Source: an uncultured bacterium
GTDB lineage: Bacteria > Omnitrophota > Omnitrophia > Omnitrophales > Aquincolibacteriaceae
Direction of reading: 5' to 3'
Assembly (NCBI GenBank): GCA_964410905.1
Contig: CAYPIR010000003.1
Span: forward strand, 15,986-79,985
Length of the DNA: 64,000 nucleotides
In this document: positions 1 through 64,000 of the stretch, piece by piece
Layout of the letters: each line of letters opens with the position of its first letter
How positions within the stretch are numbered: position 1 is the stretch's first letter
Notes under the pieces: generated by a model
Seen by the model: the letters and a program-made list of their open reading frames with translations, nothing else
Told to the model about the DNA's origin: nothing
The model's database searches: none
Program-made: the position numbers and the translations under genes

Positions 1-552
1 GACGAATGGCTTCCTCAAAAGTTGAAAACGCAATTGGATTTTTTTGAGGCAAATCCTGATTATCTAATTTGCCAAACGGAAGAAATATGGATACGCGGCG
101 GGGTCCGAGTAAACCCGATGAAAAAGCATAAGAAATTTGGTGGATGGATTTTTGAAAAATGTTTGCCTCTTTGCGTAATCAGCCCTTCCGCCGCAATGCT
201 TCACAAAAAACTTTTCACCGAAATCGGTTTTTTTGACGAATCGCTTCCGGCTTGCGAGGATTATGATTTATGGCTGCGCATCGCTTCACGTTATAAAGTC
301 GGGCTTATTCCAAAACCTTACATCAAAAAATACGGTGGGCATAGCGACCAACTCTCGCGCTCCTTCACGGCAATAGACCGCTTTCGGCTTCGATCTCTCG
401 CCAAAATATTAAATGAGAGTTTTTTAACTCATGAACAAGCGCGGCTCGCGGAAAAGACATTCGCGGAAAAGGCCGCTATTTATATAGAAGGAGCGGGAAA
501 ACGCGGGAAAGAATTAGAGGCAAGAAATTTCATCGCGAGTTTGTCGCGGTAA
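1..552 (+). CDS. C-terminal part of a GT2-family glycosyltransferase. The reading frame is open to the window edge, so the start lies upstream.
   Basis: Frame 1 is open from nt 1. The CEDYDLWLRI motif is typical of the GT2 C-terminal region. Confidence 0.5.
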   Translation, partial: DEWLPQKLKTQLDFFEANPDYLICQTEEIWIRGGVRVNPMKKHKKFGGWIFEKCLPLCVISPSAAMLHKKLFTEIGFFDESLPACEDYDLWLRIASRYKVGLIPKPYIKKYGGHSDQLSRSFTAIDRFRLRSLAKILNESFLTHEQARLAEKTFAEKAAIYIEGAGKRGKELEARNFIASLSR

Positions 553-557
553 ACATC

Positions 558-1529
558 TCACAAAACTTTGCTTTTGATTAACTTTTTATATTTCAATTTG
601 AATAAAATTTTTCGCGGATTCAGCCCGAACTCAAGCAGCCCTTTCCCATCTAAATATATAAGTTCCTCCCTAAAATATCTAAGCAACTCCGGCTGATTTT
701 GTTTTGGGCTTCTTTTAATATCGCGCCACTGATTCCTAAGTTTTTTGTAAATGACTTCCCGCGTCAGAAATTTTTTGACCGTCTCATCTTCATCCTTATA
801 TTTTTGCCATATATACTTAATTCCTTCAAGATGACTTTGCACGCGTTTCGGCGTAAAACTCGTATTAGAAATAGATTCTCTATTCAAAACATAATAATAA
901 AGCGGCTCATTTAAAAGAATAGTCTTGGGGCGCTTTTGATATATGGCGCAGCAAAACGGATCGTCCTCGTAATAAATCCCCGGTATAAATTCCACGCCCT
1001 GTAGAATCGTTTTCCGCCAAAGCCTCGCCCAAACATAAAAAGTCATTTTGTATTTGGAATGCTTTTTATGAAGAAAAAGAGGGTTGTCGGTAACCTGATA
1101 AGGAATTTTTGAAAAATCCGTGTATTTCTTTTCCTTATCTATGAAGCCTTTGTTATGAAAATCCCTGTCATGCTTAAACATAACGCAATCGGCGTTTTGG
1201 CTAATTACAAAAAAATGGCAAATTTCTAATAATTGACTGTGTATAAAATCGTCCGCATCGACAAAATAAACAAATTCGCCTAACGCGGCTTCAATCCCTT
1301 TGTTTCTGGCCGCGCCTGCCCCCTGATTCTTTTGCCTTATAATTTTTATCCGCGGATCTCTAGCCGCATATTCTAAGAGCAATTCCGCTGAATTATCTTG
1401 CGAGCCGTCATCTACGCAAATAATTTCTATATCTTTAAATGTTTGGTTGATAACGAAATCGAGTCCCGCCGAAAGATATTTTGAAGCGTTATAGACAGGA
1501 ATAATTACTGAAATCTTTGGGTTGGGCAT
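558..1529 (-). CDS. GT2-family glycosyltransferase
   Basis: VIIPVYN...DIEIICVDDGS...DADD motifs. The track ORF starts at a TTG at 1583. The first ATG (MPNPK) is at 1529 and is preceded by AAGGA. Confidence 0.8.
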   Translation of the reverse strand: MPNPKISVIIPVYNASKYLSAGLDFVINQTFKDIEIICVDDGSQDNSAELLLEYAARDPRIKIIRQKNQGAGAARNKGIEAALGEFVYFVDADDFIHSQLLEICHFFVISQNADCVMFKHDRDFHNKGFIDKEKKYTDFSKIPYQVTDNPLFLHKKHSKYKMTFYVWARLWRKTILQGVEFIPGIYYEDDPFCCAIYQKRPKTILLNEPLYYYVLNRESISNTSFTPKRVQSHLEGIKYIWQKYKDEDETVKKFLTREVIYKKLRNQWRDIKRSPKQNQPELLRYFREELIYLDGKGLLEFGLNPRKILFKLKYKKLIKSKVL

Positions 1530-1664
1530 AAATCCTTTTAGGTTTTTACACAGTTTATTCGATACGGCAAAAGTAATCAGCAAAAGTAATCACCGCATTT
1601 GACGCGTCGCGTTAAGCGCAATAAAATACACGCCTTTTAGAAAATCTACAACAATTGGAATAAA

Positions 1665-2351
1665 ATGAACATTCTCGCGATTGAAACTTCAAGCTCATGC
1701 CTCAGCGCCGCAATAAAAAAATCCAATCATCCTATCCGCGAGGTATCCAGCTCAAGTTATATGAAGCACGCCGAAAACCTTTTGCCCGCGATTGATAGAC
1801 TTCTCAAAAAAGAGCGTTTAAAAATAAAGGACATCGACACTTTTCTTATAGACAGAGGACCCGGCTCTTTTACGGGGCTTCGCATTGGGTTCGCGACATT
1901 AAAAGGGTTTTTAGCGACGCTTCCCAAGCCTTGCTTTGGAGCGATTTCTCTTGACCTTGTCGCCTCGAATATTTCGACAAAAAAATCCCCAAAATTTTTA
2001 GCCGTCTTAATTGACGCGTACCGGGCGAAACTTTATATGCGAATATACCAAAATAAAAATCCATTTTGGATGCCGAAAACAAAACTTCAGGTAGTATCAT
2101 ACGAAACCGCCAAAGACAAAATTCCTCAAGGCTGTCTTCTGGCAGGCAATGGAATAAAAAAAATAGTCAGCGGAAATTTACCCATCGCGAAAGAGAACTT
2201 TTGGATGCCGAAAGCCTCAACGCTTATAAAACTGTTTGAAAATGAAAATTCTGCCGTTAAGAAATTGAATCACGCGCGGGATTTTTTGCCGTTTTATGTT
2301 AGACTCTCGGAACCTGAAGAAAAATTAGCAGAGAGAAAAAAACGTGTTTAA
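1665..2351 (+). CDS. tsaB: tRNA threonylcarbamoyladenosine biosynthesis protein TsaB (YeaZ-like)
   Basis: ILAIETSS...GPGSFTGLRIG signature. Confidence 0.8.
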   Translation: MNILAIETSSSCLSAAIKKSNHPIREVSSSSYMKHAENLLPAIDRLLKKERLKIKDIDTFLIDRGPGSFTGLRIGFATLKGFLATLPKPCFGAISLDLVASNISTKKSPKFLAVLIDAYRAKLYMRIYQNKNPFWMPKTKLQVVSYETAKDKIPQGCLLAGNGIKKIVSGNLPIAKENFWMPKASTLIKLFENENSAVKKLNHARDFLPFYVRLSEPEEKLAERKKRV

Positions 2352-3471
2352 CTCCCAAAAAACAACATTAAATCATGCTTCGTGGATTGAACTAAGCCGC
2401 TCACGGCTTTTGAAAAATCTTGAAACTCTGCGGACGCGAAGCGGGCATCAAGATATTTTGGCGGTTATAAAAGCGAACGCCTACGGGCACGGGCTTCGCG
2501 AAATAGCAAAAGTCCTTGATGGAAATGTCAGTTATTTTGGCGTCGCTACTTTACGCGAAGCTCTTGAGTTAAAAGAAAATCACCCGAAAACTCCCGTGTT
2601 TTTATTTGGGCATCTTTTCTCGGAAGAATTGTCCGCGGCGCTTTTGGGCGGAATAACATTAAGCGTTTCAAGCCTTGAAAAAGCCAAAGAAATTTCCTCC
2701 CTTTCTGAAAGTTATTCGCGCAAAACGCCGGTTCATATCAAAATTGATACGGGAATGGGCAGAATGGGGATTCCTCTTAAAACCGCGCGGGAAGAAATAA
2801 ATGAAATGCGAAAATTCTCAGGTCTTTTGCTTGATGGAATTTATACGCATTTCCCCAGCGCGGAAAAAAAAGATAAAACTCTTGAAAAGCAGCTTTTGGC
2901 ATTTCAGTCGCTTGTCATTGACTTGGAAGAGCAAGGTCTTATTTTTAGATTCCGTCATGCTCAAAACAGCGCCGCCTCCGTTACCGCTAATGGAGCATTT
3001 TTAAATATGCTCAGACCGGGCATCGCGCTATACGGCATTTCACCCGATAAAGCGCTGACAGATAAAATTCATGTCTCCCCTGTCCTCTCTTTAAAAAGCC
3101 GCGTTCTTTTAACGAAAAGAATTTTGAAGGGCGAGTCAGTCGGCTACGGTCAAGCCTTTGTGGCGAAAAAAGACACTAATGTTGCCGTTGTCCCTTTTGG
3201 CTACAGTCAGGGCTATCCTTGGAGCGCGTGGCAAAATGCGTCGGTTATTTTTAAAGGAAAACATTATCCGCTGGCGGGCAAGGTTTCTATGGATTATTTG
3301 TCATTTGAACTTGGAGACTCGGAGGCGCGTGTCGGTGATGTTGTAACATTAATTGGCGAAGAAGGAAATGAACGCGTTGGCGCGGATAATTGGGCGGATT
3401 GGGCAAATACAAGCCCTTATGAGATCGTAACGCGTCTAAACCCGCATATTCCACGAGTTGTAGTAGACTAA
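2344..3471 (+). CDS. alr: alanine racemase
   Basis: VIKANAYGHG PLP-lysine motif. 375 aa. GTG start overlapping the tsaB end. Confidence 0.85.
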   Translation: MFNSQKTTLNHASWIELSRSRLLKNLETLRTRSGHQDILAVIKANAYGHGLREIAKVLDGNVSYFGVATLREALELKENHPKTPVFLFGHLFSEELSAALLGGITLSVSSLEKAKEISSLSESYSRKTPVHIKIDTGMGRMGIPLKTAREEINEMRKFSGLLLDGIYTHFPSAEKKDKTLEKQLLAFQSLVIDLEEQGLIFRFRHAQNSAASVTANGAFLNMLRPGIALYGISPDKALTDKIHVSPVLSLKSRVLLTKRILKGESVGYGQAFVAKKDTNVAVVPFGYSQGYPWSAWQNASVIFKGKHYPLAGKVSMDYLSFELGDSEARVGDVVTLIGEEGNERVGADNWADWANTSPYEIVTRLNPHIPRVVVD

Positions 3472-3473
3472 AA

Positions 3474-4022
3474 ATGCTGCCGTTTCGTATTGAAAAATTA
3501 GATGAAGTCACATCGACAAACACGCTTCTTTTAGCACGGGCAAACGACGGCGAACCGGAAGGGCTTGTTCTTTTAGCAAACTCTCAAACCGCGGGACACG
3601 GCAAATTGGGCAGAAAATGGATTTCGCCGGCTGGGAAAAATTTGCTTTTTTCAATTTTACTTCGTCCGCCGATTGCCCCGTCCCAGTCGCCTATGCTGAC
3701 TCAAATTGCGTGCCGAGCGGTTGCCGATGTCTTGGAAAAAAAATATGCCGTCTCAACGCGATTTAAAAAACCAAATGATGTTATGTTTGGAGAAAAGAAA
3801 CTTTGCGGGACGCTTGTCGAAGCATTATCTACTTCCACAAAATTAGACGCCGTTGTGATTGGTATCGGTTTAAATGTGAATGCCGATTTGATTGAATTGC
3901 CACCAGCGGCGACTTCTATGAAAGCCATAAAAGGCGCGTCTTATGACTTAGACGAGGTTTTGAGGTTTATTTTGGAGGAAATAAGGCTAAAAGTGGTCGG
4001 TTTATACAAGAATATGAACTAA
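3474..4022 (+). CDS. birA: biotin--protein ligase, catalytic domain only (no N-terminal HTH)
   Basis: SQTAGHGKLGRKW motif (GRGRxGRxW-type). 182 aa. Confidence 0.75.
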   Translation: MLPFRIEKLDEVTSTNTLLLARANDGEPEGLVLLANSQTAGHGKLGRKWISPAGKNLLFSILLRPPIAPSQSPMLTQIACRAVADVLEKKYAVSTRFKKPNDVMFGEKKLCGTLVEALSTSTKLDAVVIGIGLNVNADLIELPPAATSMKAIKGASYDLDEVLRFILEEIRLKVVGLYKNMN

Positions 4023-4076
4023 ATAAGATATTAAATCCCTAAAATACGACCTATAAACTGAATAAGTGGTAAAAAT

Positions 4077-4841
4077 ATGAAAAAAATAGAAAAAGAAATT
4101 TTACTCACAATAGACATTGGAAACACGCTAGCCAAAACAGGTCTGTTTATAAACGGTTCGCTCAAATCATTTTTCAGTCTAAATTATAATGAAATCCCAA
4201 AATACATAGAAAAAATAGCTGCGAGTGGTAAAAAAAATCAAATAAACATAATTATTTCATCCGTTATCCCTAAAATCACCTCTTTTGTTTTGGATAAAAT
4301 AAGAAGAATAAAGGCAAATATCGCCATTTCTGTAGCCGGTAGAGACATTCCAATTACTTTAAAGCATAAATACAAAAATTACGCGGCGCTTGGGTTGGAC
4401 CGCAAAGTAAACGCGTATGGGGCAATAAAAATCTATGGTTCACCTATCATTGTTGTCGACTTAGGCACAGCCATTACTTTCGATTACATAGATAAAAACG
4501 AGATTTTTCAAGGTGGACTTATCATCCCGGGCCCGCAAACCGCCCTTTCCGCGTTAGGAGAAAAAACCGCTCTTCTTCCTCGGATAGCCTTATCAGGAAA
4601 AAACTCATCCGCCATGCTCGGCCGCGACACAAAATCATGCATGACATCCGGGATTTTACAAGGCTTCGGCGCGATGCTGGACGAATTGATTGAACGCTAT
4701 AGAACTCGTTATGGCAAAAATATATTAACGATCGCCACCGGCGGGCTTTCCGAAGCGGTTTTTCCCTATACAAAAAAAATCAATCTGCTGGACAAAGAAC
4801 ATTCAGCGCGATCTCTTTATCTAATCTGGAAAAACCGCTAA
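4077..4841 (+). CDS. coaX: type III pantothenate kinase
   Basis: N-terminal IDIGNT and GGLIIPG...TALLP motifs. 254 aa. Confidence 0.85.
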   Translation: MKKIEKEILLTIDIGNTLAKTGLFINGSLKSFFSLNYNEIPKYIEKIAASGKKNQINIIISSVIPKITSFVLDKIRRIKANIAISVAGRDIPITLKHKYKNYAALGLDRKVNAYGAIKIYGSPIIVVDLGTAITFDYIDKNEIFQGGLIIPGPQTALSALGEKTALLPRIALSGKNSSAMLGRDTKSCMTSGILQGFGAMLDELIERYRTRYGKNILTIATGGLSEAVFPYTKKINLLDKEHSARSLYLIWKNR

Positions 4842-4847
4842 GGCGGG

Positions 4848-5090
4848 AATTGTAAAAATCAGTAATTTCGTAGACAGATTTTGATACTCGGTCATCCTGC
4901 GCGTTGTTTTTCAACGTCGCAGAATGACATAGACATAACGGACAAGCACCGAAGACACTTCGCCGTTTCGTGCCAACCATTGAGGATTGGCGCAGCCAAC
5001 CGTAAGGCTGCGGCACTTCCTGTAAAAGTTAATGCAAAGCCTATTAAACTTATTGACTTTTTTAATCAAATAAATAAAATGCCGCCTTCA
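4848..5090. repeat. MITE-like repeat, copy A. The left terminal inverted repeat is intact and the right end is degenerate.
   Basis: Starts gaattgtaaaaatcagtaatttcgtagacagattt. Internal modules (cttcgccgtttcgtgccaa...attgg..gcagccaaccgtaagg) are shared with the copies at 44274, 47559 and 13925. Confidence 0.5.
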
Positions 5091-5117
5091 TTGGCACTCG
5101 CACGCTTGGAGTGCTAA
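5091..5117 (+). promoter_or_regulatory. CIRCE operator (HrcA site) upstream of groEL
   Basis: ttggcactc-N9-gagtgctaa. Consensus is TTAGCACTC-N9-GAGTGCTAA. Confidence 0.8.
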
Positions 5118-5168
5118 TTCTGCAACAAAATCAAATTTGTTTTCTTTTTAAATCAACCTGTTCAATAA

Positions 5169-6866
<1,698 letters not shown>

Positions 6867-6879
6867 CCTAGATTCTAAT

Positions 6880-6908
6880 TTAGCGCGGTATTTTAAATAC
6901 CGCGCTAG
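6880..6908. repeat. near-perfect 12-bp-arm palindrome between groEL1 and groES
   Basis: agcgcggtattt-t-aaataccgcgct. No T-run follows. Reads loosely as ttagcgcgg-N11-ccgcgctag. Confidence 0.4.
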
Positions 6909-6950
6909 CTTAATTTAAAAATAAAACCATTAAATCAAGGAGAAATAAAA

Positions 6951-7238
6951 ATGAAAGTGAGACCTTTAGCAGACCGAGTGCTTGTTGAAATCTTAGAAGC
7001 CGAAGAAAAAACAAAAGGAGGAATTATTCTTCCCGATACGGCGAAAGAAGAAAAAACTGAAGGCAAAATCATCGCTGTGGGTTCTGGAAAAACACTAGAA
7101 TCCGGAAAAGTTCAAACGATTGAAGTCAAAAAAGGCGACCGCGTATTGTTTGGAAAATATTCCGGAGACGACATCGTAATTGACGGCGTAAAGCACAAGA
7201 TTTTGAAAGAAAGCGAAATTTTGGCAGTTTACGAATAA
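6951..7238 (+). CDS. groES: co-chaperonin GroES
   Basis: 95 aa, [19 protein letters not shown] Shine-Dalgarno. Confidence 0.95.
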
Positions 7239-7270
7239 CAAATTCTTGTTAAACCAAAGGAGCAGTTAAA

Positions 7271-8899
7271 ATGGCAAAAATTATTTCCTATTCCGAGGAA
7301 GCGCGCCAAAAAGTAAAACGCGGCATGGACATTCTCGCGCGCGCAGTCAGCGTTACATTGGGACCGCGCGGAAGAAATGTTGTTATCGATAAAAAATTCG
7401 GCGCTCCGCTTGTTACAAAAGACGGCGTTACCGTCGCTAAAGAAGTCGAATTAAAAGATCCGTATGAAAATATGGGCGCACAAATGGTTCGTGAAGTCGC
7501 CGAAAAAACTTCTGATAATGCCGGAGACGGAACGACGACCGCCACAGTTTTGGCTCAGGCGATTGTTTCAGAAGGCTTAAAAAACGTTACGGCAGGCGCA
7601 AATCCCATGGCGCTAAAGCGCGGCATTGATAAAGCGGCGGAAAAAATTGTGGAAACCATTAAAAAAATGTCAAAGTCCGTAAAAGGCAAAGATGACATTA
7701 CCGCAGTTGGCGCGATCAGCGCTAACAACGATTCTTCTATCGGGCAGCTTTTGGCTGACGCTCTTGAAAAAGTCGGCAAAGAAGGCGTTATAACGGTAGA
7801 AGAAGCCAAAGGGCTTAAGACAGAACTCGAAGTCGTTGAGGGTATGCAGTTTGATCGAGGATATTCTTCTCCATACTTTGCGACCGACACGGAACGAATG
7901 GAAGTGGTTTTAAAAGACCCTTACATTCTTCTTTTCGAGAAAAAAATCACCGCGGTAAAAGACCTTGTTCCCGTACTGGAAAAAGTTGCGGGGCTAGGCA
8001 AGCCTCTCCTCATTATCTCTGAAGATATTGAGGGAGAAGCGCTCGCGACACTTGTCGTAAACAAAATCCGCGGAGTGCTTCAAATCGCGGCAGTTAAGGC
8101 GCCAGGTTTTGGCGATCGCCGCAAAGCAATTATGGAAGATATTGCGGTTCTTACAAAAGGTAAGTTTATCTCCGAAGACCTTGGAGTGAAACTTGAGAAC
8201 GTAGAACTCGATCAGCTCGGAACGGCTGCGCGCGTTGTCATCGACAAAGATAATACAACTATCGTTGGCGGAGCTGGTTCGCAAAAAGACATTAAGGCTC
8301 GGCTTGAAGCGATTCGCGCGGAAATCGAGCGCTCGGATTCTGATTACGATAAAGAAAAACTTCAAGAACGCCTCGCGAAACTTTCCGGCGGCGTTGCCGT
8401 TGTGAAAGTCGGAGCCGCGACTGAAGTTGAGATGAAGGAAATGAAAGCGCGCATTGAAGACGCTCTTCACGCAACTCGCGCGGCAATCGAAGAAGGCATT
8501 GTCCCGGGAGGCGGAGTAGCGCTTCTTCGCGCAATTTCCGCTCTTGATGATGTCCGGGTAAAAGGCGACGAAGCAACAGGCGTTCAAATTGTCCGTCGCG
8601 CGCTTCAGGAGCCAGCGCGCAAAATCGCTTCCAATGCCGGCTTTGACGGTTCCGTTGTTGTCAAAAAAGTTTTAGACGGTAAAGGAGATTTTGGATTCAA
8701 CGCGCTTACTTGCGAATACGAAAACTTGGTTGAAGCAAAGGTCATCGACCCCGGCAAAGTTGTTCGTGTCGCCGTAGAAAATGCTTGCAGTATTGCAGGT
8801 CTTATTCTCACCACGGAATGTGTTGTGGCGGATAAGCCTAAGGAAGTTAAGGACGAGGATAAGAAAAAATCCTCCAATTACTCGGGCAGCATCGAGTAA
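7271..8899 (+). CDS. groEL: chaperonin GroEL, paralog 2, no GGM tail
   Basis: About 70% aa identity to paralog 1. AAAGGAG Shine-Dalgarno. Confidence 0.95.
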
Positions 8900-8919
8900 C
8901 AAGCCGCGTTAAACAAAAA

Positions 8920-8956
8920 GCGGAGTTGCGACAAAATCGCAATTCCGCTTTTTTTC
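8920..8956 (+). terminator. rho-independent terminator after groEL2
   Basis: gcggagttgcga-caaaa-tcgcaattccgc followed by T7. Confidence 0.6.
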
Positions 8957-8970
8957 TTTCCTCCAGCCTC

Positions 8971-9120
8971 TCATTTAACTTTGTCGGTTTTAAGAACTTT
9001 GAGAGCCTTGTTAACGCCATTAGCGGTTAATACCGTGTAACCTTCTGTTTAAAAATGAGCTTTTAAAATGTCCGCGATTTCTTCAGCATCATCAACGATA
9101 AGTATGGTTTGATTATCCAT
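8971..9120 (-). pseudogene. remnant of a response-regulator receiver domain, with an in-frame TAA and a truncated C-terminus
   Basis: Translates as MDNQTILIVDDAEEIADILKAHF*TEGYTVLTANGVNKALKVLKTDKVK*. This looks like a CheY-like N-terminal half. Confidence 0.35.
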
Positions 9121-9125
9121 AAAAA

Positions 9126-10364
9126 CTACCGCCGTCTTCTCCTAAATGAAGCTGATAAAAAACTTCGTGATTTTCGACCGCCAAACGAAGCTATTTTTAT
9201 CGGCTTGCGCTCTATCAACTTTTCTATAGGCATTTCGGGATGTTCTGATATGGGAAGCGCCATCCGCATTAACTTTTCTATTTCTTTTACTTCTTTCCAC
9301 TGTTCAGGCGTGGCAAACGAAATGGCATGCCCTTTGTCGCCGATACGGCCAGTCCTGCCGATTCGGTGAATATAATTTTCCGCTTCATCCGGCAAATCGT
9401 AATTAATAACAAGTTCTATCGCCCTAACATCAATGCCTCGCGCGGCAATATCCGTTGCTACTAAAACGCGATACTTCCCTGTCTTGAATCCTTCAAGAGC
9501 TTCGCGCCGCTGCGCCAGTGACCTGTCTGAATGAATTTCAGCCACGCGCTGTCCGTCGCCGCGCATTGCCTTGGTGATTTTATACGCTCCAATTTTTGTT
9601 CTGGAAAATATCAATATTGTGCCGTGATATTGCGTTAGAATCTTTTTGAGAAGTTCTCTTTTAGATTCTTGCCGGACAACAAAAACCTCTTGAGTAATTT
9701 TTTCCGCCACCGTCCCCGATTTCGCTATTTCGATGGAAACCGGCAACTTCATTTGGCTTGTCGCCATTTTCATAATAGCTTCAGGCATAGTCGCTGAAAA
9801 AAGCATCGTTTGCCTCTCTTTGGGCACTTCATTTAAAATCCGTTTAATTTGCGGAGCAAAACCCATATCAAGCATTCTGTCCGCCTCATCAAGCACTAAC
9901 ATACTCACCTGATTTAAATACACATATCGCTCGCTCATATGATCAATAAGTCTTCCGGGTGTGGCGATAATCACGCGCGGCTGTTTGGCCAAATCTCTTA
10001 TTTGATTGCCCATCGACGCCCCGCCCACAAGCACCGCGTATTTAATTTTTGAATCTATTTTGATAAAACTCTGATGAACTTGATAAGCAAGCTCTCTAGT
10101 CGGAACAAGAACAAGTCCGCGTCCTTTCCCCTGAGAAAGCCTTTGTAGCATTGGTATGCCAAAAGCCATTGTTTTGCCAGTCCCTGTTTGCGCGATGCCG
10201 ATAACATCTTTGCCCTCAACGGCAATAGGAATGGATTTTAACTGTATAGGCGTTGGAACTTTAAAATGGTTTTTCTCCAGCGTTTCCAAAATATGCGGAG
10301 ATATGCCAAGCCCTAAAAAACTTGCCGGTGTTGGAGGCTCTGCTGCAGGATGCAAATGCGTCAT
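9126..10364 (-). CDS. DEAD-box ATP-dependent RNA helicase
   Basis: AQTGTGKT, PTRELA, VLDEADRML, SAT and HRIGRTGR motifs. First ATG at 10364. The track start at 10394 is TTG. Confidence 0.85.
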   Translation of the reverse strand: MTHLHPAAEPPTPASFLGLGISPHILETLEKNHFKVPTPIQLKSIPIAVEGKDVIGIAQTGTGKTMAFGIPMLQRLSQGKGRGLVLVPTRELAYQVHQSFIKIDSKIKYAVLVGGASMGNQIRDLAKQPRVIIATPGRLIDHMSERYVYLNQVSMLVLDEADRMLDMGFAPQIKRILNEVPKERQTMLFSATMPEAIMKMATSQMKLPVSIEIAKSGTVAEKITQEVFVVRQESKRELLKKILTQYHGTILIFSRTKIGAYKITKAMRGDGQRVAEIHSDRSLAQRREALEGFKTGKYRVLVATDIAARGIDVRAIELVINYDLPDEAENYIHRIGRTGRIGDKGHAISFATPEQWKEVKEIEKLMRMALPISEHPEMPIEKLIERKPIKIASFGGRKSRSFLSASFRRRRR

Positions 10365-10968
10365 ATAACTCTTTTCTGTTGTTTTGCTTTTCAACTCAAT
10401 TGTCGCTGTTTAGTTACGGCTATTTTTATTCAAAGGCGTATAGATAAAAACGATTTTTTTATGTGAAATGAAACTTTCTTATCGCCGCGTTATCATAAAT
10501 TAGTTCGTTTAAAATCAATACCTTAAAAGAGGCGTTATGAAACCATTCATTGCAAAACATTTAGTTTTTATCTCGCTTTTCACCGCCGCGTTTGTAATGT
10601 CGTAGTCGACAGAAGAGCTGGCGCAAGTAGCAGCTGCTCAGATTACGTCTGCAACACAAAACGAGCAGCCATAAAAAACAACTGTGATTACAGTCCCGAA
10701 TCCAAAAGGGAGTTATATTCCTGTAATCCTTCAAAAATATAGCGGTAGATATGTGAGGCCAAATGACGAGGTTTATTCCGATTATCCAACTATCGAACAA
10801 CCAAAAGCGATGTATGCCATTCCATCCGCTTCAGCAAGCAAACAAAACACATAAAAACAGGTATGCATGTCAGCTAATTCATGGGCAGATTTAATCCTAA
10901 AGTCATCTTTGCAAAAATCAAAGACGGAATAAATCAATTCTGTGAAGAAGTTTTTATTTCAAAAACTA

Positions 10969-21309: not shown

Positions 21310-23136
21310 ATGACAAATTCAAAAAAATCCAAAATAGAACTTCTTGCTCCGGCTAAAACCGCTGATATAGGTATTGCCGCCATAAATTTTGGCGCGGACG
21401 CGGTTTATATTGGAGCTGAAAAATTTAGCGCGCGTGAAACGGCCGGGAACAATCTGTTTGATATAGAAAAACTAATCCGCCACGCGCATCTTTTTTATGC
21501 CCGCGTCTATGTCGCGGTTAACACGATTTTAAAAGACGCGGAAATGGCCGATGCCGAAAGACTAATAAACTCTCTTTACGAAATCGGCGCGGACGCCGTC
21601 ATTATCCAAGACTTTGGGCTCCTCAACCGCAACTTGCCGCCGATTCCGATTTTCGCGAGCACGCAGGCAAATAATGATTCTTTGGAGAAAATAAAGTTTT
21701 TGGAATCGGTCGGGTTCTCTCGCGTAATTCTTCCGCGAGAAATGAGCGTGGAGACAATAAAAAACATTCGCGCTCAGACGCATATTGATCTAGAAACATT
21801 TTGCCATGGCTCGCTTTGCGTATCACATAGCGGACAATGTTATTTGAGTTATGCTTTCGGAGGCAGAAGTGCAAACCGAGGAGCCTGCGCACAGCCTTGC
21901 CGAAAACTTTATAATCTGGTAAACGAACAAGGCAAAGTTATTGTTCAAAACAAGCATCTTCTTTCTCTAAAAGATTTAAACCTCTCTCAAAATATATCTG
22001 AATTAATTGACGCGGGAATAACATCTTTCAAAATAGAGGGCAGGCTAAAAGACATCGCGTATGTTCAAAACATCACCGCTTTTTATAGAAAAAAGCTGGA
22101 CGCGGTTTTAGAAGGCAAAAATCTCGCTCGCGCATCGTCAGGAAAAACTCTTTTCAATTTCACTCCCTCTCCGGAAAAAACTTTTAACCGCGGTTTTACC
22201 AACTTCGGCGTAGACGGAAAAAAAGGTTTTTGGGGTTCCATAAATACTCCAAAATCTTTAGGCGAGAAAATCGGACGGATTAAAATTTTAGGTAACAATT
22301 ATTTCATTCTTGAGTCATCCGCGGAAAAATTAAACAACGGCGACGGCATTTGTTTTTTCAATACCGAAAAAATTCTTTGCGGGACAACTGTAAATATCGT
22401 GGGTGGCGGTCGTGTTTTTCCTAATAATATGGACGGTTTATCTCAAGACGCTTTAATTTATCGCAATCACAACCATTTATTCTTAAAGCAACTCGCGGCG
22501 AAAAATGCCGCCGAACGAAAAATCGCTTTAGCATTTAAGCTCTCAGAAACCGCGAAGGGATTTTCCTTAAAAGCACAAGACGAAGACGAAAATGTCGCGG
22601 AATATGAAATGCCTGCGAAAAAGACTATCGCTCAAAAAGAATCGCAAGCGAAAGAGACAATACGCAAACAACTTTCAAAACTAAACGACACAATTTTTTA
22701 CTGCGCTAAAATTGAGCAAACTTTTAAAGAAACTTATTTTTTCCCCGTTTCATTTTTAAACGAATTGCGGCGCAATGTTGTCCAAAATCTTTTGGAAGGA
22801 CGTCTTAAAAATTATCCCAAAACGCGACTTCCCCCAAAATCAAAAGACGCTATTTATCCCGCTAAATCGTTAAGTTATTTGGGGAATATTTTGAATGCCG
22901 ATGCCGCCAACTTTTATAAATTGCACGGTGTCCAAGATGTTGAGCAAGCGCTGGAAGCTGGCGGGAATATAAAAAACAAACAATTAATGATTTCAAAGTA
23001 TTGTATTAAGCAAGAACTTGGCCTCTGTAAAAAAAACACTGGCGAATTATTTCTCATACCAGAGGAGGGAGAGCCGCTACGGCTAAAGTTTGATTGCGAC
23101 GTCTGTCAAATGAGCGTGTGGACAAGCCCAAAATAA
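21310..23136 (+). CDS. peptidase U32 family protein (RlhA-like, long form)
   Basis: ELLAPAK...GADAVYIG...GADAVIIQD and the CxxxC region. 608 aa. Confidence 0.8.
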   Translation: MTNSKKSKIELLAPAKTADIGIAAINFGADAVYIGAEKFSARETAGNNLFDIEKLIRHAHLFYARVYVAVNTILKDAEMADAERLINSLYEIGADAVIIQDFGLLNRNLPPIPIFASTQANNDSLEKIKFLESVGFSRVILPREMSVETIKNIRAQTHIDLETFCHGSLCVSHSGQCYLSYAFGGRSANRGACAQPCRKLYNLVNEQGKVIVQNKHLLSLKDLNLSQNISELIDAGITSFKIEGRLKDIAYVQNITAFYRKKLDAVLEGKNLARASSGKTLFNFTPSPEKTFNRGFTNFGVDGKKGFWGSINTPKSLGEKIGRIKILGNNYFILESSAEKLNNGDGICFFNTEKILCGTTVNIVGGGRVFPNNMDGLSQDALIYRNHNHLFLKQLAAKNAAERKIALAFKLSETAKGFSLKAQDEDENVAEYEMPAKKTIAQKESQAKETIRKQLSKLNDTIFYCAKIEQTFKETYFFPVSFLNELRRNVVQNLLEGRLKNYPKTRLPPKSKDAIYPAKSLSYLGNILNADAANFYKLHGVQDVEQALEAGGNIKNKQLMISKYCIKQELGLCKKNTGELFLIPEEGEPLRLKFDCDVCQMSVWTSPK

Positions 23137-23147
23137 TATTTTTTTCA

Positions 23148-23879
23148 TTATTTTTTAGAGATTTGCATATTAAGAATAACCGAGCCGCCCAACAACATAA
23201 ATCGTTCCAAATAATATTCCATTCCTTCAACCCATTTGGGAGCTGTTTTTATGCAAGATGGAATTACCGTCAAGTAGTCTATCGTTTTATTTTCCCAATT
23301 AAAAAGTTTTGCTTCTTTTAAAAATTTTCCTTTAAAAAAATTTTTTTCGCCATATTTAAAAGCGGAAACTAAAAATAAGTATATGTTCCACGAGTTAGGC
23401 TCAATAACGCACCACCGCGTTCTGCTGCCCGCAAAAACGGTTATGTTTTCAATAGTCTTTTGGACAGATTCGACATGATGCAAAACATTAGCTGAATAAA
23501 AAAAGCTGACTTGCTTTCCCCGTAAAATATTTTCAACAGCCTTAAGGCTTTCTTCAATGGTTGAATTTACAAAAAACACATTCCTGTTAGATTTGTTTTG
23601 CTCTCGCGCGTATACGCAATAATTTAAAAGCGGTTCCACGCCTATAAAATTATATTCTTTAAAAAAACTCGCGAGCCGTCCCATAACGAGTCCCACTCCC
23701 GCGCCTATTTCTAAAATAAAACTTCCTTTCGGCAAGGAGCTGCTTTTAATTTTTTCATACAAATATTCAATATATTTTTTTGACACTCGGTTATTAATTC
23801 TTTTCGCAAAAAACTCCGCGTCATCATCGTAAAAAGAATTAAAAGATTTTTTCTTTATTTTATCCATATATGTATCCAT
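23148..23879 (-). CDS. class I SAM-dependent methyltransferase
   Basis: ILEIGAGVGLVMGRL motif I. Confidence 0.7.
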   Translation of the reverse strand: MDTYMDKIKKKSFNSFYDDDAEFFAKRINNRVSKKYIEYLYEKIKSSSLPKGSFILEIGAGVGLVMGRLASFFKEYNFIGVEPLLNYCVYAREQNKSNRNVFFVNSTIEESLKAVENILRGKQVSFFYSANVLHHVESVQKTIENITVFAGSRTRWCVIEPNSWNIYLFLVSAFKYGEKNFFKGKFLKEAKLFNWENKTIDYLTVIPSCIKTAPKWVEGMEYYLERFMLLGGSVILNMQISKK

Positions 23880-23962
23880 ATTCAGTCATTGCTGCAAAAG
23901 TTCATAATTTCGCGGACAAAACTGTTAACTTCTACAAACGCGGCCGATTGGCAATTTATTAA

Positions 23963-25324
23963 CTACTGTTTTTTATTTAACAATTTTATTTTGTCTTTGA
24001 TAAAAAGGAAGGATTTGTGAATTGTGTTAATAAAACTTTTTTCTCTAAATTTGGGCCGCGCCTTGACCGCAGAAAAATCTCCGCCCAAAGACACGTCAAC
24101 TGAAGGCGATTTCTTAATGAAAAGAATTTGCGCGTCATACACGCTGCGATGCCCTGTCATTAGAAAGCTAATAACGCATGCCACGGTCGCGTAAGGGGCT
24201 AGTTTCGGTCCAAAAATTTCTATAGCCATAACGCTTGCCGCGATTGGCGTATTGGCAGCTCCTGCCAAAACCGCTACAAAACCGATAGCGGACATAGTTG
24301 CCTGATCCAAATTAAGCCAATTGGCAAACACAGAACCCGCTGTAGCGCCGATAAAAAAAATGGGCGTTACAATTCCGCCCGCGCCGCCAAAATTCAGCGT
24401 TATGCTTGTAGAAATCATTTTTATAAATGGCGAAAACCACGCTACGCCCTGCCCAATAAAACATCTTTCTACTTGGTCAAGTCCAAGCCCTAAATAATCT
24501 TTTGAAAAAATAAGGGCGAGAATAATCATAGCGGCTCCGCCCAAAACGCCTTTCCAATAAATATTAATTTTAAGATTAGCCGAAATACGTTTTCCGAACC
24601 TATAAATTTCGATTAATAAAAACGCGCAAAATCCAAAGAACACGCCCGCGAGGCAAACCTTTAAAAAAAACGATTCGCTAAATTGTGGGACAAAATACAT
24701 CGGGTGATAAAACGAATCCACGCCAAGCGAAGCAGATACATGATAACTAGTAATGCCCGCGATAAAAGACGGAAGCAACACTTCATAAAGAAGTCCGCCT
24801 ACAAATAATACTTCAGCTCCAAAAAGAGCCCCGGCAATGGGCGTTCCGAATACGGCCGCAAATCCCGCGCTAACACCGCATATCATCAGCTTCCTAGTAT
24901 CTTGCTCATCAAAATGAAAAAGCTGTCCCAAAAGAGAGCCTGTTCCAGCTCCAATATCCGCGCTGGGCGCTTCTTTACCGGCAGAACCTCCGAACGATAT
25001 TGTTAAAATTGGGCAGACAAAAGCCTTTAAGACAGACAGTATGGAAATTTTTTCGCGATGGTGAATGGCGCGAATAACACGGTTAGTCTCATAACCGTCA
25101 GCCTTAGGCGCAAAATTTTTAAGGAGAATTTGATTGAATAAAAAAATTATAGGCAGGAAGAAAAACGCGTAAGAAAAATTCTTTGAGACATTCATTGTTT
25201 TAGCAAGCGTATGAATAAAAAAGGACGTAAAAACACCGACAATCGCGCCTGTCAAAGTAGCAAGAGCGACCCACTTTAAAACGCTAACAAAAAGTATTGT
25301 TTCCTCGGCAAGTCTTCTTCGCAT
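23963..25324 (-). CDS. ClC-family chloride/fluoride channel
   Basis: GGSAGKEAPSADIGAG (GK/REGP-like) and GIVTPIFFIG (GxFxP-like). ~10 TM. Confidence 0.7.
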   Translation of the reverse strand: MRRRLAEETILFVSVLKWVALATLTGAIVGVFTSFFIHTLAKTMNVSKNFSYAFFFLPIIFLFNQILLKNFAPKADGYETNRVIRAIHHREKISILSVLKAFVCPILTISFGGSAGKEAPSADIGAGTGSLLGQLFHFDEQDTRKLMICGVSAGFAAVFGTPIAGALFGAEVLFVGGLLYEVLLPSFIAGITSYHVSASLGVDSFYHPMYFVPQFSESFFLKVCLAGVFFGFCAFLLIEIYRFGKRISANLKINIYWKGVLGGAAMIILALIFSKDYLGLGLDQVERCFIGQGVAWFSPFIKMISTSITLNFGGAGGIVTPIFFIGATAGSVFANWLNLDQATMSAIGFVAVLAGAANTPIAASVMAIEIFGPKLAPYATVACVISFLMTGHRSVYDAQILFIKKSPSVDVSLGGDFSAVKARPKFREKSFINTIHKSFLFIKDKIKLLNKKQ

Positions 25325-25415
25325 TTGTTTTATTCCGCTTTTATTTCATATAAAAGAAAACCCGAAATCAATTGAAAACTCAACCAATTTCGGGTTTTAA
25401 ACGAATGCCTTATCC

Positions 25416-25580
25416 TTATAATGAAAGAGCTTCTACCGGACAGGCGCCAGTGCAAGCGCCGCAATCAATGCACTGGTCATTTGCTACGGCTTTGCTATCC
25501 GCCACTTGAATCGCCCCAACAGGACAATTCTCTGAACACGCTCCACAACCTGTGCATTTCTCTGTATCGACTTTTATCAT
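25416..25580 (-). CDS. 2x[4Fe-4S] ferredoxin, 54 aa, absent from the ORF track
   Basis: MIKVDTEKCTGCGACSENCP...CIDCGACTGACP. AAGGGAGA Shine-Dalgarno 6 nt upstream. Confidence 0.7.
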   Translation of the reverse strand: MIKVDTEKCTGCGACSENCPVGAIQVADSKAVANDQCIDCGACTGACPVEALSL

Positions 25581-25916
25581 TTGTTATCTCCCTTGTTGAA
25601 TTCCCCACTGTGATAAAAAGCTATTCTCCCGCTTTATAAGCACAATGGAAGTGTTTTGTATGAGGAATGTCTCAACTTTTGTAAAACTATACCGCCTCTT
25701 TTTATTTTGTCAATTACAGACCTTGCATTGCCTTGCTCACAATAAAGTTTGAATTTTTACCATTTACCGCATATGATACGCAATCCCTTCTTTTAAAATT
25801 CCCCCTCATACTTGTCTTAGAAAGCTAAAGACTTTGAACGGGTATTTTTTTGTAGCAAGAAGTGTAAGCGAATTTGTTTAATTATTAACCTTAACCAAAC
25901 AAGAAACAGGTGATTT

Positions 25917-28376
25917 ATGAAGAAACTTTGGACAAAACTCCTCTTCTTGGCTGCGTGTTTTTTGAATTCTAGTGTTGCGTGGGCCAGCGAAGCGGATCTC
26001 AAAATCCCCGACCTTCACGAAGGACAATTTCAGTTCTTCGGCGGACTTACGGGTTATCAAATCCTTCTCTATGGCGCGATTGTTATTCTTGGCACTGTAG
26101 GCGTTTCGCTTTACCAATTCGTTAAAATCAAAGCTCTCCCGGCTCACAAATCTATGCTTGATGTCGCGGATACAATTTTCCAGACTTGCAAAACCTATCT
26201 CGCTCAACAAGCAAAGTTTCTTTCGATTCTGTTTGTAATTATCGCGGCGGCAATGTCTTATTATTTTATCGGTCTTCAGCACGAAACCGCGCGCACGCTT
26301 ACTCTTGTTCTTCTATTTTCTGTTGTCGGCATAGCCGGCTCAACGCTCGTAGCGTTTTACGGCATTCGCATTAACACATACGCCAATGCCCGCACGGCAT
26401 TCGCGTCTTTGCGCGGCGTTCCTTGGGATGTTGTAAACATTCCTATGCGCGCGGGAATTTCTGTCGGACTTTTTCTTATTTCCGTTGAACTTGTGATGAT
26501 GGTAATTATTCTTTTGTTTGTTCCGCGCGATATCGTTGGGTATTGCTTTTTAGGATTTGCAATCGGTGAATCGCTTGGCGCAAGTGCGCTTCGCATCGCG
26601 GGCGGAATTTTTACAAAAATCGCGGACATCGGTTCTGACTTGATGAAAATCGTTTTTAAAGTAAAAGAAGACGATCCTCGCAACCCCGGCGTAATCGCGG
26701 ACTGCGCGGGCGACAACGCGGGCGATTCTGTCGGTCCTACAGCTGACGGTTTTGAAACTTACGGCGTTACAGGCGTTGCTCTCATTTCCTTTATCACGCT
26801 TGCCATAAAAGATCCTACGCTTCAAGCAAAACTCATCGTTTGGATTTTCGCGATGCGTTTTTTGATGGATTTTATGTCAGGTCTTTCTTATTTCATTAAT
26901 CAAGCGATTTCCGAAAAGAAATACAAAAGTCTAAAAGAATTTGATTTTGAAGAGCCTCTCACGCGTCTTATCACAATCGCGACAGCTCTTTGCATTTCAA
27001 CTTCTTACGGAATGTCTTACCTTTTAATCGGCGACCTTCCTGATCCAACGCTTTGGTGGAAACTCGCGTCAATCATCGCTTGCGGAACTTTGGCGGCATT
27101 TTTGATTCCTGAGTTTACAAAAATTTTCACATCGTCTCACTCCAAACACGTCAAAGAAATCGTTATCGCGTCGCGTGAAGGCGGTGCCTCTCTTACAATT
27201 CTTTCCGGTCTTGTCGCGGGTTATTTTTCTGCGTTTTGGAAAGGAATTTTGATTGCCGGTTTAATGACTGCCGCATTCTTTATTTCTGGGATGGGCTTGC
27301 AAGAAATTATGCCTCACGCGTCAGTATTTGCGTTTGGACTTGTTGCGTATGGCTTTCTTTGTATGGGACCAGTCAATATCGCAGTCGATTCTTACGGACC
27401 TGTTACCGATAACGCGCAGTCTATTTTTGAACTCGCGCAAACGGAATCGATTCCCGGCATCGCGCAAGAAATTGAAAAAGATTTCGGATTCACCCCGGAT
27501 TTCAAAGGCGGAAAACATTATTTGGAAGCCAACGATTCAGCGGGTAATACATTCAAGGCTACGGCAAAACCTGTATTGATTGGAACAGCTGTTGCCGGCG
27601 CGACTACGATGATTTTTTCTATCATCTTATTGCTGCAAGAACATCTTCACACGACAGCTATTTTGGCGGCTTCGGGCGCGTTTGTCCCTGCTAACATTGG
27701 GGAAATTTTGCTTTCGCAAAAACTTTCTCTTACGGCAGCTCCTATTCTTCTTGGATTTATTTGCGGCGGAGCGGTGATTTTCTGGTTCTGCGGCGCGTCA
27801 ATTCAAGCCGTTACAACAGGAGCTTATTCGGCTGTTGAATATATCAAGAAAAATATGAATCTTGATAACACCGAAGCTAAGCGTGAAGATTCAGTCACGG
27901 TTGTTAAAATTTGCACAGAATACGCGCAAAAAGGAATGTGGAATATTTTTCTTGGTCTTTTGGCGCTTACTCTATCGTTCGCTCTTCTTGACCCATATTT
28001 CTTTATAGCCTATCTAGTCGCCATCGCAGTGTTTGGGCTTTTCCAAGCGATGTTTATGGCTAACGCCGGAGGCTCTTGGGACAATGCGAAAAAAGTTGTC
28101 GAAGTGGATTTGGGAGAAAAAAACACTCCTGTTCACGCGGCAACCGTTATCGGCGACACAGTCGGAGATCCTTTCAAGGACACAACTTCTGTTTCGCTAA
28201 ATCCAATTATTAAGTTCTCAACGCTTTTTGGTATGCTTGCTGTCGAAATCGCCATCAAGATGGACCAAACAACGACAAAAATCGGCGCGCTGGTTCTTTT
28301 TATAATTGGACTTTTCTTTGTATGGAAATCTTTTTATAAGATGAGAATCCCAGCAAAAGAAAGCGTAAAAGCGTAA
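25917..28376 (+). CDS. hppA: membrane-bound proton/sodium-translocating pyrophosphatase
   Basis: GVIADCAGDNAGDSVGPTADGFETY and ~16 TM helices. 819 aa. Confidence 0.9.
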   Translation: MKKLWTKLLFLAACFLNSSVAWASEADLKIPDLHEGQFQFFGGLTGYQILLYGAIVILGTVGVSLYQFVKIKALPAHKSMLDVADTIFQTCKTYLAQQAKFLSILFVIIAAAMSYYFIGLQHETARTLTLVLLFSVVGIAGSTLVAFYGIRINTYANARTAFASLRGVPWDVVNIPMRAGISVGLFLISVELVMMVIILLFVPRDIVGYCFLGFAIGESLGASALRIAGGIFTKIADIGSDLMKIVFKVKEDDPRNPGVIADCAGDNAGDSVGPTADGFETYGVTGVALISFITLAIKDPTLQAKLIVWIFAMRFLMDFMSGLSYFINQAISEKKYKSLKEFDFEEPLTRLITIATALCISTSYGMSYLLIGDLPDPTLWWKLASIIACGTLAAFLIPEFTKIFTSSHSKHVKEIVIASREGGASLTILSGLVAGYFSAFWKGILIAGLMTAAFFISGMGLQEIMPHASVFAFGLVAYGFLCMGPVNIAVDSYGPVTDNAQSIFELAQTESIPGIAQEIEKDFGFTPDFKGGKHYLEANDSAGNTFKATAKPVLIGTAVAGATTMIFSIILLLQEHLHTTAILAASGAFVPANIGEILLSQKLSLTAAPILLGFICGGAVIFWFCGASIQAVTTGAYSAVEYIKKNMNLDNTEAKREDSVTVVKICTEYAQKGMWNIFLGLLALTLSFALLDPYFFIAYLVAIAVFGLFQAMFMANAGGSWDNAKKVVEVDLGEKNTPVHAATVIGDTVGDPFKDTTSVSLNPIIKFSTLFGMLAVEIAIKMDQTTTKIGALVLFIIGLFFVWKSFYKMRIPAKESVKA

Positions 28377-28399
28377 AAGGTTTCGCGTCTAACAAAAAA

Positions 28400-28430
28400 C
28401 CCCATAGGCAATTTGCTTATGGGGTTTTTT
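28400..28430. terminator. bidirectional rho-independent terminator between hppA and the GNAT gene
   Basis: ccccata-N11-tatgggg followed by T6. Confidence 0.55.
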
Positions 28431-28466
28431 ATTTCTCTGTCCAAACAAACTCTTGCGTCTTAAATT

Positions 28467-28976
28467 TTACAGCACTTTCTCCATAACATAATCATCCATC
28501 ACAAAGCCATTTCCAATATCTTGAACAACTTCTTTAACCACGGCAAATCCCATTTTCTTATAAGCGCTGACAGAAGACATGTTCCCTTTATTGACCGTCA
28601 GCGTTATTTTTCTTAATTTATTATCACGAGCAATTTCCGCCAAAAAATCTATCGCTTTTTGAGCAAGACCTTTACCTCTTTCAGCTTTTTGTATGTAAAT
28701 TTTGCTTAAAAAAATCTCGCCCGCTTCCCTTCTGAAAACAAATCCAAAATATCCGCAAGCCTTATTTTTTTCAGTCTCCATTAAAAAATATTTATAATCC
28801 TCTTCCGCTATTTGCTTGGCAATAGCCTCACAAGACTGAAATTTTTTTAGCATATATTTCACTTGCCGAAAACCTATCAAATCATTGTAATGCTCCTGCC
28901 AAATCTCACCGGCAAGCGCCGCGACAAGTTCAATATCCCGTGAGTTTTTTACTTCTCTAAATAGATTGTTTCCCAA
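28467..28976 (-). CDS. GNAT-family N-acetyltransferase (TTG start)
   Basis: Q/RxxGxG/A-type motif (AERGKGLAQKAI). TTG start with AGGAGA Shine-Dalgarno. Confidence 0.7.
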   Translation of the reverse strand: MGNNLFREVKNSRDIELVAALAGEIWQEHYNDLIGFRQVKYMLKKFQSCEAIAKQIAEEDYKYFLMETEKNKACGYFGFVFRREAGEIFLSKIYIQKAERGKGLAQKAIDFLAEIARDNKLRKITLTVNKGNMSSVSAYKKMGFAVVKEVVQDIGNGFVMDDYVMEKVL

Positions 28977-29051
28977 ACATTTCTCCTATTTTATCTTTCA
29001 TATAAATTTTGACTTAAAATCTTGAAAAACGTTGACCCGTTTTTTACTATC

Positions 29052-29079
29052 CTTATAATACGTTGTCTTTGGCGGAAGG
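29052..29079 (+). promoter_or_regulatory. sigma70-like promoter for tRNA-Asn
   Basis: TTGACC-16 nt-TATAAT, about 25 nt upstream of the tRNA. Confidence 0.45.
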
Positions 29080-29103
29080 CGTTTCCTTTCCTAAAATTTA
29101 CAT

Positions 29104-29176
29104 TCCCCTGTAGCTCAGCTGGTAGAGCATGCGGCTGTTAACCGCAGTGTCCCTGGTTCGATCCCAGGCGGGGGAG
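29104..29176 (+). tRNA. tRNA-Asn(GTT). CCA is not encoded.
   Basis: Cloverleaf folds by hand: acceptor tcccctg/cggggga, anticodon loop ctGTTaa, T-loop ttcgatc. Confidence 0.9.
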
Positions 29177-29259
29177 TCTTCATTATATCTTAAAGGCTTT
29201 GAATTGCTCAAAATAAGCGCCAATGCCTTTGTGTGTTTCTCGCTTTTGGAGAATGTGTA

Positions 29260-29610
29260 ATGTATAAAAATTTCTTATTTTATTTTTCCCTTCTATTAAG
29301 TATTTCCGTATGTTTTACCCCCTATACGTTTGCCTACGAAGAGACTATAACGATGGAAACGTTGGAAAGCGTTAGCGGTTCCGTTATGTCTATTAGCGCG
29401 AACAAAAAAAATATCACTGTTAGGCGTATGTATGGCGGTGATTCAATTCGCTATCAGGACATCGCGTTAGCGATCGCGTCCAATTGCGTTATTACAAAAA
29501 ATTCAGAGATAGTCGAAACCTCTGACTTGGAAATCGGCGATCACGTAGACATCCGATACAACGCCAACGCTGAGCCTCTGGCAACCGCTGTAAGTATTGT
29601 AGTTTCTTAA
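29260..29610 (+). CDS. small secreted hypothetical protein
   Basis: N-terminal signal-peptide-like segment. GGAGA Shine-Dalgarno before the ATG at 29260. Confidence 0.45.
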   Translation: MYKNFLFYFSLLLSISVCFTPYTFAYEETITMETLESVSGSVMSISANKKNITVRRMYGGDSIRYQDIALAIASNCVITKNSEIVETSDLEIGDHVDIRYNANAEPLATAVSIVVS

Positions 29611-29639
29611 ATTTAAACCAACCATTAAAGGAGATTTAA

Positions 29640-30389
29640 ATGTATAAAATCGTTTTAATCAGACACGGCGAAAGCCTTTGGAATAAAGAAAACCGCTTCA
29701 CAGGCTGGTATGACGTTGATTTATCCGAAAAAGGGCTAAATGAGGCGCGCGAAGGCGGAGACCTGCTGAAAAAAGAAGGCTTTACATTCGATGTCGCTTT
29801 CGTATCCGTTTTAAAGCGTGCAATCCGAACGCTTGGAGCAGTTTTAGACAGAATGGATCTTCTGTGGATTCCTGTAGTCCGCGATTGGCGGCTTAACGAA
29901 CGTCATTATGGTTCGCTTCAAGGACTCAACAAAGCCGAAACTGCCGAAAAGTTTGGCGATGAACAAGTAAAAATATGGAGACGCAGTTATGATGTCCCGC
30001 CTCCGCCGCTTGAGGAAACTGACGCGAGAAATCCCGCAAATGACCCGCGCTATAAAAACCTTCCCAAGAATGTTATCCCGCTTACAGAATGCCTAAAGGA
30101 CACGGTCGCGCGCGTAATTCCATTTTGGAATGAAGTTGCGGTCCCGGCAATCCGCTCAGGGAAAAAAGTTTTAATCGCGGCGCATGGCAATAGTCTTCGC
30201 GCGCTTGTAAAATATCTCGATAATGTCTCAGAAGAAGATATTCTCGCGTTAAATATTCCAACAGGGGTTCCTCTTGTTTACGAACTCGACCAAGACCTTA
30301 AGCCTATCAAACATTATTATTTGGGCGACCAAGACAAAATCAAAGCGGCAATGGACGCCGTCGCGAATCAAGGGAAAGCAAAAAAATAA
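29640..30389 (+). CDS. gpmA: 2,3-bisphosphoglycerate-dependent phosphoglycerate mutase
   Basis: [26 protein letters not shown] Shine-Dalgarno. Confidence 0.9.
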
Positions 30390-30430
30390 AGGCCCTGCTT
30401 GTTTTTACACTAAAATAAAGGGAGGAGATT

Positions 30431-32032
30431 TTGCAAACATCAAATACACAGAATCTCCTCCTTTTTTTAGACCGCTACGCTTTTAGGATTTTTTCCGCGA
30501 TTTTTATTGCTGTAAGTCTAGCAATCCTTCCCGACTTCGGCATCAACGTCGACAGCGTCAAAAATTTCGACGAGGGCAGAATAAACCTTTCCGCCATCCT
30601 GCATTTTAGTATTACAAATACCGACCAAATGTTTTTGTCTCATCAAATTCACGGCTCATTATTTTTTATGTTATGCGAAGTTTCCCGCATTGTTTTTTCG
30701 GAATGGATTCCGTTTTTAAATCCAATTTCCGCGCGCCACTTGCCCTTGCCGTTTCTATTTTGTTTTTTTGCCAACAATTTTTATGCTTTCTTAAAAAAAC
30801 GCGTTTCTCACTCCGTAGCGTTTCTGGCGGGGACGATTCTTCTCACTATTCCTCCGGTTTTCGGGCATATTTTCCAAAATATAAAAGACATTCCTCTCAT
30901 TGTTTTTTTCTCATTTACTCTTATTTATTTCTTAAAATGGACTGAAACAAACTTCGCAAAAAACCGCTACCTTTTAATCGCTTCACTTTGCTTGGGACTA
31001 ACATTCTGCATTAAACTTTACGCCGCTTTAATTTTCCCGCTGCTTCTCCTTTATCTTATTTTTCTACACAACAGCAAACAAGAAACCTCTATTGTTTTCA
31101 AAAATATTAAATCAAAAAAGAATATATTTTTATTGTCTCTTTGCGCGATTTTTGTCATCGCTTTTACTGCCATTTTTTATATGCCGGCAATTTGGACGGT
31201 TGAGCAAAAACTCGCGCTCCTAAGCATAAATAAATTTCAGGCCGCGCAGCTATTGGGATATGGCACAAAAGGTTTTCAAATCACTCCCTTTCTAAGACTT
31301 TTTTTAATATTACCGTCATTATCTTTACTGTTTGGCATTTGGGGACTTATCAAAACGGCCGCTCAGCCTAAAAAAAATCTTTGGTCAACATTATCCCTTG
31401 TTTGGTTTTTTGTGGTTCTCTTGACGGCCTGCATGCCTATTTTCCCCGTATACAACGGCATCAGACTTTATATGGTTTTCATTGTCCCATTTTGTTTTTT
31501 TATCGCCGCGGGGATTATCGATGCCGCGCGTAGGCTTGAAAAGTTTTTTCCCAAAAGAAAATTTTTTCTAACGCCCATTTTGGGAACAATGGTTATCGGC
31601 TGTAATATTTGGGGAATTGTTGAAACCCACCCATATGAATTCACTTTCTTTAATGCTTTATCCGGCGGACTAAAAGGCGTGCAAGAAAAACGATTGGAAG
31701 GCGCGAGTGATTATTGGTTAGCCTCATTCAGAGAAGGCGTGATGTGGATAAACAAAAATGCCGCGAATAACTCCACTCTTTATTTAAGTAATCTGGATGG
31801 CGAGATAACGGCATCTGTCTACCCAAGAAGAAAAGACATTAGCATACGGCACGCGACAGAAAGACCTTTTAATAAGAATTCGTATCTTTTTCTTCCAGAC
31901 GGCTTATCAGTATGGATCAACGCGAAAGGCGTAGCCAAAGAGCGTGTATTTTCAGAGCTTTTAAATATGAAAAAAGTTCACAGAATAGAGCGGCAAGGCG
32001 GAAAGATTCTTGAAATTTATAGAAAGGACTAA
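30431..32032 (+). CDS. polytopic membrane protein, putative GT-C glycosyltransferase (ArnT/PMT-like)
   Basis: Multi-TM with a DE-containing first loop. TTG start after GGAGGAG. Confidence 0.45.
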   Translation: MQTSNTQNLLLFLDRYAFRIFSAIFIAVSLAILPDFGINVDSVKNFDEGRINLSAILHFSITNTDQMFLSHQIHGSLFFMLCEVSRIVFSEWIPFLNPISARHLPLPFLFCFFANNFYAFLKKRVSHSVAFLAGTILLTIPPVFGHIFQNIKDIPLIVFFSFTLIYFLKWTETNFAKNRYLLIASLCLGLTFCIKLYAALIFPLLLLYLIFLHNSKQETSIVFKNIKSKKNIFLLSLCAIFVIAFTAIFYMPAIWTVEQKLALLSINKFQAAQLLGYGTKGFQITPFLRLFLILPSLSLLFGIWGLIKTAAQPKKNLWSTLSLVWFFVVLLTACMPIFPVYNGIRLYMVFIVPFCFFIAAGIIDAARRLEKFFPKRKFFLTPILGTMVIGCNIWGIVETHPYEFTFFNALSGGLKGVQEKRLEGASDYWLASFREGVMWINKNAANNSTLYLSNLDGEITASVYPRRKDISIRHATERPFNKNSYLFLPDGLSVWINAKGVAKERVFSELLNMKKVHRIERQGGKILEIYRKD

Positions 32033-32039
32033 AGGCAAT

Positions 32040-33914
32040 TTATTTTGATGGAGAAAAACGTTTCGTTCTATCAAAAAACAAAACCCGCGCTTCGCGAATT
32101 GTTTTTACACTAATTGGTTTATTTATTTTTAAAGATATTTCAAATTGCCCATTTCGCGGCCATTGTTTCACGCGAACTCCATCGCCAGATTCAGTATGAA
32201 ATAAAATCTCCATAGGCGCATCAAAAAATCCTACGCCTCGAACAAACAAATCCCTCCCCTCAGCGCAAATGACTGCACGCTCGGCTCCTCCTCCCGAAGG
32301 TTCCAGAAAAATGCATTTGTCATTCTCATTTATTTTAGAAAATTTTTTGATTCTCGCGCGCTCCACAACAAGCGGTCCGACATCCCGCGAGACATCCCGC
32401 GTATTTTTTGTTTTTTCATTATGCGTAAAAACGACTTGCCCGTCTTCAATCGCGTAAGCCAGCCGTTCTAAAAAAATAGGCGCTTGCGAGGTTTCCGCGT
32501 CCTCCGGTTTGGTCTCTTCAAAAAGGCTGACGGACATTCCAGAATAAAATCTCACAGCATTTGTATAAACATGGAAAAGATATGTTGCTTCATCTTCGCT
32601 ATGGAAAAAATATTCTTTGGGATGCGCTGGATAATAATCCCCTGCCCAAACTAACCTTTTTCCGCCCTCATTTATACTTTTGGCATAATCCGCCGCGTCT
32701 TGAACAAATGTAGAATGATAGAAAGGGTCTTGAAACTTCAGCATTTCTCTGCCCGCGCGAACAAAAGAAATGCCGAGAATACAAACTACAATAAAAACCG
32801 TTATGGGATAAATCGGCTTCAAAATTTTACGTTTAAAAAAATCGGCCTCAAAAGTCTTTATTTTAATAATTCCAACTATCACAAAAAAATAAATAGCGGG
32901 ATATATCGGGAAAAAGAAGCGCGCCTCTTTGTGCTGCATAAAATGTCCGTGGAATAAAAACCATAAAAAAATCCAAACAATAAAAAACCTGCTATGAAAA
33001 CTTTGTTTTCTAAAACTTGCCGCGACCCCAATCATAGCTAAAACGCTCGCGAGTCCGCCAAATGACTTCCAAATAAACGCGTATCCTTCCCACCAAGTTT
33101 CTTGGTAACTATTTAAAATCCGCATATGCGAAAACGTTTCGGCAAAAAACAATATCGGCGCGAATGTCCAAGATGTTCTTCCGGAAATGCCATAAGCGAG
33201 AGTCGGAAAAATCACGGCAATAAGTGTGGCCAAGACGGCATAAAGAGAAATTACAAAAATATTTTTAACAGGAAATGCTCTTATATTTTTCCCCGTTATA
33301 AAAAACTCCCATATTTCCGTTAAGAAAAAAATACCGGGCATCAGCGCCATAAAATTATGTCTGGTTGCTATGCCGACTCCCGCCCACAAAATCGATATCC
33401 AAAAAAACAGTCCGCGGGTTGTCTTTTTCCATTTAAGATAATAGACAAAAGCCATCACAAGCAAAAAAACTCCTACAATGTCCTCTTTCGGAAACGGCGC
33501 GGAGTGTATAAGAAGCGGATTGAGCGCGAAAAGGGTTATGCCGAAAACCGCCCAAAATCTACTGAGTTGAAACCTGAATAATCTATAAACACCGCAAACG
33601 GCTCCTATAAAAAACGCGACCTCGGCAATGCGGGACAAAAGAAGCTGCAGGTATTGAATGCGCGTAATATTTTCTATGAAAAGAAATAACGCGTATAGGA
33701 GAGATAAAAATGGAGTGCTTCTGTAATAGTAAGGGAATTCATAACCGAAGAGGATTTGTCTGGCGTTTAAAAAAAGACCAAACGCATCAAAATTATCAAC
33801 GCGAAGAATTGCCGCGACCCAGACTAAATAAGAAAATAGAAAAAGCAAAACACCGATAAAGCCATAACAAATTATGTTCTGAAATCGTGAAGTGAATGAA
33901 ATCTTTAAATTCAT
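32040..33914 (-). CDS. polytopic membrane protein, putative GT-C glycosyltransferase (ArnT/PMT-like) with a C-terminal soluble domain
   Basis: ~12 TM, DNFD in the first loop, ~200-aa C-terminal periplasmic-type domain. ATG abuts the stop of the upstream GT2 gene. Confidence 0.5.
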   Translation of the reverse strand: MNLKISFTSRFQNIICYGFIGVLLFLFSYLVWVAAILRVDNFDAFGLFLNARQILFGYEFPYYYRSTPFLSLLYALFLFIENITRIQYLQLLLSRIAEVAFFIGAVCGVYRLFRFQLSRFWAVFGITLFALNPLLIHSAPFPKEDIVGVFLLVMAFVYYLKWKKTTRGLFFWISILWAGVGIATRHNFMALMPGIFFLTEIWEFFITGKNIRAFPVKNIFVISLYAVLATLIAVIFPTLAYGISGRTSWTFAPILFFAETFSHMRILNSYQETWWEGYAFIWKSFGGLASVLAMIGVAASFRKQSFHSRFFIVWIFLWFLFHGHFMQHKEARFFFPIYPAIYFFVIVGIIKIKTFEADFFKRKILKPIYPITVFIVVCILGISFVRAGREMLKFQDPFYHSTFVQDAADYAKSINEGGKRLVWAGDYYPAHPKEYFFHSEDEATYLFHVYTNAVRFYSGMSVSLFEETKPEDAETSQAPIFLERLAYAIEDGQVVFTHNEKTKNTRDVSRDVGPLVVERARIKKFSKINENDKCIFLEPSGGGAERAVICAEGRDLFVRGVGFFDAPMEILFHTESGDGVRVKQWPRNGQFEISLKINKPISVKTIREARVLFFDRTKRFSPSK

Positions 33915-34841
33915 TTATGACAAGTTCTGGTTTTCGTCGTCCGACTTTCGTAAAATCATCTCGGACAAAAGTCCAAAAAATATGCTTTGAAGTCCGCCCA
34001 AAAAAAGCGTGAATCCCAAAAACATATAAGGATAGTGCGGCGCGATTTCTCCGCCAAAACACTTAATTAAAAAAAGATGCCCATTTATTATGCCGCCGAT
34101 AATAAGAAACAGAAAACCGATGGCACTAAAAAATCTGGCCGGTTTTAGTCCATAACGCATTAAAAAAGAAACGGTTAGAAGGTCAACAAACATTCCCCAC
34201 GCCCGCGCCGCGCCGAATTTGGACTTACCGAATTTTCTAGCGCGATGTTCAACGGGAGACTCGGCAACAGAAAAACCTTTACGAAAAACAACCGCCGGAA
34301 TAAATCTATGCATCTCGCCATAGAGAGTAATGCTTTTGGCAACTTCCGCGCCGCACAGCTTTATGCCGCAATTAAAATCATGGAACTTAAGACCCGTCGC
34401 GAATCTTGTAAAAAAATTGAACAGCGCCGAAGATAAAATTTTATGCCAAGGATCGTTTCTCAACTTTCTCCAACCGTTAACGAAATCCACATTTTGCGAT
34501 TGTTTAGCGTCAAATAAATTTAAAAGTTCCATGGGGACGTCTTGCAAATCAGCGTCTAAAGTCGCGATATAATTACCGCGCGCCAGAGCAAATCCTCGAT
34601 TTAACGCCTCAGATTTCCCGCGCCGTGAACCAAACACTTCTACTTTAATTCGCGCATCATTTTTAGAAATATTTTTTAAAATAGAAACGCTTTTGTCCGA
34701 ACTGCCATCATCTATGAAAATAATTTCAAAGGAATAATTTCCAGACTCCATGGCTTGCTTGATTTCGTCCGTCAAAAGCTGAAGAGAGTCTTGTTCATTC
34801 AAGACAGGGACGATTATGGAGAATTCAATTTTAGATGTCAT
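33915..34841 (-). CDS. polyprenyl-phosphate sugar synthase, GT2 (GtrB/ArnC/DPM1-like)
   Basis: SIIVPVLNE, FIDDGSSD and DADLQD motifs, plus two C-terminal TM helices typical of GtrB/ArnC. Confidence 0.8.
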   Translation of the reverse strand: MTSKIEFSIIVPVLNEQDSLQLLTDEIKQAMESGNYSFEIIFIDDGSSDKSVSILKNISKNDARIKVEVFGSRRGKSEALNRGFALARGNYIATLDADLQDVPMELLNLFDAKQSQNVDFVNGWRKLRNDPWHKILSSALFNFFTRFATGLKFHDFNCGIKLCGAEVAKSITLYGEMHRFIPAVVFRKGFSVAESPVEHRARKFGKSKFGAARAWGMFVDLLTVSFLMRYGLKPARFFSAIGFLFLIIGGIINGHLFLIKCFGGEIAPHYPYMFLGFTLFLGGLQSIFFGLLSEMILRKSDDENQNLS

Positions 34842-34900
34842 GATTGGTCATTCTACAAGAAACATAAGCAATGCCGCAACAAACTAAAATTGGTCTGCAG

Positions 34901-37900
34901 CTATGCTGATTTTGATATAGCGCCAAGAGCGAGTGCCGATATTTGAAGATTAGTGAATAAAAGTTCTGACGCGGATTGAACCGTTTTAGGCAATTCTTTC
35001 GAAGTAATAAGTTTGTCAATAGCAGCAAGAAAAGCATATGAGCGCATATCGATAGACAAGTCATCCGCTACTATCAATGTTTCATTTCGCAAAAGAGTAG
35101 AAGCTAACTTTTCTAAATTAGGACGCGCGTCTCGCCGCGCGTCATAGACAAGCGTTCTGATAATTTCTCCTTTAATAAAACCGCTAAGCGCGTTCACATC
35201 ATCCGTAACAGAAACCTTTACTCCTTTCCCTTTATTTTGCTGCGATTTTCTGACCGCCATAACTTGTCTGACAAAATTCCGTTCAAGCTCCCGCGCTTCA
35301 ACTTTAGAAATATTAGGTATCAATATTTGTATTTCTATCCCAGGTTTATCGGCAAGTAGCTGCTCCATTATTCGCATCAAAGAGTCATTCAGCGACGGCT
35401 TTTCATCCATCGCGATTGAAATTTTTAGGACATCCGTTTCGCTCTTATTTAGTATTTCGCGTGTTATATCTTCCGCCACCGCATCGCGTTCTTTATCAAC
35501 CCAAGCACCCGTCACAACCTCAGAATAAAACTTTTGCCATCCATTAGACGACATCGCATCAACTTCGCTTTGTCTAAAAACTCCTTTAGCAAACACGACC
35601 GTTACTTCTTTGCCAACTTGAGTTCCTCCGCGGCTTTCTGAGCGCGATAACTCAACAAAGTCTTGTAATGCGGAAGCCATCATCATATTCCCCAAAAAAC
35701 TCATCATAGGAATTACTGTTTCATTAAATTCCGATACGGCTTCTTCCGCGCGATTTCGCATAATTTCCGATTTAGAAAAAATATCGTTTATTTGATCAAA
35801 CAAATCTTCTCTTTCAGGTTCAGTAGCGTGAAACTTATTTAGCAGCTGCACCGCCGTTTTGTTGCTGTCCCAATTCTTTCCCATATGTATTGAAGGAACG
35901 CTCTGGCTTGTGGGCTCAAGCAAGTTATGATTTTCTCCCACTATTACCAACCTTGCCACGCCCAAAATCGGCAAAAGTTCTCCTGCTGTTTCAAGTCCAA
36001 TAATATCCGCGTTTCCCATCGGCTCGCCCTCGGCAAGCCCATTAAATCTTTTGGATTTTGCTCTATCTCCAATTCTGCGAAACTTTATTTTGCTGTCAGA
36101 AAGTCCATATTTTCCTGCTGTTTTCAGCAAAAATTCTTCTACCATTTTACCGCCATGCCTAACTCCCATAATTAAAAGAGGCTTTTGTTCTTTGGGAAAT
36201 TTTGCATACGCTTGAAAAATTTTTTCTATTTCTACATTGTTGGGGCTTGAGGCGACAATAATTATTCTGTCCGCGGAAACTCCCATTATTTTTCGAATTT
36301 CCTCATGTTTCTCATCTGAAATTTTTTGAGGCAAAACATATTTATATGGATCATGAGGGAGAATCAAACGCTCGTCATGAGACTTTCCAAAAAAAGGCGC
36401 ATTGCTAAAACTAATAGCTATTTCATTTTTCTTTCTCGCTGCGCTTTTAGATCTTATGTCATATCCAAGAAAACTTTCTTTAATTAGCCTTTCATTGACC
36501 TCTCCGCCATAAGTCAGAATAACTTGTTTTTCGCTAAGTCCTGTGGCCTTGATAAATCCACGCGTGGAGTTTATCGCCGCGACTTCGGGTATATCAAAAG
36601 TAATTTTAATGTTCTCTTCGTCAAGTCGTTTTATGATTTGAAATCCATGTCGCTTGATATTTTTAAAATCTACATCTTTTCGCATCGCCAGCCCCAGCAC
36701 TTTAGCGACTTCGATTGGATACGCGGCAAACCAATCTCTAATTTGCTTCATATCAAAACCCGCGTAATGAAGCGAATCTACTGCGTCAGCAAAACTAGGC
36801 TCTTTTAAAGAGGCTTCAAAGGAGTTGCTAAACTCTCTCGGCGGATTATTTCTCAAAGCTTCTATAAGAGCTGTTCTCCCCAGCGAATTTCGCGCACCAA
36901 GCCTGGCAATAGTGTTTACCGCCTCGGAAGACCGCAAAAATTTTTCAAAAATATTTTTCATAGAATCTTTTATATAATCCGCAACAAATTGCCCTTCTTC
37001 CAAAGAATCCAACCAAAGTTGTTCTATTTCTGTTTGCAAATCGTTGCCGTTATTTATTCTTTCTTCACTACGGCTTACATCGCCTCGCTCGCCATTAAAA
37101 TATTTATTCCATATGTCAGAGCGAACAAAAAGCAAGGCGCTATACTTGCCCCCAAAGGGCTTGGCGATATCAAAGCCATCTATTTTCGCAGCCACGGCAC
37201 TTTCATCACCTAACTTGTCATAAAATTCATCCAAAACAAACGCAAAATCAGAAATGCCTGTTGTTAAAATCATCGCAGGCTTAAGCCGCATAATTTCTTC
37301 TAAAAATGACAGACCATAGTCATACGCAATATTCATAACAACAATAGGATTTTTCCATTCCTCTGGATTGACTTCCCCAGAATCAATCCCCTCGCCAAGA
37401 TATTTCACTATTTGAAACTGAGAGGCTTCCAAACCATTATTTTTAAGATTAGCGACAAGAGATTTTCGTTTCCTCGCGCCCGGCTCTACATATAAAACTT
37501 TTTTAGGATTATTAAACGCAAGCCCCAATTTCCCGTCATCTGCTCCAAAATCAACTACAGAAAAATTATTTGTAAGCGATGCTATTTTTTGAATTAACGA
37601 TAAAGCAATATGCGTTGACGCAATTGGCGTTTCAATGACATCTCCTTCGCGATCTGTTTCCTCTATGCCTTCATCCTTTTCTCTTCCAAGGACTTCTTTA
37701 ACGGCATAATCGGAAACTCCAAATCCGGGAGACTCCAGCGAGATAAATTTCATGTGCGGGTATTTTCCATGCAGATTCTCAGCAATCGCTCTTGTCTCTC
37801 GTTGTTCTCTATAATAGACAATATCACCATGCCGTCTAAATAACACTACGCGACGACCTTCTAAATCTCCTTCGATAAATTCCAGCGGAATGATTTTCAT

Positions 37901-40900
37901 ATTGTCCTGAGCGGGCGGGTAAAAATCAGCAGCAACATTTTCAAATTTTTCTCGAGCAAGGTTTAAAAAATCATTCATAGGGTTTTCAGTATCTTCGCGA
38001 AGAACTTCCTCAAATAATTTTTGTCTTGTAGATTGAACCAAACCTTTAGAACCAAAAATATTACGCTCAGAATAATTAGAATTTTCAACCGACTTCCTCG
38101 CTTGTCTAATTTCATGTTTTGCTTCGTCTATATTCTCAAATGGTGAAATGTCCAGCATTTCGCTTCGGCCATCATCGCGTTGTATATTTTTAAAATATTT
38201 TTCTAAAGCGTCGCGGAATTCATCTTTATACCGAGCCGGCGCGTAAATCGGCGTCGAATATGAGCCATTGATTAGTTTTACAGGAATGTTTTGTTCACGC
38301 AAAAATTCAAATATTCCTTTTATCTGTTTCTCTATGTTTCCTTTTGAAGGAAGATTAACCACATCCGTTGTCCATTGCCCGTCCCTAGCAAAAAAATCCA
38401 TATCAATCGAGACAATAACTCCTTGCTTTAGCCCCTCAGAATGCTTTGCTATGACAGATTTCCAATCACTTGTCATTGCCGCAAAATCTTTTTCATCGCC
38501 TAAAAGACTTCTGCCTTCGCTTGGGTAAAACCAAAATGCTTCACCGACATCGCCTTCCTTCAACAAAGATGTCACCCAATTAGACAAATCAATGCCGTTA
38601 ATTAATTTAGGAGAATTATCGCTGTGATAATCAAAAAGAAGCATGGGCAGCCCTTTAGAAATTATTCCGTTTTGAACGCCATAATGAATTTGGTTGTAGG
38701 CTCCATCGTGGTTACTCGTAATTTCAAAGATGTTGTTGTTCAATTCACTGGCTCGTGTTTCACTTCTAACAGTGCTAGTCAACATAGAATCGTCTGTTTC
38801 CCGCAACGCTAACAATATCGTTGCTTTTGCCGCGATTTTCATTAATGGAAATTCTACATTTTTAAAGTCATCGACCGCCTGTCGTATGTTCTCTTGTATT
38901 TGTTCTGAATGGTTAAGCGTGGAGTTTATTTGATTAAAAAAATCTCTTTCATTTACGACTTGGACAGCGTTAAACGCACCTAAAATATTTATTGCGCTTC
39001 GGTTATTTGTCCAATTTCCGTCAAAGAAAAGCGTGGGAACCTCTTGGCTCATAGGCTCAAACAAATTACGATTTTCTCCCACTATTGCCAAATCCGCCAC
39101 CGCAAAAAAAGATCTCAACTCACCTTGCGTGTTCAAAATAACTATGTCCGCGTCGCCCATCGGGACCTCTTCGGCAGTTCCATTAAAAGACCCACCTGGT
39201 AACATATCTTTTTCAGATCTGACGCGGATCTTATTTCTTCCGAGCTCAATTTTGCCCATATCCCCTTTAAGAATATCATTAACCAAAGTAGCCTTAGTAT
39301 TGCGCATGCCGACAATTAAAAGTGGTCGTTCGTTTTCGGGATACTCGCTATACGCTTTAATGGTTTTTTTGAGCTCTTCATTTTTCGGGCTTGACAGTAT
39401 TATTATTTTTCTGTTCGGTAAAACTTCCATTTTCTCACGAAGAATTTTGCGCTCCTCAGCCGAAATTTTTTGAGGCAAGGCATATTTATAAGGGTCATAA
39501 GGAATAAACATCGAGGGGAGAATACTAATAACTCTTTCTCCGTCATGAAACGCCGCGACAATTTCGTTCGCGGGATTAAGTTTCCCTCTAATAAATTCTC
39601 TAACTCTAAAATCGGGGAAATTATCTTTTAACATTTTTATGGAAACCTCTCTGTCAGCCAACAAAACAGCTTTTCTCGCATCTATGTTTGCCGCGTTCAA
39701 AAAGCCACGAATGGCGTTCATTGATGCGGCTTCATACACTTGAAATAAAATTGTTTTACTAGTTTTATTCAAACGCTTTGCCAAACTTCTCTCATCGCGC
39801 AATATCTCTATTACCTTTTTCTTGTCTCCTTTGAAAAACAAAAGAAATTCAGTAATTTGGCTTATTGTCTGACGTAACGCGCCGTTTAAATTTGTCTCAC
39901 TGCTGCGGTTTAAAATCTCCTCGCCAACCAAAATTTTTAAGATTTCCCAAGCCTTAGAAAAAAGATCAAAGCCAATGTCTCCATCTATAAAAAGCAAAAA
40001 CTCCGCCACATCAAATGGATTTTGTTTAAAAATTTTTTGAATATCAAAGCCCAAAACTTCTATGACTTTTCCCATTGTTTTAGAAAAAGAAAGAGAATAT
40101 AAAAAATTTTTCACTTCTAATGGAGCTTTAATGAAAGCGGCTTGAATTGTATCAGCGTCCAAAACTTCCGTATTATCAAGGTAAGTAAAGCGCGGCTTCT
40201 TACGTGACGTTTCATGAGAGAATGAAAACAACGCTTTTAAAAATACATCGCGAGATGTCTTAATTGATTCCCTAACAGTCTCCAAACCTAAGACCTTGTG
40301 TTTCGTAAGCTCGCGTAAAGCGTCAAAAACTAATAAACCATAGGAAAAATTATCAACGGAAATGCTTTCCACCATTTTAAAAAATAAAGCCGTATCCGCA
40401 CCTAATATTTCGCATAAAAAATCCGCCCCCAAAATATCCGCTAATTCTTTTAAGGTTTCTACATCTGCCGTCTTTATTTCCGGAAAATCCTTTGCCATAT
40501 ACATGGAAGTTGCTGCTATCAAATCTTCTACGGTTTTCCGCGTTTCACTTCGTGGGCGTTGAGCTTTTTCTAAGTATTTTTGCGCGACATCTTTTCGGAC
40601 AAACAAAACAGCTCGATAATTTCCTTGATTTGGTATTTCAAAAAAGTGTCCGCCTGAAGCAATAATTTGCGGCTGATATGAAGTCGCGAGCATTTCCTTT
40701 TGGGCGTCTTTGGCAAAAAGACTTCCAAAAATATCTTCGTATCCAAGATGAGAAAAATATTCGTGTCCCGTTGTAAGAACCATCGCGGGCTGAAGTTTTT
40801 TTATTGTTTCCAAATATCCGCCGCCGTAATCATAGGCAACATTCATTACGACAAATGCATCTTTCCAATCTTTCGGATTAATATCGTCTTCCAAAGACGC

Positions 40901-43396
40901 CCAAAGCGATTCAATAACTTTATATTTTGAGTTGTCCCAACTGTTGCTCTTTAAATTACATTCGATAATTTTTCTTTTACTTTCATCTTTTTCGACAAAC
41001 AAAACTTTGGGTGCGTCTTTAAAAACAAGCCCCAGTTTGCCGTCATCCGAACCAAAATCAACCATAGGCAAGTCTTTAACTTGAGGCATGACTTCTTGAA
41101 TAATAGAAAGTGCGGCATGCGTTGTCGCGGGAGGCGTCAAAACGCCTCGTTCAGTGCTTTCAAAAAATTCTGGATATTCCAATGAAACGAATATGAATTG
41201 TGAAAACCTATTTTTAATTTCACGGACCATGTCGGCAGCGTCATTACTATCGCGGTAATAAATAACATTTCCGTGCCTGCGAAAAATAAGCCCAAGCCGT
41301 CCGTCTATAGTCGCTTCAATAAATTCCAGCGGGAATATTTCCCCTTCAATGTTTGCCGTTGGGTAGAAATCTATGGCAGCATCTTGGAATTTTTGCCGCG
41401 CCCGCGCGAGCAAATCCGCCATCGGGCTGTTCTTGTCTATTTTTATAATATCTTCAACAAAAGCCCGTCTCTTTGCTGGCGGCAAATCTGAAAAAATTTT
41501 GTTTGCAAGTCCCTCGCCCAAAGTCCTTCCGAGCATAATATGTCGAATTAGGTCTTCCGGCGAAGCGTCCGTAACCCATTCATTAGCATTGTCTGCGGTC
41601 CCCTTAACGCCTGACATTGCCTCTCTTACTTCAGAGCGGATAAATTCAGCTGTGTCCGCATCAAAACCTTCTGTGCCGCTTAAAACAGGAGAAAATCTGA
41701 CAAAAGAATCGGAGAGATTGTCATTCCGCGCGTTGTTTTTCAACATTGAAGAATCCAAAAGATTACTCTCTTGGGTTCCGATCTCCTTATCGGGACTAGT
41801 CAATGCTCGCTGCGTTGACACAAATAGTCGCTGCTCAATCGCCGCGTCCAATTTAAATTCGTCGTCGTGTAATGGCAAGTCGGTTTTACCGTTTCTATTC
41901 GTTGCTCCAAGCGTCATCGTTTTTATGTAATTATCATTATTAGTTTTGCTCGTTATGCGCGGCAAAATTCGAACATATGATAAATTTTTATTTTTAAAAA
42001 TATTTTCTAATCCCGCTGTATGAAAACCTCCTGTTATTAAAATTGCGCTCTGAATATTTAAATCCTTTATCTTCGCGAACATTTGTTCAAACATCACATC
42101 GTCACGTTTTATAGCAACTTCATAAAACTTTAACGCAAGCCTAACCGCGTAAGGCAAATCATTTTCAGCCAAAACACCCCGAGCTTCTTGATATTCCTCA
42201 TGCGTAAGCTCCAGTTCCAACAAGCTTTTAAGAAGTAGATATTTTTTGTACTGTGCTACTATTCTTTGCTCGTCATGAGTTTTTGAAAGCGCCGTCAAAA
42301 TTATCTCGTTTATTCTTTTTGTTTCTCTCAAAAGCTCTTCAGCTCGAATTTCTTGGCCCAAAAGCCTTGCCCCTAAAAGTTTTACAAGCGCCGGATAATC
42401 CTGAAATTCAAACCCTAAATCCTGTGTTTCATTTAAAAACTTCTCAAGAAACGAGCGAATATCTTTTTCTTCTTCAAGAAAATTCTTAAAAGCCGCTTGA
42501 TAATCTTCACTGAAATTATTTTCAGCCAGCCATGTGATAAGTTTGGTTTGCTCTTTTTTTATTGTCTCCCGTGTTCCCTCGGTTTGTTTCTCTAATTCTT
42601 GCAGTTTGAAAAATCTCACAAGCTGCGGAAAATCATGTTGTTCGCGAGCGTTTGATAAATCTATATTTAAAATATCAAGAGCTGTTTTTTTCAGAAAACC
42701 AAGCCGTGAAATAAAATCTTTTTGTATCTCAGATTGAAAAATCCATTCACGGAAAAAATTTTTAAAATTAGGGTTGGTGTTTTTTGCAACTTCTTGTTTA
42801 AGACTTTGTTTTAATTTAAGCAAAATTTTTGAAGCTTCTTTTTTGTGAGAGTAAACCTCTCTAAAAAGCTTTAATTCTTCAAGATAAAGTTCTCTATTCT
42901 CTACGCCAAAAACCTCCGCGCCGGACTTATCAGAAAACAGAAATCTCTCAACGCCTCCGACAATTCCCTTTTCGGTTAATTTATCTATGAGTTTTAAATT
43001 TGCATCTTCTTCGTTGAAAAATCGGAGCAATTCTTTTTTCTGTTTCCCAACTCCGCCTTCTACAAAAATAGTTTTTATTCCATATTCTTTTTCAAGATGT
43101 CGCAAAATTTGCTCTTGATTTTTCTGCGCCTCGACACTTCCGTGCGCGTCTTCTATGTGAACAATAGAAATTGGATAAGAAAATTTCGCTTCATTTTCCG
43201 GTTGAGAAATATACATGTCTTTGATACTTCCAACGCAAAGAGGTATTTCAATTTTAGAAATTATTGAGGGAGCGCGATTTTGGCTAAAATCTATGGCGGG
43301 CGCGGCAAACGCAACATTTGTCCAAAAGAAAACGATGGACATAAAAATAGCGATATTTTGCCGCGCTAACAGTTTATATTTTTTACATTTAGACAT
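34901..43396 (-). CDS. 2831-aa N-terminally anchored giant multidomain protein. It has a domain shared with the 964-aa protein, two methyltransferase-like domains, two WaaA/KdtA-like GT-B domains, and an arginase/deacetylase-like middle segment.
   Basis: Single ORF with an ATG at 43396. Internal duplication aa 658-1530 vs 1807-2580. Motifs DTQGEL..ADLAIVGEN and IIILSSPKNEE resemble WaaA. Confidence 0.75.
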   Translation of the reverse strand: MSKCKKYKLLARQNIAIFMSIVFFWTNVAFAAPAIDFSQNRAPSIISKIEIPLCVGSIKDMYISQPENEAKFSYPISIVHIEDAHGSVEAQKNQEQILRHLEKEYGIKTIFVEGGVGKQKKELLRFFNEEDANLKLIDKLTEKGIVGGVERFLFSDKSGAEVFGVENRELYLEELKLFREVYSHKKEASKILLKLKQSLKQEVAKNTNPNFKNFFREWIFQSEIQKDFISRLGFLKKTALDILNIDLSNAREQHDFPQLVRFFKLQELEKQTEGTRETIKKEQTKLITWLAENNFSEDYQAAFKNFLEEEKDIRSFLEKFLNETQDLGFEFQDYPALVKLLGARLLGQEIRAEELLRETKRINEIILTALSKTHDEQRIVAQYKKYLLLKSLLELELTHEEYQEARGVLAENDLPYAVRLALKFYEVAIKRDDVMFEQMFAKIKDLNIQSAILITGGFHTAGLENIFKNKNLSYVRILPRITSKTNNDNYIKTMTLGATNRNGKTDLPLHDDEFKLDAAIEQRLFVSTQRALTSPDKEIGTQESNLLDSSMLKNNARNDNLSDSFVRFSPVLSGTEGFDADTAEFIRSEVREAMSGVKGTADNANEWVTDASPEDLIRHIMLGRTLGEGLANKIFSDLPPAKRRAFVEDIIKIDKNSPMADLLARARQKFQDAAIDFYPTANIEGEIFPLEFIEATIDGRLGLIFRRHGNVIYYRDSNDAADMVREIKNRFSQFIFVSLEYPEFFESTERGVLTPPATTHAALSIIQEVMPQVKDLPMVDFGSDDGKLGLVFKDAPKVLFVEKDESKRKIIECNLKSNSWDNSKYKVIESLWASLEDDINPKDWKDAFVVMNVAYDYGGGYLETIKKLQPAMVLTTGHEYFSHLGYEDIFGSLFAKDAQKEMLATSYQPQIIASGGHFFEIPNQGNYRAVLFVRKDVAQKYLEKAQRPRSETRKTVEDLIAATSMYMAKDFPEIKTADVETLKELADILGADFLCEILGADTALFFKMVESISVDNFSYGLLVFDALRELTKHKVLGLETVRESIKTSRDVFLKALFSFSHETSRKKPRFTYLDNTEVLDADTIQAAFIKAPLEVKNFLYSLSFSKTMGKVIEVLGFDIQKIFKQNPFDVAEFLLFIDGDIGFDLFSKAWEILKILVGEEILNRSSETNLNGALRQTISQITEFLLFFKGDKKKVIEILRDERSLAKRLNKTSKTILFQVYEAASMNAIRGFLNAANIDARKAVLLADREVSIKMLKDNFPDFRVREFIRGKLNPANEIVAAFHDGERVISILPSMFIPYDPYKYALPQKISAEERKILREKMEVLPNRKIIILSSPKNEELKKTIKAYSEYPENERPLLIVGMRNTKATLVNDILKGDMGKIELGRNKIRVRSEKDMLPGGSFNGTAEEVPMGDADIVILNTQGELRSFFAVADLAIVGENRNLFEPMSQEVPTLFFDGNWTNNRSAINILGAFNAVQVVNERDFFNQINSTLNHSEQIQENIRQAVDDFKNVEFPLMKIAAKATILLALRETDDSMLTSTVRSETRASELNNNIFEITSNHDGAYNQIHYGVQNGIISKGLPMLLFDYHSDNSPKLINGIDLSNWVTSLLKEGDVGEAFWFYPSEGRSLLGDEKDFAAMTSDWKSVIAKHSEGLKQGVIVSIDMDFFARDGQWTTDVVNLPSKGNIEKQIKGIFEFLREQNIPVKLINGSYSTPIYAPARYKDEFRDALEKYFKNIQRDDGRSEMLDISPFENIDEAKHEIRQARKSVENSNYSERNIFGSKGLVQSTRQKLFEEVLREDTENPMNDFLNLAREKFENVAADFYPPAQDNMKIIPLEFIEGDLEGRRVVLFRRHGDIVYYREQRETRAIAENLHGKYPHMKFISLESPGFGVSDYAVKEVLGREKDEGIEETDREGDVIETPIASTHIALSLIQKIASLTNNFSVVDFGADDGKLGLAFNNPKKVLYVEPGARKRKSLVANLKNNGLEASQFQIVKYLGEGIDSGEVNPEEWKNPIVVMNIAYDYGLSFLEEIMRLKPAMILTTGISDFAFVLDEFYDKLGDESAVAAKIDGFDIAKPFGGKYSALLFVRSDIWNKYFNGERGDVSRSEERINNGNDLQTEIEQLWLDSLEEGQFVADYIKDSMKNIFEKFLRSSEAVNTIARLGARNSLGRTALIEALRNNPPREFSNSFEASLKEPSFADAVDSLHYAGFDMKQIRDWFAAYPIEVAKVLGLAMRKDVDFKNIKRHGFQIIKRLDEENIKITFDIPEVAAINSTRGFIKATGLSEKQVILTYGGEVNERLIKESFLGYDIRSKSAARKKNEIAISFSNAPFFGKSHDERLILPHDPYKYVLPQKISDEKHEEIRKIMGVSADRIIIVASSPNNVEIEKIFQAYAKFPKEQKPLLIMGVRHGGKMVEEFLLKTAGKYGLSDSKIKFRRIGDRAKSKRFNGLAEGEPMGNADIIGLETAGELLPILGVARLVIVGENHNLLEPTSQSVPSIHMGKNWDSNKTAVQLLNKFHATEPEREDLFDQINDIFSKSEIMRNRAEEAVSEFNETVIPMMSFLGNMMMASALQDFVELSRSESRGGTQVGKEVTVVFAKGVFRQSEVDAMSSNGWQKFYSEVVTGAWVDKERDAVAEDITREILNKSETDVLKISIAMDEKPSLNDSLMRIMEQLLADKPGIEIQILIPNISKVEARELERNFVRQVMAVRKSQQNKGKGVKVSVTDDVNALSGFIKGEIIRTLVYDARRDARPNLEKLASTLLRNETLIVADDLSIDMRSYAFLAAIDKLITSKELPKTVQSASELLFTNLQISALALGAISKSA

Positions 43397-43617
43397 AAAA
43401 ATCCCTTCTTACTAAAATTTAACATTTACTATGACTTTTTTCAAATTACTAAACATATATTTTATTAAAAATAAATAGCAATTTATAGCATAATATAACT
43501 AGCTGCCGGCGCATACTGAAATTTCCTAAAATGATTTTAAAACTTTACGAAAAGCCCGCCAGTGATATAATTCGGGGGCTGTTTTACAAATCAACCTTTT
43601 TAACGGAGGATTTTATC

Positions 43618-44199
43618 GTGGCTTTCTCAATTTCTGAACTTCCATACGCAATTGACGCGCTCGCGCCGCACATCAGCAAAGAAACCCTTGAGTTTCATTA
43701 CGGCAAACATCACAACGCTTATGTCGCAAACCTCAATAAACTAACTGAAGGGAAACCTGAGGCGGAAAAATCTCTTGAAGATTTAATCAAAACCGCAAAG
43801 GGCGCGATTTTCAATAACGCGGCGCAGATTTACAATCACACATTTTATTGGAATTCGCTAAAACCAAACGGCGGCGGCGAACCGACAGGCGCGCTTTTAG
43901 ATGCCATCAATAAGTCCTTTGATAGTTTCGCGGATTTTAAAACACTTTTTACGCAAGCGGCATTAGGTCTTTTTGGTTCTGGCTGGGTTTGGCTAGTTAA
44001 AGACGAGGACGGAACTCTCGGCATTGAATCTTTGCAAAACGCGGGAAATCCTCTTCAAGACGGTCAAACGCCTATTCTTGTAATCGATGTTTGGGAGCAT
44101 GCCTATTACATCGACTACAGAAACGCCCGGGCAAAATATGTCGAGTCGTTTTGGAATATTGTAAATTGGGATTTTGTGGCAGAACAGTTTGCTAAGTAG
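43618..44199 (+). CDS. sod: Fe/Mn superoxide dismutase
   Basis: ELPYAIDALAPHIS...HHxxY..., DVWEHAYY. GTG start with GGAGGA Shine-Dalgarno. The track start at 43531 is an upstream extension. Confidence 0.9.
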   Translation: MAFSISELPYAIDALAPHISKETLEFHYGKHHNAYVANLNKLTEGKPEAEKSLEDLIKTAKGAIFNNAAQIYNHTFYWNSLKPNGGGEPTGALLDAINKSFDSFADFKTLFTQAALGLFGSGWVWLVKDEDGTLGIESLQNAGNPLQDGQTPILVIDVWEHAYYIDYRNARAKYVESFWNIVNWDFVAEQFAK

Positions 44200-44223
44200 T
44201 TTTTAGTCTCAAAAAATAAAAGA

Positions 44224-44251
44224 GCCAGACAGTTTAATGTCTGGCTTTTTT
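44224..44251 (+). terminator. rho-independent terminator after sod
   Basis: gccagac-agtttaat-gtctggc followed by T6. Confidence 0.65.
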
Positions 44252-44273
44252 ATTTATTAAAAACTTGCGAGAA

Positions 44274-44672
44274 TTGTAAAAATCAATAATTTCGTGAACA
44301 GATTTAATTCTAAAGTTATCCTGCGCATTGTTATTTAAACGTCGCAGGATCCAGGTGTTGAGCGCCTCTGGATTCTGCAACGCCACTACGTTTCGTGCAG
44401 AATGACCAGATTGTCTCGCTTTTGTAGGCGGAATGACATAACGGACAAGTGCCGAAGGCGCTTCGCCGTTTCGTGCCAATCCATTGGGGATTGGTGCAGT
44501 CAACCGTAAGGTTGCTGAAAAGACGCTACGGCGAAGCCGAGCGCTTGCCCTGTATTTGCGTATCGGACGCAAATGCGGTACTTCCTGTATCGATGCATTG
44601 GGCATCGATGCGGAATGACGTAAAAATAAAAAACCTTCAACAAATCTGTCTACGAAATTATTGGCTTTTACA
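44274..44672. repeat. MITE-like element, copy B, ~400 bp with ~30-bp terminal inverted repeats
   Basis: Left end aattgtaaaaatcaataatttcgtgaacagattt. Right end aaatctgtctacgaaattattggcttttacaat. Confidence 0.6.
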
Positions 44673-44757
44673 ATAAAAAACGACATCAATGACAAACTGC
44701 GCCTCAAAAAGCGAGGAGGTTTGAAATCGATGCCGTTTTTTTGTTTTTCTTGGCTAC

Positions 44758-47433
44758 TTAAAAATCATACCTCACGGTTGCGTAATAGGTGTGGCTTATA
44801 TAACGATCGCGAATTTCCATATCCCAATTACCCGTGAGAGTGAAATTCCCTTTTGATAAAAAGGCAATTTCCGCTCCGAGTAAAAGTCCGCTTTTAGACG
44901 GTTTCGCGCCGCGCACAAGAAAGGAATTTCCGCCGCCAGCAAAACTCGCGCGCGTCTCGTATCGCTTCCCAATATAATCATAAAGCCAAGCGCCTTTGAT
45001 TGACGGAACAAATGTTCCAACTTCTGTTTTGATTTGGTATTGCAGTTTAAGCCCAAGCGTTTGTTCTAATGTGTGATACCCCTTCCCTTTAACCGATAAA
45101 TCCAAATCGCCCGCGCCATTTTCGTCATATCCATGAAGCCGCAAATAACTATATTCCAGTCCGACAAATGGCGTAATCTCCAAATGCTTAAGCTCCGCCG
45201 ATGTCATCGTATAACCTAGTTCAAACTTTGAACTATATTCCTGCCCGCTATGTTCCGCTTTTGCCACGCGGTCAAGCGCGCTTGTTATTGCTATTTCTCG
45301 GCGGCTCTTATATTCGTCCCATGTAAAAGCTATCATGCTGTCGGCATACCAAAAATTCTCGCCGTAGTTTCTGACCGCCGCTCTCTGGTTGGCTCCATAA
45401 GCCCTGCCGGCGCACAAATCAAGCGAGTCATAGCTGCCATACAAACTAAAACTGTAACTATTAATTTGTTCCGTGGGATTTCCCGGCCGTTTTGAGTCAA
45501 CATCCGCGTAACCATATCCCGCCGCCGCGCCGACTCTAAAGTGGCTGTCCAGCTGCCTATCTATACCGACCGTTGTCCCATAGGAGTTTGACGTAAAACC
45601 CTCAATGCCTTTTCGCGTCTTCTGCTCCATATGATTCCCTAAGCCTTGCAGCCAGACACCAAGCCCGGTTATCGTCTCGCCTGATGAAATTCCGCTTTGG
45701 AAAAATCCGTGCCGCACGCTGCCCAAGCGATTACTAACTGAACGCATATGATTCCCCGTCAGCATTTTGCTTCCGCGCGCGATTCCTGAACTTATATCCG
45801 GCATCATTGTCGAAAGCGCTTTTTGCACCTCTTCAGAACTCATCCCATCTAAAGCATTAAGCACATCCAGCATATCGCCTTGGGCGTTTGGCATATTGTC
45901 TAAAACTTCGCCAACCATTCTTGAGTTTTCATCCTTTCCAGCATCGCTCGCGAATCCGCCCGCGCGGCTGAGCATAAGACTCAATATCCCATCATGAATG
46001 CTTTCAGTCCCTGTATACCGGTCTGAGAAAAGCGTCAGCAAACCATCAAAATCTAATGTGCCGCCCGCGCTCAAAATATCTACTGTCGTTCCGTTAGCAT
46101 AATATCCCGATGCAAGCGAGACATCGATGTCCCCGCTAACATCTATATCACCGTCCGCAACAACAGAACCATAATCATTTTCCGCTATCGTGAGCGCAAG
46201 CGTAGAACCGGCAGCTTGGTCAAAATCCCCGCCGATAAGTAACTGCGTTGTCCCGAGTTCAAGAGTGCCAGCATCCAATAAAACATTGCCTGTCCCAAGC
46301 GCCTGGGAATTTCCAACAATTACTGTTCCGGCGCTAACTGTCGTCCCGCCTTCATATGTATTCGCTCCAGAAATAGTAAGCGTGCCATCTCCTTCTTTTG
46401 TTAAACTACCGTCCCCGCTTATAACCCCAGAAAAAATTGTATCCTCGTCATTTCCTCCGACTGTCAAATCAGCTGTTCCTAAATCTACATCGCCAGCTCC
46501 GCTTAACCCTTGCACAGTTTGATCATAATCATTCAAGTCGAACGAAGCGCCAGATTGAACTGCTAAACCAGAACTAGTGGAAATTATATCCGCAGCTCCT
46601 GCTTGTAATGTTCCAGCACTAACTGTCGTTCCGCCTGTATATGAATTAGCTCCAGAAAGAGTGAGTGTTCCTGTCCCAGTCTTTGTCAAACTTCCTGAAC
46701 CGCTTAACCCCCCACTCATTGCAGCCACACTTTCATTGCCTATAGTCCCGCCATTAGCTTCCAACGTCCATGCACCAGCGTAACTATCTCCTGTTAAAAT
46801 CAACCTTCCGCCGTTAAGAGTTCTGCTAGTCGAATATAAAGTATCAGCAAATATTGATAATTCGCCCCCAGTATTGATAGAGATAACGTTTGAAAATAAA
46901 CTTCCACCCTCAGCAATAGTTACCGTCCCTTCATTATTCACAGTTAGGTTGCCTATAAGATTTCCGCCAGAGTTGACAATAACAGCACCTTCCGGCGATA
47001 TAACAATTCCTCCATATGAGGCAACATCTCCACCGTCTGGATTGGAACCGCCACTAATTGTAAATATTCCGTGATCAAAGTTAAATACACCCAGTGTAAT
47101 CCAGTTTCCACCTGCTAAAGTGAGATCCGCAAGAGTCGAATTAACATTGGCGCCATTGACATGCGCCGAACCAATAGAAATATCGGCATCTTGGTCGATG
47201 GTAATATCATCGTCATGTGTAGGCACCGTTGAGGTGTCCCAGTTAGAAGAGTCAGTCCACGTGGAACCATCTCCGCCACCAGTCCAAGTTACAGTGGCAG
47301 CAAATGAAACTGGCGAGAAAATAGAAAGGAGAAAAATGAGAGAAGTAAGAAGAGTTAAACTGCGGAAGAAAAACGAACGCGGATAACTATTTGTTTGTTT
47401 GTTTGTTTGTTTGTTTGTTTGTTTGTTTAGCAT
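44758..47433 (-). CDS. autotransporter (type Va) outer-membrane protein
   Basis: Signal peptide. G/T-rich passenger with TGTGTLTLSGANSYTGGTTVSAGTL repeats. C-terminal beta-barrel ending ...YATVRYDF. Confidence 0.85.
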   Translation of the reverse strand: MLNKQTNKQTNKQTNSYPRSFFFRSLTLLTSLIFLLSIFSPVSFAATVTWTGGGDGSTWTDSSNWDTSTVPTHDDDITIDQDADISIGSAHVNGANVNSTLADLTLAGGNWITLGVFNFDHGIFTISGGSNPDGGDVASYGGIVISPEGAVIVNSGGNLIGNLTVNNEGTVTIAEGGSLFSNVISINTGGELSIFADTLYSTSRTLNGGRLILTGDSYAGAWTLEANGGTIGNESVAAMSGGLSGSGSLTKTGTGTLTLSGANSYTGGTTVSAGTLQAGAADIISTSSGLAVQSGASFDLNDYDQTVQGLSGAGDVDLGTADLTVGGNDEDTIFSGVISGDGSLTKEGDGTLTISGANTYEGGTTVSAGTVIVGNSQALGTGNVLLDAGTLELGTTQLLIGGDFDQAAGSTLALTIAENDYGSVVADGDIDVSGDIDVSLASGYYANGTTVDILSAGGTLDFDGLLTLFSDRYTGTESIHDGILSLMLSRAGGFASDAGKDENSRMVGEVLDNMPNAQGDMLDVLNALDGMSSEEVQKALSTMMPDISSGIARGSKMLTGNHMRSVSNRLGSVRHGFFQSGISSGETITGLGVWLQGLGNHMEQKTRKGIEGFTSNSYGTTVGIDRQLDSHFRVGAAAGYGYADVDSKRPGNPTEQINSYSFSLYGSYDSLDLCAGRAYGANQRAAVRNYGENFWYADSMIAFTWDEYKSRREIAITSALDRVAKAEHSGQEYSSKFELGYTMTSAELKHLEITPFVGLEYSYLRLHGYDENGAGDLDLSVKGKGYHTLEQTLGLKLQYQIKTEVGTFVPSIKGAWLYDYIGKRYETRASFAGGGNSFLVRGAKPSKSGLLLGAEIAFLSKGNFTLTGNWDMEIRDRYISHTYYATVRYDF
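47390..47428 (-). repeat. tetranucleotide repeat, (TTTG)9 on the plus strand and (AAAC)9 in the coding sense, within codons 3-14 of the autotransporter
   Basis: tttgtttgtttg... encodes NKQTNKQTNKQTN immediately after ATG-CTA. Confidence 0.9.
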
Positions 47434-47558
47434 ACATTGTCAAACCTCACAAGGTTGGGGATCAAAATAAAAGAATACAAAACGGTTTCACATTTTACTA
47501 TTTCGGCAAAAAATTTAAATGCTTAAATACAAATAAATACAAATAACTTTTGTCATTA

Positions 47559-48146
47559 GTGTAAAAGTCAATAATTTCGCAGACAGATTTGTTGAGGGTT
47601 TTTGTTTTTTTATTATCGCTGGCGAAAGCGAGACAATCTGGTCATTCTGCCCCAACGCCCAATGCATCGATACAGGAAGTCCCGCATTTGCGTCCGATAC
47701 GCAAATACAGGGCAAGCGCTCGGCTTCGCCGTAGCGTCTTTTCAGCAACCTTACGGTTGACTGCACCAATCCCCAATGGATTGGCACGAAACGGCGAAGC
47801 GCCTTCGGCACTTGTCCGTTATGTCATTCCGCGTGAAGCGAAGCGGAGTCGCGGAATCCACAAGGCAAGACGAGGCGTTCCTTGAGCCTCGCTTGGCAGT
47901 GGTTGCACATAGGTGCAACTAGAGGCTCTCAACACTTGGATCCTGCAACGTCCGCTTTAGCGGTCGCGCAGGATGACGTAATGGACGAGAGCGGTGAAGC
48001 CGGCTCGCTATTACGTATCGGCGAATTCAAACTAGACGAGACGACAAAGTCTCGCTTGTTTGTGTCAATGCAACAAGTATTGACTTGTCGCCGATGCTGC
48101 TTAACTAAATCTGTCTACGAAATTATTGACTTTTACAGGGATGATG
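47559..48146. repeat. MITE-like element, copy C, ~590 bp. Its internal modules are inverted relative to copy B.
   Basis: Left end gtaaaagtcaataatttcgcagacagattt. Right end aaatctgtctacgaaattattgacttttaca. Internal sequence is the reverse complement of copy B modules. Confidence 0.6.
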
Positions 48147-48155
48147 AAACCGCTG

Positions 48156-49430
48156 CTAGAAAGATTCGCCGCGGATAAGGTCGAGGTAGGTTTCGCGTTT
48201 GCGGATAACTTTAAAAGATTTTCCTTTGACCAAAACTTCTGCAACGCGAGGACGAGAATTGTAGTTTGACGACATTGTCATTCCATACGCGCCTGTCGAC
48301 ATCAGCGTGATAAAATCTCCTGCCTTTAGAGATGGAAGTTTGCGGTCTTTTGCAAAAAAATCTCCACTTTCGCAGATTGGGCCGACAATGTCATAAATTT
48401 TTTGTTCGCTTTTTTTATTTCTCTTAACTTGCCAAACTTGATGAAACGCTCCGTAAAAAGACGGGCGAATAAAATCATTCATTCCCGCATCGGTAATCGC
48501 AAAATTTTTTGTCCCGGTTTCTTTCACATAAGTAACGCGCATCGCAAGAAGCCCGCTGTTAGCGGAAATAAATCTGCCCGGCTCAAAAATAATTTGAAAT
48601 TTTCTACCTTTAAAAAGCGGAAGTGTTTTTTGGGCAAATTCATCTGCCGTTTGCGGTTTTTCATCACTATAAATTACGCCAAGCCCGCCGCCAAGATTTA
48701 GAAACTTAATCTCAATGCCATCTTTTGCTAATTCATCAATAAACTTCAATACTTTTTTAAACGCCTCGACAAACGGTTTGCCCGATTCTATTTGCGAGCC
48801 GATGTGGACGTGAATACCTGAAACTTTCGCATATTTGAACTCTTGAGATTTTTTGAAAATTTTCCAAGCCGCCTCAAAATCAATGCCAAACTTATTTTCA
48901 GATTTTCCCGTGGTAATGTATGCGTGTGTGTGCGGATCCACGTTAGGGTTTATACGAAGTGATACATGGACTTTGCATTTCGTTTTTTTCGCGATAGCGT
49001 CTATTTGCTCCAGTTCAGGAATTGATTCAACGTTAAAAAGGAGTATTCCCGCCTTAATTGCTTCGCGAATTTCGCGCTCCGTTTTCCCGACTCCGGCATA
49101 AACAATTTTTTTGCTCAAACAACCAGCTTTTTGGGCACGAAAAAGTTCACCGCCGGAAACAATATCAAGCCCCGCGCCTTTTGTTACAAGAGTTTTTAAA
49201 ACAGCGATATTTGAATTGGATTTTACAGAGTAACAAATAATCGGCTTTATTGAACTAAATGCTTTTTGCAGCCGCACGAGATGCTCTTCAAAAGAGGTTT
49301 TGCTGTAAACATATACAGGCGTTCCAACCTTTTTGATGATTTTGGAGACAGGAACGTTTTCGCAATATAGCTCATCATTTTTATATTGAAACTGATGAAT
49401 TTTTCCCGGAGCAATTTGTGAGGGTTTCAT
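48156..49430 (-). CDS. lysA: diaminopimelate decarboxylase
   Basis: YSVKSN, GGGLG, EPGR and CESGD motifs. ATG at 49430 overlaps the argH stop as ATGA. The track start at 49451 is TTG. Confidence 0.85.
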   Translation of the reverse strand: MKPSQIAPGKIHQFQYKNDELYCENVPVSKIIKKVGTPVYVYSKTSFEEHLVRLQKAFSSIKPIICYSVKSNSNIAVLKTLVTKGAGLDIVSGGELFRAQKAGCLSKKIVYAGVGKTEREIREAIKAGILLFNVESIPELEQIDAIAKKTKCKVHVSLRINPNVDPHTHAYITTGKSENKFGIDFEAAWKIFKKSQEFKYAKVSGIHVHIGSQIESGKPFVEAFKKVLKFIDELAKDGIEIKFLNLGGGLGVIYSDEKPQTADEFAQKTLPLFKGRKFQIIFEPGRFISANSGLLAMRVTYVKETGTKNFAITDAGMNDFIRPSFYGAFHQVWQVKRNKKSEQKIYDIVGPICESGDFFAKDRKLPSLKAGDFITLMSTGAYGMTMSSNYNSRPRVAEVLVKGKSFKVIRKRETYLDLIRGESF

Positions 49431-50809
49431 AAAGATAATTTTTTCTTCCAATCAGCGATTTCTTTTTTAACTCTATCCGGATTAGAGCTTCCGAATGTTT
49501 TTTTGCCCTTTACTGAAATTTTGGCATCGAAAATTTTTAATATGTCTTTTTCAAATTTAGAAGAAAAATTTTTCCATTCCGCCAAATTCCAATCTCGTTG
49601 TCTTTTGCCCGACTCAATTGCAAAGCGAACAGTTTCGCCGACCAAATGATGCGCTTCGCTAAATGGAACTTTTTTTCGAACTAGATATTCCAATATATCC
49701 GTCGCGAACAAACTGTCATCATCAAGCGCAGTTTCCATAGCGCGTTTATTCCATTTAGCAGATTCTATTGTTTTTGCTAAAAGTTCCAAGGCCGCTTCGG
49801 TTTTCTTAATCGCGTCAAAAAGCCCAGGTTTATCTTCTTGCAAATCACGGTTATAAGCAAGCGGCAAACCTTTTTGCACTACAAGAATGCTCTGTAAATA
49901 TCCAAAAATTGCGCCTGTCCGCCCGCGAATGAGTTCAAATACATCAGGATTTTTTTTCTGCGGCATAAGACTAGACCCCGTGGCAAATGCATCATCTAAG
50001 TCCACGAATGAAAATGCCTCGTTATTCCATAAAATAAAATCTTCTGAAAGGCGAGAAAAATGCATCCACAAAATAGAAAGCGCGCTTAAAATTTCCGCAA
50101 AAATGCCTCTATCGCTAACTGCCGCTATGCTGTTTGCGGCAATGCTAGTAAATCCAAGTTCGCGGGAAAGAAATTCTCTGTCAATGGGAAGCGCCGAGCC
50201 GGCAAGAGCCGCAGATCCAAGCGGTAAAACGTTAAGACGTTTCATTAAATCCGCAAGACGGCTTCTATCTTCTTCAAACATCTCAACATAGGCTAGCAAA
50301 TGATGCGCAAGCAAAATCGGCTGCGCTTTTCTTAAATGCGTCATCCCCGGCAAAAGCGAGTCGCCTGATTTTTCACTGACTTTCAGCAGCGTTTTTTCTA
50401 ATTGCCTGATAGCCGCCCAAATTTCCGCGACTTTTTCTCTTAAATAAATTCTTGTTGATGTGATAACAAGGTCGTTTCGGCTTCTACCGGTATGTATTTT
50501 TTTTGCCACATCACCGACTTTTTTTTCCACTTCGGATTGAATAAGCGTGTGAATGTCTTCATATTTATTAACTAAGCCGTCGAATGTTTTTTTATTAAAT
50601 GTTTTCCCGACAAGCGTAAGCCCTTTAATCATTTTTTTTGATTCAGCGGTTGAAATGATTTTTATTTTAGCGAGCATTTTAGCGTATGCAATGTTGACGC
50701 GAATTTCGGAATCAAAAAGCTCTTTGTCAGTGACGAGAGAATAACTAAACTTTTTTAAAGTCGGGTGCATTTCTTTTTTAAATCGTCCGCCCCACATTTG
50801 TTTTGGCAT
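49427..50809 (-). CDS. argH: argininosuccinate lyase
   Basis: Fumarate-lyase family, 460 aa, GSSLMPQKKNPD signature. Confidence 0.9.
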   Translation of the reverse strand: MPKQMWGGRFKKEMHPTLKKFSYSLVTDKELFDSEIRVNIAYAKMLAKIKIISTAESKKMIKGLTLVGKTFNKKTFDGLVNKYEDIHTLIQSEVEKKVGDVAKKIHTGRSRNDLVITSTRIYLREKVAEIWAAIRQLEKTLLKVSEKSGDSLLPGMTHLRKAQPILLAHHLLAYVEMFEEDRSRLADLMKRLNVLPLGSAALAGSALPIDREFLSRELGFTSIAANSIAAVSDRGIFAEILSALSILWMHFSRLSEDFILWNNEAFSFVDLDDAFATGSSLMPQKKNPDVFELIRGRTGAIFGYLQSILVVQKGLPLAYNRDLQEDKPGLFDAIKKTEAALELLAKTIESAKWNKRAMETALDDDSLFATDILEYLVRKKVPFSEAHHLVGETVRFAIESGKRQRDWNLAEWKNFSSKFEKDILKIFDAKISVKGKKTFGSSNPDRVKKEIADWKKKLSL

Positions 50810-50830
50810 ATTCTCTCCTCGTTTTGCGAG

Positions 50831-52018
50831 TTATTTTTTCTTGGGCAAAACTTCGTAAGGAAGTCCCCAAAGTTTAATAAAGCCTTCCGCCGCGGTTCTA
50901 TCAAAAAGATCGCCTGTGGAATATGTCGCGAGTTTTTCTTGATAAAGCGCGTAAGGCGATTTACGACCTACGCAAATCGCGTTTCCTCGTTGAAGTTTAA
51001 ATCTGACCGTTCCCGTAACACGATGCTGATTCGTCGCAAAAAACGCATCGAGCGCCTCGCGAAGAGGAGAAAACCAAAGTCCGTAATAAACAACTTCGGC
51101 ATATTTTTCGCTCAACACCCGTTTGTAATGAAGAAATTCTCTATCTAATACAAAACTTTCAAGTTCGTCGTGAGCTTTGAGAAGAAGGTCTGCTGCCGGA
51201 GCTTCATAGACTTCGCGGGATTTAATTCCGACAAGACGGTTTTCAATCATATCAAATCTGCCAACTCCATATTCTCCCGCAACTTCATTTAAATGTTCAA
51301 TCAACGCAACAAGCGGCATTTTTTTGCCGTCAACTTTTGTAGGGATGCCTTCGTCAAAAGTGATTTCGACATAGCGAGGCTTTGACGGCGCGGCTTCCGG
51401 CGAGCGAGTCATAATATAAGCGTCTTCTAACGGTTCAACCATTGGATCTTCCAAAATTCCTGCTTCAATCGCAATCCCCCAAATGTTCATATCGATTGAA
51501 TATGGACTTTTTTTCGTAACATCGATGGGAATTTTATGTTTCTTTGCGTAATCAATTTCTTCTTCGCGCGTCCTAAATTCCCATTCACGTAGCGGCGCAA
51601 TAATTTTCAGTTTTGGGTCAAGCGCGCGAACTCCAACTTCAAGCCGAACTTGATCATTGCCTTTTCCCGTGCAGCCGTGAGCGACCGCAACCGCGCCTTC
51701 TTTATGCGCGATATCGACAAGATGTTTTGAAATCATCGGTCTGCCAAACGCCGTAGCAAGAGGATATTTTCCCTCATATCTTGCTCCCGCAAAAATCGCG
51801 CGGGTTAAATATTCTTCGGCAAGTTCCTTTTTCAAATCCAAAATATAGCTCTTAATTGCGCCCGCCGCTTTTGCGCGCTTAATGAGTTTGTTTTTGTCTT
51901 TTACTTCACCAATAAACGCGGAAAAACAAATCACATCGTAGCCGTATTTTTCTTTAAGCCATTTCACCGCACAGGAAGTATCGAGTCCGCCGGAATACGC
52001 TAAAACTATTTTCTTCAT
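50831..52018 (-). CDS. argG: argininosuccinate synthase
   Basis: MKKIVLAYSGGLDTS. Confidence 0.9.
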   Translation of the reverse strand: MKKIVLAYSGGLDTSCAVKWLKEKYGYDVICFSAFIGEVKDKNKLIKRAKAAGAIKSYILDLKKELAEEYLTRAIFAGARYEGKYPLATAFGRPMISKHLVDIAHKEGAVAVAHGCTGKGNDQVRLEVGVRALDPKLKIIAPLREWEFRTREEEIDYAKKHKIPIDVTKKSPYSIDMNIWGIAIEAGILEDPMVEPLEDAYIMTRSPEAAPSKPRYVEITFDEGIPTKVDGKKMPLVALIEHLNEVAGEYGVGRFDMIENRLVGIKSREVYEAPAADLLLKAHDELESFVLDREFLHYKRVLSEKYAEVVYYGLWFSPLREALDAFFATNQHRVTGTVRFKLQRGNAICVGRKSPYALYQEKLATYSTGDLFDRTAAEGFIKLWGLPYEVLPKKK

Positions 52019-52944
52019 TTAACTGCTCCTTGGTTAAAAAGATATAAGAGAACCGCTTTTTGAATATGCAATCTATTTTCCGCCTCATCAAAAACAATGC
52101 AGTTTTTACTTTCCATTATTTCGTCCGTGATTTCTTCGCCTCTATGCGCTGGCAGACAGTGCATTACCACAGCTGTTTTTTTCGCGTAAGAAAGAAGCTT
52201 TGAATTTACCTGCATACTTTTAAAATCGCGTAGTTTTTGTCTCCGGATAGATTCTTCACCCATGCTCACCCAAACATCGGTATAAACCGCATCAGCATTT
52301 TTCACCGCAGCTACTGGGTCAAAAAACGCTTCGATTTTTGCTCCTGTTTTTTTCGCGATAACGCGAGCGTCCGCTATTACTTTGGGATCAGGCTGATATT
52401 TTTTAGGTGTAGCATAACGAATATGCGCCCCCAACTTTGCCGCAAGCAATACCAGCGAATGCAAAACGTTATTTCCGTCTCCGACAAATGCGAGCACGGG
52501 ATTTTCCTTTTCGGGAAATTTTTCATAAATAGTCATATAGTCGGCAAGCGCTTGGCAAGGATGCTCCAAATCGCTTAAGCCGTTTATGACGGTTTTGCCG
52601 AAATAATCCTGAAACTCCGTAATAGTGTTGTGCGAAAAAGTCCGCATAACCACTCCCGACAAATATCGAGACAAAACCCGCGCGACATCACGCACTTCTT
52701 CCCTAACTCCTAATTTTATATCTTCCGGTCCGAGATAAATCGCGCCCGCTCCCATTGAATAAATTCCCGCTTGAAAAGAAACCCAAGTTCTAGTTGAAGG
52801 TTTTTCAAATATGAAACCAAAAATATGACCTTCAAGAGCGTCGCGGACTTTTTGAGGCTGGGCTTTAACTTTCGCCGCAAGTTTCATGATTTTTCTAATT
52901 TCCTCAGAGCTGAGGTCGTTTATGGAAATAAGTGATTTAAACAT
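52015..52944 (-). CDS. argF: ornithine carbamoyltransferase
   Basis: STRTW and HCLP motifs. ATG at 52944 with AAGGCGG Shine-Dalgarno. The track start at 53013 is TTG. Confidence 0.85.
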   Translation of the reverse strand: MFKSLISINDLSSEEIRKIMKLAAKVKAQPQKVRDALEGHIFGFIFEKPSTRTWVSFQAGIYSMGAGAIYLGPEDIKLGVREEVRDVARVLSRYLSGVVMRTFSHNTITEFQDYFGKTVINGLSDLEHPCQALADYMTIYEKFPEKENPVLAFVGDGNNVLHSLVLLAAKLGAHIRYATPKKYQPDPKVIADARVIAKKTGAKIEAFFDPVAAVKNADAVYTDVWVSMGEESIRRQKLRDFKSMQVNSKLLSYAKKTAVVMHCLPAHRGEEITDEIMESKNCIVFDEAENRLHIQKAVLLYLFNQGAVK

Positions 52945-52955
52945 TACAACCGCCT

Positions 52956-54152
52956 TTATTTTTTTGTGGCAAGCGCTTGAAAAACACCGTCCAAAATTTT
53001 GACGGCTTTGCAAATTTCCTTTTTGGAAACCGTCATCGGAGGCATAAGCCGCAAAATATTTCCCTGCGTTGCGTTAATCAGTAAACCTTCATCGCGAGCA
53101 GCGTCGGCGTAAGGGGCGGACGGAACTTTAAGTTTCATTCCCAACATTAAACCAAGTCCTCTGATGTCTTCAATTTCAGCATACTTGGATTTTAAAGCCT
53201 CTAGTTCGCGGACAAAAATTTCGCTCATCAGGTCTGTTTTTGTTAAAAGTTTTTCTTTCTTTATCGCTTTGAATACCGCCAGCGAAGCGGCGCAAACAAG
53301 CGGATTTCCGCCAAATGTCGAGCCGTGCATTCCCGCAATCAAAACTTCGCGTTTAATTTTGTTATTTACCACAAACGCGCCTATCGGGGCGCCGCCGCCC
53401 AGAGATTTCGCGAGAGTCATCACATCGGGTTCAATGTCATAGTGTTGATAGGCAAACATTTTTCCAGTCCGTCCCATTCCCGTTTGAACTTCGTCAAGGA
53501 TTAGAAGCATATCTTTTTCATCACAAAGACGGCGAAGCCCTCGCATAAACTCTTTTTCCGCGACATTTATTCCGCCCTCGCCTTGTATCGGTTCAAGCAT
53601 AATCGCGATAGTTTTATCAGTAACAAGTTTTTTCACTGATTCCAAGTCATTCATTTCGCCGTAAACAAATTTTTCTGGGAGCGGACGAAAACTTTCGTGA
53701 AACTTTGTCTGTCCTGTCGCCGTCATCGCCGCGAGAGTTCTTCCGTGAAATGAATTTTTAAGCGTGATAATTTCATAGCGTCCCGTGTCAAACCCATACC
53801 GCTTGGCGAATTTTATCGCGCCTTCATTTGCTTCGGCGCCGCTGTTGCCAAAAAACACTCTGCCGGGAAACGAATTTTTAACAATCGTTTCCGCGAGTTC
53901 GGATTGTTTGATATTTAAAAAGTTGTTGGCTATATGAATAATTTTTCGCGATTGTTCTTTTATCGCGTTGACGACTATTGGATGACAATGCCCGATGCCT
54001 GAAACCGCCCAGCCCGGAAAAAAATCCAAGTATTCCTTGCCCTGCAAATCCCAAACGCGCGCCCCTTTTCCCTTCACGAGACAAATCGGCAGCCGCGCGT
54101 AAGTCGGCATCAAGTATTGGTCATAAAGTTTTTGAACATCTGAGGTCTTCAT
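52956..54152 (-). CDS. argD: acetylornithine aminotransferase
   Basis: Class III aminotransferase, DEVQTGMGRTG. Confidence 0.85.
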   Translation of the reverse strand: MKTSDVQKLYDQYLMPTYARLPICLVKGKGARVWDLQGKEYLDFFPGWAVSGIGHCHPIVVNAIKEQSRKIIHIANNFLNIKQSELAETIVKNSFPGRVFFGNSGAEANEGAIKFAKRYGFDTGRYEIITLKNSFHGRTLAAMTATGQTKFHESFRPLPEKFVYGEMNDLESVKKLVTDKTIAIMLEPIQGEGGINVAEKEFMRGLRRLCDEKDMLLILDEVQTGMGRTGKMFAYQHYDIEPDVMTLAKSLGGGAPIGAFVVNNKIKREVLIAGMHGSTFGGNPLVCAASLAVFKAIKKEKLLTKTDLMSEIFVRELEALKSKYAEIEDIRGLGLMLGMKLKVPSAPYADAARDEGLLINATQGNILRLMPPMTVSKKEICKAVKILDGVFQALATKK

Positions 54153-54196
54153 CTAATCTCTTTCAGTTTCATTTAGGCGGGAAGTCAAAACCGCTT

Positions 54197-55051
54197 TTAA
54201 ATAGTAATTTCTGTTCCAATCCCTTGGTCGGTAAAAATTTCAAGCAGCAGCGCGTGCGTTATGCGTCCATCAATGATGTGCGCTTTTTGAACGCCGCCTT
54301 GAAGCGCGTCAATGCAGGCTCGAACTTTTGGAATCATTCCGCCGGAAATAATCTTTTGGTCAATAAGTTCTTGTGTTTCGCTGACATGAAGAGATGGGAT
54401 AAGCGTCTCTTCGTTTGCCGCGTCGCGCAAAATTCCTTTTACATTTGTAAGCACCATAAATTTGGGGACATTCATCGCTGCCGCGATATTGGCCGCCGCC
54501 TCATCCGCGTTGACGTTATACATTTCTCCGTCCGCGCCTTTCCCAATAGGAAAAATAACGGGGATTTTTCCAAATTCCGTCAGCTCTTTCAAAGGGACAG
54601 TGTTGACTGAAGAAACATCGCCGACAAATCCGACATCGCCGTTCTCGGTATGTTTCACTACATTCAAAATTTCCGCGTCAAATCCTGATAATCCGACCGC
54701 CGCGCCGCCAAGTCTCTCGATGTCATGAACGATTCCGCGATTAAGTTCCGCCAATGTTTCATTCACAACGCTAATCGCCGCTTTATCCGTAACGCGAAGC
54801 CCGTTTACAAATTGACTTTGAACGCCTTTTTTCTTCATCGCTTCGGTGATAAATTTTCCGCCTCCATGAATTAAAATTGGGCGAATCCCGACATAGCTCA
54901 TAAAAACCAAATCTTGAAGCACCATATCGCGCACTTCTTGATAAGTAAGCGCCGCGCCGCCGTATTTAATCAAAACTTCTTTGCCGCGAAAATTTTTGAT
55001 GTAAGGAAGCGCTTCGACAAGAGCCTGCGCTTTGGCTATATATTCTTTCAT
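54197..55051 (-). CDS. argB: acetylglutamate kinase
   Basis: VIKYGGAA, 284 aa. Confidence 0.9.
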   Translation of the reverse strand: MKEYIAKAQALVEALPYIKNFRGKEVLIKYGGAALTYQEVRDMVLQDLVFMSYVGIRPILIHGGGKFITEAMKKKGVQSQFVNGLRVTDKAAISVVNETLAELNRGIVHDIERLGGAAVGLSGFDAEILNVVKHTENGDVGFVGDVSSVNTVPLKELTEFGKIPVIFPIGKGADGEMYNVNADEAAANIAAAMNVPKFMVLTNVKGILRDAANEETLIPSLHVSETQELIDQKIISGGMIPKVRACIDALQGGVQKAHIIDGRITHALLLEIFTDQGIGTEITI

Positions 55052-55060
55052 CTTTATCCT

Positions 55061-56281
55061 TTAGGAATATGCCGCGTTGATTAGCACATATTTAGTGGTT
55101 AAGTCCGAGGTGATAAAATCCGCTCTGCCCCGGCCTTTGCCAATGACGACATCTATTGTGTATTCTTTTTTCTGTAAAATTCTGCGCGCTTTTGGAAGAT
55201 TCAAAACACGCAGCCTTCCAAGATGAACAACTTGAGCGTCTCCAAACGATATGCTTAAATTCGCGGGATTAAAATCAACTCCGCTCGCTCCGACAGCGGC
55301 GGCAATTCTTCCCCAATTTGGATTGGAACCGGCAAGCATTGTTTTGAAAAGCATAGAATTCGCGATTTGTCTCGCGGCGCGCTCAGCCTCCGTGGGATTT
55401 TTCGCGCCTGATATTTTTAAGCGGCAAACATGCGACACGCCTTCGCCGTCAAGTACCATTTCGTGCGCGATATAACGCATTACTTCTTCCAGCGCTTCAC
55501 GAAACAACCAGTAATCTTTACCAATTTTTGAAATGGTTTTGTTGCCCGCCGCGCCATTGGCAAGACAAAAAACCATATCATTCGTGCTCATGTCGTTATC
55601 AATCGCCATTTTGTTAAATGTGTCATCGGACGCGTGGCGGACAGCGCGGCGCAGCAAGTCTTTTGTAATTGAGCAGTCGGTAGTTATAAAACAAAGCATA
55701 GTAGCCATATTGGGATGAACCATGCCCGCGCCTTTAGCGCAAGCGCCTATGGTTATTTTTTCTCCGCCTACTTCAAATGACACCGCGATTTCTTTATCAC
55801 GAAGATCTGTCGTCAAAATACCTTTTGCCGCACCGTGCCCGCCGTTTTCGGAAAGTTTTTTCACAAGCCTCGGCAATGCCCGTTTTACGCAAGTAATTGG
55901 AAACGGGACTCCAATAATTCCTGTTTGCGCTATCAAAATCTCTTCGTTCGCAACTTGCAAATGTTTTGCCGTCTCCGCGACAAGTTCATCTACTGCTTTT
56001 TTTCCAATCGCGCCGTTTAAACAGTTCGCGTTGCCGCTAGTGCCTATAATCGCGTGATGTTTTGCTCCGCGGATTGCTTTCATTGATTGCAGCACCGGCC
56101 AAGCCTTCGCGCGATTTGTCGTAAACACGCCCGCCGCCGCGCAGGGAGTTTTAGAATAAATAAGCGACACGTCATATTTTTTCTTTTTCTTCTTTATGCC
56201 CGCGTGCATTCCTCCCGCCACAAACCCTTTGGGCGAGGTTACAGAACCATTTTGTTCTTTTTTCCAAAAAGTTTTCCTCAC
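55061..56281 (-). CDS. argJ: bifunctional glutamate N-acetyltransferase/amino-acid acetyltransferase
   Basis: ATML autoprocessing motif (HPNMATMLCF). GTG start with AGGGAG Shine-Dalgarno. Confidence 0.85.
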   Translation of the reverse strand: MRKTFWKKEQNGSVTSPKGFVAGGMHAGIKKKKKKYDVSLIYSKTPCAAAGVFTTNRAKAWPVLQSMKAIRGAKHHAIIGTSGNANCLNGAIGKKAVDELVAETAKHLQVANEEILIAQTGIIGVPFPITCVKRALPRLVKKLSENGGHGAAKGILTTDLRDKEIAVSFEVGGEKITIGACAKGAGMVHPNMATMLCFITTDCSITKDLLRRAVRHASDDTFNKMAIDNDMSTNDMVFCLANGAAGNKTISKIGKDYWLFREALEEVMRYIAHEMVLDGEGVSHVCRLKISGAKNPTEAERAARQIANSMLFKTMLAGSNPNWGRIAAAVGASGVDFNPANLSISFGDAQVVHLGRLRVLNLPKARRILQKKEYTIDVVIGKGRGRADFITSDLTTKYVLINAAYS

Positions 56282-56321
56282 GAAATCGCTCCCTGTTGTT
56301 TTTATTTATTCACTAAAAGTT

Positions 56322-57350
56322 TTACGCGGACAAAAGCCCCGTTGTTTCGGGAAATCCAAATCTGATATTCATATTTTGAACCGCTTGTCCCGCCGCGCCT
56401 TTAATTAAATTGTCTATGGCGACAATAATCACCGCTCGTTTTGTCGAGGATTGAACGCTCACGCCTATGTCGCAAAAATTTGTCCGCTGAACATCTTTAA
56501 GCGTCGGGAAGCCGCCGGCAGACTTAATCCGGACAAACGCGTCATTTTTGTAAAAATTATTGAGCGTTTTCAGCATCGCTTCTTCCGTTCCTTTTATTGT
56601 CGCCTCCGCGTAAATAGTCGCGAGAATTCCTCTATACACAGGCAACAGATGCGGAATAAATGTAATATTAACAGGTTTTCCCGCGGCGTTTGAAAGAGTT
56701 TGTTCAATTTCCGGCGTATGCTGATGTTTGTTAACTTTATACGCGCTGTAGTTCTCGTTCACTTCGCAATAATGCGTCGCCGCCGTTGGCTTCTTGCCCG
56801 CTCCGCTAACTCCTGACGCCGCGTTGATAATAATGGTTTCGGGCTTAATTAGTTTATTTTCAAGTAGCGGCACAAGCGCGAGAGAAGGCCCCGTAGGATA
56901 GCAGCCAGGATTCGCTATCAGGTTTGCTGTTTTAATTTTATTTCGGTTTATTTCAGAGAGCCCATATACCGCCTTGGATAAAAATTTGGCGGCGGTGTGT
57001 CGAACGGCATACCATTTTTCATATACTGTTTTGTCTTTCAGGCGAAAATCCGCCGACAAATCGATAACCACTTTTCCAGCATTTACAAGTTGTTCCACGG
57101 AAGCCATTGCCTCGGTGTGCGGCAAACACAAAAACGCTACATCTGATTTGGCTTTGACTTCCGAGAAATCATACGGCACAACCTGAAGTTTTACGTCTTT
57201 GGGAAGAGTAGGGATTATGTCTCGAAGCGAAATCTCCTTATCTTGACTTGTAGTAAGCAGTGAAATTTGAACCCGCGGGTGTCCGAGTAAAATCTTTGTA
57301 AGTTCTGAACCCGCAAAGCCTGTCGCACCAAGAACGGCACATTTTAACAT
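56322..57350 (-). CDS. argC: N-acetyl-gamma-glutamyl-phosphate reductase
   Basis: VLGATGFAG and the catalytic Cys region (NPGCYPTG). Confidence 0.9.
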   Translation of the reverse strand: MLKCAVLGATGFAGSELTKILLGHPRVQISLLTTSQDKEISLRDIIPTLPKDVKLQVVPYDFSEVKAKSDVAFLCLPHTEAMASVEQLVNAGKVVIDLSADFRLKDKTVYEKWYAVRHTAAKFLSKAVYGLSEINRNKIKTANLIANPGCYPTGPSLALVPLLENKLIKPETIIINAASGVSGAGKKPTAATHYCEVNENYSAYKVNKHQHTPEIEQTLSNAAGKPVNITFIPHLLPVYRGILATIYAEATIKGTEEAMLKTLNNFYKNDAFVRIKSAGGFPTLKDVQRTNFCDIGVSVQSSTKRAVIIVAIDNLIKGAAGQAVQNMNIRFGFPETTGLLSA

Positions 57351-57530
57351 TTAATTTGGTGTGCTCCATAACACGGAAAAAAGTTATAAATAGGTTTTGA
57401 ATGTTTAGCGAAAAGCATAGCGGTTTATTATAGAAATTGCTTTTTCCTTTGTCAATTTAAGGAAATCGTTTTTTGTATCTTTCTTTATGTTGACACAATC
57501 TCCAAAAGCTTTTATTTTAAGCAGTAGATT

Positions 57531-58289
57531 ATGACATCGCGAAAAAAATCCCAAATTTCACTTCCTACAAAATCCGAACTCAAAGAGATCATCGGCTTTA
57601 CCGTAAAAAAACTTCCGCTCTATCAAGCCGCGCTCACTCATCCGTCATTTAGAAATGAAAATTACGCGCTGACAAAAGGTCTTGAAAACTTTGATCGTCT
57701 TGAATTTTTAGGAGATTCGATTTTAAACGAAATTGTCTGCCAAGAACTTTTTAAGCGTTTTCCCGATGCCGATGAAGGAATGCTTTCAAAACTTCGTTCC
57801 ATTATCGTTTCTCAAAAAATTTTAAGTCGTATCGCCCAGTCCATAAAACTTCAAAAGATTTTCCGTATTGGGAAAAATCTCAAGCAGTGTTTTAAAACTT
57901 TTTTAAAAACAAAAATTTTAACTGATTCGATGGAGGCTCTTTTTGCGGCGATTTATTTTGACTGCGGAAAGAAAAAAATATCGGTGTTTATTTTAAAACA
58001 TTTTGAGCCGTATTTTGAGCCTAAACTTTTATTCCGCCTCGACCCAAACCCTAAGAGCACATTGCAGGAATTGTCGCTTAAACGCTGGCAAAAACTGCCC
58101 ATATATTCTCATCAATATTCCGCTAAGGGCGTAAAAACAACCGTTTGCGTTGGCGGAAAAAAGAAAGCGTTCGCTATTCATAAAATCAAAAAAGAATCTG
58201 AAATTCTTGCCGCACGCGCATTGGTCAGCAAATTAAAAAAAGAAGACAAAAAAGTTAAAAAAAGAAATAAGATTTCTGCAAAACGATAA
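57531..58289 (+). CDS. rnc: ribonuclease III
   Basis: NFDRLEFLGDSIL signature and a C-terminal dsRBD. Confidence 0.85.
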   Translation: MTSRKKSQISLPTKSELKEIIGFTVKKLPLYQAALTHPSFRNENYALTKGLENFDRLEFLGDSILNEIVCQELFKRFPDADEGMLSKLRSIIVSQKILSRIAQSIKLQKIFRIGKNLKQCFKTFLKTKILTDSMEALFAAIYFDCGKKKISVFILKHFEPYFEPKLLFRLDPNPKSTLQELSLKRWQKLPIYSHQYSAKGVKTTVCVGGKKKAFAIHKIKKESEILAARALVSKLKKEDKKVKKRNKISAKR

Positions 58290-58337
58290 CTTTTTTGATG
58301 GAAAAATTGAGCGCGAAACGCCGTAAAAGAGCAAGTT

Positions 58338-64000: not shown

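Follow-up and report, generated by a model that had tools for sequence, protein, structure and literature searches.

A GT2 glycosyltransferase and two GT-C membrane proteins (A and B), encoded side by side in a 64,000-nt stretch of DNA (the window), are read here as a module for lipid-linked monosaccharide glycosylation in a diderm Candidatus Omnitrophota, independent of the giant gene next to it. We give this reading a probability of roughly 0.7; its sugar, lipid carrier, and acceptor are those that we infer. GT2, A, and B together make an ordinary kind of envelope-glycosylation kit, with one lipid loader and two membrane transferases. At the level of sequence comparison, the neighbour that the module appears to keep in related genomes is a gene for a small secreted protein (about 116 aa), not the giant gene. 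An autotransporter is also encoded in the window (44758-47433), which indicates that the host has a diderm envelope with an outer membrane.

Table 1. Genes and intergenic gap of the glycosylation module and its surroundings (positions in the window).
Feature	Position	Strand	Basis or remark
GT2, putative polyprenyl-phosphate glycosyltransferase (GtrB/ArnC/DPMS type), 308 aa	33915-34841	-	Pfam, NCBIfam, phmmer, hydropathy
GT-C protein A, putative divergent PMT_2-type membrane glycosyltransferase, 624 aa	32040-33914	-	Family-level homology
GT-C protein B, putative PMT_2-family membrane glycosyltransferase, 533 aa	30431-32032	+	Pfam PMT_2, AF2, Foldseek
Small secreted protein, 116 aa	29260-29610	+	Recurrent neighbour upstream of B-type GT-C genes
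gpmA (phosphoglycerate mutase), between the small gene and B	29640-30389	+	Pfam His_Phos_1, 1e-36
GT2/giant intergenic gap, 59 nt	34842-34900	-	Sequence reading and site scan
Giant protein, 2831 aa, long modular Omnitrophota family	34901-43396	-	Outside the conserved module

The three ORFs are present where the first-pass annotation had placed them, and homologs of GT2, A, and B on other contigs share 36-59% identity and keep the gene order, which marks all three as genuine genes and not ORFs that arose by chance. The ATG of A lies directly 3' of the GT2 stop codon TAA (...TCATAAATGAAT...), as had been noted. The gene of B had been described as divergent, which is wrong: it is convergent with that of A, tail to tail, and the two stop codons are 7 nt apart. 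Ahead of GT2, the giant gene does lie on the same strand, and the separation given earlier as 60 nt measures 59 nt. An extended -10-like sequence, TGTAGAAT, is seen by eye in this gap, 9 nt before the GT2 ATG.

GT2 matches Pfam Glycos_transf_2 above its cut-off (E = 1e-28, 100.8 bits, cut-off 23.3) and the NCBIfam ArnC model over residues 7-301 (1.6e-37). The latter score (129.2 bits) misses the NCBIfam equivalog cut-off of 529 bits, and GT2 was accordingly rejected as an ArnC equivalog (Und-P-L-Ara4FN transferase); the second-best NCBIfam match was the PgfS model (2.5e-27, 95.9 bits vs a cut-off of 500). Phmmer aligned GT2 at full length with the solved ArnC 9hwj (5.8e-34, residues 7-298 vs 10-297) and with GtrB of Synechocystis, 5ekp (1.3e-25, residues 3-298 vs 24-313), and also matched it to DPMS 5mlz (2.5e-11). 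In the ArnC alignment, LDADLQD of GT2 (D96-A-D98) pairs with LDADLQN, and hydropathy places two C-terminal TM helices at 234-263 and 273-297, colinear with those of the solved members, so that the DADLQD motif and TM pair noted at first pass were both recovered. These matches support GT2 as a putative GtrB/ArnC-type polyprenyl-phosphate glycosyltransferase, consisting of a GT-A domain and two C-terminal TM helices.

Protein B is supported as a predicted PMT_2-type GT-C protein by both homology and a structural model. It exceeds the gathering cut-off of Pfam PMT_2 (2.4e-7, 31.5 bits vs 26.1) and does not match Pfam PMT, and its AF2 model (pLDDT 80.4, pTM 0.82) adopts the GT-C fold. In a Foldseek search of the PDB, ranks 1-27 were all GT-C enzymes (TMq about 0.4-0.56), and the top matches included STT3, ALG9/12, AftA, AglB, ArnT 5f15, DPY19, PglB, and AftD. 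Residues D35, D41, and E48 are invariant in six orthologs and fall in the loop and helix that follow model helix 5-31 (TM1); they would thus lie on the outer side of the membrane, in the first loop after TM1. D153 and R345 are also invariant in the orthologs.

The assignment of A as a divergent PMT_2-type GT-C is supported at the level of its family, and would hold for A through its relatives. On its own, A passes the cut-off of none of the curated GT-C models: Pfam Glyco_transf_22 gave E = 0.0027 (17.4 bits, below the 23.8 cut-off), Pfam PMT was not matched, and the sole NCBIfam match was the Agl23 "flippase activity-associated protein" (E = 0.002). The family of A comprises 421 representatives at E <= 1e-3; among 60 relatives, 54 match PMT_2 (best 2.9e-15), 16 match PMT, and 12 match Glyco_transf_22. 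The A-family profile matches yeast Pmt2 (6p25_B, E = 1.8e-4), and hhalign relates the A family to the B family over 361 columns (97.9%, E = 3e-13). D43, in the first outer loop after TM1, is invariant in the 60 sequences, and D145, E330, and R332 are conserved in at least 90% of them. The C-terminus of A forms an extracytoplasmic, beta-rich domain of about 220 aa. The AF2 model of A, built from four sequences, is poor (pLDDT 54, membrane part below 50), and its best Foldseek match is PglB at E = 7e-4 but with a TM of 0.24. Of the earlier description of A as a 12-TM GT-C-like protein, the GT-C part stands, while the helix number is only approximate (the AF2 model shows, at low confidence, about 11-13 long helices up to residue 400). 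The HMM searches and the acidic-loop test that had been suggested leave the GT-C reading intact, since acidic residues of the first outer loop are conserved in both A and B; the proposed pairing of a GtrB-type donor synthase with GT-C proteins is likewise supported by the homology of GT2, the PMT_2 match and fold of B, and the family matches of A.

The Agl23 match of A, together with the lack of a flippase gene in the module, would also fit A and/or B being GT-C-fold proteins that are not transferases, for instance with a role like that of archaeal Agl23 in association with a flippase, or in lipid-carrier recycling. That match, however, reaches 17 bits against a cut-off of 126, and the outer loop 1 acidic residues as well as D145/D153 and R332/R345 are conserved in both families, as would be expected of active GT-C enzymes, which makes such an accessory role very improbable. 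Taking A and B as transferases, GT2 would load a sugar onto a membrane lipid, as its full-length homology to ArnC, GtrB, and DPMS suggests; the lipid-linked sugar would then be flipped by a flippase encoded outside the module, since the module itself contains no GtrA- or ArnE/F-like gene (small multi-TM ORFs are absent from the module and its immediate surroundings, and the sole small 4-TM ORF of the window is at 17049-17393); and A and B may take the flipped sugar as donor at the periplasmic face, to which the conserved acidic residues of the first outer loop point. Two distinct GT-C proteins served by one donor would imply two acceptors or two sites.

Comparison with related genomes bears on what these acceptors may be. 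At six related Omnitrophota loci, an operon headed by GT2 likewise faces a convergent B-type gene, and none of the six has a giant gene upstream of GT2 (the convergent arrangement is seen in the window, L003, L005, L006/L007, L010, and L012). The core conserved among the relatives consists of the gene of the small secreted protein, optionally gpmA or a paralog of B, and then B; opposite these, in convergent orientation, lies GT2, optionally followed by a methyltransferase gene and by A. The gene upstream of GT2 varies: rubrerythrin and a HemN-like gene in L010, the closest genome; a HemN-like gene in L003; peptidase S9 in L006; and a response regulator in L012.

The small protein (116 aa) carries a signal peptide, has YE[D/E]T as its mature N-terminus, and is probably a small beta-rich domain; searches against Pfam gave no family, only weak CusF/DUF1344-like hints (E about 0.05). 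Homologs with 34-41% identity and 19 invariant columns precede B or B' in L005, L006/L007, L008, L010, and L012. With the window included, the small gene is thus found upstream of a B-type gene in six of seven informative loci (the window, L005, L006, L008, L010, and L012), the surroundings of which otherwise differ; B without the small gene occurs once (L011), and the small gene and gpmA without B occur once (L019). In the window, the small gene, gpmA, and B form a same-strand cluster with short gaps and good Shine-Dalgarno sequences, in which gpmA is probably a housekeeping passenger; the same order is found in L010, with a gpmA that is 80% identical. Inherited synteny may account for part of the linkage between the small protein and B.

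The small protein is thus a candidate acceptor or periplasmic partner of B. Because the conserved core places it beside B, a periplasmic or secreted protein is the preferred acceptor of B, with the 116-aa protein as the first candidate and a PMT-like O-glycosylation as the reaction, whereas an envelope glycan, such as LPS or lipid A, is nearly as likely to be the target. Pgf and GtrB/PgtC2 systems glycosylate Ser/Thr-rich disordered stretches; such a stretch is absent from the small protein.

A more specific alternative is that GT2 produces an Und-P-(amino)sugar and that A and/or B act like ArnT on lipid A phosphates, core sugars, or another envelope glycolipid, altering surface charge, with the small protein unrelated; this is possible, though on balance unlikely. 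The best curated and structural matches of GT2 are both ArnC, and in the operon of L005 GT2 is accompanied by two DegT (ArnB-like) aminotransferases as well as by an acetyltransferase, a methyltransferase, and radical-SAM enzymes, which together point to an Arn-like amino-sugar pathway; classically, that pathway acts on lipid A, and the outer membrane of the host would provide for it. Pfam PMT_2, the family of B, also includes ArnT, and ArnT 5f15 is among the structural matches of B (E = 1.5e-4, TMq 0.53). STT3 and ALG9, however, rank above ArnT for B, the NCBIfam ArnT model matches neither A nor B, the A-family profile matches the protein O-mannosyltransferase Pmt2 rather than ArnT, and GT2 stays far below the ArnC equivalog cut-off. 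ArnA/B/D/E/F-like genes are absent from the module in the window, the linkage with the small protein recurs in rearranged contexts, and in L011 the B-type gene adjoins an STT3/PglB-like protein oligosaccharyltransferase.

The first-pass annotation had instead regarded the module as operonic with the giant gene, and the giant protein or its product as substrate or partner of the sugar transfer. In such a scheme, A and B would glycosylate the giant protein, or decorate the product of its WaaA-like modules. The giant protein has one N-terminal, signal-like hydrophobic segment (residues 14-35), an internal duplication, and two weak WaaA/KdtA-like GT-B half-domains, and in its positional orthologs further domains of envelope-glycan enzymes occur (Bac_transf, Transgly), which ties the giant thematically to lipid-linked glycans. 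The giant gene and GT2 share a strand, and a scan of the gap between them found no terminator-like hairpin and no consensus promoter, so co-transcription of giant and module is possible in the present genome. The linkage, however, is missing at all related loci examined. Besides the six module loci (0/6), this holds for P0008 and P0009, orthologs of the giant gene by position: each again has a divergent Fe-SOD gene (69% identical) next to it, and no module gene (GT2 or GT-C) lies within 10 kb of either (0/2); downstream of them lie a transposase and a radical-SAM gene, or another giant. The ortholog comparison that had been proposed therefore found no conserved linkage, and a functional unit of giant gene and glycosylation triad was rejected. 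Moreover, the giant belongs to a set of at least 160 long Omnitrophota proteins that have in common only about 500 aa at the N-terminus and about 240 aa at the C-terminus, the cargo between being variable and interchangeable, and elsewhere in the window its N-domain has a second paralog. Surveys of the genes around Omnitrophota giant genes list secretion, pilin, and PilZ genes, and "glycosyltransferase" is absent from the main text of 10.1101/2023.11.21.568195. Coupling to the giant is accordingly improbable, and its adjacency to the module appears, from these loci, to be a lineage-specific juxtaposition.

The module resembles several known systems in part. With GtrA/GtrB/Gtr(type) O-antigen glucosylation it shares a GtrB-like GT2 (the full-length 5ekp match) and a GT-C transferase, while its GT-Cs are two and of another family, its context is not phage-borne, and the lack of a GtrA-type small flippase gene beside GT2 led us to reject membership. 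Similar to Ppm1/Pmt of Actinobacteria and Dpm1/PMT of eukaryotes (GT39), GT2 is polyprenyl-P-mannose-synthase-like (the DPMS match), and the A family has ties to PMT through yeast Pmt2 and the 16 of 60 relatives; unlike them, A and B have no MIR domains, and neither matches Pfam PMT itself. ArnC/ArnT combines an undecaprenyl-phosphate-L-Ara4FN synthase with a GT-C lipid A transferase (GT83/PMT_2), and GT2 with its C-terminal pair of TM helices, PMT_2-family GT-Cs, and the DegT aminotransferases of L005 recall it. The present module differs in its second GT-C and in its conserved neighbour, the small secreted protein, and was rejected as a member of the Arn lipid A modification system, given no ArnT match and no DegT, formyltransferase, or deformylase gene among 24 ORFs of the window scanned with Pfam (all those of at least 150 aa between 21310 and 53013 included). 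The Pgf O-glycosylation machinery of S. mutans comprises PgfS (GT-A), PgfM1 and PgfM2 (GT-C), and the epimerase PgfE. PgfM1/M2 belong to the YfhO family of GT-Cs, whereas A and B match PMT_2-type models only; the module has no epimerase gene, its host is diderm, and no disordered region rich in Ser/Thr is present in its candidate substrate, and with the low PgfS score membership was rejected here too. In layout, however, Pgf pairs one GT-A with two GT-C enzymes, and the genes of the substrate proteins lie next to theirs (PMC5856776; bioRxiv 10.1101/2024.05.05.592596), and the present module likewise has one polyprenyl-P-sugar synthase-type GT2, two GT-C membrane proteins, and an adjoining candidate substrate gene.

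The glycosylation genes beside the giant gene (2831-aa ORF) are a self-contained envelope module, which lies next to quite different genes in related genomes. The module consists of a polyprenyl-phosphate glycosyltransferase gene (GT2) and the genes of two PMT_2-type GT-C proteins (A and B). All four ORFs are present in the ORF list, GT2, A, and B at the coordinates given by the first-pass annotation, whose observation is essentially right apart from one orientation error: B, described as divergent from A, converges with it, and the two stop codons lie 7 nt apart. The stop codon TAA of GT2 abuts the ATG of A in the sequence, and both the LDADLQD motif and two C-terminal hydrophobic segments were found in GT2. 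The gap between the giant gene and GT2, noted as 60 nt, is indeed a short one on the same strand, with a measured length of 59 nt; by eye it holds an extended -10-like sequence, TGTAGAAT, 9 nt before the GT2 ATG. In the forward-strand run upstream of B (small ORF, gpmA), gaps are short and Shine-Dalgarno sequences are good; tRNA-Asn and the three genes behind it (small gene, gpmA, B) may be transcribed as a unit. GC content is flat across the region at about 0.40, giving no hint of a foreign island.

Table. Features of the window and gene order at related loci (MT, small SAM methyltransferase; B', B paralog or B-type gene; arrows, direction of transcription)
Feature	Coordinates	Strand	Description
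964-aa ORF	14024-16918	-	second paralog of the giant N-terminal domain
Four-TM ORF	17049-17393	-	114 aa
Wzx-like flippase gene	17434-18759	+	Polysacc_synt
Promoter-like site	29032-29059	+	TTGACC-16-TATAAT, near-consensus, 11/12 matches; 5' of tRNA-Asn
tRNA-Asn	29103-29178	+	directly 5' of small secreted-protein gene
Small-protein ORF	29260-29610	+	between tRNA-Asn and gpmA
gpmA	29640-30389	+	between small-protein ORF and B
B	30431-32032	+	533-aa ORF
A	32040-33914	-	624-aa ORF
GT2	33915-34841	-	308-aa ORF
Giant	34901-43396	-	2831-aa ORF
Autotransporter gene	44758-47433	-	891 aa
L002			GT2 - MT - A
L003			HemN-like - GT2 (59% identical) - MT - A -> <- B
L005			small protein - B' - MT - B -> <- nine-gene operon headed by GT2
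L006/L007			small protein - B' - MT - B -> <- MT <- GT2 <- peptidase S9
L008			small protein - B - A-like
L010 (closest genome)			small protein - gpmA - B' -> <- GT2 <- rubrerythrin <- HemN-like
L012			small protein - B' -> <- MT <- GT2 <- response regulator

GT2 matched Pfam Glycos_transf_2 (1e-28), and its best NCBIfam matches were ArnC (1.6e-37, residues 7-301) and PgfS (2.5e-27), both far under the equivalog cut-offs. It aligned end to end with the solved ArnC 9hwj (5.8e-34) and Synechocystis GtrB 5ekp (1.3e-25); with archaeal DPMS 5mlz (2.5e-11) the match spans the catalytic domain. The DAD motif and the two C-terminal TM segments fall at the positions of their counterparts in the solved structures. 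Because of these matches and alignments, GT2 is assigned by sequence comparison to the polyisoprenyl-phosphate glycosyltransferases, as a predicted sugar-lipid enzyme. Its score far under the ArnC equivalog cut-off rules it out as an ArnC ortholog.

Protein B scored above the gathering score of Pfam PMT_2 (31.5 against 26.1 bits). An AF2 model built on a 16-sequence alignment reached pLDDT 80.4 and pTM 0.82, and Foldseek ranks 1-27 against the PDB were exclusively GT-C enzymes, including STT3, ALG9/ALG12, AftA, AglB, ArnT, DPY19, PglB, and AftD. Residues D35, D41, and E48 just past TM1, as well as D153, R345, and H400-P-Y-E, are kept in B orthologs, and D153 and R345 stay invariant after the addition of A-family and distant PMT_2 proteins.

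Protein A by itself missed every cut-off of the curated models and found no match among PDB sequences, where single-sequence and shallow-profile searches with A and B gave noise only. A word-indexed search retrieved only three relatives of A; an exhaustive profile search yielded 421 representatives (E<=1e-3) among 1.84 billion clusters, which defines a rare, divergent PMT_2 subfamily. PMT_2 was matched by 54 of 60 full-length relatives, PMT by 16/60, and Glyco_transf_22 by 12/60; an 84-sequence A profile matched yeast Pmt2 (6p25_B, E=1.8e-4), the sole A or B profile to reach it, and hhalign joined the A and B families over 361 columns (97.9% probability, E=3e-13). D43 in the loop past TM1 is invariant in the A family, and conservation is 90% or more at D145 (KEDIP), E330, and R332 (HKEAR). 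On the strength of these family matches, profile alignments, and conserved residues, A is a divergent GT-C of the PMT_2 type that carries an extra C-terminal beta-rich domain of about 220 aa. The latter is the only confidently modelled part of a 4-sequence AF2 model, whose membrane part is poor and too weak for fold assignment. The acidic loop residue expected of a GT-C is present in A, and the enzymology proposed earlier, a donor synthase with a GT-C pair, is borne out by the comparisons of GT2, A, and B. Two neighbours tried as further A-like GT-Cs, of 577 aa (L005) and 536 aa (L008/L010), were rejected at hhalign probabilities of 0.6% and 2%.

Identical copies of the module proteins were found in only one NCBI assembly and one Logan contig, and the loci nearest to the window (gpmA 80-82% identical) belong to Omnitrophota MAGs. 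A SAM methyltransferase of about 199 aa directly follows GT2 in L002, L003, L006/L007, and L012 (71-76% identity among L002, L003, and L006; 58% in L012) and is absent from the window and L010; no relation to the Rossmann-like modules of the giant protein was found. The GT2-headed operon of L005 (5371-15278) encodes two B12-binding radical-SAM enzymes and one of SPASM type, two DegT aminotransferases, a methyltransferase, a hexapeptide acetyltransferase, and a family-less protein of 577 aa. This gene set hints that the amino sugar of that lineage is elaborately modified. Candidate division TM6/Dependentiae (LBNX01000002) also has a B-like GT-C (30% identity), set amid a run of eleven genes of 424-727 aa on the opposite strand.

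The first-pass annotation had proposed the giant protein as substrate or partner of the lipid-linked sugar transfer. None of the related module loci in the Table has a giant gene upstream of GT2; a partial ORF upstream in L003, tried as a giant homolog, proved HemN-like. The best relatives of the giant, P0008 and P0009, lie, like the giant itself, beside a divergent Fe-SOD gene (69% identity in L009) and are therefore positional orthologs; downstream come either a transposase with a radical-SAM gene or a further gene of 6560 aa, and no homolog of GT2, A, B, or the small protein was found within 10 kb of them. With module loci lacking the giant and giant orthologs lacking the module, the linkage is not conserved, and the proposal is unsupported. 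Limited support for a functional tie remains in the gap without a terminator-like site in this genome, and in a thematic echo: the giant has two weak WaaA-like GT-B halves and its positional orthologs bear other envelope-glycan cargo, Bac_transf or Transgly domains. The link is, however, not kept at any related locus compared. A tempting but unsupported lead on what a long Omnitrophota protein does is thereby removed.

The giant family comprises at least 160 long Omnitrophota proteins with common N-terminal (about 500 aa) and C-terminal (about 240 aa) domains and highly variable cargo between; relatives of the giant are nearly all from Candidatus Omnitrophota. The 964-aa ORF of the window, which belongs to no Pfam family, matches the N-terminal domain at 25% identity across 510 aa (E=2e-26). 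The giant contains an internal duplication, residues 638-953 corresponding to 1786-2113 and 1198-1550 to 2247-2591 (36-37% identity), with a weak GT-B half of WaaA/KdtA type (NCBIfam 2e-10) at the end of each copy, and it shares with P0008 a UPF0489-like segment (about 220 aa, 1528-1745) as well as the terminal domains. Pfam searches of eight separate giant segments gave nothing significant. Surveys report secretion, pilin, and PilZ genes as neighbours of Omnitrophota giant genes (10.1101/2023.11.21.568195). Just past the Fe-SOD gene lies the autotransporter gene (beta-domain 3e-54, PATR repeats), which indicates a diderm envelope.

A more constant companion is the secreted protein of about 116 aa, which recurs just upstream of B or B', or with only gpmA between. 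The protein carries a signal peptide whose junction, A|YE[D/E]T, is invariant; over six sequences (34-41% identity to the window copy), 19 columns do not vary. The pair occurs in the window, L005, L006/L007, L008, L010, and L012, and the genes beyond differ by locus; the exceptions are L019 (small protein and gpmA without B) and L011, where an STT3/PglB-like gene comes after B and the small gene is missing. No Pfam family was found for the small protein, Pfam and PDB searches yielding merely weak CusF/DUF1344-like hints. A metagenome scan with its profile gave two loci only, because the degenerate pattern saturated. That a GT-C gene repeatedly has the gene of a small secreted protein beside it is modestly interesting and testable, and offers a handle on how a phylum that is uncultivated and possibly host-dependent glycosylates its surface.

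Judged from gene content and homology, B would act on a protein acceptor, the small secreted protein being the first candidate. This is favoured because the pairing recurs, the A family has PMT affinities, an Omnitrophota MAG (L011, 2313-6490) encodes an 855-aa STT3/PglB-like oligosaccharyltransferase (Pfam STT3, 2e-18) at once after a B-type gene, and the S. mutans Pgf system provides a precedent. Nearly as plausible is an Arn-like modification of lipid A or LPS, with which the ArnC matches of GT2, the DegT and acetyltransferase genes of L005, and ArnT among the structural matches of B are consistent. No GtrA-like flippase ORF was found near the module in a search across the window; the four-TM ORF and the divergent Wzx-like gene, about 12 kb away, are the sole flippase-like candidates seen in it. 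For protein glycosylation in its full form we put the probability at roughly one in four: Omnitrophota would possess a dedicated PMT-like protein O-glycosylation, with the 116-aa protein (mature N-terminus YE[D/E]T, Thr invariant) as the specific acceptor or obligatory periplasmic subunit of B, and A, with its extra beta-sandwich domain, serving a second target. If true, a diderm phylum, outside Actinobacteria, would have PMT-type protein glycosylation whose substrate is genetically paired with it.

The module is otherwise an ordinary case of the known scheme of a polyprenyl-P-sugar synthase with GT-C enzymes. Previous studies showed that the Pgf system of S. mutans has a single GT-A and a pair of GT-Cs, with the substrate genes next to them (PMC5856776; 10.1101/2024.05.05.592596), and the present module likewise combines one GT-A/GT2 enzyme and two GT-Cs with an adjacent gene, here for a candidate substrate.

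Follow-up and report, generated by a model that had tools for sequence, protein, structure and literature searches.

In the window, a stretch of 64,000 nucleotides of DNA from an uncultured bacterium, one uninterrupted reading frame encodes a protein of 2831 residues, which is best explained as the product of a genuine Omnitrophota gene and as a member of a phylum-specific, paralogue-rich family of more than 300 proteins. The explanation that we favor for its architecture, with confidence modestly above even, is that the protein is a Sec-exported polyprotein whose linker marks would be cut to set separate enzymes free, with its own N-terminal domain (N-domain) as a possible protease. Family members appear to share a layout in which a signal peptide is followed by an N-domain of ∼450 residues and then by a variable string of cytoplasmic-type enzymes with a linker peptide between them, and this peptide differs with lineage, being R[S/A]ExR here and [A/G]xSLG in others. 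For the 2831-aa protein, we infer that Sec would export the chain unfolded, and that subsequent cutting at the linker marks would give seven products (N-domain; A1; X1-B1; M; A2; x2-B2; C-terminal domain), with the built-in N-domain, acting in cis or on paralogues, as the leading protease candidate.

Reading frame, N-terminal domain and family

The first-pass annotation had described a single ORF, and the frame is indeed open throughout from its ATG start (Table 1). The only database copy (P0001, on a 145-kb NCBI contig) is identical to it and is probably from the same assembly, and this, together with the metagenomic derivation of the sequence, could be taken as a sign of an assembly artefact, or of a pseudogene in decay, with an architecture that has no meaning. 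We consider this extremely improbable, since the frame is open across 8.5 kb, two independent AF2 models are confident, catalytic residues are conserved, and syntenic relatives with the same layout are found in three other genomes. The internal A-B duplication that had been proposed was also recovered, with both units repeated in order; the A copies (aa 638-953 and aa 1786-2113) are 37% identical (E 5e-63) and the B copies (aa 1198-1550 and aa 2247-2591) are 36% identical (E 3e-60). Because identity between the copies is this low, collapsed assembly repeats, an artefact that the annotation had raised, are impossible and were rejected. Pfam and NCBIfam searches with the whole protein and with eight segments gave nothing significant beyond weak matches to WaaA and UPF0489.

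Table 1. Features of the 2831-aa ORF and of other genes in the window (residues refer to the 2831-aa protein).
Feature	Residues	Position	Strand	Remarks
Whole ORF	2831 aa + stop codon	34901..43396	-	ATG start, uninterrupted
Sec-type signal-peptide-like N-terminus	1-31	43304..43396	-	MSKCKKYKLLARQN, then hydrophobic stretch, then AFA|AP
N-domain	50-495	41912..43249	-	Family-defining; alpha/beta core + helical insert
RSEVR	587-591	41624..41638	-	First site after N-domain
Module A1	638-948	40553..41485	-	∼100-aa pre-domain, then Rossmann-like part with VDFGSDDGKLGL and MNVAYDYG; duplicate of A2
RSETR	949-953	40538..40552	-	Between A1 and X1-B1
X1	954-1197	39806..40537	-	Accessory region before B1; C-terminal part common to some B-family relatives
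Module B1	1198-1543	38768..39805	-	Compact GT-B fold, closest to GT30/WaaA
RSETR	1544-1548	38753..38767	-	After B1
Module M	1549-1743	38168..38752	-	Arginase-fold, UPF0489/peptide-arginase-like; motifs FDYHSDN, SIDMDFF
RSEML (degenerate)	1744-1748	38153..38167	-	Counterpart of P0002 RSEAR (aa 2394)
Module A2	1786-2108	37073..38041	-	Duplicate of A1
RSEER	2109-2113	37058..37072	-	Between A2 and x2-B2
Short x2 region + module B2	2114-2584	35645..37057	-	All invariant B-family residues kept in B2
B2 alone	2247-2584	35645..36658	-	
RSESR	2585-2589	35630..35644	-	After B2
C-terminal domain (C)	2590-2831	34904..35629	-	Recurs at extreme C-terminus of P0002, P0004
GT2 glycosyltransferase		33915..34841	-	Starts 59 nt downstream of the ORF, same strand
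624-aa multi-pass membrane protein		32040..33914	-	Directly after GT2 gene; GT-C-like by eye; no Pfam match
Fe/Mn superoxide dismutase (SOD)		43531..44199	+	Divergent upstream neighbor; marks conserved locus in three other Omnitrophota genomes
964-aa paralogue (p964)		14024..16918	-	Signal peptide + same N-domain + ∼480-aa tail; tail without linker motif

The sole hydrophobic segment of the protein is located at aa 15-33 and is followed by AFA|AP. Family relatives have a matching N-terminal layout, frequently ending in WAAP, and canonical n-, h- and c-regions with AxA-type sites were found across the family N-termini when these were assessed by eye and by hydropathy. The N-terminus had been annotated as an anchor or signal sequence; the hydrophobic segment stands, but its appearance suggests a Sec signal peptide that is cleaved off, not an anchor. 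The topological puzzle noted at that time is real and extends to the whole family. With such an N-terminus, most of the chain would lie outside the cytoplasm, where it would be cut off from nucleotide sugars. That SAM-, CMP-sugar-, ATP- or PEP-dependent enzymes should be exported is hard to explain, which counts against the favored explanation.

The N-domain is shared with p964, as had been reported, with aa 9-495 of the 2831-aa protein aligning to aa 2-485 of the 964-aa ORF (25% identity, E 1.7e-35). Its AF2 model (pLDDT 87) has an alpha/beta core (aa 56-166 and 450-480) and a helical insert of ∼280 residues, and fold comparison placed the parallel beta-sheet core in the TIKI/TraB/erythromycin esterase/ChaN superfamily. 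This placement emerged from fold comparison only, as the N-domain has no Pfam match at the sequence level, and a 23-sequence N-domain profile gave no meaningful match, and no superfamily member, among PDB sequences. Active TIKI-family enzymes carry a 2His/2Glu catalytic signature (PMC6254334), which is matched in the N-domain by D83-x-H85, E113 and H459, with H85, E113 and H459 invariant in an alignment of 23 sequences and D83 kept in 20 of them. The order of these residues is the same as in RRSP (E3900-x-H3902, E3930, H4030), the first acid being Asp and not Glu. Taken together, the modeled fold and the conserved acid-x-His…Glu…His set identify a putative hydrolase domain of the TIKI/TraB/erythromycin-esterase fold. 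Although core, residue order and residue identity (acid-x-His, Glu, His) are those of the TIKI/TraB-PrgY/erythromycin esterase/ChaN proteins, the N-domain is set apart from them not only by its sequence and its large insertion, but also by its constant placement, immediately after a signal peptide and in front of the very long multi-enzyme chains. The TIKI superfamily also includes esterases, a heme binder and inactive members, and we know of no TIKI-family enzyme reported to cut at R[S/A]ExR.

When the 2831-aa protein was used as query, 160 matches covered only its first ∼17%, and the Pfam content downstream varied from protein to protein. The N-domain was N-terminal in all 120 of the 120 matches listed, and the named organisms among the 160 were Omnitrophota/Omnitrophica, with the exception of two MAGs labelled Verrucomicrobiae and Elusimicrobiota. 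A scan of GTDB species genomes with a five-sequence N-domain alignment (a single sequence gave no confirmed match) yielded 305 tblastn-confirmed N-domain loci. Among the 80 loci retrieved, organism-named records were again Omnitrophota, except for one MAG labelled Planctomycetia, and a single genome contained up to 7 loci. Cargo found behind the N-domain elsewhere includes kinases, PEP-utilising enzymes, glutamate dehydrogenase and SecA-like domains. The 2831-aa protein has the family layout, since its signal-peptide-like N-terminus leads into the N-domain, enzyme modules follow downstream, and the linkers carry the motif type of its genome.

The linker pentapeptide R[S/A]ExR

All module boundaries of the 2831-aa protein are marked by the pentapeptide, with five full sites and one degenerate site. 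In both copies of the duplication, A is split from B by the motif (RSETR at aa 949, RSEER at aa 2109), and the duplicated A and B units terminate exactly at it. Where the B1 model reaches the RSETR motif behind it, its final five residues have pLDDT values below 50. Modules M and C, which are also present in the relative P0002, are motif-flanked in both proteins, and in P0016, five kinase-type domains are distributed one per interval between six consecutive sites. Outside the N-domain, RSE was the top enriched tripeptide (386 observed, 113 expected), and Arg was present at +4 in 70% of its occurrences; in 36 family members, RSE.R was observed 236 times against 3.2 expected. RAExR was observed 25 times against 4 expected, with Ala replacing Ser at ∼10% of sites. 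Sites are spaced 100-700 aa apart with unconserved flanks, the first is always closely behind the N-domain, and none of the 53 listed sites fell within the best Pfam stretches. Motif density was 1.1-1.4 per 1000 aa in family ORFs versus ∼0.2 elsewhere, and most of the non-family sites are in large ORFs that are probably the tails of adjacent family genes; the motif was not found in other ORFs of the window. The Ser and Arg codon families differ from site to site, indicating that selection acts on the peptide, and an origin of the motif at the DNA level (repeat or recombination scar) was rejected because of this variation.

Motif types were mutually exclusive. Among 121 proteins, 46 carried RSExR, 9 carried [AG]xSLG and none carried both, while ∼50 had neither; a third candidate, G[AS]RLA, was weak. 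The type was uniform among paralogues of one genome, and agreed with that of the nearest N-domain neighbor in 56 of 58 cases. No N-domain columns distinguishing RSExR-type from [AG]xSLG-type members were found in the alignment, and the N-domain is therefore not favored as the specificity-determining element. The favored explanation is also weakened by p964, which retains all of the catalytic residues but has no motif in its tail. The uniform type within a genome and the lack of distinguishing columns raise the possibility that a separate genome-encoded protease cuts R[S/A]ExR, and a periplasmic serine protease with specificity for Arg could be such an enzyme, since trypsin- or kexin-like proteases would be suited to the Arg of the motif; the N-domain would then serve as an esterase or in anchoring, targeting or quality control. 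Uniformity of the motif type within a genome would follow if a single enzyme acted in trans. C39 and S8 peptidases have also been proposed to cleave giant Omnitrophota proteins (West-Roberts et al., 2023; bioRxiv 10.1101/2023.11.21.568195). However, the sole element common to all family members is the N-domain, with its hydrolase signature intact, the first motif is always close behind it, and no candidate acting in trans was identified; a U32 peptidase is encoded in the window (21310-23136), but nothing connects it to the motif. We regard a separate protease as unlikely.

The pentapeptide could also be a recognition or structural mark (a docking site for the N-domain or a chaperone, a site of Ser modification, or a linker cap) in a protein that works as one chain. 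The Ser modifications considered were phosphorylation and O-glycosylation by neighboring GT-C enzymes. In support of this idea, Ser is present in both motif types, PMT_2-type and GT-C-like genes adjoin the gene in the window, and some family members have many kinase domains. However, the number of RAExR sites, at which Ala takes the place of Ser, speaks against a modification for which Ser would be obligatory, and the inter-domain placement of the motif, the shuffling of motif-flanked modules and the existence of stand-alone modules suit release better than tethering, making such a mark quite unlikely.

Downstream modules and gene neighborhood

Module A had been described as an FkbM-like methyltransferase. 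At its putative Rossmann motif-I-like stretch, a four-sequence A profile matched the RsmD-like methyltransferase Rv2966c (3p9n; E 0.004) over 58 residues, at motif I only, but neither A1 nor A2 matched a methyltransferase model in Pfam or NCBIfam at E values up to 10. The FkbM (Methyltransf_21) identity was dropped, as it found no support in Pfam, NCBIfam or profile matches, and module A appears only marginally methyltransferase-like, of the RsmD type rather than FkbM. The only homologues of A among 1.84 billion representatives were P0121 and P0163.

The proposal that B is Kdo-transferase-like is well supported. NCBIfam WaaA models match aa 1319-1512 (E 2e-10), although scores of 16-40 bits are far under the curated cut-offs of 363-590 (PRK05749 models), and the B copies and 23 family members gave no match to Pfam (Glycos_transf_N). 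In the PDB, a 23-sequence B profile matched only WaaA (4bfc, E 1.7e-7; 2xci, E 1.8e-4), with the alignment confined to the C-terminal half. The structural comparison suggested earlier confirmed a GT-B two-Rossmann fold, for which WaaA (KdtA, GT30) is the best structural as well as the best profile match. The B sequences RP.L..G.R, GEL and RNLFEP fall on the CMP-Kdo-binding motifs of WaaA (PRHxxR, GEL, GGHNxLEP), preserving the donor-site pattern PR…, GEL, (H/R)NxxEP, and no variation was seen at residues P161, G228, E229, N247 and E250 across 23 sequences, both copies included. The N-terminal acceptor domain of WaaA carries a conserved SxGE motif, which was not found in B; at the equivalent first strand-helix, B has the consensus ExASLNAxxG, and the N-terminal half of B is shorter than that of WaaA. 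The nucleotide-binding residues of WaaA are kept in B1 and B2, which are therefore probably active transferases that use a CMP-sugar-type donor; SxGE, on the acceptor side, is absent. Their predicted export argues against the canonical location of WaaA, the enzyme that at the cytoplasmic membrane face adds Kdo from CMP-Kdo to precursors of lipid A, and they might act outside the cytoplasm of the producer, such as within the cells of a host or prey. Unlike WaaA, B is embedded in exported multidomain proteins and belongs to a small family of its own, with ∼105 relatives among 1.84 billion representatives, including stand-alone proteins of ∼330 aa. For three of the relatives (P0135, P0153 and P0222), the alignment sets in at query positions 374-480 and so takes in the C-terminal part of X1.

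The DxHxD and SxDxD motifs that had been pointed out in the middle segment (module M) proved to be metal-binding motifs of an arginase fold, with profile A5 of M matching peptide arginase 8brp (E 9.7e-6). PF12640 (UPF0489) was matched at E 0.048 in M and 1e-6 in P0002, both at or below the Pfam cut-off. M is 43% identical to aa 2182-2399 of P0002, and D41, H43, D45, S115, D117 and D119 are invariant across three aligned copies. The C-terminal domain had no PDB match, and an iterative search of the retrieved set led to P0002 and P0004 only.

The composition of these modules bears on the earlier view of the protein as a self-contained megasynthase, according to which it would remain uncleaved and membrane-anchored, and its tandem modules, with the GT2 and GT-C neighbors, would build or decorate a polysaccharide or glycolipid. 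The fold of B and its conserved donor site in both copies, the motif-I-like stretch in A, and the gene neighborhood are in keeping with such a role: the GT2 gene downstream, which may be co-transcribed with the ORF, is followed by the multi-pass membrane protein, a PMT_2 gene is nearby, and the syntenic P0002 bears a Bac_transf sugar-phosphate transferase and methyltransferase domains. However, GT2/GT-C neighbors are absent at the P0002 locus, and the genes adjoining SOD in three other genomes have the N-domain as their only common part with the 2831-aa protein, to which P0002 adds M and C. The orthologue search was likewise unfavorable, as no listed relative outside the 2831-aa protein combines A and B. 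In addition, the N-domain also heads non-glycan cargo, and the cleavable-looking N-terminus would separate the modules from nucleotide sugars. The claim of a megasynthase is thus weakened, and we assign it a low probability. Since A and B are split by the motif and cargo differs across the family and between syntenic loci, a string of separable cargo fits better than one coupled synthase.

Comparison with known systems

The separable-cargo, polyprotein explanation has its closest counterparts in three groups of proteins. Giant Omnitrophota proteins (10.1101/2023.11.21.568195; 2026 preprint 10.64898/2026.06.07.730766) come from the same phylum, have signal-peptide or membrane-associated topology predictions, and combine many unrelated enzyme Pfam domains in one polypeptide, for which post-translational cleavage was suggested. 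They differ in having at least 10,000 aa and often many transmembrane helices, compared with 2831 aa and one hydrophobic segment here, and in that the proteases proposed were C39 and S8. Neither a TIKI-like N-domain in common nor a recurring linker motif came up in term searches of both preprints. Literature searches on the motif and on polyproteins in Omnitrophota likewise brought up nothing relevant.

MARTX toxins of Vibrio and relatives are also very large secreted polypeptides with several unrelated enzyme or effector modules, which are freed by a built-in protease at short inter-domain sites, as we infer here, and are swapped between strains; one of their effectors, RRSP, has the TIKI fold of the N-domain. 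In contrast, Pfam and NCBIfam searches of the 2831-aa protein revealed no glycine-rich RTX repeats, no InsP6-activated cysteine protease domain and no type I secretion signal; instead, it has a Sec signal peptide, a TIKI-like domain at the N-terminus and other linker motifs, and there are several paralogues per genome. Family cargo here also looks like ordinary metabolic or biosynthetic enzymes. The resemblance lies in a possible mode of working, not in descent. Polymorphic toxins and effectors pair a conserved N-terminal region, used for trafficking, with variable C-terminal cargo, and here too the modules behind a conserved N-terminal part change rapidly while the locus stays the same, but the cargo here consists of many enzymes in series and not of one toxin tip, and neither immunity genes nor dedicated secretion-system genes were seen adjoining the 2831-aa gene.

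More broadly, Omnitrophota might use a genome-wide polyprotein strategy, with several to many Sec-exported precursors per genome, a TIKI-fold endopeptidase at the start of each that cuts it at a lineage-specific linker code (R[S/A]ExR, [A/G]xSLG, possibly others), cassettes exchanged rapidly at conserved loci, and released enzymes of normally cytoplasmic function acting outside the cytoplasm of the producer, most plausibly in or on host or prey cells. We offer this larger scheme tentatively and consider it doubtful; if true, bacteria would have an equivalent of viral polyproteins, and effector delivery by ultra-small, host-dependent bacteria would follow a new logic. The questions of whether very long multi-enzyme proteins of Omnitrophota are single chains or are cut, and of why enzymes with cytoplasmic cofactors bear export signals, can be approached at this locus through an N-terminal hydrolase domain whose catalytic residues can be named, candidate cleavage sites of precise position, motif types that exclude each other by genome, and syntenic loci with exchanged cargo. 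Confirmed cleavage would show how ultra-small, supposedly host-dependent bacteria package and deploy enzymes. In practical terms, giant ORFs could be divided into functional products for annotation and structure prediction, and a sequence-specific protease and its tag could become a tool. The B modules also define a small glycosyltransferase family, related to GT30, that escapes current family models.

The proposed polyprotein gene and its modules

The polyprotein gene begins with ATG and its frame is open throughout, encoding 2831 aa. A Kyte-Doolittle scan found one hydrophobic segment in the whole protein (aa 15-33), with MSKCKKYKLLARQN ahead of it and AFA|AP after it. BLASTP bore out two features noticed in the first-pass annotation: aa 9-495 resemble aa 2-485 of p964, a 964-aa protein encoded elsewhere in the window (25% identity, E 1.7e-35), and two modules are duplicated within the ORF, with aa 638-953 matching aa 1786-2113 (37% identity, E 5e-63; module A) and aa 1198-1550 matching aa 2247-2591 (36% identity, E 3e-60; module B). 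Since the copies are so diverged, at 36-37% identity, collapsed assembly repeats are ruled out as the source of the duplication.

Pfam searches with the whole 2831-aa protein and with eight segments of it returned nothing significant. NCBIfam WaaA models matched module B at aa 1319-1512 (E 2e-10), with scores of 16-40 bits against cut-offs of 363-590. When a profile of 23 B sequences, in which P161, G228, E229, N247 and E250 are invariant, was compared with the PDB, only WaaA was matched (4bfc, E 1.7e-7; 2xci, E 1.8e-4), over the donor-binding half and with the PR…, GEL and RNLFEP motifs aligned. Because of these WaaA-only matches and aligned motifs, module B is a complete but compact GT-B fold with GT30 as its nearest relative, in agreement with the Kdo-transferase-like reading made at first sight. 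It differs from WaaA in its acceptor-side motif, ExASLNA, and is a distinct small family overlooked by current models; B is also present as stand-alone proteins of ~330 aa. For module A, a four-sequence profile matched the RsmD-like methyltransferase Rv2966c over motif I only (E 0.004), so that a methyltransferase-like assignment from sequence is plausible but unproven; the narrower FkbM-like label proposed at first found no support. The middle segment M (aa 1549-1743), with invariant DxHxD and SxDxD motifs, matched a peptide arginase (8brp, E 9.7e-6) and shares 43% identity with a UPF0489-matching segment of the database relative P0002. The last 240 aa, also present at the very end of P0002 and of a second relative, P0004, have no relative in the PDB.

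An exhaustive phmmer search with aa 638-1550 (nt 38747-41485) against 1.84 billion representatives gave only 109 matches, ~105 to B and two to A; a word-index search with the same query gave none and thus also missed the identical protein in the database. In the phmmer search, module A turned up elsewhere only in P0121 (882 aa) and P0163 (1203 aa; annotated as Omnitrophota). In both, an LP-containing motif (LPEPG…MV in P0121) takes the place of the TIKI-like domain described below, after a signal-peptide-like N-terminus, and a conserved GGIDLT…PxTDLxxFLG region forms the end of the protein; the N-termini of several B-module proteins are similar to theirs. Proteins of this type appear to make up a second secreted multidomain family.

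A shared N-terminal domain at the head of unrelated cargo

Searching with the whole protein gave 160 matches that covered only ~17% of the query, and the organism names on them were Omnitrophota or Omnitrophica, save for two MAGs labelled Verrucomicrobiae and Elusimicrobiota. Among the matches listed, the shared part was N-terminal in 120 of 120. These relatives are 1600-4900 aa long and differ widely in Pfam content, which includes PEP-utilising enzymes, phosphoglucomutase, SecA-like domains, kinases, methyltransferases and Nudix, among others. When GTDB was scanned at one genome per species, 305 relatives were confirmed; 80 were retrieved, and their organism-named records were all Omnitrophota except one MAG labelled Planctomycetia. 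Single genomes carry up to seven family loci.

Family members begin with n-, h- and c-regions laid out as in canonical signal peptides, often with WAAP at the end. In the alignment of the N-domain that follows, H85, Q91, E113, G114, G164, E166, Y171, R431, G456, G457, H459, P479 and Y490 are invariant, and in an AF2 model (pLDDT 87) a helical insert of ~280 aa interrupts an alpha/beta core. Active members of the TIKI superfamily, to which the fold of the domain belongs, have in common a 2His/2Glu set, E-x-H, E and H (PMC6254334). The N-domain has D83-x-H85, E113 and H459 in matching order, with 20-23 of 23 sequences conserving them, and is therefore probably an active hydrolase; sequence does not tell a peptidase from an esterase.

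Multi-enzyme architectures, with suggested cleavage by C39 or S8 peptidases, are described in the literature for long Omnitrophota proteins (West-Roberts et al., 2023, 10.1101/2023.11.21.568195; 2026 preprint, 10.64898/2026.06.07.730766); term searches of those texts turned up neither the shared N-domain nor linker motifs. Literature searches on the motif strings and on "polyprotein" gave nothing relevant. There is a substantial chance that the proposed Omnitrophota polyprotein layout marks something more general.

A linker motif at module boundaries

The tripeptide RSE occurs seven times in the 2831-aa protein, against 0.9 expected, and six of these sites lie at module boundaries (aa 587, 949, 1544, 1744, 2109 and 2585), five of them as RSExR. 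Outside the N-domain of 120 relatives, no tripeptide was more enriched than RSE (386 observed, 113 expected), which has R at +4 in 70% of occurrences; RSE.R was found 236 times in 36 members, against 3.2 expected, and RAE.R was enriched too. The sites are spaced 100-700 aa apart in linker-like, unconserved flanks, the first always shortly past the N-domain, and none of 53 listed sites in five proteins fell inside a Pfam best stretch. The clearest example of this punctuation is P0016, a 4164-aa relative in which aa 2331-3848 contain five domains of kinase type (matching Pkinase, PK_Tyr_Ser-Thr, RIO1, ABC1 and APH in Pfam), one per interval between six consecutive RSExR sites ~250-300 aa apart. 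Because the codon families used differ between sites (TCN and AGY for Ser, CGN and AGA for Arg), conservation of the motif acts on the peptide.

Across 80 loci, family ORFs carried 1.1-1.4 motifs per 1000 aa, against ~0.2 elsewhere, and no other ORF in the window carried the motif. Most non-family sites fell within large ORFs close to or at the edges of loci, which are probably parts of adjacent family genes. At one locus, L003 (6605-16310, +), the family ORF ends after 573 aa and is followed on the same strand by motif-rich ORFs, with 10 motifs in three fragments, which suggests frameshifts or assembly errors splitting a long polyprotein gene.

Members without RSExR include some, in other Omnitrophota genomes, with [A/G]xSLG (38 observed, ~1 expected) at the same spacing and first position (loci L013, L022, L024, L027, L028, L033, L034, L036, L050 and L065). 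Among 121 proteins, 46 were of the RSExR type, nine of the [A/G]xSLG type and none of both; ~50 had no recognised motif, and G[AS]RLA is a weak third candidate in members with neither. Motif type was uniform among all paralogues of a genome, and the protein with the closest N-domain had the same type in 56 of 58 cases.

The duplicates of A and B stop exactly at the motif. In both the 2831-aa protein and P0002, the motif also borders M and the C-domain, and RSEML at aa 1744, a degenerate copy, is the counterpart of RSEAR in P0002. The ORF had at first looked like a self-contained megasynthase built of A and B modules. This reading is weakened on three counts: A and B are separated by the motif, outside the 2831-aa protein they co-occur in no listed relative, and the N-domain also stands at the head of unrelated cargo.

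Proposed processing and genomic setting

In the simplest model, the polyprotein would be exported through Sec, with cuts at the linker marks releasing the separate enzymes. The TIKI-like N-domain within the chain would be the leading candidate for the protease, since the N-domain alone is universal and its catalytic set is intact. The analysis shows the gene, the folds of the N-domain and of B, the family and the placed motif, whereas we infer export, cleavage and the protease from these patterns. Three observations count against this model: p964 has the N-domain and lacks the motif, no N-domain columns were found that separate the RSExR type from the [A/G]xSLG type, and no recognised motif occurs in the ~50 members mentioned. 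The ~480-aa tail of p964 has neither linker motif nor Pfam match, and this protein could be a member with a single cargo or a processing enzyme that stands by itself.

The nearest functional analogue of the proposed design is that of MARTX toxins, in which many effectors per chain are released at linker sites by an internal protease; the likeness is one of function, and the defining parts of MARTX were not detected in the 2831-aa protein. The first-pass annotation had also pointed out that nucleotide-sugar-dependent domains would lie outside the cytoplasm, a puzzle that is real and extends to the whole family. Speculatively, the puzzle would be resolved if the enzymes, once released, acted in a host or prey cell, which would fit the host-dependent lifestyle proposed for Omnitrophota (PMC10066038).

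Features of the window and superoxide dismutase genes at related loci
Feature	Position	Strand	Remarks
Polyprotein ORF	34901-43396	-	2831 aa
p964	14024-16918	-	964-aa paralogue; signal peptide and TIKI-like N-domain with every catalytic residue
GH1 glycosidase	12632-13957		p964 neighbour
Wzx-type flippase	17434-18759		p964 neighbour
Glycosyltransferase and membrane-protein genes (two GT2, one PMT_2-type GT-C, one 624-aa multi-pass membrane protein)	30431-32032; 32040-33914; 33915-34841; 558-1583	+; -; -; -	
cpn60/GroEL-family gene pair	5175-6866; 7271-8899	+	adjoining
Fe/Mn superoxide dismutase (SOD)	43531-44199	+	window
Fe/Mn SOD, L081	7241-7918		
Fe/Mn SOD, L006	9086-9664		
Fe/Mn SOD, L002	8760-9344		
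157-aa ORF	44234-44707	-	after autotransporter; no family match
Autotransporter	44758-47433	-	891 aa; PATR passenger repeats; just past SOD gene

A divergent Fe/Mn SOD neighbour is kept in four genomes, that of the window and those of three other family loci (L014/L081, which encodes P0002, L006 and L002). Two of the three SOD-adjoining genes have only the N-domain in common with the 2831-aa protein, and P0002 shares the N-domain, M and the C-domain. Since the cargo beside the same SOD is wholly different in two genomes and mostly so in the third, the locus suggests a conserved site with rapid cassette exchange.

The surroundings in the window are the ordinary chromosome of a diderm bacterium, with an arginine-biosynthesis operon, IMPDH, alanine racemase, H+-pyrophosphatase, two cpn60 genes (no groES-sized ORF was noted between them), an autotransporter and an AsmA-like protein. 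Three of the four glycosyltransferase and membrane-protein genes directly adjoin the polyprotein gene; a putative periplasmic glycosylation system might act on exported proteins.

Follow-up and report, generated by a model that had tools for sequence, protein, structure and literature searches.

The question raised by this locus is how a single bacterial protein came to carry the same pair of modules twice, and what the two copies could do. The window, i.e., the whole stretch of 64,000 nucleotides analysed here from an uncultured Omnitrophales bacterium, contains a giant open reading frame (ORF) of 2,831 aa. The best explanation, taken as a whole and including the function proposed below, is probably that a unit of two cassettes (A+MB) was duplicated en bloc long ago in an exported or N-terminally anchored modular protein. 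The parts of the ORF and the neighbouring genes that bear on this explanation are the following.

34901..43396, minus strand: giant ORF, 2,831 aa; modular multi-enzyme protein whose sole N-terminal signal/anchor segment is at aa 14-33.
41624..43396, minus strand: N part, aa 1-591; signal/anchor, family-defining N-terminal domain and linker; ends with RSEVR (aa 587-591).
40538..41623, minus strand: cassette A1 of copy 1, aa 592-953; predicted small beta domain and class-I methyltransferase fold; ends with RSETR.
40538-41422, minus strand: conserved core of A1, aa 659-953; motif I DFGSDDG; putative fold taken from the A2 model.
38753..40537, minus strand: cassette MB1 of copy 1, aa 954-1548; helical region (aa 954-1194), then predicted GT-B core; ends with RSETR.
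38777-39814, minus strand: GT-B core B1, aa 1195-1540; weak WaaA NCBIfam matches at aa 1319-1512.
38153..38752, minus strand: UPF0489-like cassette, aa 1549-1748 (200 aa), between the two copies; ends with RSEML.
37058..38152, minus strand: cassette A2 of copy 2, aa 1749-2113; architecture as A1 plus a 21-aa insertion; ends with RSEER.
37058-37978, minus strand: conserved core of A2, aa 1807-2113; motif I DFGADDG.
35630..37057, minus strand: cassette MB2 of copy 2, aa 2114-2589; helical region (aa 2114-2243, shorter than that of MB1), then predicted GT-B core; ends with RSESR.
35648-36667, minus strand: GT-B core B2, aa 2244-2583; assigned from the AF2 model, Foldseek and the family profile.
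34904..35629, minus strand: C-terminal domain, aa 2590-2831 (242 aa); common to P0002, P0004 and the L004 giant.
33915..34841, minus strand: GT2 (family-2 glycosyltransferase) gene; PF00535, E 1e-28.
32040..33914, minus strand: polytopic membrane protein, GT-C-like; weak Alg9-like match (PF03901, E 0.0027), under the cut-off.

The module order is N domain, A1, MB1, UPF0489, A2, MB2 and C domain, in an uninterrupted ORF whose product is 100% identical to the deposited protein P0001. The latter is a singleton cluster among some 15 billion proteins, and no orthologue carrying the duplication was found. The homologues with source names are mostly labelled Omnitrophota. Pfam searches with the whole protein and with its seven separate segments gave no match, save a weak one for UPF0489 (E 0.028); its counterpart in P0002, which shares 43% identity with it, does pass the Pfam cut-off for UPF0489. 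No significant match among PDB sequences came from single-sequence searches with A2, MB2 or the C domain, and the C-terminal domain matched nothing in Pfam either.

The N part is the sole region of the protein common to about 120 Omnitrophota proteins, and the DAH, EG, R and GGFH columns of its domain are invariant in the family alignment. Weak matches to PF04187 (ChaN/Tiki) were obtained for 4 of 13 family members (best E 0.018) and were not reproduced in four full-length relatives, two of them among the 13. The N-domain profile retrieved coiled-coil noise alone and no real match from PDB sequences. The ChaN/Tiki likeness of this domain, seen at the sequence level, is kept as only a lead. As for the signal segment, a Sec-type signal would put SAM- or nucleotide-sugar-dependent enzymes outside the cytoplasm, where their cofactors are not expected; this observation runs against the function proposed below.

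The earlier note described a tandem duplication of one supermodule at nt 35657-41425, which corresponds exactly to aa 658-2580 of the giant ORF. The similarity between the two regions is real. Compared by BLASTP with composition-based statistics, aa 658-1530 and aa 1807-2580 share two collinear HSPs at E ~1e-61, one for module A (120/319 identical residues, 38%, E = 6e-62) and one for module B (124/331, 37%, E = 8e-62). The matched blocks are aa 659-953 versus 1807-2113 and aa 1195-1540 versus 2244-2583, with 37-43% identity. All the peptide blocks quoted in favour of the duplication were found in both copies. For example, DLLARARQKFQDAAIDFYP in one copy corresponds to DFLNLAREKFENVAADFYP in the other, PLEFIE and FRRHG..YYR occur in both, and the same is true for VMN(V/I)AYDYG, L(Q/K)PAM(V/I)LTTG, (Y/H)DPYKY(A/V)LPQKIS and GEN.NL.EP.

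The extent of the duplication must be described differently. The copies are indeed collinear, but the strong similarity covers about 640 residues in two blocks and not some 800 continuous residues. The helical region between these blocks is 241 aa long in copy 1 against 130 aa in copy 2; the two helical regions reach a marginal local score of 49 (z = 3.5), equalled by 6 of 500 shuffles. Because two separate blocks are concerned, with an unequal helical region between them, the offset of about 1150 aa holds for block A (1,148 aa) and drifts to 1,049 aa for block B. Rather than one supermodule, the repeated unit consists of two independently folding cassettes, A and MB, with RSExR between them, and the global alignment spans RSExR to the next RSExR in both copies. 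Nor is the duplication strictly tandem, the 200-aa UPF0489-like cassette being located between the copies. A simple tandem event would need an extra loss or insertion to account for this cassette.

The order A-M-B is found twice in the giant protein, and among 1.84 billion representatives it is the sole protein in which A adjoins B; one duplication is therefore the simplest explanation. Furthermore, the leader that precedes A and the helical M region are weakly similar, in the same order, in both copies. In the tree of the B family (66 members), B1 and B2 are mutual nearest relatives, with a bootstrap support of only 42%. Cassette A has only three relatives, P0121, P0130 and a module of the L004 giant. 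P0121 and P0130 alone were retrieved among the 1.84 billion representative proteins, and a word-index search with copy 2 gave P0121 as sole match. In the A tree, A1 and A2 form a clade in only 162 of 500 bootstraps, and A2 shares 48% identity with the A module of the L004 giant, 44% with A1 and 43% with P0121. Since this tree does not recover A1 and A2 as sisters, either the event does not postdate the split from the other lineages, or one of the copies has evolved faster, or a cassette was exchanged.

Such exchanges are the core of an alternative according to which the A|MB units were joined by recombination (cassette shuffling) of paralogous N-domain giant genes, from the same or another genome, and not by intragenic duplication. 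The A2 identities, higher with the L004 giant than with A1 and about equal with P0121, and the weak A1+A2 clade both argue for it, as does the cassette that separates the copies. Moreover, paralogous N-domain proteins share contigs (P0093, P0112 and P0115 on one Omnitrophota contig of 206 kb; P0028, P0041 and P0044 on one of 2.17 Mb). Modules are also freely reshuffled among relatives: the giant protein has N, U and C in common with P0002, and N, A and C in common with the L004 giant, and the interiors of these relatives are different. However, the search of the 1.84 billion representatives did not find an A|MB donor unit, B1 and B2 remain mutual nearest neighbours, and the leader, the M region and the boundary motifs are collinear in both copies. 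A1 is also uniformly farther from all other A modules, which fits a faster evolution after duplication. Shuffling is considered unlikely, and the duplication of the A+MB unit en bloc is preferred.

Structural modelling shows cassette A as a small beta domain combined with a predicted class-I (Rossmann) methyltransferase fold. AF2 modelled A2 with a mean pLDDT of 70.2, and most blocks of residues 177-352 are at 60-92. Foldseek gave 344 matches at E <= 1e-3, and all 50 of those listed are methyltransferases; RumA, TrmA, RlmI, Trm5, METTL5 and PrmA are matched with E values from 3.5e-8 to 2e-5. The fold predicted for A is like that of class-I methyltransferases which have an N-terminal beta domain (RumA/RlmD, TrmA, RlmI, Trm5) and of small amino-methyltransferases (RsmD, METTL5, PrmA). 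A profile search also retrieved an RsmD-like chain, 3p9n (E 0.0036), aligned from motif I to motif II. Neither Pfam nor NCBIfam gave any match for this cassette.

The beta-2 acidic residue and the motif-IV-like N-x-A-Y of A occur in the same order as in RumA/RsmD-type methyltransferases. The former, at the end of beta-2, is an invariant Glu in (V/Y)L(F/Y)VE, aligned to the Glu of VLFVE in 3p9n; the latter is kept at the motif IV position. Altogether, 48 columns are invariant across the four sequences, which share 36-40% identity. A differs from these methyltransferases in having only three relatives and by its motif I. The class-I SAM motif (GxGxG or equivalent) is found in neither A1 nor A2, the central glycine being replaced by Asp in both: A1 reads DFGSDDG, A2 and P0121 DFGADDG and the L004 giant DFGASDG, and P0130 alone keeps GAGDG. 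This altered motif may abolish SAM binding, and A could be non-catalytic or differently liganded.

Cassette MB is shown by the model of MB2 as a helical region, then a complete predicted GT-B glycosyltransferase. The pLDDT of this model averages 81.6; it exceeds 90 over most of residues 140-450 and is low (42-71) in the helical region. Foldseek matched WaaG (E 8.5e-7), WaaA 2xci (E 4.6e-6), the WaaA C-domain 4bfc (TM 0.74, rmsd 3.3) and an OGT homologue. Profile and Foldseek results agree that the GT-B C-terminal motif previously noticed in both copies is a genuine GT-B nucleotide-sugar-binding motif. The B family includes about 100 clusters at 50% identity and has no Pfam model; no Pfam match, PF04413 included, was found in either B copy or in any of 27 family members. 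The profile of these 27 members matched 2xci (E 8.4e-9) and 4bfc (E 1.9e-5) among PDB sequences, in the C-terminal domain only. In the same way, NCBIfam WaaA models were matched by 25 of the 27 members, the matches being confined to profile positions ~212-409. These results point to a distant homology between the donor-binding half of B and the CMP-Kdo-binding domain of GT30 WaaA.

Conserved R, G, L, N and E residues of the B family align with R212, G248, L250, N273 and E276 of WaaA (2xci chain numbering +21), of which R212, N273 and E276 bind the phosphate and ribose of CMP and G248 and L250 lie in the cytosine site (PMC6286764). An active-site comparison between the copies, as the earlier note had suggested, indicates that the equivalents of the CMP ligands are kept in both (GMR, GEL and NRNLFEP in B1; GVR, GEL and NHNLLEP in B2), and all eight family-invariant residues are present in B1 and B2. 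The cytosine-stacking F247 of WaaA is not conserved (NTQGEL in B1, ETAGEL in B2). No sequence match to WaaA was found for the N-terminal half of B, in which a conserved Glu after beta-1 and the invariant Lys of DPYKY occupy positions comparable, outside any alignment, to catalytic or acceptor residues of the WaaA N-domain (G30/E31, E98, K162). B scores 16-40 bits with the curated GT30 models, against NCBIfam WaaA cut-offs of 363-590 bits, and so passes none of them. Because of these low scores and of the unmatched N-terminal half, the putative assignment of a CMP-sugar donor to B is an extrapolation.

In other words, B resembles WaaA/KdtA (2xci/2xcu, 4bfc) by its predicted GT-B fold, its donor-binding C-domain and five conserved residue equivalents, but scores 10-20 times under the equivalog cut-offs, has an unmatched acceptor domain and lacks F247. 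WaaA is also a membrane-surface lipid A enzyme, whereas B would be a soluble module placed after a helical region in a giant protein. This helical region directly before a GT-B recalls the helical TPR repeats of OGT-type enzymes (2vsn, 5c1d), and Foldseek aligns 576-690 columns with OGT and its bacterial homologue; however, the TM is low (0.3-0.4) and the sequence affinity of B is with GT30 and not GT41. One relative of the B family, P0133, has WD40 and LRR repeats upstream.

KpsC is a dual-domain beta-Kdo transferase (GT107) of capsule linker synthesis, with two paralogous GT domains in one polypeptide, presumably from duplication. The analogy drawn with it earlier has no sequence or fold support, B being related to GT30 WaaA instead: KpsC chains are absent from the four PDB sequences matched by the B profile at E <= 10 and from the best 50 Foldseek matches of MB2. 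The presence of two paralogous GT domains in one chain is a loose analogy only. Unlike KpsC, the giant protein pairs each GT with a methyltransferase-fold module, its GT copies are spaced by about 1,050 aa, a further enzyme cassette intervening, and its copies are bounded by RSExR motifs, possibly cleavage sites.

Several neighbouring genes are related to glycans. The giant ORF is followed, after 59 nt, by the co-directional GT2 gene, and no terminator-like site was found between the two. The GT-C-like gene abuts the GT2 gene and probably belongs to the same operon. Elsewhere, the stand-alone B homologue P0150 adjoins genes for an ABC-2 exporter, GT2, GT9, GT1, a sulfotransferase and a TylF methyltransferase, and the A relative P0121 has an adjacent GT2 gene. 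Rfam gave nothing in the neighbouring region flanked by repeats.

Each A+MB pair could work as a couple in modifying an acceptor, either a glycoconjugate or a protein, the donor being perhaps a CMP-activated ulosonic-acid-type sugar, in a process that would be linked to the downstream GT2 and GT-C genes. As to the two linkages or two substrates per catalytic cycle that the earlier note considered possible, the one relevant hint is the identity between the copies, which is 43% in the donor-side half of the GT-B, 36% in the acceptor-side half and 33% in the helical region. Most of the divergence between the two pairs may concern the acceptor or partner side, and they would then act on different acceptors or in different steps. 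The RSExR boundaries would be linkers or processing sites, so that the four cassettes might act as separate polypeptides after cleavage.

An alternative to this function is that catalysis has been lost in one copy, in both, or in all A modules, and that the dead modules serve as scaffolds or for binding, the duplication adding structural length or binding sites and no second catalytic activity. The Asp at the central glycine of motif I in A1, A2 and P0121 is consistent with dead enzymes, the distant P0130 alone keeping GAGDG, and so are the loss of the F247 equivalent in B and the lack of a Pfam match for any module. On the other hand, B1 and B2 both keep the eight residues that are invariant in their family, as well as R/N/E as ligands of phosphate and ribose, A retains the acidic residue of VLxVE and N-x-A-Y, and 48 of its columns are invariant at such low identities. 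Dead modules are judged improbable, and active pairs are preferred.

The maintenance of both copies by selection, as proposed earlier, is also indicated by sequence comparison: all family-invariant columns are kept, and dN between the copies (0.50-0.60, Nei-Gojobori) is well below a saturated dS (pS 0.67-0.78). The copies share 53-54% identity at the DNA level and 36-42% at third codon positions. As synonymous sites are saturated, the duplication is neither recent nor an assembly artefact, and its description as old is upheld. The idea that the similarity is an artefact (low complexity or chance, recent duplication, assembly error), for which nothing counted, is already refuted by the BLASTP E values, this DNA divergence and an unbroken ORF identical to the deposited protein, and its probability is practically nil.

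Five of the six module boundaries of the giant protein carry RSExR and one reads RSEML; the same pentapeptide stands between the modules throughout this protein family. The motif occurs 311 times in 221 related proteins, for about 11 expected (~28-fold enrichment), and is tied to N-domain-carrying proteins, whereas the 15,664 aa that the window encodes besides this ORF contain no RSE tripeptide at all. In P0002 and P0011, RSExR flanks Pfam domains and is never inside them. Arg is encoded differently among the six sites, and Ser by codons of either family; the constraint therefore acts on the peptide. A DNA-level repeat or recombination signal, also considered, was rejected on account of these varied codons. 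RSExR is a candidate processing site that could mark cleavage. No prior description of RSExR, RSELR, RSEMR or RSEVR was found in the literature, including two preprints on Omnitrophota giant proteins.

It is possible, and suggested here only tentatively, that the whole N-domain family consists of secreted polyproteins, cut at RSExR after export by a dedicated protease, possibly the N domain itself. The cassettes would be freed as enzymes, including the two diverged methyltransferase-like/GT30-like pairs. The N domain, with its conserved His/Glu/Arg/His, is a candidate for this protease and bears a faint likeness to enzymes of the Tiki/ChaN superfamily. MARTX toxins and viral polyproteins are processed multi-effector proteins, and the giant protein would work like them in carrying unrelated enzyme modules on one exported chain, with a short recurrent motif between them. 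It differs from them in that RSExR has no relation to the sites known in MARTX or viral proteins, its own cleavage and protease being putative. The cleavage points of Omnitrophota giant proteins have been stated to be unknown (West-Roberts et al. 2023, bioRxiv 10.1101/2023.11.21.568195).

Domain repeats have been reported in 65% of the Pfam-positive long proteins of Omnitrophota and were ascribed to old duplication and divergence, the nucleotide repeats having dissolved (Nielsen & Lui 2026, bioRxiv 10.64898/2026.06.07.730766). The giant protein resembles these multi-enzyme proteins by its N-terminal signal/anchor, its tiling of unrelated enzyme-type modules, its repeated unit and the same old-repeat pattern with saturated synonymous sites. 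It differs in size, 2.8 kaa for catalogues that start at 10 kaa, and in its repeated unit, a two-cassette block of modules without Pfam model. As A and MB lack such a model, this repeat would be missed by Pfam-based counts. Internal repeats being already reported as the rule in these proteins, the duplication itself is ordinary for them. It offers a clean example of two cassettes, both invisible to Pfam, duplicated together as one block.

The analysis also led to three by-products that are more useful than the duplication, the RSExR punctuation being one of them. The first is a Pfam-less GT family of about 100 clusters, a putative distant offshoot of Kdo transferases, whose members are found on their own in polysaccharide-export loci as well as within giant proteins. 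The second is a very rare module with a predicted methyltransferase fold and an altered cofactor motif.

The RSExR punctuation is more interesting than the duplication. Neither the shared N domain nor this boundary motif appears in Nielsen & Lui 2026 or West-Roberts et al. 2023, and the lack of a cleavage rule was named as an obstacle to dissecting Omnitrophota giant proteins (West-Roberts et al. 2023, bioRxiv 10.1101/2023.11.21.568195). If the polyprotein reading is true, RSExR would be the first concrete cleavage-point rule for these proteins. Should the motifs be cleavage sites, the giant proteins of these uncultivated bacteria could be dissected computationally, in a way testable by proteomics.

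The giant gene of this Omnitrophota contig is a single uninterrupted frame (34901-43396, minus strand) that encodes a modular protein of 2,831 aa. The region in which an earlier note had placed an old tandem duplication of one collinear supermodule of about 800 residues corresponds exactly, on translation, to aa 658-2580. BLASTP comparison of aa 658-1530 with aa 1807-2580 reveals the claimed self-similarity as two collinear HSPs, one of 319 columns (38% identity, E = 6e-62) and one of 331 columns (37% identity, E = 8e-62), and every peptide block cited in that note is found in both copies. The similarity is far above chance. However, the collinearity is not continuous: a helical stretch, 241 aa long in copy 1 and 130 aa in copy 2, separates the strong blocks and shows only marginal similarity (local score 49, z = 3.5, equalled in 6 of 500 shuffles), and because of this length difference the offset between the copies moves from 1,148 to 1,049 residues along the unit. 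At the DNA level, the copies are 53-54% identical, with a saturated pS of 0.67-0.78 (Nei-Gojobori; dN 0.50-0.60), which bears out that the duplication is old, neither recent nor an assembly artefact.

The limits of the modules are marked by a pentapeptide, RSExR (RSEML once), that ends almost every one of them. The RSE tripeptide occurs seven times in the giant protein, six times at module boundaries, and is absent from the 15,664 aa that the rest of the window encodes.

Modules of the giant protein, cut at the boundary motifs, with the motif that ends each (all on the minus strand)
aa 1-591, minus: N segment, ended by RSEVR (aa 587; 41624-41638)
aa 1-511 (41864-43396), minus: N domain, about 500 aa, found in more than 120 multi-enzyme proteins, mostly labelled Omnitrophota where a source is named
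aa 592-953, minus: A1, ended by RSETR (aa 949; 40538-40552)
aa 954-1548, minus: MB1, ended by RSETR (aa 1544; 38753-38767)
aa 1549-1748 (38153-38752), minus: UPF0489-like cassette, ended by RSEML (aa 1744; 38153-38167)
aa 1749-2113, minus: A2, ended by RSEER (aa 2109; 37058-37072)
aa 2114-2589, minus: MB2, ended by RSESR (aa 2585; 35630-35644)
aa 2590-2831 (34904-35629), minus: C-terminal domain of 242 aa

The global alignment of A1+MB1 with A2+MB2 extends from motif to motif at both ends. The supermodule is therefore a repeat, but of a pair of cassettes, each bounded by these motifs, rather than of a single unit; it is not strictly tandem either, as a third kind of cassette, the UPF0489-like one, lies between the copies. 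The sole strongly hydrophobic segment of the protein (aa 14-33), with five basic residues before it and AFA|AP after it, indicates a Sec-type signal or signal anchor.

The B core of MB (about 330 aa) has about 100 relatives among 1.84 billion representative proteins scanned exhaustively with HMMER, some stand-alone (320-345 aa) and others forming part of longer proteins, the largest of 5,094 aa. Pfam matches none of 27 aligned members, so the B family is without a Pfam model; NCBIfam WaaA models match 25 of the 27 weakly (best E 1e-13, scores far under the cut-offs). Among PDB sequences, the profile of the B family finds WaaA structures: 2xci from Aquifex, matched in its C-terminal domain (E 8.4e-9), and 4bfc, in which the CMP-Kdo-binding domain of the Acinetobacter enzyme stands alone (E 1.9e-5). 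The AF2 model of MB2 (mean pLDDT 81.6, residues 140-450 mostly above 90) begins with a low-confidence helical region, continues with two Rossmann-like domains and closes with a long C-terminal helix. Its Foldseek matches are GT-B enzymes (WaaG, an OGT homologue, WaaA, BshA), with a TM of 0.74 and rmsd of 3.3 to 4bfc; together with the WaaA profile matches, they support the GT-B C-terminal motif already named for the duplicated unit.

In WaaA 2xcu, CMP is bound at its phosphate and ribose by R212, N273 and E276, and the cytosine site includes G248 and L250 (review, PMC6286764). The Arg, Gly, Leu, Asn and Glu that are conserved in the B family align on R212, G248, L250, N273 and E276 (in the profile alignment, 2xci chain numbering is the literature numbering +21). 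These equivalents lie in GMR, GEL and NRNLFEP in B1 and in GVR, GEL and NHNLLEP in B2, and all eight family-invariant columns are likewise kept in both, in agreement with the view that both copies are maintained. The position equivalent to F247 is unconserved in B, and no sequence match to WaaA extends into the N-terminal half. The profile match limited to the C-terminal domain, the GT-B fold and the kept ligands identify B as a predicted GT-B glycosyltransferase that is not a WaaA but has a common ancestor with the GT30 donor-binding domain. By extrapolation, B may use a CMP-activated donor, since the ligand residues are conserved. The analogy with KpsC drawn previously finds no support: KpsC is neither among the PDB sequences matched by the B profile nor among the top 50 Foldseek matches, and the module is GT30-like instead.

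Cassette A is recognised by neither Pfam nor NCBIfam. In the same exhaustive scan, its only relatives are the database proteins P0121 and P0130; a third was found by a GTDB genome scan in a 3,601-aa Omnitrophota giant (locus L004). Modelled with AF2 from four sequences, A2 (mean pLDDT 70) comprises a helix, a small beta domain and a Rossmann domain; the model has 344 PDB matches at E <= 1e-3 (Foldseek). All 50 of those listed are methyltransferases, with RumA, TrmA, RlmI, RlmCD and Trm5 at the top and METTL5, RsmD-like and PrmA also listed. Motifs I and II of the four-sequence profile align with the RsmD-like chain 3p9n (E 0.0036), and the Glu at the end of beta-2, the ribose-binding position, is invariant. 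Motif I reads DFG(A/S)DDG in A1, A2 and P0121, whereas P0130 retains the canonical GAGDG. Cassette A thus has a predicted class-I methyltransferase fold with an altered SAM-binding loop in both copies, a change that is older than the duplication.

An en-bloc event is best supported by the fact that A adjoins MB in no other protein of the 1.84 billion representatives, yet the pair is present twice here, in identical order and at similar divergence (A1/A2 42-44% and B1/B2 38% identical in multiple alignments). In a neighbour-joining tree of 66 sequences, B1 and B2 pair as sisters, each being the other's nearest neighbour, with a bootstrap of only 42%. Two B copies also occur in the database proteins P0126, P0129 and P0135, and are sisters in two of the three; intragenic duplication of B is therefore recurrent. 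Cassette exchange between paralogous giant genes could be proposed from the poorly supported A tree, in which A1 and A2 group in only 162 of 500 bootstraps, and from the A module of the L004 giant, to which A2 is 48% identical and which directly follows the N domain, in the same position as A1. However, the uniqueness of the A-MB pair and the B1/B2 relationship make such exchange unlikely, and the uniformly longer distances of A1 suggest that this copy may simply have evolved faster. Within MB, identity between the copies is highest in the donor-side GT-B half (43%), against 36% in the acceptor-side half and 33% in the helical region, which is 100 aa shorter in copy 2; this fits a donor class that would be unchanged and an acceptor or partner recognition that would have diverged.

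The full-length protein is a singleton in database clustering. Among the matches listed, the best 120 or so homologues (1,580-4,941 aa, labelled Omnitrophota in most cases with a source name) have only the N-terminal 500 residues in common with it, with other enzymes behind. The closest relative, P0002, also shares the UPF0489 cassette (43% identity, flanked by RSExR at aa 2195 and 2394) and the C-terminal domain (39% identity), with HAD, methyltransferase and Bac_transf modules in place of A and B. The C-terminal domain, also common to P0004 and the L004 giant, has no match in Pfam or PDB. The L004 giant (7844-18649 of its locus) carries the N domain, an A module (aa 729-1031), RSEQR, PPDK_N and Bac_transf modules and the shared C domain; this layout indicates that the placement of A right behind the N domain is conserved and that relatives have reshuffled interiors. 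The N and C-terminal domains bracket module sets that otherwise differ.

RSExR is found 311 times in 221 related proteins, where composition predicts about 11 occurrences and permuted control patterns give 6-33. Its enrichment in related Omnitrophota proteins with the N domain is about 28-fold, with as many as 14 sites in one protein, and its density per 1,000 aa is 0.74 with the N domain and 0.08 without. In P0002 and P0011, another database protein, it tightly flanks Pfam domains and never lies inside them. At the six sites of the giant gene, Arg codons differ and both families of Ser codons are used, which places the constraint on the peptide. RSExR, of which no description was found in the searchable literature, including both Omnitrophota giant-protein preprints, is a candidate for a linker or a cleavage site. 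The N domain, whose invariant columns are DAH, EG, G.E, R and GGFH, may act as a hydrolase or protease, or serve for anchoring. PF04187 (ChaN, Tiki superfamily) gives weak, below-threshold matches in 4 of 13 members, which are not reproduced on scanning four full-length relatives (two of them among the 13); the domain has no PDB sequence match and no Pfam match above threshold. A polyprotein cut at RSExR is therefore a hypothesis, not a result, and a rather doubtful one.

Genes next to the giant gene
59 nt downstream, minus, co-directional: GT2 gene, no terminator-like site between
abutting the GT2 gene, minus: GT-C-like polytopic membrane protein gene (GT2 and GT-C genes together 32040-34841)
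30431-32032, plus: second GT-C gene, PMT_2-type, on the opposite strand

The GT2 and GT-C genes suggest a polyprenol-phosphate-sugar glycosylation system. The gene of P0150, a stand-alone B of 335 aa (loci L002/L003, 8001-9008), immediately precedes an ABC-2 type exporter pair, among GT2, GT9, GT1, sulfotransferase, TylF methyltransferase and acyltransferase genes, in what looks like an ABC-transporter-dependent polysaccharide locus; the P0121 gene adjoins a GT2 gene. Glycan assembly is the neighbourhood shared by all three. Elsewhere in the window, a 250-nt inverted repeat (44428-44676 and 47556-47832; 192 nt at 97% and 55 nt at 89%) brackets an autotransporter gene (44758-47433), with a third partial copy at 48107-48149. 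It is translated within spurious ORFs on either side, has no Rfam family match, and is a possible invertible or mobile cassette.

"Multi-enzyme metabolic" long proteins have been described in Omnitrophota, where 65% of Pfam-positive long proteins carry a repeated domain and the repeats go back to old duplications, now dissolved at the nucleotide level (bioRxiv 10.64898/2026.06.07.730766). The duplication, also old and dissolved at the nucleotide level, is a further case of this kind, although the giant protein differs in its size of 2.8 kaa and in a repeat unit of two cassettes, undetected by Pfam. What it adds beyond the duplication is the module families without a Pfam model and the RSExR boundary motif.

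Follow-up and report, generated by a model that had tools for sequence, protein, structure and literature searches.

Short palindromic elements beside an autotransporter gene of an uncultured bacterium as probable non-autonomous derivatives of an IS481-family insertion sequence

Repeat elements around the autotransporter gene

The window, that is, the whole 64-kb stretch of DNA analysed here, harbours an autotransporter gene with a short repeat element on either side. Three bounded copies, one solo repeat and two fragments were found in the window, and they are listed below together with their parts.

44758-47433 (-): autotransporter gene, 891 aa, PF03797 beta domain and PATR repeats (context, not part of an element)
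44275-44672 (+): candidate MITE copy 1, 398 bp, between the convergent SOD and autotransporter genes
44275-44305 (+): copy 1, left repeat
44316-44352: copy 1, module B hairpin
44370-44406: copy 1, module C hairpin
44407-44422: copy 1, 16-nt piece
44428-44619 (+): copy 1, module D, with the 10-mer GCGGAATGAC at both borders
44642-44672: copy 1, right repeat
47560-48137 (-): candidate MITE copy 2, 578 bp, between the lysA 3' end and the autotransporter promoter region
47560-47590: copy 2, right-type repeat
47641-47832 (-): copy 2, module D, with borders GTCATTCTGC and GTCATTCCGC as read on the + strand
between module D and module B: copy 2, variant C region
47921-47982: copy 2, module B
47983-48102: copy 2, extra module A
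48107-48137: copy 2, left-type repeat
4851 to about 5066 (+): candidate MITE copy 3, deleted and decayed, about 216 bp, between coaX and the CIRCE/groEL region
4851-4881: copy 3, left repeat, 2 mismatches
4891-4928: copy 3, module B
4932-5011: copy 3, partial module D
about 5040-5066: copy 3, right repeat, half-degenerate
13925-14045 (-): repeat-less fragment, with the stop of a 964-aa ORF on one side and the true GH1 start on the other
23885-23938 (+): solo degenerate repeat, core 23893-23923, 23/31 with 8 mismatches
41720-41754 and 41789-41891 (+): module B-like and module A-like stretches inside a 2831-aa ORF

The sequence-only reading had described a MITE-like family with terminal inverted repeats of about 30 bp, two inverted copies of which bracket the autotransporter gene between 44274 and 48146. 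The placement of the elements held, with the ends shifted by 1 nt and 9 nt, respectively (exact limits 44275 and 48137), and the neighbouring genes coaX, GH1 and autotransporter are as it had named them. Both partial copies that it had noticed were recovered as well: the one after coaX (4851 to about 5066) retains modules B and D between a left repeat in good condition and a right repeat that is half decayed, and the one at the 5' end of GH1 (13925-14045) retains a module D core (13968-14026, 88% identity to copies 1 and 2) without a terminal repeat.

None of the internal ORFs of the elements matched a Pfam family, and a 157-aa ORF spanning copy 1, compared with 5.8 billion proteins, matched only the same sequence itself, in agreement with the earlier statement that the elements have no coding capacity. 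At 398, 578 and about 216 bp, and without a transposase or conserved ORF, the three bounded copies have the size and coding content of MITEs. No transposase of the IS481 type was found within the 64-kb window.

Terminal inverted repeats and their link to the IS481 family

The terminal inverted repeat is 31 bp long (TGTAAAAGTCAATAATTTCGTAGACAGATTT) and is present at five sites of the 64-kb window with 0-3 mismatches, namely 4851(+), 44275(+), 44642(-), 47560(+) and 48107(-), while at up to 3 mismatches no match occurred in 100 dinucleotide shuffles (expected number 0). Relaxing the search to up to 10 mismatches added one site, 23893(+), again with no match in five shuffles. The two arms are complementary at 27/31 positions in copy 1 and 30/31 in copy 2, where a weak extension of the inverted repeat reaches out to 47548/48149. 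The solo repeat is intergenic, with a methyltransferase gene on one side and a ClC channel gene on the other. The repeats that had been claimed are thus present, and they recur at other element ends.

The repeat was found in only one genome, a termite-gut MAG (locus L034), in scans of GTDB representatives and JGI data, from both of which the host genome is absent. There, a 30/31 match to the repeat precedes, at a distance of 36 nt, a 135-aa ORF that is an N-terminal transposase remnant, and the similarity of the solo repeat at 23885-23938 continues for 15 nt into the interior of this insertion sequence. The ORF aligns from residue 1 with the protein P0003 (37% over 99 aa, E 1e-10 in 5.8e9 sequences). 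P0003 and the adjacent rve_3 ORF (locus L052) rebuild one transposase that matches the NCBIfam model transpos_IS481 (NF033577) with an E value of 5.9e-44, the next-best family being IS3 at 5e-12; the break in the gene keeps its score, 150.7 bits, under the curated cut-off (224). This transposase also has Pfam rve and rve_3 matches, and among plasmids its best matches carry the annotation IS481 family transposase. With its matching right end, the L052 element measures 1,059 bp and encodes a single DDE (rve) transposase with the motif TRPYRPQTNGKVERLWRTL. The best match to the MITE repeat in all of L052 (22/31) lies exactly at the left end of the element, 39 nt before the start codon, a level reached by 0/300 shuffles. 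The family assignment was tested on this degraded L052 relative, not on the elements of the window themselves.

In the ISfinder definition, members of the IS481 family have TGT ends, inverted repeats of about 30 bp and flanking direct repeats of 4-15 bp. The window elements share the inverted repeats of about 30 bp and the TGT ends, with a 5' TGT on all repeat copies except the solo copy (TGC), and the 1,059 bp of the relative fall within the range of about 1-1.3 kb, whereas the transposase and the flanking direct repeats of 4-15 bp are absent here. No intact autonomous partner with these exact repeats was found in the window, the genome collections, the metagenomes, the viral contigs or the plasmids. 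Since the repeat also abuts the L034 transposase remnant and a homologous end occupies the corresponding position in L052, the MITE-like reading gains insertion-sequence ends as its basis, and the elements are probably non-autonomous MITE derivatives of an IS481-family insertion sequence, to which, from sequence comparison, we give a probability of roughly 0.65.

If so, the 31-bp TGT ends would be the sites for binding and cutting by a DDE (rve) transposase of the IS481 type, and elements that carry only the two ends would have been mobilised in trans by a full-length copy elsewhere. An ancestor bounded by the repeats, with an interior B-C-D, would have reached at least three intergenic sites in the 64-kb stretch; the copies would later have diverged as modules were gained and lost, as copy 3 suffered its deletion, and as decay left the solo repeat at 23893 and the repeat-less fragments. 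We infer both the mobilisation in trans and the current inactivity of the elements.

Insertion sites and copies elsewhere

A target-site duplication is the normal product of IS481-family insertion; none was found at copies 1, 2 and 3, nor around the pair. The flanks of copy 1 (GCGAGAAT / ATAAAAAA) and those of copy 2 (GTCATTAG / GGGATGAT) contain no direct repeat of 3 bp or more. This could reflect the age of the insertions, or a mechanism or target unlike the model. The bases outside the TGT are non-random (GCGRGAAT or GTCATTSC directly followed by TGT) and resemble truncated internal 10-mers, and therefore the mobile unit or its target may differ from the simple repeat-to-repeat model.

In three runs, a total of five short-read contigs terminate at an element or within it, and for two of these the break falls precisely on the inner border of the repeat at 48108. 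The rest of the window contains no identical 30-mer, which implies further copies outside it. The degenerate repeat core hit 44 loci in the genome collections, 43 of which were chance matches without TGTAAAA, leaving only L034 as real. The metagenome scan returned four loci: L048 and L034 are one contig, L051 represents a solo repeat from the same metagenome, and L049 and L050 are chance matches. The single match among the viral contigs was by chance, too, and copy 2 had no match in plasmids in a distant-mode search.

The L034 genome is labelled Alphaproteobacteria, and the LysA of the window is closest to Omnitrophota; this disparity counts against the IS481-derived MITE reading. Arrays of palindromes beginning with GTCAT lie near the solo repeat of the L034 genome. 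The collections contain no close relative, and no empty site was found. In the genome with the closest LysA relative (74% identity, GC 56%), synteny is lost downstream of lysA, with neither repeat nor module present, so that it is uninformative on an empty site.

Modular interior

Reverse-complemented copy 2 aligns end to end with copy 1, and the inverted arms 44428-44619 and 47641-47832 are identical at 186/192 nt (97%). The interiors are thus reverse complements, as had been noticed, because the two copies are one element in opposite orientations. Identity between them is 97% in module D and 72-94% in the remaining parts. All three bounded copies have a common order and polarity (left repeat, B, (C), D, subterminal region, right repeat), as descent from one transposing unit predicts.

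The interior is a REP-like palindromic mosaic, not transposase debris, and its modules are joined by the 10-mer GCRGRATGAC. Nine copies of this 10-mer are present against 0.23 expected, every one at a module border, and the block of 97% identity between copies 1 and 2 has a 10-mer exactly at each limit. The 16-nt piece is found on opposite sides of module D in copy 1 and copy 2, and modules are also present without repeats, at 13968-14026 and, in swapped order relative to copy 2, at 41720-41891. We infer that copies 1 and 2 recently exchanged exactly one module, for which gene conversion between inverted repeats 3 kb apart would be the simplest route.

A mosaic array of the NIME/BIME type could have many of these properties as well. 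Its units would be the GCRGRATGAC-bounded palindromic modules, spread by recombination at the motif or by a REP-type transposase, and the 31-bp repeats would be relics of an insertion sequence that favoured these palindromes and did not mobilise them. Such an array would accommodate the border-bound 10-mers, the exact limits of the 97% block, the displaced 16-nt piece and the repeat-less or reordered modules, and likewise the repeat flanks that look like cut 10-mers, the lack of target-site duplications and the palindrome arrays of the L034 genome. However, three loci carry the same module order and polarity between left- and right-type repeats, which is hard to obtain via independent insertions into pre-existing arrays; moreover, no array longer than about 170 nt is free of repeat remnants in the window, and no REP-type transposase or recombinase was detected among the few ORFs scanned. 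We regard this origin as unlikely, if worth weighing seriously.

The modules inside the 2831-aa ORF are more diverged. The B-like stretch (41720-41754) has 86% identity to module B of copy 3, and the A-like stretch (41789-41891) has 71% identity to module A of copy 2 over 104 nt; the opposite strand of 41720-41891 is read in frame as aa 502-559 of the protein. More than 2,000 distant homologues of this protein have only aa 380-498 in common, the sole close match being the protein itself, and the in-frame module sequence begins just past the end of this conserved domain. Insertion of the modules into the giant ORF is conceivable, though unproven.

Because the 192-nt module D is bounded exactly by the motif and is 97% identical in otherwise diverged copies, GCRGRATGAC might also be the recombination junction of a module-shuffling system in this lineage (probably Omnitrophota). 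The modules would move or convert as units, the motif would attract IS481-type ends, and modules would have been recruited as strand-specific 3'-UTR RNA structures and as an in-frame linker of the giant protein. We consider this scenario rather doubtful.

RNA folding of the elements

The sequence-only reading had also suggested that the elements could act as structured RNA when co-transcribed. Folded as RNA, the whole elements are indeed very stable (z -11.2 and -12.5), and a role is possible for module D only. Module D forms a multi-hairpin structure, and its (+) strand in copy 1 folds 15 kcal/mol better than the complement; across the three copies the sense strand folds 9-19 kcal/mol better and contains 5, 8 and 4 G.U pairs, compared with 1, 3 and 1 in the complement. 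At copy 2, copy 3 and the 13925 fragment, the better-folding strand coincides with the one transcribed from the upstream gene, as it does on the SOD side of copy 1. Across the copies, 92% of the cells are paired, and two pairs, both in one hairpin, are changed on both sides.

These observations could fit a functional structured RNA, compatible with a MITE origin, in which module D is co-transcribed at the 3' ends of upstream genes and acts in transcript stabilisation, as a processing site or as a block to read-through. Good folding is, however, trivial for palindromic DNA, and the strand asymmetry of module D is not independent evidence because the copies are related by descent. Covariation in module D was not above shuffles (87/500, with three distinct sequences only), the better-folding strand is inconsistent for whole interiors, and none of the hairpins of the elements is followed by a T-run. 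Rfam 15 recognised only tRNA in the window at the gathering score and gave no match at E<=1 inside the elements. A dedicated RNA function therefore appears very doubtful. The likeliest effect of the elements on neighbouring genes, judged from predicted folds, would be to separate the lysA operon from the autotransporter promoter by a strongly folded 3'-UTR barrier.

Arrangement of the elements around the autotransporter gene

The first codons of the autotransporter gene include a (TTTG)9.8 tract (47390-47428), at present in frame; its promoter-like site (47519->47492) lies inside the bracketed segment. An exact look-up of the protein returned no record. The earlier reading likened gene and elements to a composite cassette, and this survives as geometry only. 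Were they a composite transposon or an invertible cassette, the inverted elements would mobilise or flip the autotransporter gene and provide a second switch beside tetranucleotide phase variation. On the one hand, complementarity of the outer repeats (44275 and 48137) is 89%, the inverted arms include 192 nt at 97%, enough for homologous recombination, this high-identity block suggests an interaction of copies 1 and 2, and the sequence that follows lysA varies in the closest relative. On the other hand, the 3.86-kb unit has no duplication around it, its outer flanks GCGAGAAT and GGGATGAT differ, and the GC3 of its cargo (0.40) is typical of the window. Promoter-like site, ribosome-binding site and gene lie in one segment, with SOD, lysA and argH as neighbours, and an inversion would therefore not uncouple the gene from its promoter-like site or switch its expression. 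No recombinase gene is adjacent, and no second arrangement was seen in the short-read contigs, which are unable to span the repeats. Mobilisation or switching of the gene as such a unit is most improbable. Opposite orientation is expected in half of independent insertion pairs.

Readings as a group II intron or retron (no Rfam match), an integron attC site (no attC-type R'/R'' boxes by eye) or a Xer/dif module (resemblance to the XerC arm over 8 nt only, the IS481 link being specific) were rejected.

Comparison with known repeat families

MITEs derived from insertion sequences are known in bacteria, with RUP/IS630-Spn1 of pneumococcus as another example of the kind. MiniMdi3/ISMdi3 of Methylobacterium (PMC2680597) and MITECca01/ISCca4 of Cardinium (PMC9769881) belong here as well. 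Like these, the elements of the window are a few hundred bp long, intergenic, multi-copy, strongly self-complementary and free of a transposase, and their terminal repeats appear to match those of a transposase-bearing element. Unlike them, they have a probable IS481-family parent, found only as a remnant in another genome, and show no visible target-site duplication; their interior, a shuffled palindromic mosaic, is not just the parent with an internal deletion.

NIMEs of Neisseria (dRS3 repeats) and BIMEs of E. coli (REP mosaics) have junction repeats that are landing sites for mobile elements. The likeness to them, drawn from general knowledge, lies in short intergenic modules of variable order and orientation with a short palindromic junction repeat, whereas the junction motif differs in sequence and the arrays here lie within terminal repeats of the insertion-sequence type. 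Correia elements of Neisseria (CREE; 100-155 bp, 26-bp repeats, TA duplication) are often next to phase-variable surface-protein genes, and are co-transcribed and strongly folded. They resemble the window elements in small size, terminal inverted repeats, strong folding and a position near a phase-variable surface-protein gene, but not in sequence. The palindromic repeat in frame in a gene at 41720-41891 is reminiscent of Rickettsia palindromic elements (RPE), but it is a single case with 71-86% identity, and the palindromes are largely lost in the in-ORF copy. The elements are an ordinary kind of bacterial repeat with an unusually modular interior.

Implications

The present value of the finding is one of annotation, with nothing new in mechanism. 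Independent movement of the modules would be needed to give the modular interior and the in-frame fragment in the giant ORF a wider interest. For a poorly known uncultured lineage, the repeat family obtains a concrete probable origin in the IS481 family, and the elements account for the breaks of short-read assemblies at these points. They also mark recombination-prone spots beside a phase-variable surface-protein gene, where inversion or gene conversion could arise between inverted segments of 97% identity that lie 3 kb from each other.

Terminal repeats and element limits

A whole-window search with the 31-mer TGTAAAAGTCAATAATTTCGTAGACAGATTT, allowing 0-3 mismatches, returned five sites, 4851(+), 44275(+), 44642(-), 47560(+) and 48107(-), and 100 dinucleotide-preserving shuffles gave 0 matches. 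This bears out the sequence-only reading that terminal inverted repeats of ~30 bp recur at the ends of MITE-like elements, and the element coordinates it proposed were correct within a few bases. Raising the tolerance to 10 mismatches added one site, 23893(+), with 8 mismatches (0 matches in five shuffles). The elements and their fragments, including palindromic interior modules A to D, are located as follows.

4851 to ~5066: copy 3, partial
13968-14026: repeat-less module fragment, 88% identical to module D
23885-23938: degenerate solo repeat
41720-41891: B-like and A-like modules in swapped order, inside a 2831-aa ORF and read in frame as aa 502-559
44275-44672: copy 1, 398 bp, delimited by a repeat pair with arms 27/31 complementary
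47560-48137: copy 2, 578 bp, delimited by a repeat pair with arms 30/31 complementary

Two partial copies had been proposed; the one starting at 4851 stands and has the same module order, and the one near 13968 reduces to module D-like sequence without repeats. SOD-carrying contigs from three sequencing runs end inside copy 1 (at 44348, 44369 and 44396), lysA-carrying contigs from two runs end at 48108, where the repeat has its inner edge, and no identical 30-mer occurs elsewhere in the window. Together, these breaks point indirectly to an assembly branch from a copy outside the window, so that additional copies probably exist beyond it.

Probable IS481-type origin of the ends

Among genomes scanned at one per species, the repeat was found in a single place, L034, a locus of a termite-gut MAG labelled Alphaproteobacteria, and a metagenome scan added a solo repeat, L051, from the same sample (L034 3489-3962; L051 6613-6643; GC 41-45%). 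A 135-aa ORF begins 36 nt downstream of the L034 repeat (30/31); its single distant homologue, P0003, shares 37% identity with it over 99 aa, in an alignment that starts at residue 1. Next after P0003 at its locus, L052, comes an rve_3 ORF with TRPYRPQTNGKVERLWRTL. Joined, the two matched transpos_IS481 in NCBIfam at 5.9e-44 (next family IS3, 5e-12) and also Pfam rve, and the top plasmid hits carry the annotation IS481 family transposase. When the MITE repeat was compared with the whole of L052, the top match (22/31, attained by 0/300 shuffles) coincided precisely with the left terminus of that element, whose start codon follows 39 nt later; at the right end the inner core GTAATTCGCTGACAGATT is common to the repeat, giving an element of 1,059 bp. 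The L034 repeat, the transposase homology and the L052 end match thus indicate that the window repeats are IS481-type ends. At the degenerate solo repeat (23885-23938), similarity to the L034 element (78% over 55 nt) extends past the repeat and covers subterminal sequence too.

No IS481-type transposase is encoded in the window, and the elements are probably (about 0.65) a family of bacterial MITEs that descend from an IS481-type element. IS-derived MITEs have been described for other IS families (PMC2680597, PMC9769881); the literature searched for IS481 with MITE yielded no described IS481-derived example. The repeat sits in an Alphaproteobacteria-labelled MAG, whereas the closest relatives of the window LysA are from Omnitrophota MAGs (72-74% identity), an assignment to that phylum drawn from one protein; either the IS moved between phyla or one of the labels is mistaken. 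L051 also carries an array (5598-5965) of palindromic units, seven or more in number, of the form GTCATTGCGAG...CTCGCAATGAC, ~650-1000 nt from its solo repeat, and the 8-mer GTCATTGC also adjoins the window solo repeat at 23885.

Target-site duplications were not visible at copies 1, 2 and 3, and the bases immediately outside TGT look like shortened forms of the 10-mer GTCATYCYGC.

Bases flanking the repeats
Copy 1, left: GCGAGAAT before TGT
Copy 3, left: GCGGGAAT before TGT
Copy 2: GTCATTAG and ATCATCCC, each before TGT
Solo repeat 23893: GTCATTGC before TGC
L034: GTCATTCC before TGT

These 10-mer-like flanks (8 ends) suggest either insertion into palindromes or a longer terminal sequence.

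Modular interior and folding

After copy 2 was reverse-complemented, its alignment with copy 1 spanned both elements end to end, in the order left repeat, module B (the hairpin GTCATCCTGCG...CGCAGGAT), variable C region, module D, subterminal A-rich stretch and right repeat. Copy 2 alone has an extra module A of ~120 nt directly after the left repeat, and its C region differs from that of copy 1; copy 3 retains the order, minus C and the distal half of module D, and has a half-decayed right repeat. The shared order indicates three copies of one element, with the pair flanking the autotransporter merely oppositely oriented. The interiors of copies 1 and 2 had been described as reverse complements, and the window repeat search found an inverted stretch of 192 nt in common; identity is unequal along the elements.

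Identity of copies 1 and 2 by segment
Module D: 186/192 (97%)
Right repeat: 29/31 (94%)
Left repeat: 28/31 (90%)
Subterminal stretch: 77%
Module B: 72%
C region: 47%

Successive 10-mers (GTCATYCYGC, complement GCRGRATGAC) exactly bound the 97% block, and all 9 occurrences of this motif (0.23 expected) are at module borders, inside elements or fragments. A 16-nt piece, CAGATTGTCTCGCTTT, precedes D in copy 1 and follows it in copy 2. Mosaic repeats include NIME/dRS3 in Neisseria and BIME in E. coli, which, as generally described, the interior appears to resemble.

The modules of the 2831-aa ORF (34901-43396, minus strand; internal duplication at 3141-3144 nt spacing; no Pfam domain) lack the repeats. 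Its more than 2,000 distant homologues, in proteins up to 7,818 aa long, have only aa 380-498 in common, so the module-derived stretch begins just past the conserved domain; it is a candidate insertion.

Both elements folded as RNA far more stably than shuffles (z -11.2 and -12.5), as expected from terminal repeats and palindromes. In three copies of module D, the sense strand (at each site the one transcribed with the upstream gene; SOD side for copy 1) folded 9-19 kcal/mol better than its complement, with more G.U pairs. Across copies, 92% of cells were paired and one hairpin had two pairs altered on both sides, and with three distinct sequences only, these pair changes were not above shuffles. 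Rfam gave no match in the elements, and a role as RNA is only a possibility.

Between copy 3 and groEL (ATG 5222) lies a CIRCE-type operator, TTGGCACTC-N9-GAGTGCTAA (5091-5117), suggesting HrcA control of the chaperonin. Two Cpn60/GroEL paralogues stand in tandem (5175-6866 and 7271-8899), with conserved stretches repeating at an exact 2048-nt spacing.

The autotransporter between copies 1 and 2

The bracketed gene (44758-47433, minus strand, 891 aa) has a PF03797 domain and PATR repeats and is in frame; codons 2-15, ahead of the signal peptide, contain a (TTTG)9.8 tract (47390-47428; (CAAA)n on the coding strand), by its sequence a predicted classic slipped-strand phase-variation tract. The suggestion that gene and promoter form a composite cassette was not upheld: the outer flanks of the pair differ, GC3 is 0.40, as in the rest of the window, and no recombinase gene adjoins. 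Inversion between the copies is physically possible, and no inverted arrangement was seen in the short-read contigs, which do not span the repeats; the promoter-like site (47519->47492) lies within the bracketed segment and would stay coupled to the gene, which argues against a switch. A terminator-like bidirectional hairpin, AGCCAGACA...TGTCTGGCT with T-runs (44223-44246), follows SOD, 28 nt before copy 1.

Gene conversion between the inverted repeats is the preferred reading of the exact 97% module, indicating that copies 1 and 2 are able to recombine. In the closest LysA relative (L061, GCA_964508905.1, 2997-5928), the genes after argG-argH-lysA encode ORF6N, a DUF1016 nuclease and a BrnT toxin; these unrelated genes show that the site is variable and that accessory genes collect downstream of lysA in this group.

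Follow-up and report, generated by a model that had tools for sequence, protein, structure and literature searches.

A two-start tetranucleotide repeat predicts a phase-variable surface autotransporter in an uncultured member of the Omnitrophota

Introduction

Can the production of a surface protein in an uncultured environmental bacterium be set by the length of a short tandem repeat, in the manner of the contingency loci of pathogens? To our knowledge, repeat-driven phase variation is known almost wholly from host-adapted pathogens and commensals (Neisseria, Haemophilus, Campylobacter, Helicobacter and Mycoplasma). The question is raised by a run of nine AAAC units at the 5' end of an autotransporter gene in a metagenome-assembled genome (MAG) of Candidatus Omnitrophota, within a 64 kb stretch of DNA that was analysed as a whole and is hereafter called the window. 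The GroEL encoded there shares 88-93% identity with numerous proteins of MAGs, of which the named ones belong to Candidatus Omnitrophota. A preliminary description of the locus had considered such an arrangement unexpected in this lineage, a reasonable judgement given that our literature search found no paper naming both Omnitrophota and phase variation; the sole paper found on Omnitrophota together with autotransporters concerns the giant adhesion proteins of presumed predators. Our own reading leans, with modest confidence, towards a translational phase-variation (contingency) switch acting on an Omnitrophota surface autotransporter, of which one assembled copy is known. Below, we set out the anatomy of the locus and weigh three other explanations as the evidence that bears on them arises.

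Results

A pure tetranucleotide tract without parallel in the window

On the minus strand, the locus of the tract reads ATG-CT-(AAAC)9-AAA-TAGTTATCC or, between positions 47437 and 47380, ATGtATGCT(AAAC)9AAATAGTTATCC, and the tract with its trailing AAA makes up codons 3-15 of an 891-aa open reading frame (ORF) that begins MLNKQTNKQTNKQTNSYPRS... (Table 1). The nine perfect units described earlier as lying just after ATG-CTA are seen in the sequence itself and were recovered by Tandem Repeats Finder (47390-47428, period 4, 9.8 copies, 100% matches, 0 indels), which reported no other notable array of tetranucleotides across the window. A census of simple sequence repeats (SSRs) across the same 64 kb likewise found no further di-, tri-, tetra- or longer-unit repeat over threshold and homopolymers of at most exactly 8 nt, and tetranucleotide tracts of at least four units were absent from 174 kb of other loci. 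For a probe of five AAAC units, the number of matches expected from 100 dinucleotide-preserving shuffles was 0. The tract is free of stop codons in all frames on the minus strand. It is real, pure and exceptional for the Omnitrophota genome studied, and its 9.75 perfect units exceed the hypermutability cut-off for tetranucleotides used in a published screen, where at least five units marked a gene as putatively phase-variable (PMC6321876).

Table 1. Features of the autotransporter locus, in window coordinates
Feature	Position	Strand	Basis or remark
MITE-like element, 402 nt, terminal inverted repeats	44273..44674	+	just 3' of the autotransporter stop codon
Classical (type Va) autotransporter gene, 891 aa, PATR passenger and C-terminal beta-barrel	44758..47433	-	ORF and domain matches
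Predicted Sec signal peptide, residues 1-45	47299..47433	-	hydropathy; putative cleavage between VSFA and A
TAA 11 codons 3' of the tract, ending one out-of-frame reading (...QIVIRVRFSSAV, then stop)	47355..47357	-	sequence and frame simulation
TAG directly 3' of the tract, ending the other out-of-frame reading	47387..47389	-	sequence and frame simulation
Perfect SSR (AAAC)9+AAA, 9.75 units	47390..47428	-	codes NKQTNKQTNKQTN, residues 3-15
TAA that overlaps the first AAAC unit and shuts the third frame	47427..47429	-	frame analysis
ATG2, start of the 891-aa ORF at nine units	47431..47433	-	
ATG1, in another frame, 4 nt 5' of ATG2	47435..47437	-	
GAGG, Shine-Dalgarno-like motif	47445..47448	-	sequence reading; function putative
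Promoter-like TTTAAA-16-TAAAAT	47492..47519	-	consensus match only
MITE-like element, 602 nt, in the opposite orientation to that at 44273..44674	47548..48149	-	ends 111 nt 5' of ATG1

The main rival to a switch is that the tract is an incidental microsatellite which expanded by chance in a tolerant part of the protein, the n-region, with frameshifted variants purged so that the population is effectively always ON; the other two explanations considered below, an assembly artefact and a decaying cassette, are minor. The lack of a second SSR locus in the window is consistent with chance expansion, but nine uninterrupted units in an SSR-poor genome would be hard to keep unless slippage continued, as point mutations would break up the units of a static tract.

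The tract encodes the start of a predicted signal peptide

As in other type Va autotransporters, a predicted Sec signal peptide, a passenger and a C-terminal barrel are joined in one polypeptide. The autotransporter beta-domain PF03797 matches residues 593-870 (window positions 44824-45657, E = 3.4e-54), the passenger contains PATR repeats and shows weak similarity to the structure of the IcsA passenger (5ke1), and the protein also matches TIGR01414 and TIGR02601. The barrel, the PATR repeats, the TIGR01414 match and the signal-peptide-like N-terminus point to a surface-exposed product, and products of contingency loci are surface-exposed or otherwise subject to fluctuating selection.

Hydropathy divides the N-terminus into polar residues 1-24 and a hydrophobic core of 17 residues (approximately 25-41). 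The n-region of the predicted signal peptide, comprising the repeat and SYPRSFFFRS, is long, polar and positively charged; the h-region is LTLLTSLIFLLSIFSPV, and a small-x-small motif follows the core, giving an N-terminus of MLNKQTNKQTNKQTNSYPRSFFFRS-LTLLTSLIFLLSIFSPV-SFA with putative cleavage before the next A. It is the first, polar part of this predicted signal peptide that the AAAC repeat codes. The first in-frame ATG, GTG or TTG 3' of the tract is a GTG at codon 70, past the signal peptide, which bears out the earlier claim that no in-frame start stands between the tract and the signal peptide. Because no such start lies ahead of the hydrophobic core, export of the protein needs in-frame translation of the tract.

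This placement can be read in two ways. The n-region of Sec signal peptides tolerates polar insertions, so a microsatellite could have grown here at little cost, as the incidental explanation supposes. Against that explanation, the tract occupies the sole site at which each change of one unit is all-or-none.

Two start codons and three length classes

To follow the consequences of a change in unit number (n), versions of the locus spanning n = 3 to n = 15 were built and their translation was read from both of the ATG codons 5' of the tract. When n = 0 mod 3, which includes the n = 9 of the window, the full protein is read from ATG2 (MLNKQT...); ATG1 at n = 9 gives a mere 16-aa peptide. When n = 2 mod 3, ATG1 is in frame with the ORF (n = 5, 8, 11 and 14) and yields the full protein (MYAKQT...) with an unchanged signal peptide. 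When n = 1 mod 3 (n = 7, 10 and 13), the locus is OFF: translation from both starts ends within 8-32 codons, no upstream start reaches the ORF and the third frame is shut by a TAA. The GTG at codon 70 is the first usable in-frame start in this class, and its product would lack the signal peptide. The repeat lies inside the ORF, and a change in unit number alters the frame and, in the n = 1 mod 3 class, truncates the product of both starts.

These results amend the preliminary description on several points. It had taken n = 9 to be an ON state, and so it is, by way of ATG2, but it had overlooked the second ATG at 47437. It had expected one unit more or less to frameshift the entire protein, which is right for a gain (n = 10) and wrong for a loss (n = 8), where ATG1 restores all 891 aa. 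It had also held that an upstream start preserving the frame at any unit number would tell against a switch; ATG1 rescues one frame, not all of them.

Other gene starts in the window that match independent gene calls carry AGGAG or GAGGAG 5-10 nt before the ATG, and since ATG1 lies 7 nt from the GAGG motif, against 11 nt for ATG2, it is probably the better and stronger initiation site. Judged by this spacing, the assembled n = 9 may be a lower-expression ON state. With ATG codons in two of the three frames 5' of the tract and the third frame closed, the locus appears to follow the multi-start layout of Haemophilus influenzae licA, and if the tract were neutral, the pairing of two starts in two frames with a third frame closed by TAA would have to be a coincidence. 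Weighing the points on both sides, including those from homologues and lineage given below, we consider an incidental microsatellite rather unlikely.

Two readings at the level of RNA were considered and rejected. An RNA-based role for the tract is at odds with the absence of Rfam matches at or near it and with the folding of the 5' mRNA region, which is weaker than that of shuffled sequences (z = +2.4). Programmed ribosomal frameshifting was set aside on reading the sequence, as AAAC is unfit to form an X XXY YYZ slippery site.

Public assemblies reproduce the flanks of the locus and stop short of the tract

An exact look-up of the 891-aa protein in a collection of 15 billion proteins found it absent, as were all ten guessed variants (n = 5, 6, 8, 9, 11 and 12, edge-truncated forms and the gene call expected of an OFF state starting at GTG 70). 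Ten other proteins of the window were present in the public protein collection, coming from an NCBI contig of 145,256 bp and the Logan assemblies of SRR11845623, SRR11845624 and SRR27197510. Compared with the window, contigs of SRR11845623 and SRR11845624 show 100% identity; those of SRR27197510 come from a second strain, their identity being 99.6-99.96%. In all three runs, the contigs stop at the MITE-like repeats that flank the gene, leaving the tract uncovered.

Such a pattern invites the suspicion that the tract, or its length, is an artefact of MAG assembly or consensus, in which case the ON state and the frames described above would correspond to no real molecule. The source is a MAG, and the Logan assemblies, which reproduce the flanks at 100% identity, end at the neighbouring elements without reaching the tract. 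By our own reasoning, a 39-nt tract of period 4 forms a cycle in a de Bruijn graph of k = 31, so assemblies made at that k should be unable to span it and would be blind to n. A tract of 39 nt is, however, far below read length, and standard assemblers using larger k resolve tracts of this kind. Moreover, n = 9 yields an intact 891-aa ORF with a signal peptide, an outcome that an arbitrary collapse would reach in one-third of cases, or two-thirds if ATG1 is counted. We regard an artefact as very improbable, the least probable of the explanations considered. As a metagenome-assembled consensus, n = 9 may represent only the modal or the assembled length.

Homologues lack the tract

When the protein, aligned with its best homologue, was used to scan one genome per species and JGI metagenomes, no close orthologue of the locus emerged, the matches being distant relatives whose identity, over short segments, reached 51% at most. 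In a HMMER search of 1.84 billion representatives, giant PATR-repeat proteins dominated and the closest match (P0425, 70% identity) was an internal fragment. A periodic N-terminus was found in none of the 120 best homologues, nor in the closer representatives from the HMMER search; the AAAC tract is for that reason not conserved in the autotransporter family, as far as these sequences represent it, and the lack of a tract in all homologues examined favours its origin by chance expansion.

The best homologue (P0001, 56% identity) starts at the residue aligned with position 57 and, as called, is without a signal peptide. We considered whether this short N-terminus could be the gene call of an OFF state and did not count it, since P0049, a homologue from Omnitrophota whose annotation likewise lacks a signal peptide, served as a control: in its DNA, an ordinary ATG lies in frame farther upstream, with a good signal peptide and without an SSR, showing that truncated calls of this kind are routine annotation errors.

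The gene lies between two MITE-like elements

The autotransporter gene is bracketed by two MITE-like elements in inverted orientation, and the promoter-like site falls in a spacer of 27% GC between the upstream element and the start codons. In the nearest relative as judged by LysA (74% identical), the position of the autotransporter is taken by unrelated genes encoding ORF6N, DUF1016 and a BrnT toxin. Both the flanking elements and this replacement could mean that the gene is a cassette newly gained or in decay, its repeat inherited from a donor and marking progress towards a pseudogene instead of a reversible switch, and the GC content of the gene (46%, against 42% for the window) is in keeping with that. 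Several observations speak against decay or recent arrival, however. The ORF runs unbroken for 891 aa and every autotransporter domain scores well; the GC3 of the gene (0.40) is inside the range of the housekeeping genes of the window (0.34-0.44); and named Omnitrophota autotransporters are among its homologues, though more distant than the best ones (56% and 70%). Mobility would in any case be compatible with phase variation. A decaying cassette seems improbable to us. Horizontal transfer judged from composition alone was rejected, GC3 being unremarkable.

Discussion

The nearest parallels to the locus are autotransporters of human mucosal Proteobacteria. In Neisseria autA and autB, AAGC repeats lie in the signal-sequence DNA right after the start codon, the number of units, which changes by slipped-strand mispairing, varies among isolates and sets whether the gene is in phase and the protein ON or OFF, and phase variation has been shown experimentally (PMC5118866); the Haemophilus autotransporter gene lav carries CAAG tracts of 14-30 units (PMC2651432). 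The repeat names are equivalent, (AAGC)n, (GCAA)n and (CAAG)n denoting the same array. Like AutA and AutB of Neisseria meningitidis and AutB and Lav of H. influenzae, the Omnitrophota gene has a tetranucleotide repeat in the DNA coding the signal sequence of an autotransporter. Unlike them, its unit is AAAC rather than AAGC, its host is an uncultured environmental bacterium, it has two starts in two frames and it is known from one sequence alone. None of the 120 best homologues is a Neisseria or Haemophilus protein. In its predicted workings, the Omnitrophota autotransporter is like AutA, AutB and Lav but does not appear to be their orthologue, being set apart from them by repeat unit, phylum and list of best homologues. 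The contingency-locus architecture claimed in the preliminary description stands as regards a tract in the signal-peptide coding region with no rescuing start 3' of it, as in AutA, AutB and Lav, whereas switching itself is a prediction.

The use of two starts has its counterpart in licA (lic1) of H. influenzae, where initiation codons in two of the three frames lie 5' of a tract of CAAT repeats (PMC2212159). As with that (CAAT)n tract at the 5' end of an ORF, two of the three length classes at the Omnitrophota locus are predicted to be ON and one OFF. The licA product is a cytoplasmic choline kinase, whereas the Omnitrophota product is a predicted exported protein, and start strengths have been studied in licA but are deduced from Shine-Dalgarno spacing here. 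Repeats within signal-peptide coding DNA also control outer-membrane proteins of other kinds. In Neisseria Opa, a (CTCTT)n tract lies in the part of the gene coding the signal peptide of an outer-membrane protein, and frame shifts turn expression ON and OFF. In Helicobacter pylori OipA, a (CT)n tract in the equivalent position does the same by frame shift (PMC10564699). The Omnitrophota repeat shares with both its place in the signal-peptide coding DNA of an outer-membrane protein, but its unit is a tetranucleotide, not a pentanucleotide (Opa) or dinucleotide (OipA), and its product is an autotransporter rather than a small beta-barrel. The Opa repeats code the hydrophobic core, whereas the AAAC repeat codes the polar n-region.

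The tract purity and uniqueness, the frames and stops, the two starts and the protein family are direct observations, and overall an on/off switch is a well-supported prediction, in which the change in tract length is itself predicted. Slipped-strand mispairing during replication would add 4-nt units to (AAAC)9 or remove them, at a rate that we infer to be useful in Omnitrophota. With the tract placed between the starts and the hydrophobic core, each unit change would shift the frame, and two ATG codons 4 nt apart in different frames would make this a three-state switch: full protein from ATG2, probably the weaker start, when n = 0 mod 3; full protein from ATG1, probably the stronger, when n = 2 mod 3; and no exported protein when n = 1 mod 3. 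Cells with and without the adhesin-like protein would then coexist at all times in a clonal population, and the mix could serve as a hedge against a selective agent, plausibly phage, contact with prey or host, or aggregation. More tentatively, and as a real possibility rather than our expectation, ultra-small Omnitrophota thought to be predators or epibionts may vary a surface adhesin stochastically through a three-state contingency locus of the pathogen style.

The literature search returned no known contingency loci for Omnitrophota, and the lineage is environmental, both of which would suit an incidental microsatellite. A single locus in 64 kb is no proof of a genome-wide contingency strategy. 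If the predicted switch is real, a classical phase-variation mechanism is present in an uncultured environmental phylum presumed to prey on other microbes or attach to them, and the autotransporter, as a protein under fluctuating selection, becomes a candidate phage receptor or a candidate for contact with prey or host. Localised hypermutation as a form of bet-hedging would then extend from immune evasion in animal hosts to predation, attachment and phage evasion among microbes. Contingency genes may also be systematically under-reported in MAGs, because such loci are handled poorly by both gene callers and k-mer assemblers. At the locus described here, the tract is flanked by the anchor sequences GACAATGTATGCT and ATAGTTATCCGCG.

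Slippage-prone sequence and the setting of the autotransporter gene

Slippage-prone sequence looks depleted in this genome, with the single exception of the (AAAC)9 tract. Across the whole 64 kb window, a census of simple sequence repeats returned no di-, tri-, penta- or longer-unit repeats above the usual thresholds and no homopolymer of 9 nt or more; the longest homopolymers were exactly 8 nt, 14 of them being A8/T8 runs.

The autotransporter gene is flanked by the two full copies, mutually inverted, of a MITE-like family, and contigs from short reads end exactly at these two copies. Members have terminal inverted repeats of ~31–43 nt (TGTAAAAGTCAATAATTTCG...ACAGATTT) and a fairly GC-rich common core with 86–97% identity between copies; the family had no match in Pfam or Rfam. 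The region 3' of lysA appears to be a variable island, because the closest relative by LysA (GCA_964508905.1, 74%) carries other genes where the window has the MITE-flanked autotransporter, namely ORF6N, DUF1016/SNase and a BrnT toxin gene downstream of lysA (locus L016, 2997–5928). Large proteins lacking annotation are a reported hallmark of Omnitrophota, and the window has three large ORFs (2831, 964 and 624 aa) for which Pfam gave no match.

MITE-like elements and large ORFs in the window
Feature	Position	Strand	Length	Remark
MITE-like element, copy 1, full	44273–44674		402 nt	terminal inverted repeats
MITE-like element, copy 2, full	47548–48149		602 nt	terminal inverted repeats
MITE-like family, partial copy	4849–5011
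MITE-like family, partial copy	13968–14026
MITE-like family, TIR-like match	23893
Large ORF	34901–43396	-	2831 aa	directly adjoins sodB and autotransporter region
Large ORF	14024–16918	-	964 aa
Large ORF	32040–33914	-	624 aa

Second strain

The Logan contig L012, from the unrelated sequencing run SRR27197510, differed from window positions 48108–52499 by 17 mismatches in 4392 nt. The run thus contains another strain of this species, which would be the natural comparator for tract length.

Annotation of repeat-bearing genes

The public collection of ~15 billion proteins contains 10 neighbouring proteins from the same NCBI contig (145,256 bp) as the autotransporter. The autotransporter itself (44758–47433) was absent from that collection with all tested starts and tract lengths. 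In the source record it was either left uncalled or given pseudogene status, or else it was withheld. Genes with repeat-bearing 5' ends may be dropped from annotation through such repeats.

An annotated Omnitrophota autotransporter, the homologue MDD5546463.1 (locus L020, 2758–6711; GCA_028716565.1, JAQUPL010000003.1), has an internal GTG as its annotated start. Its ORF really runs 81 codons further upstream to an ATG, which yields a normal signal peptide (MDTSSHKKWPARVFILFISCLLSFSASANA), and two tRNA-like sequences are found just upstream.
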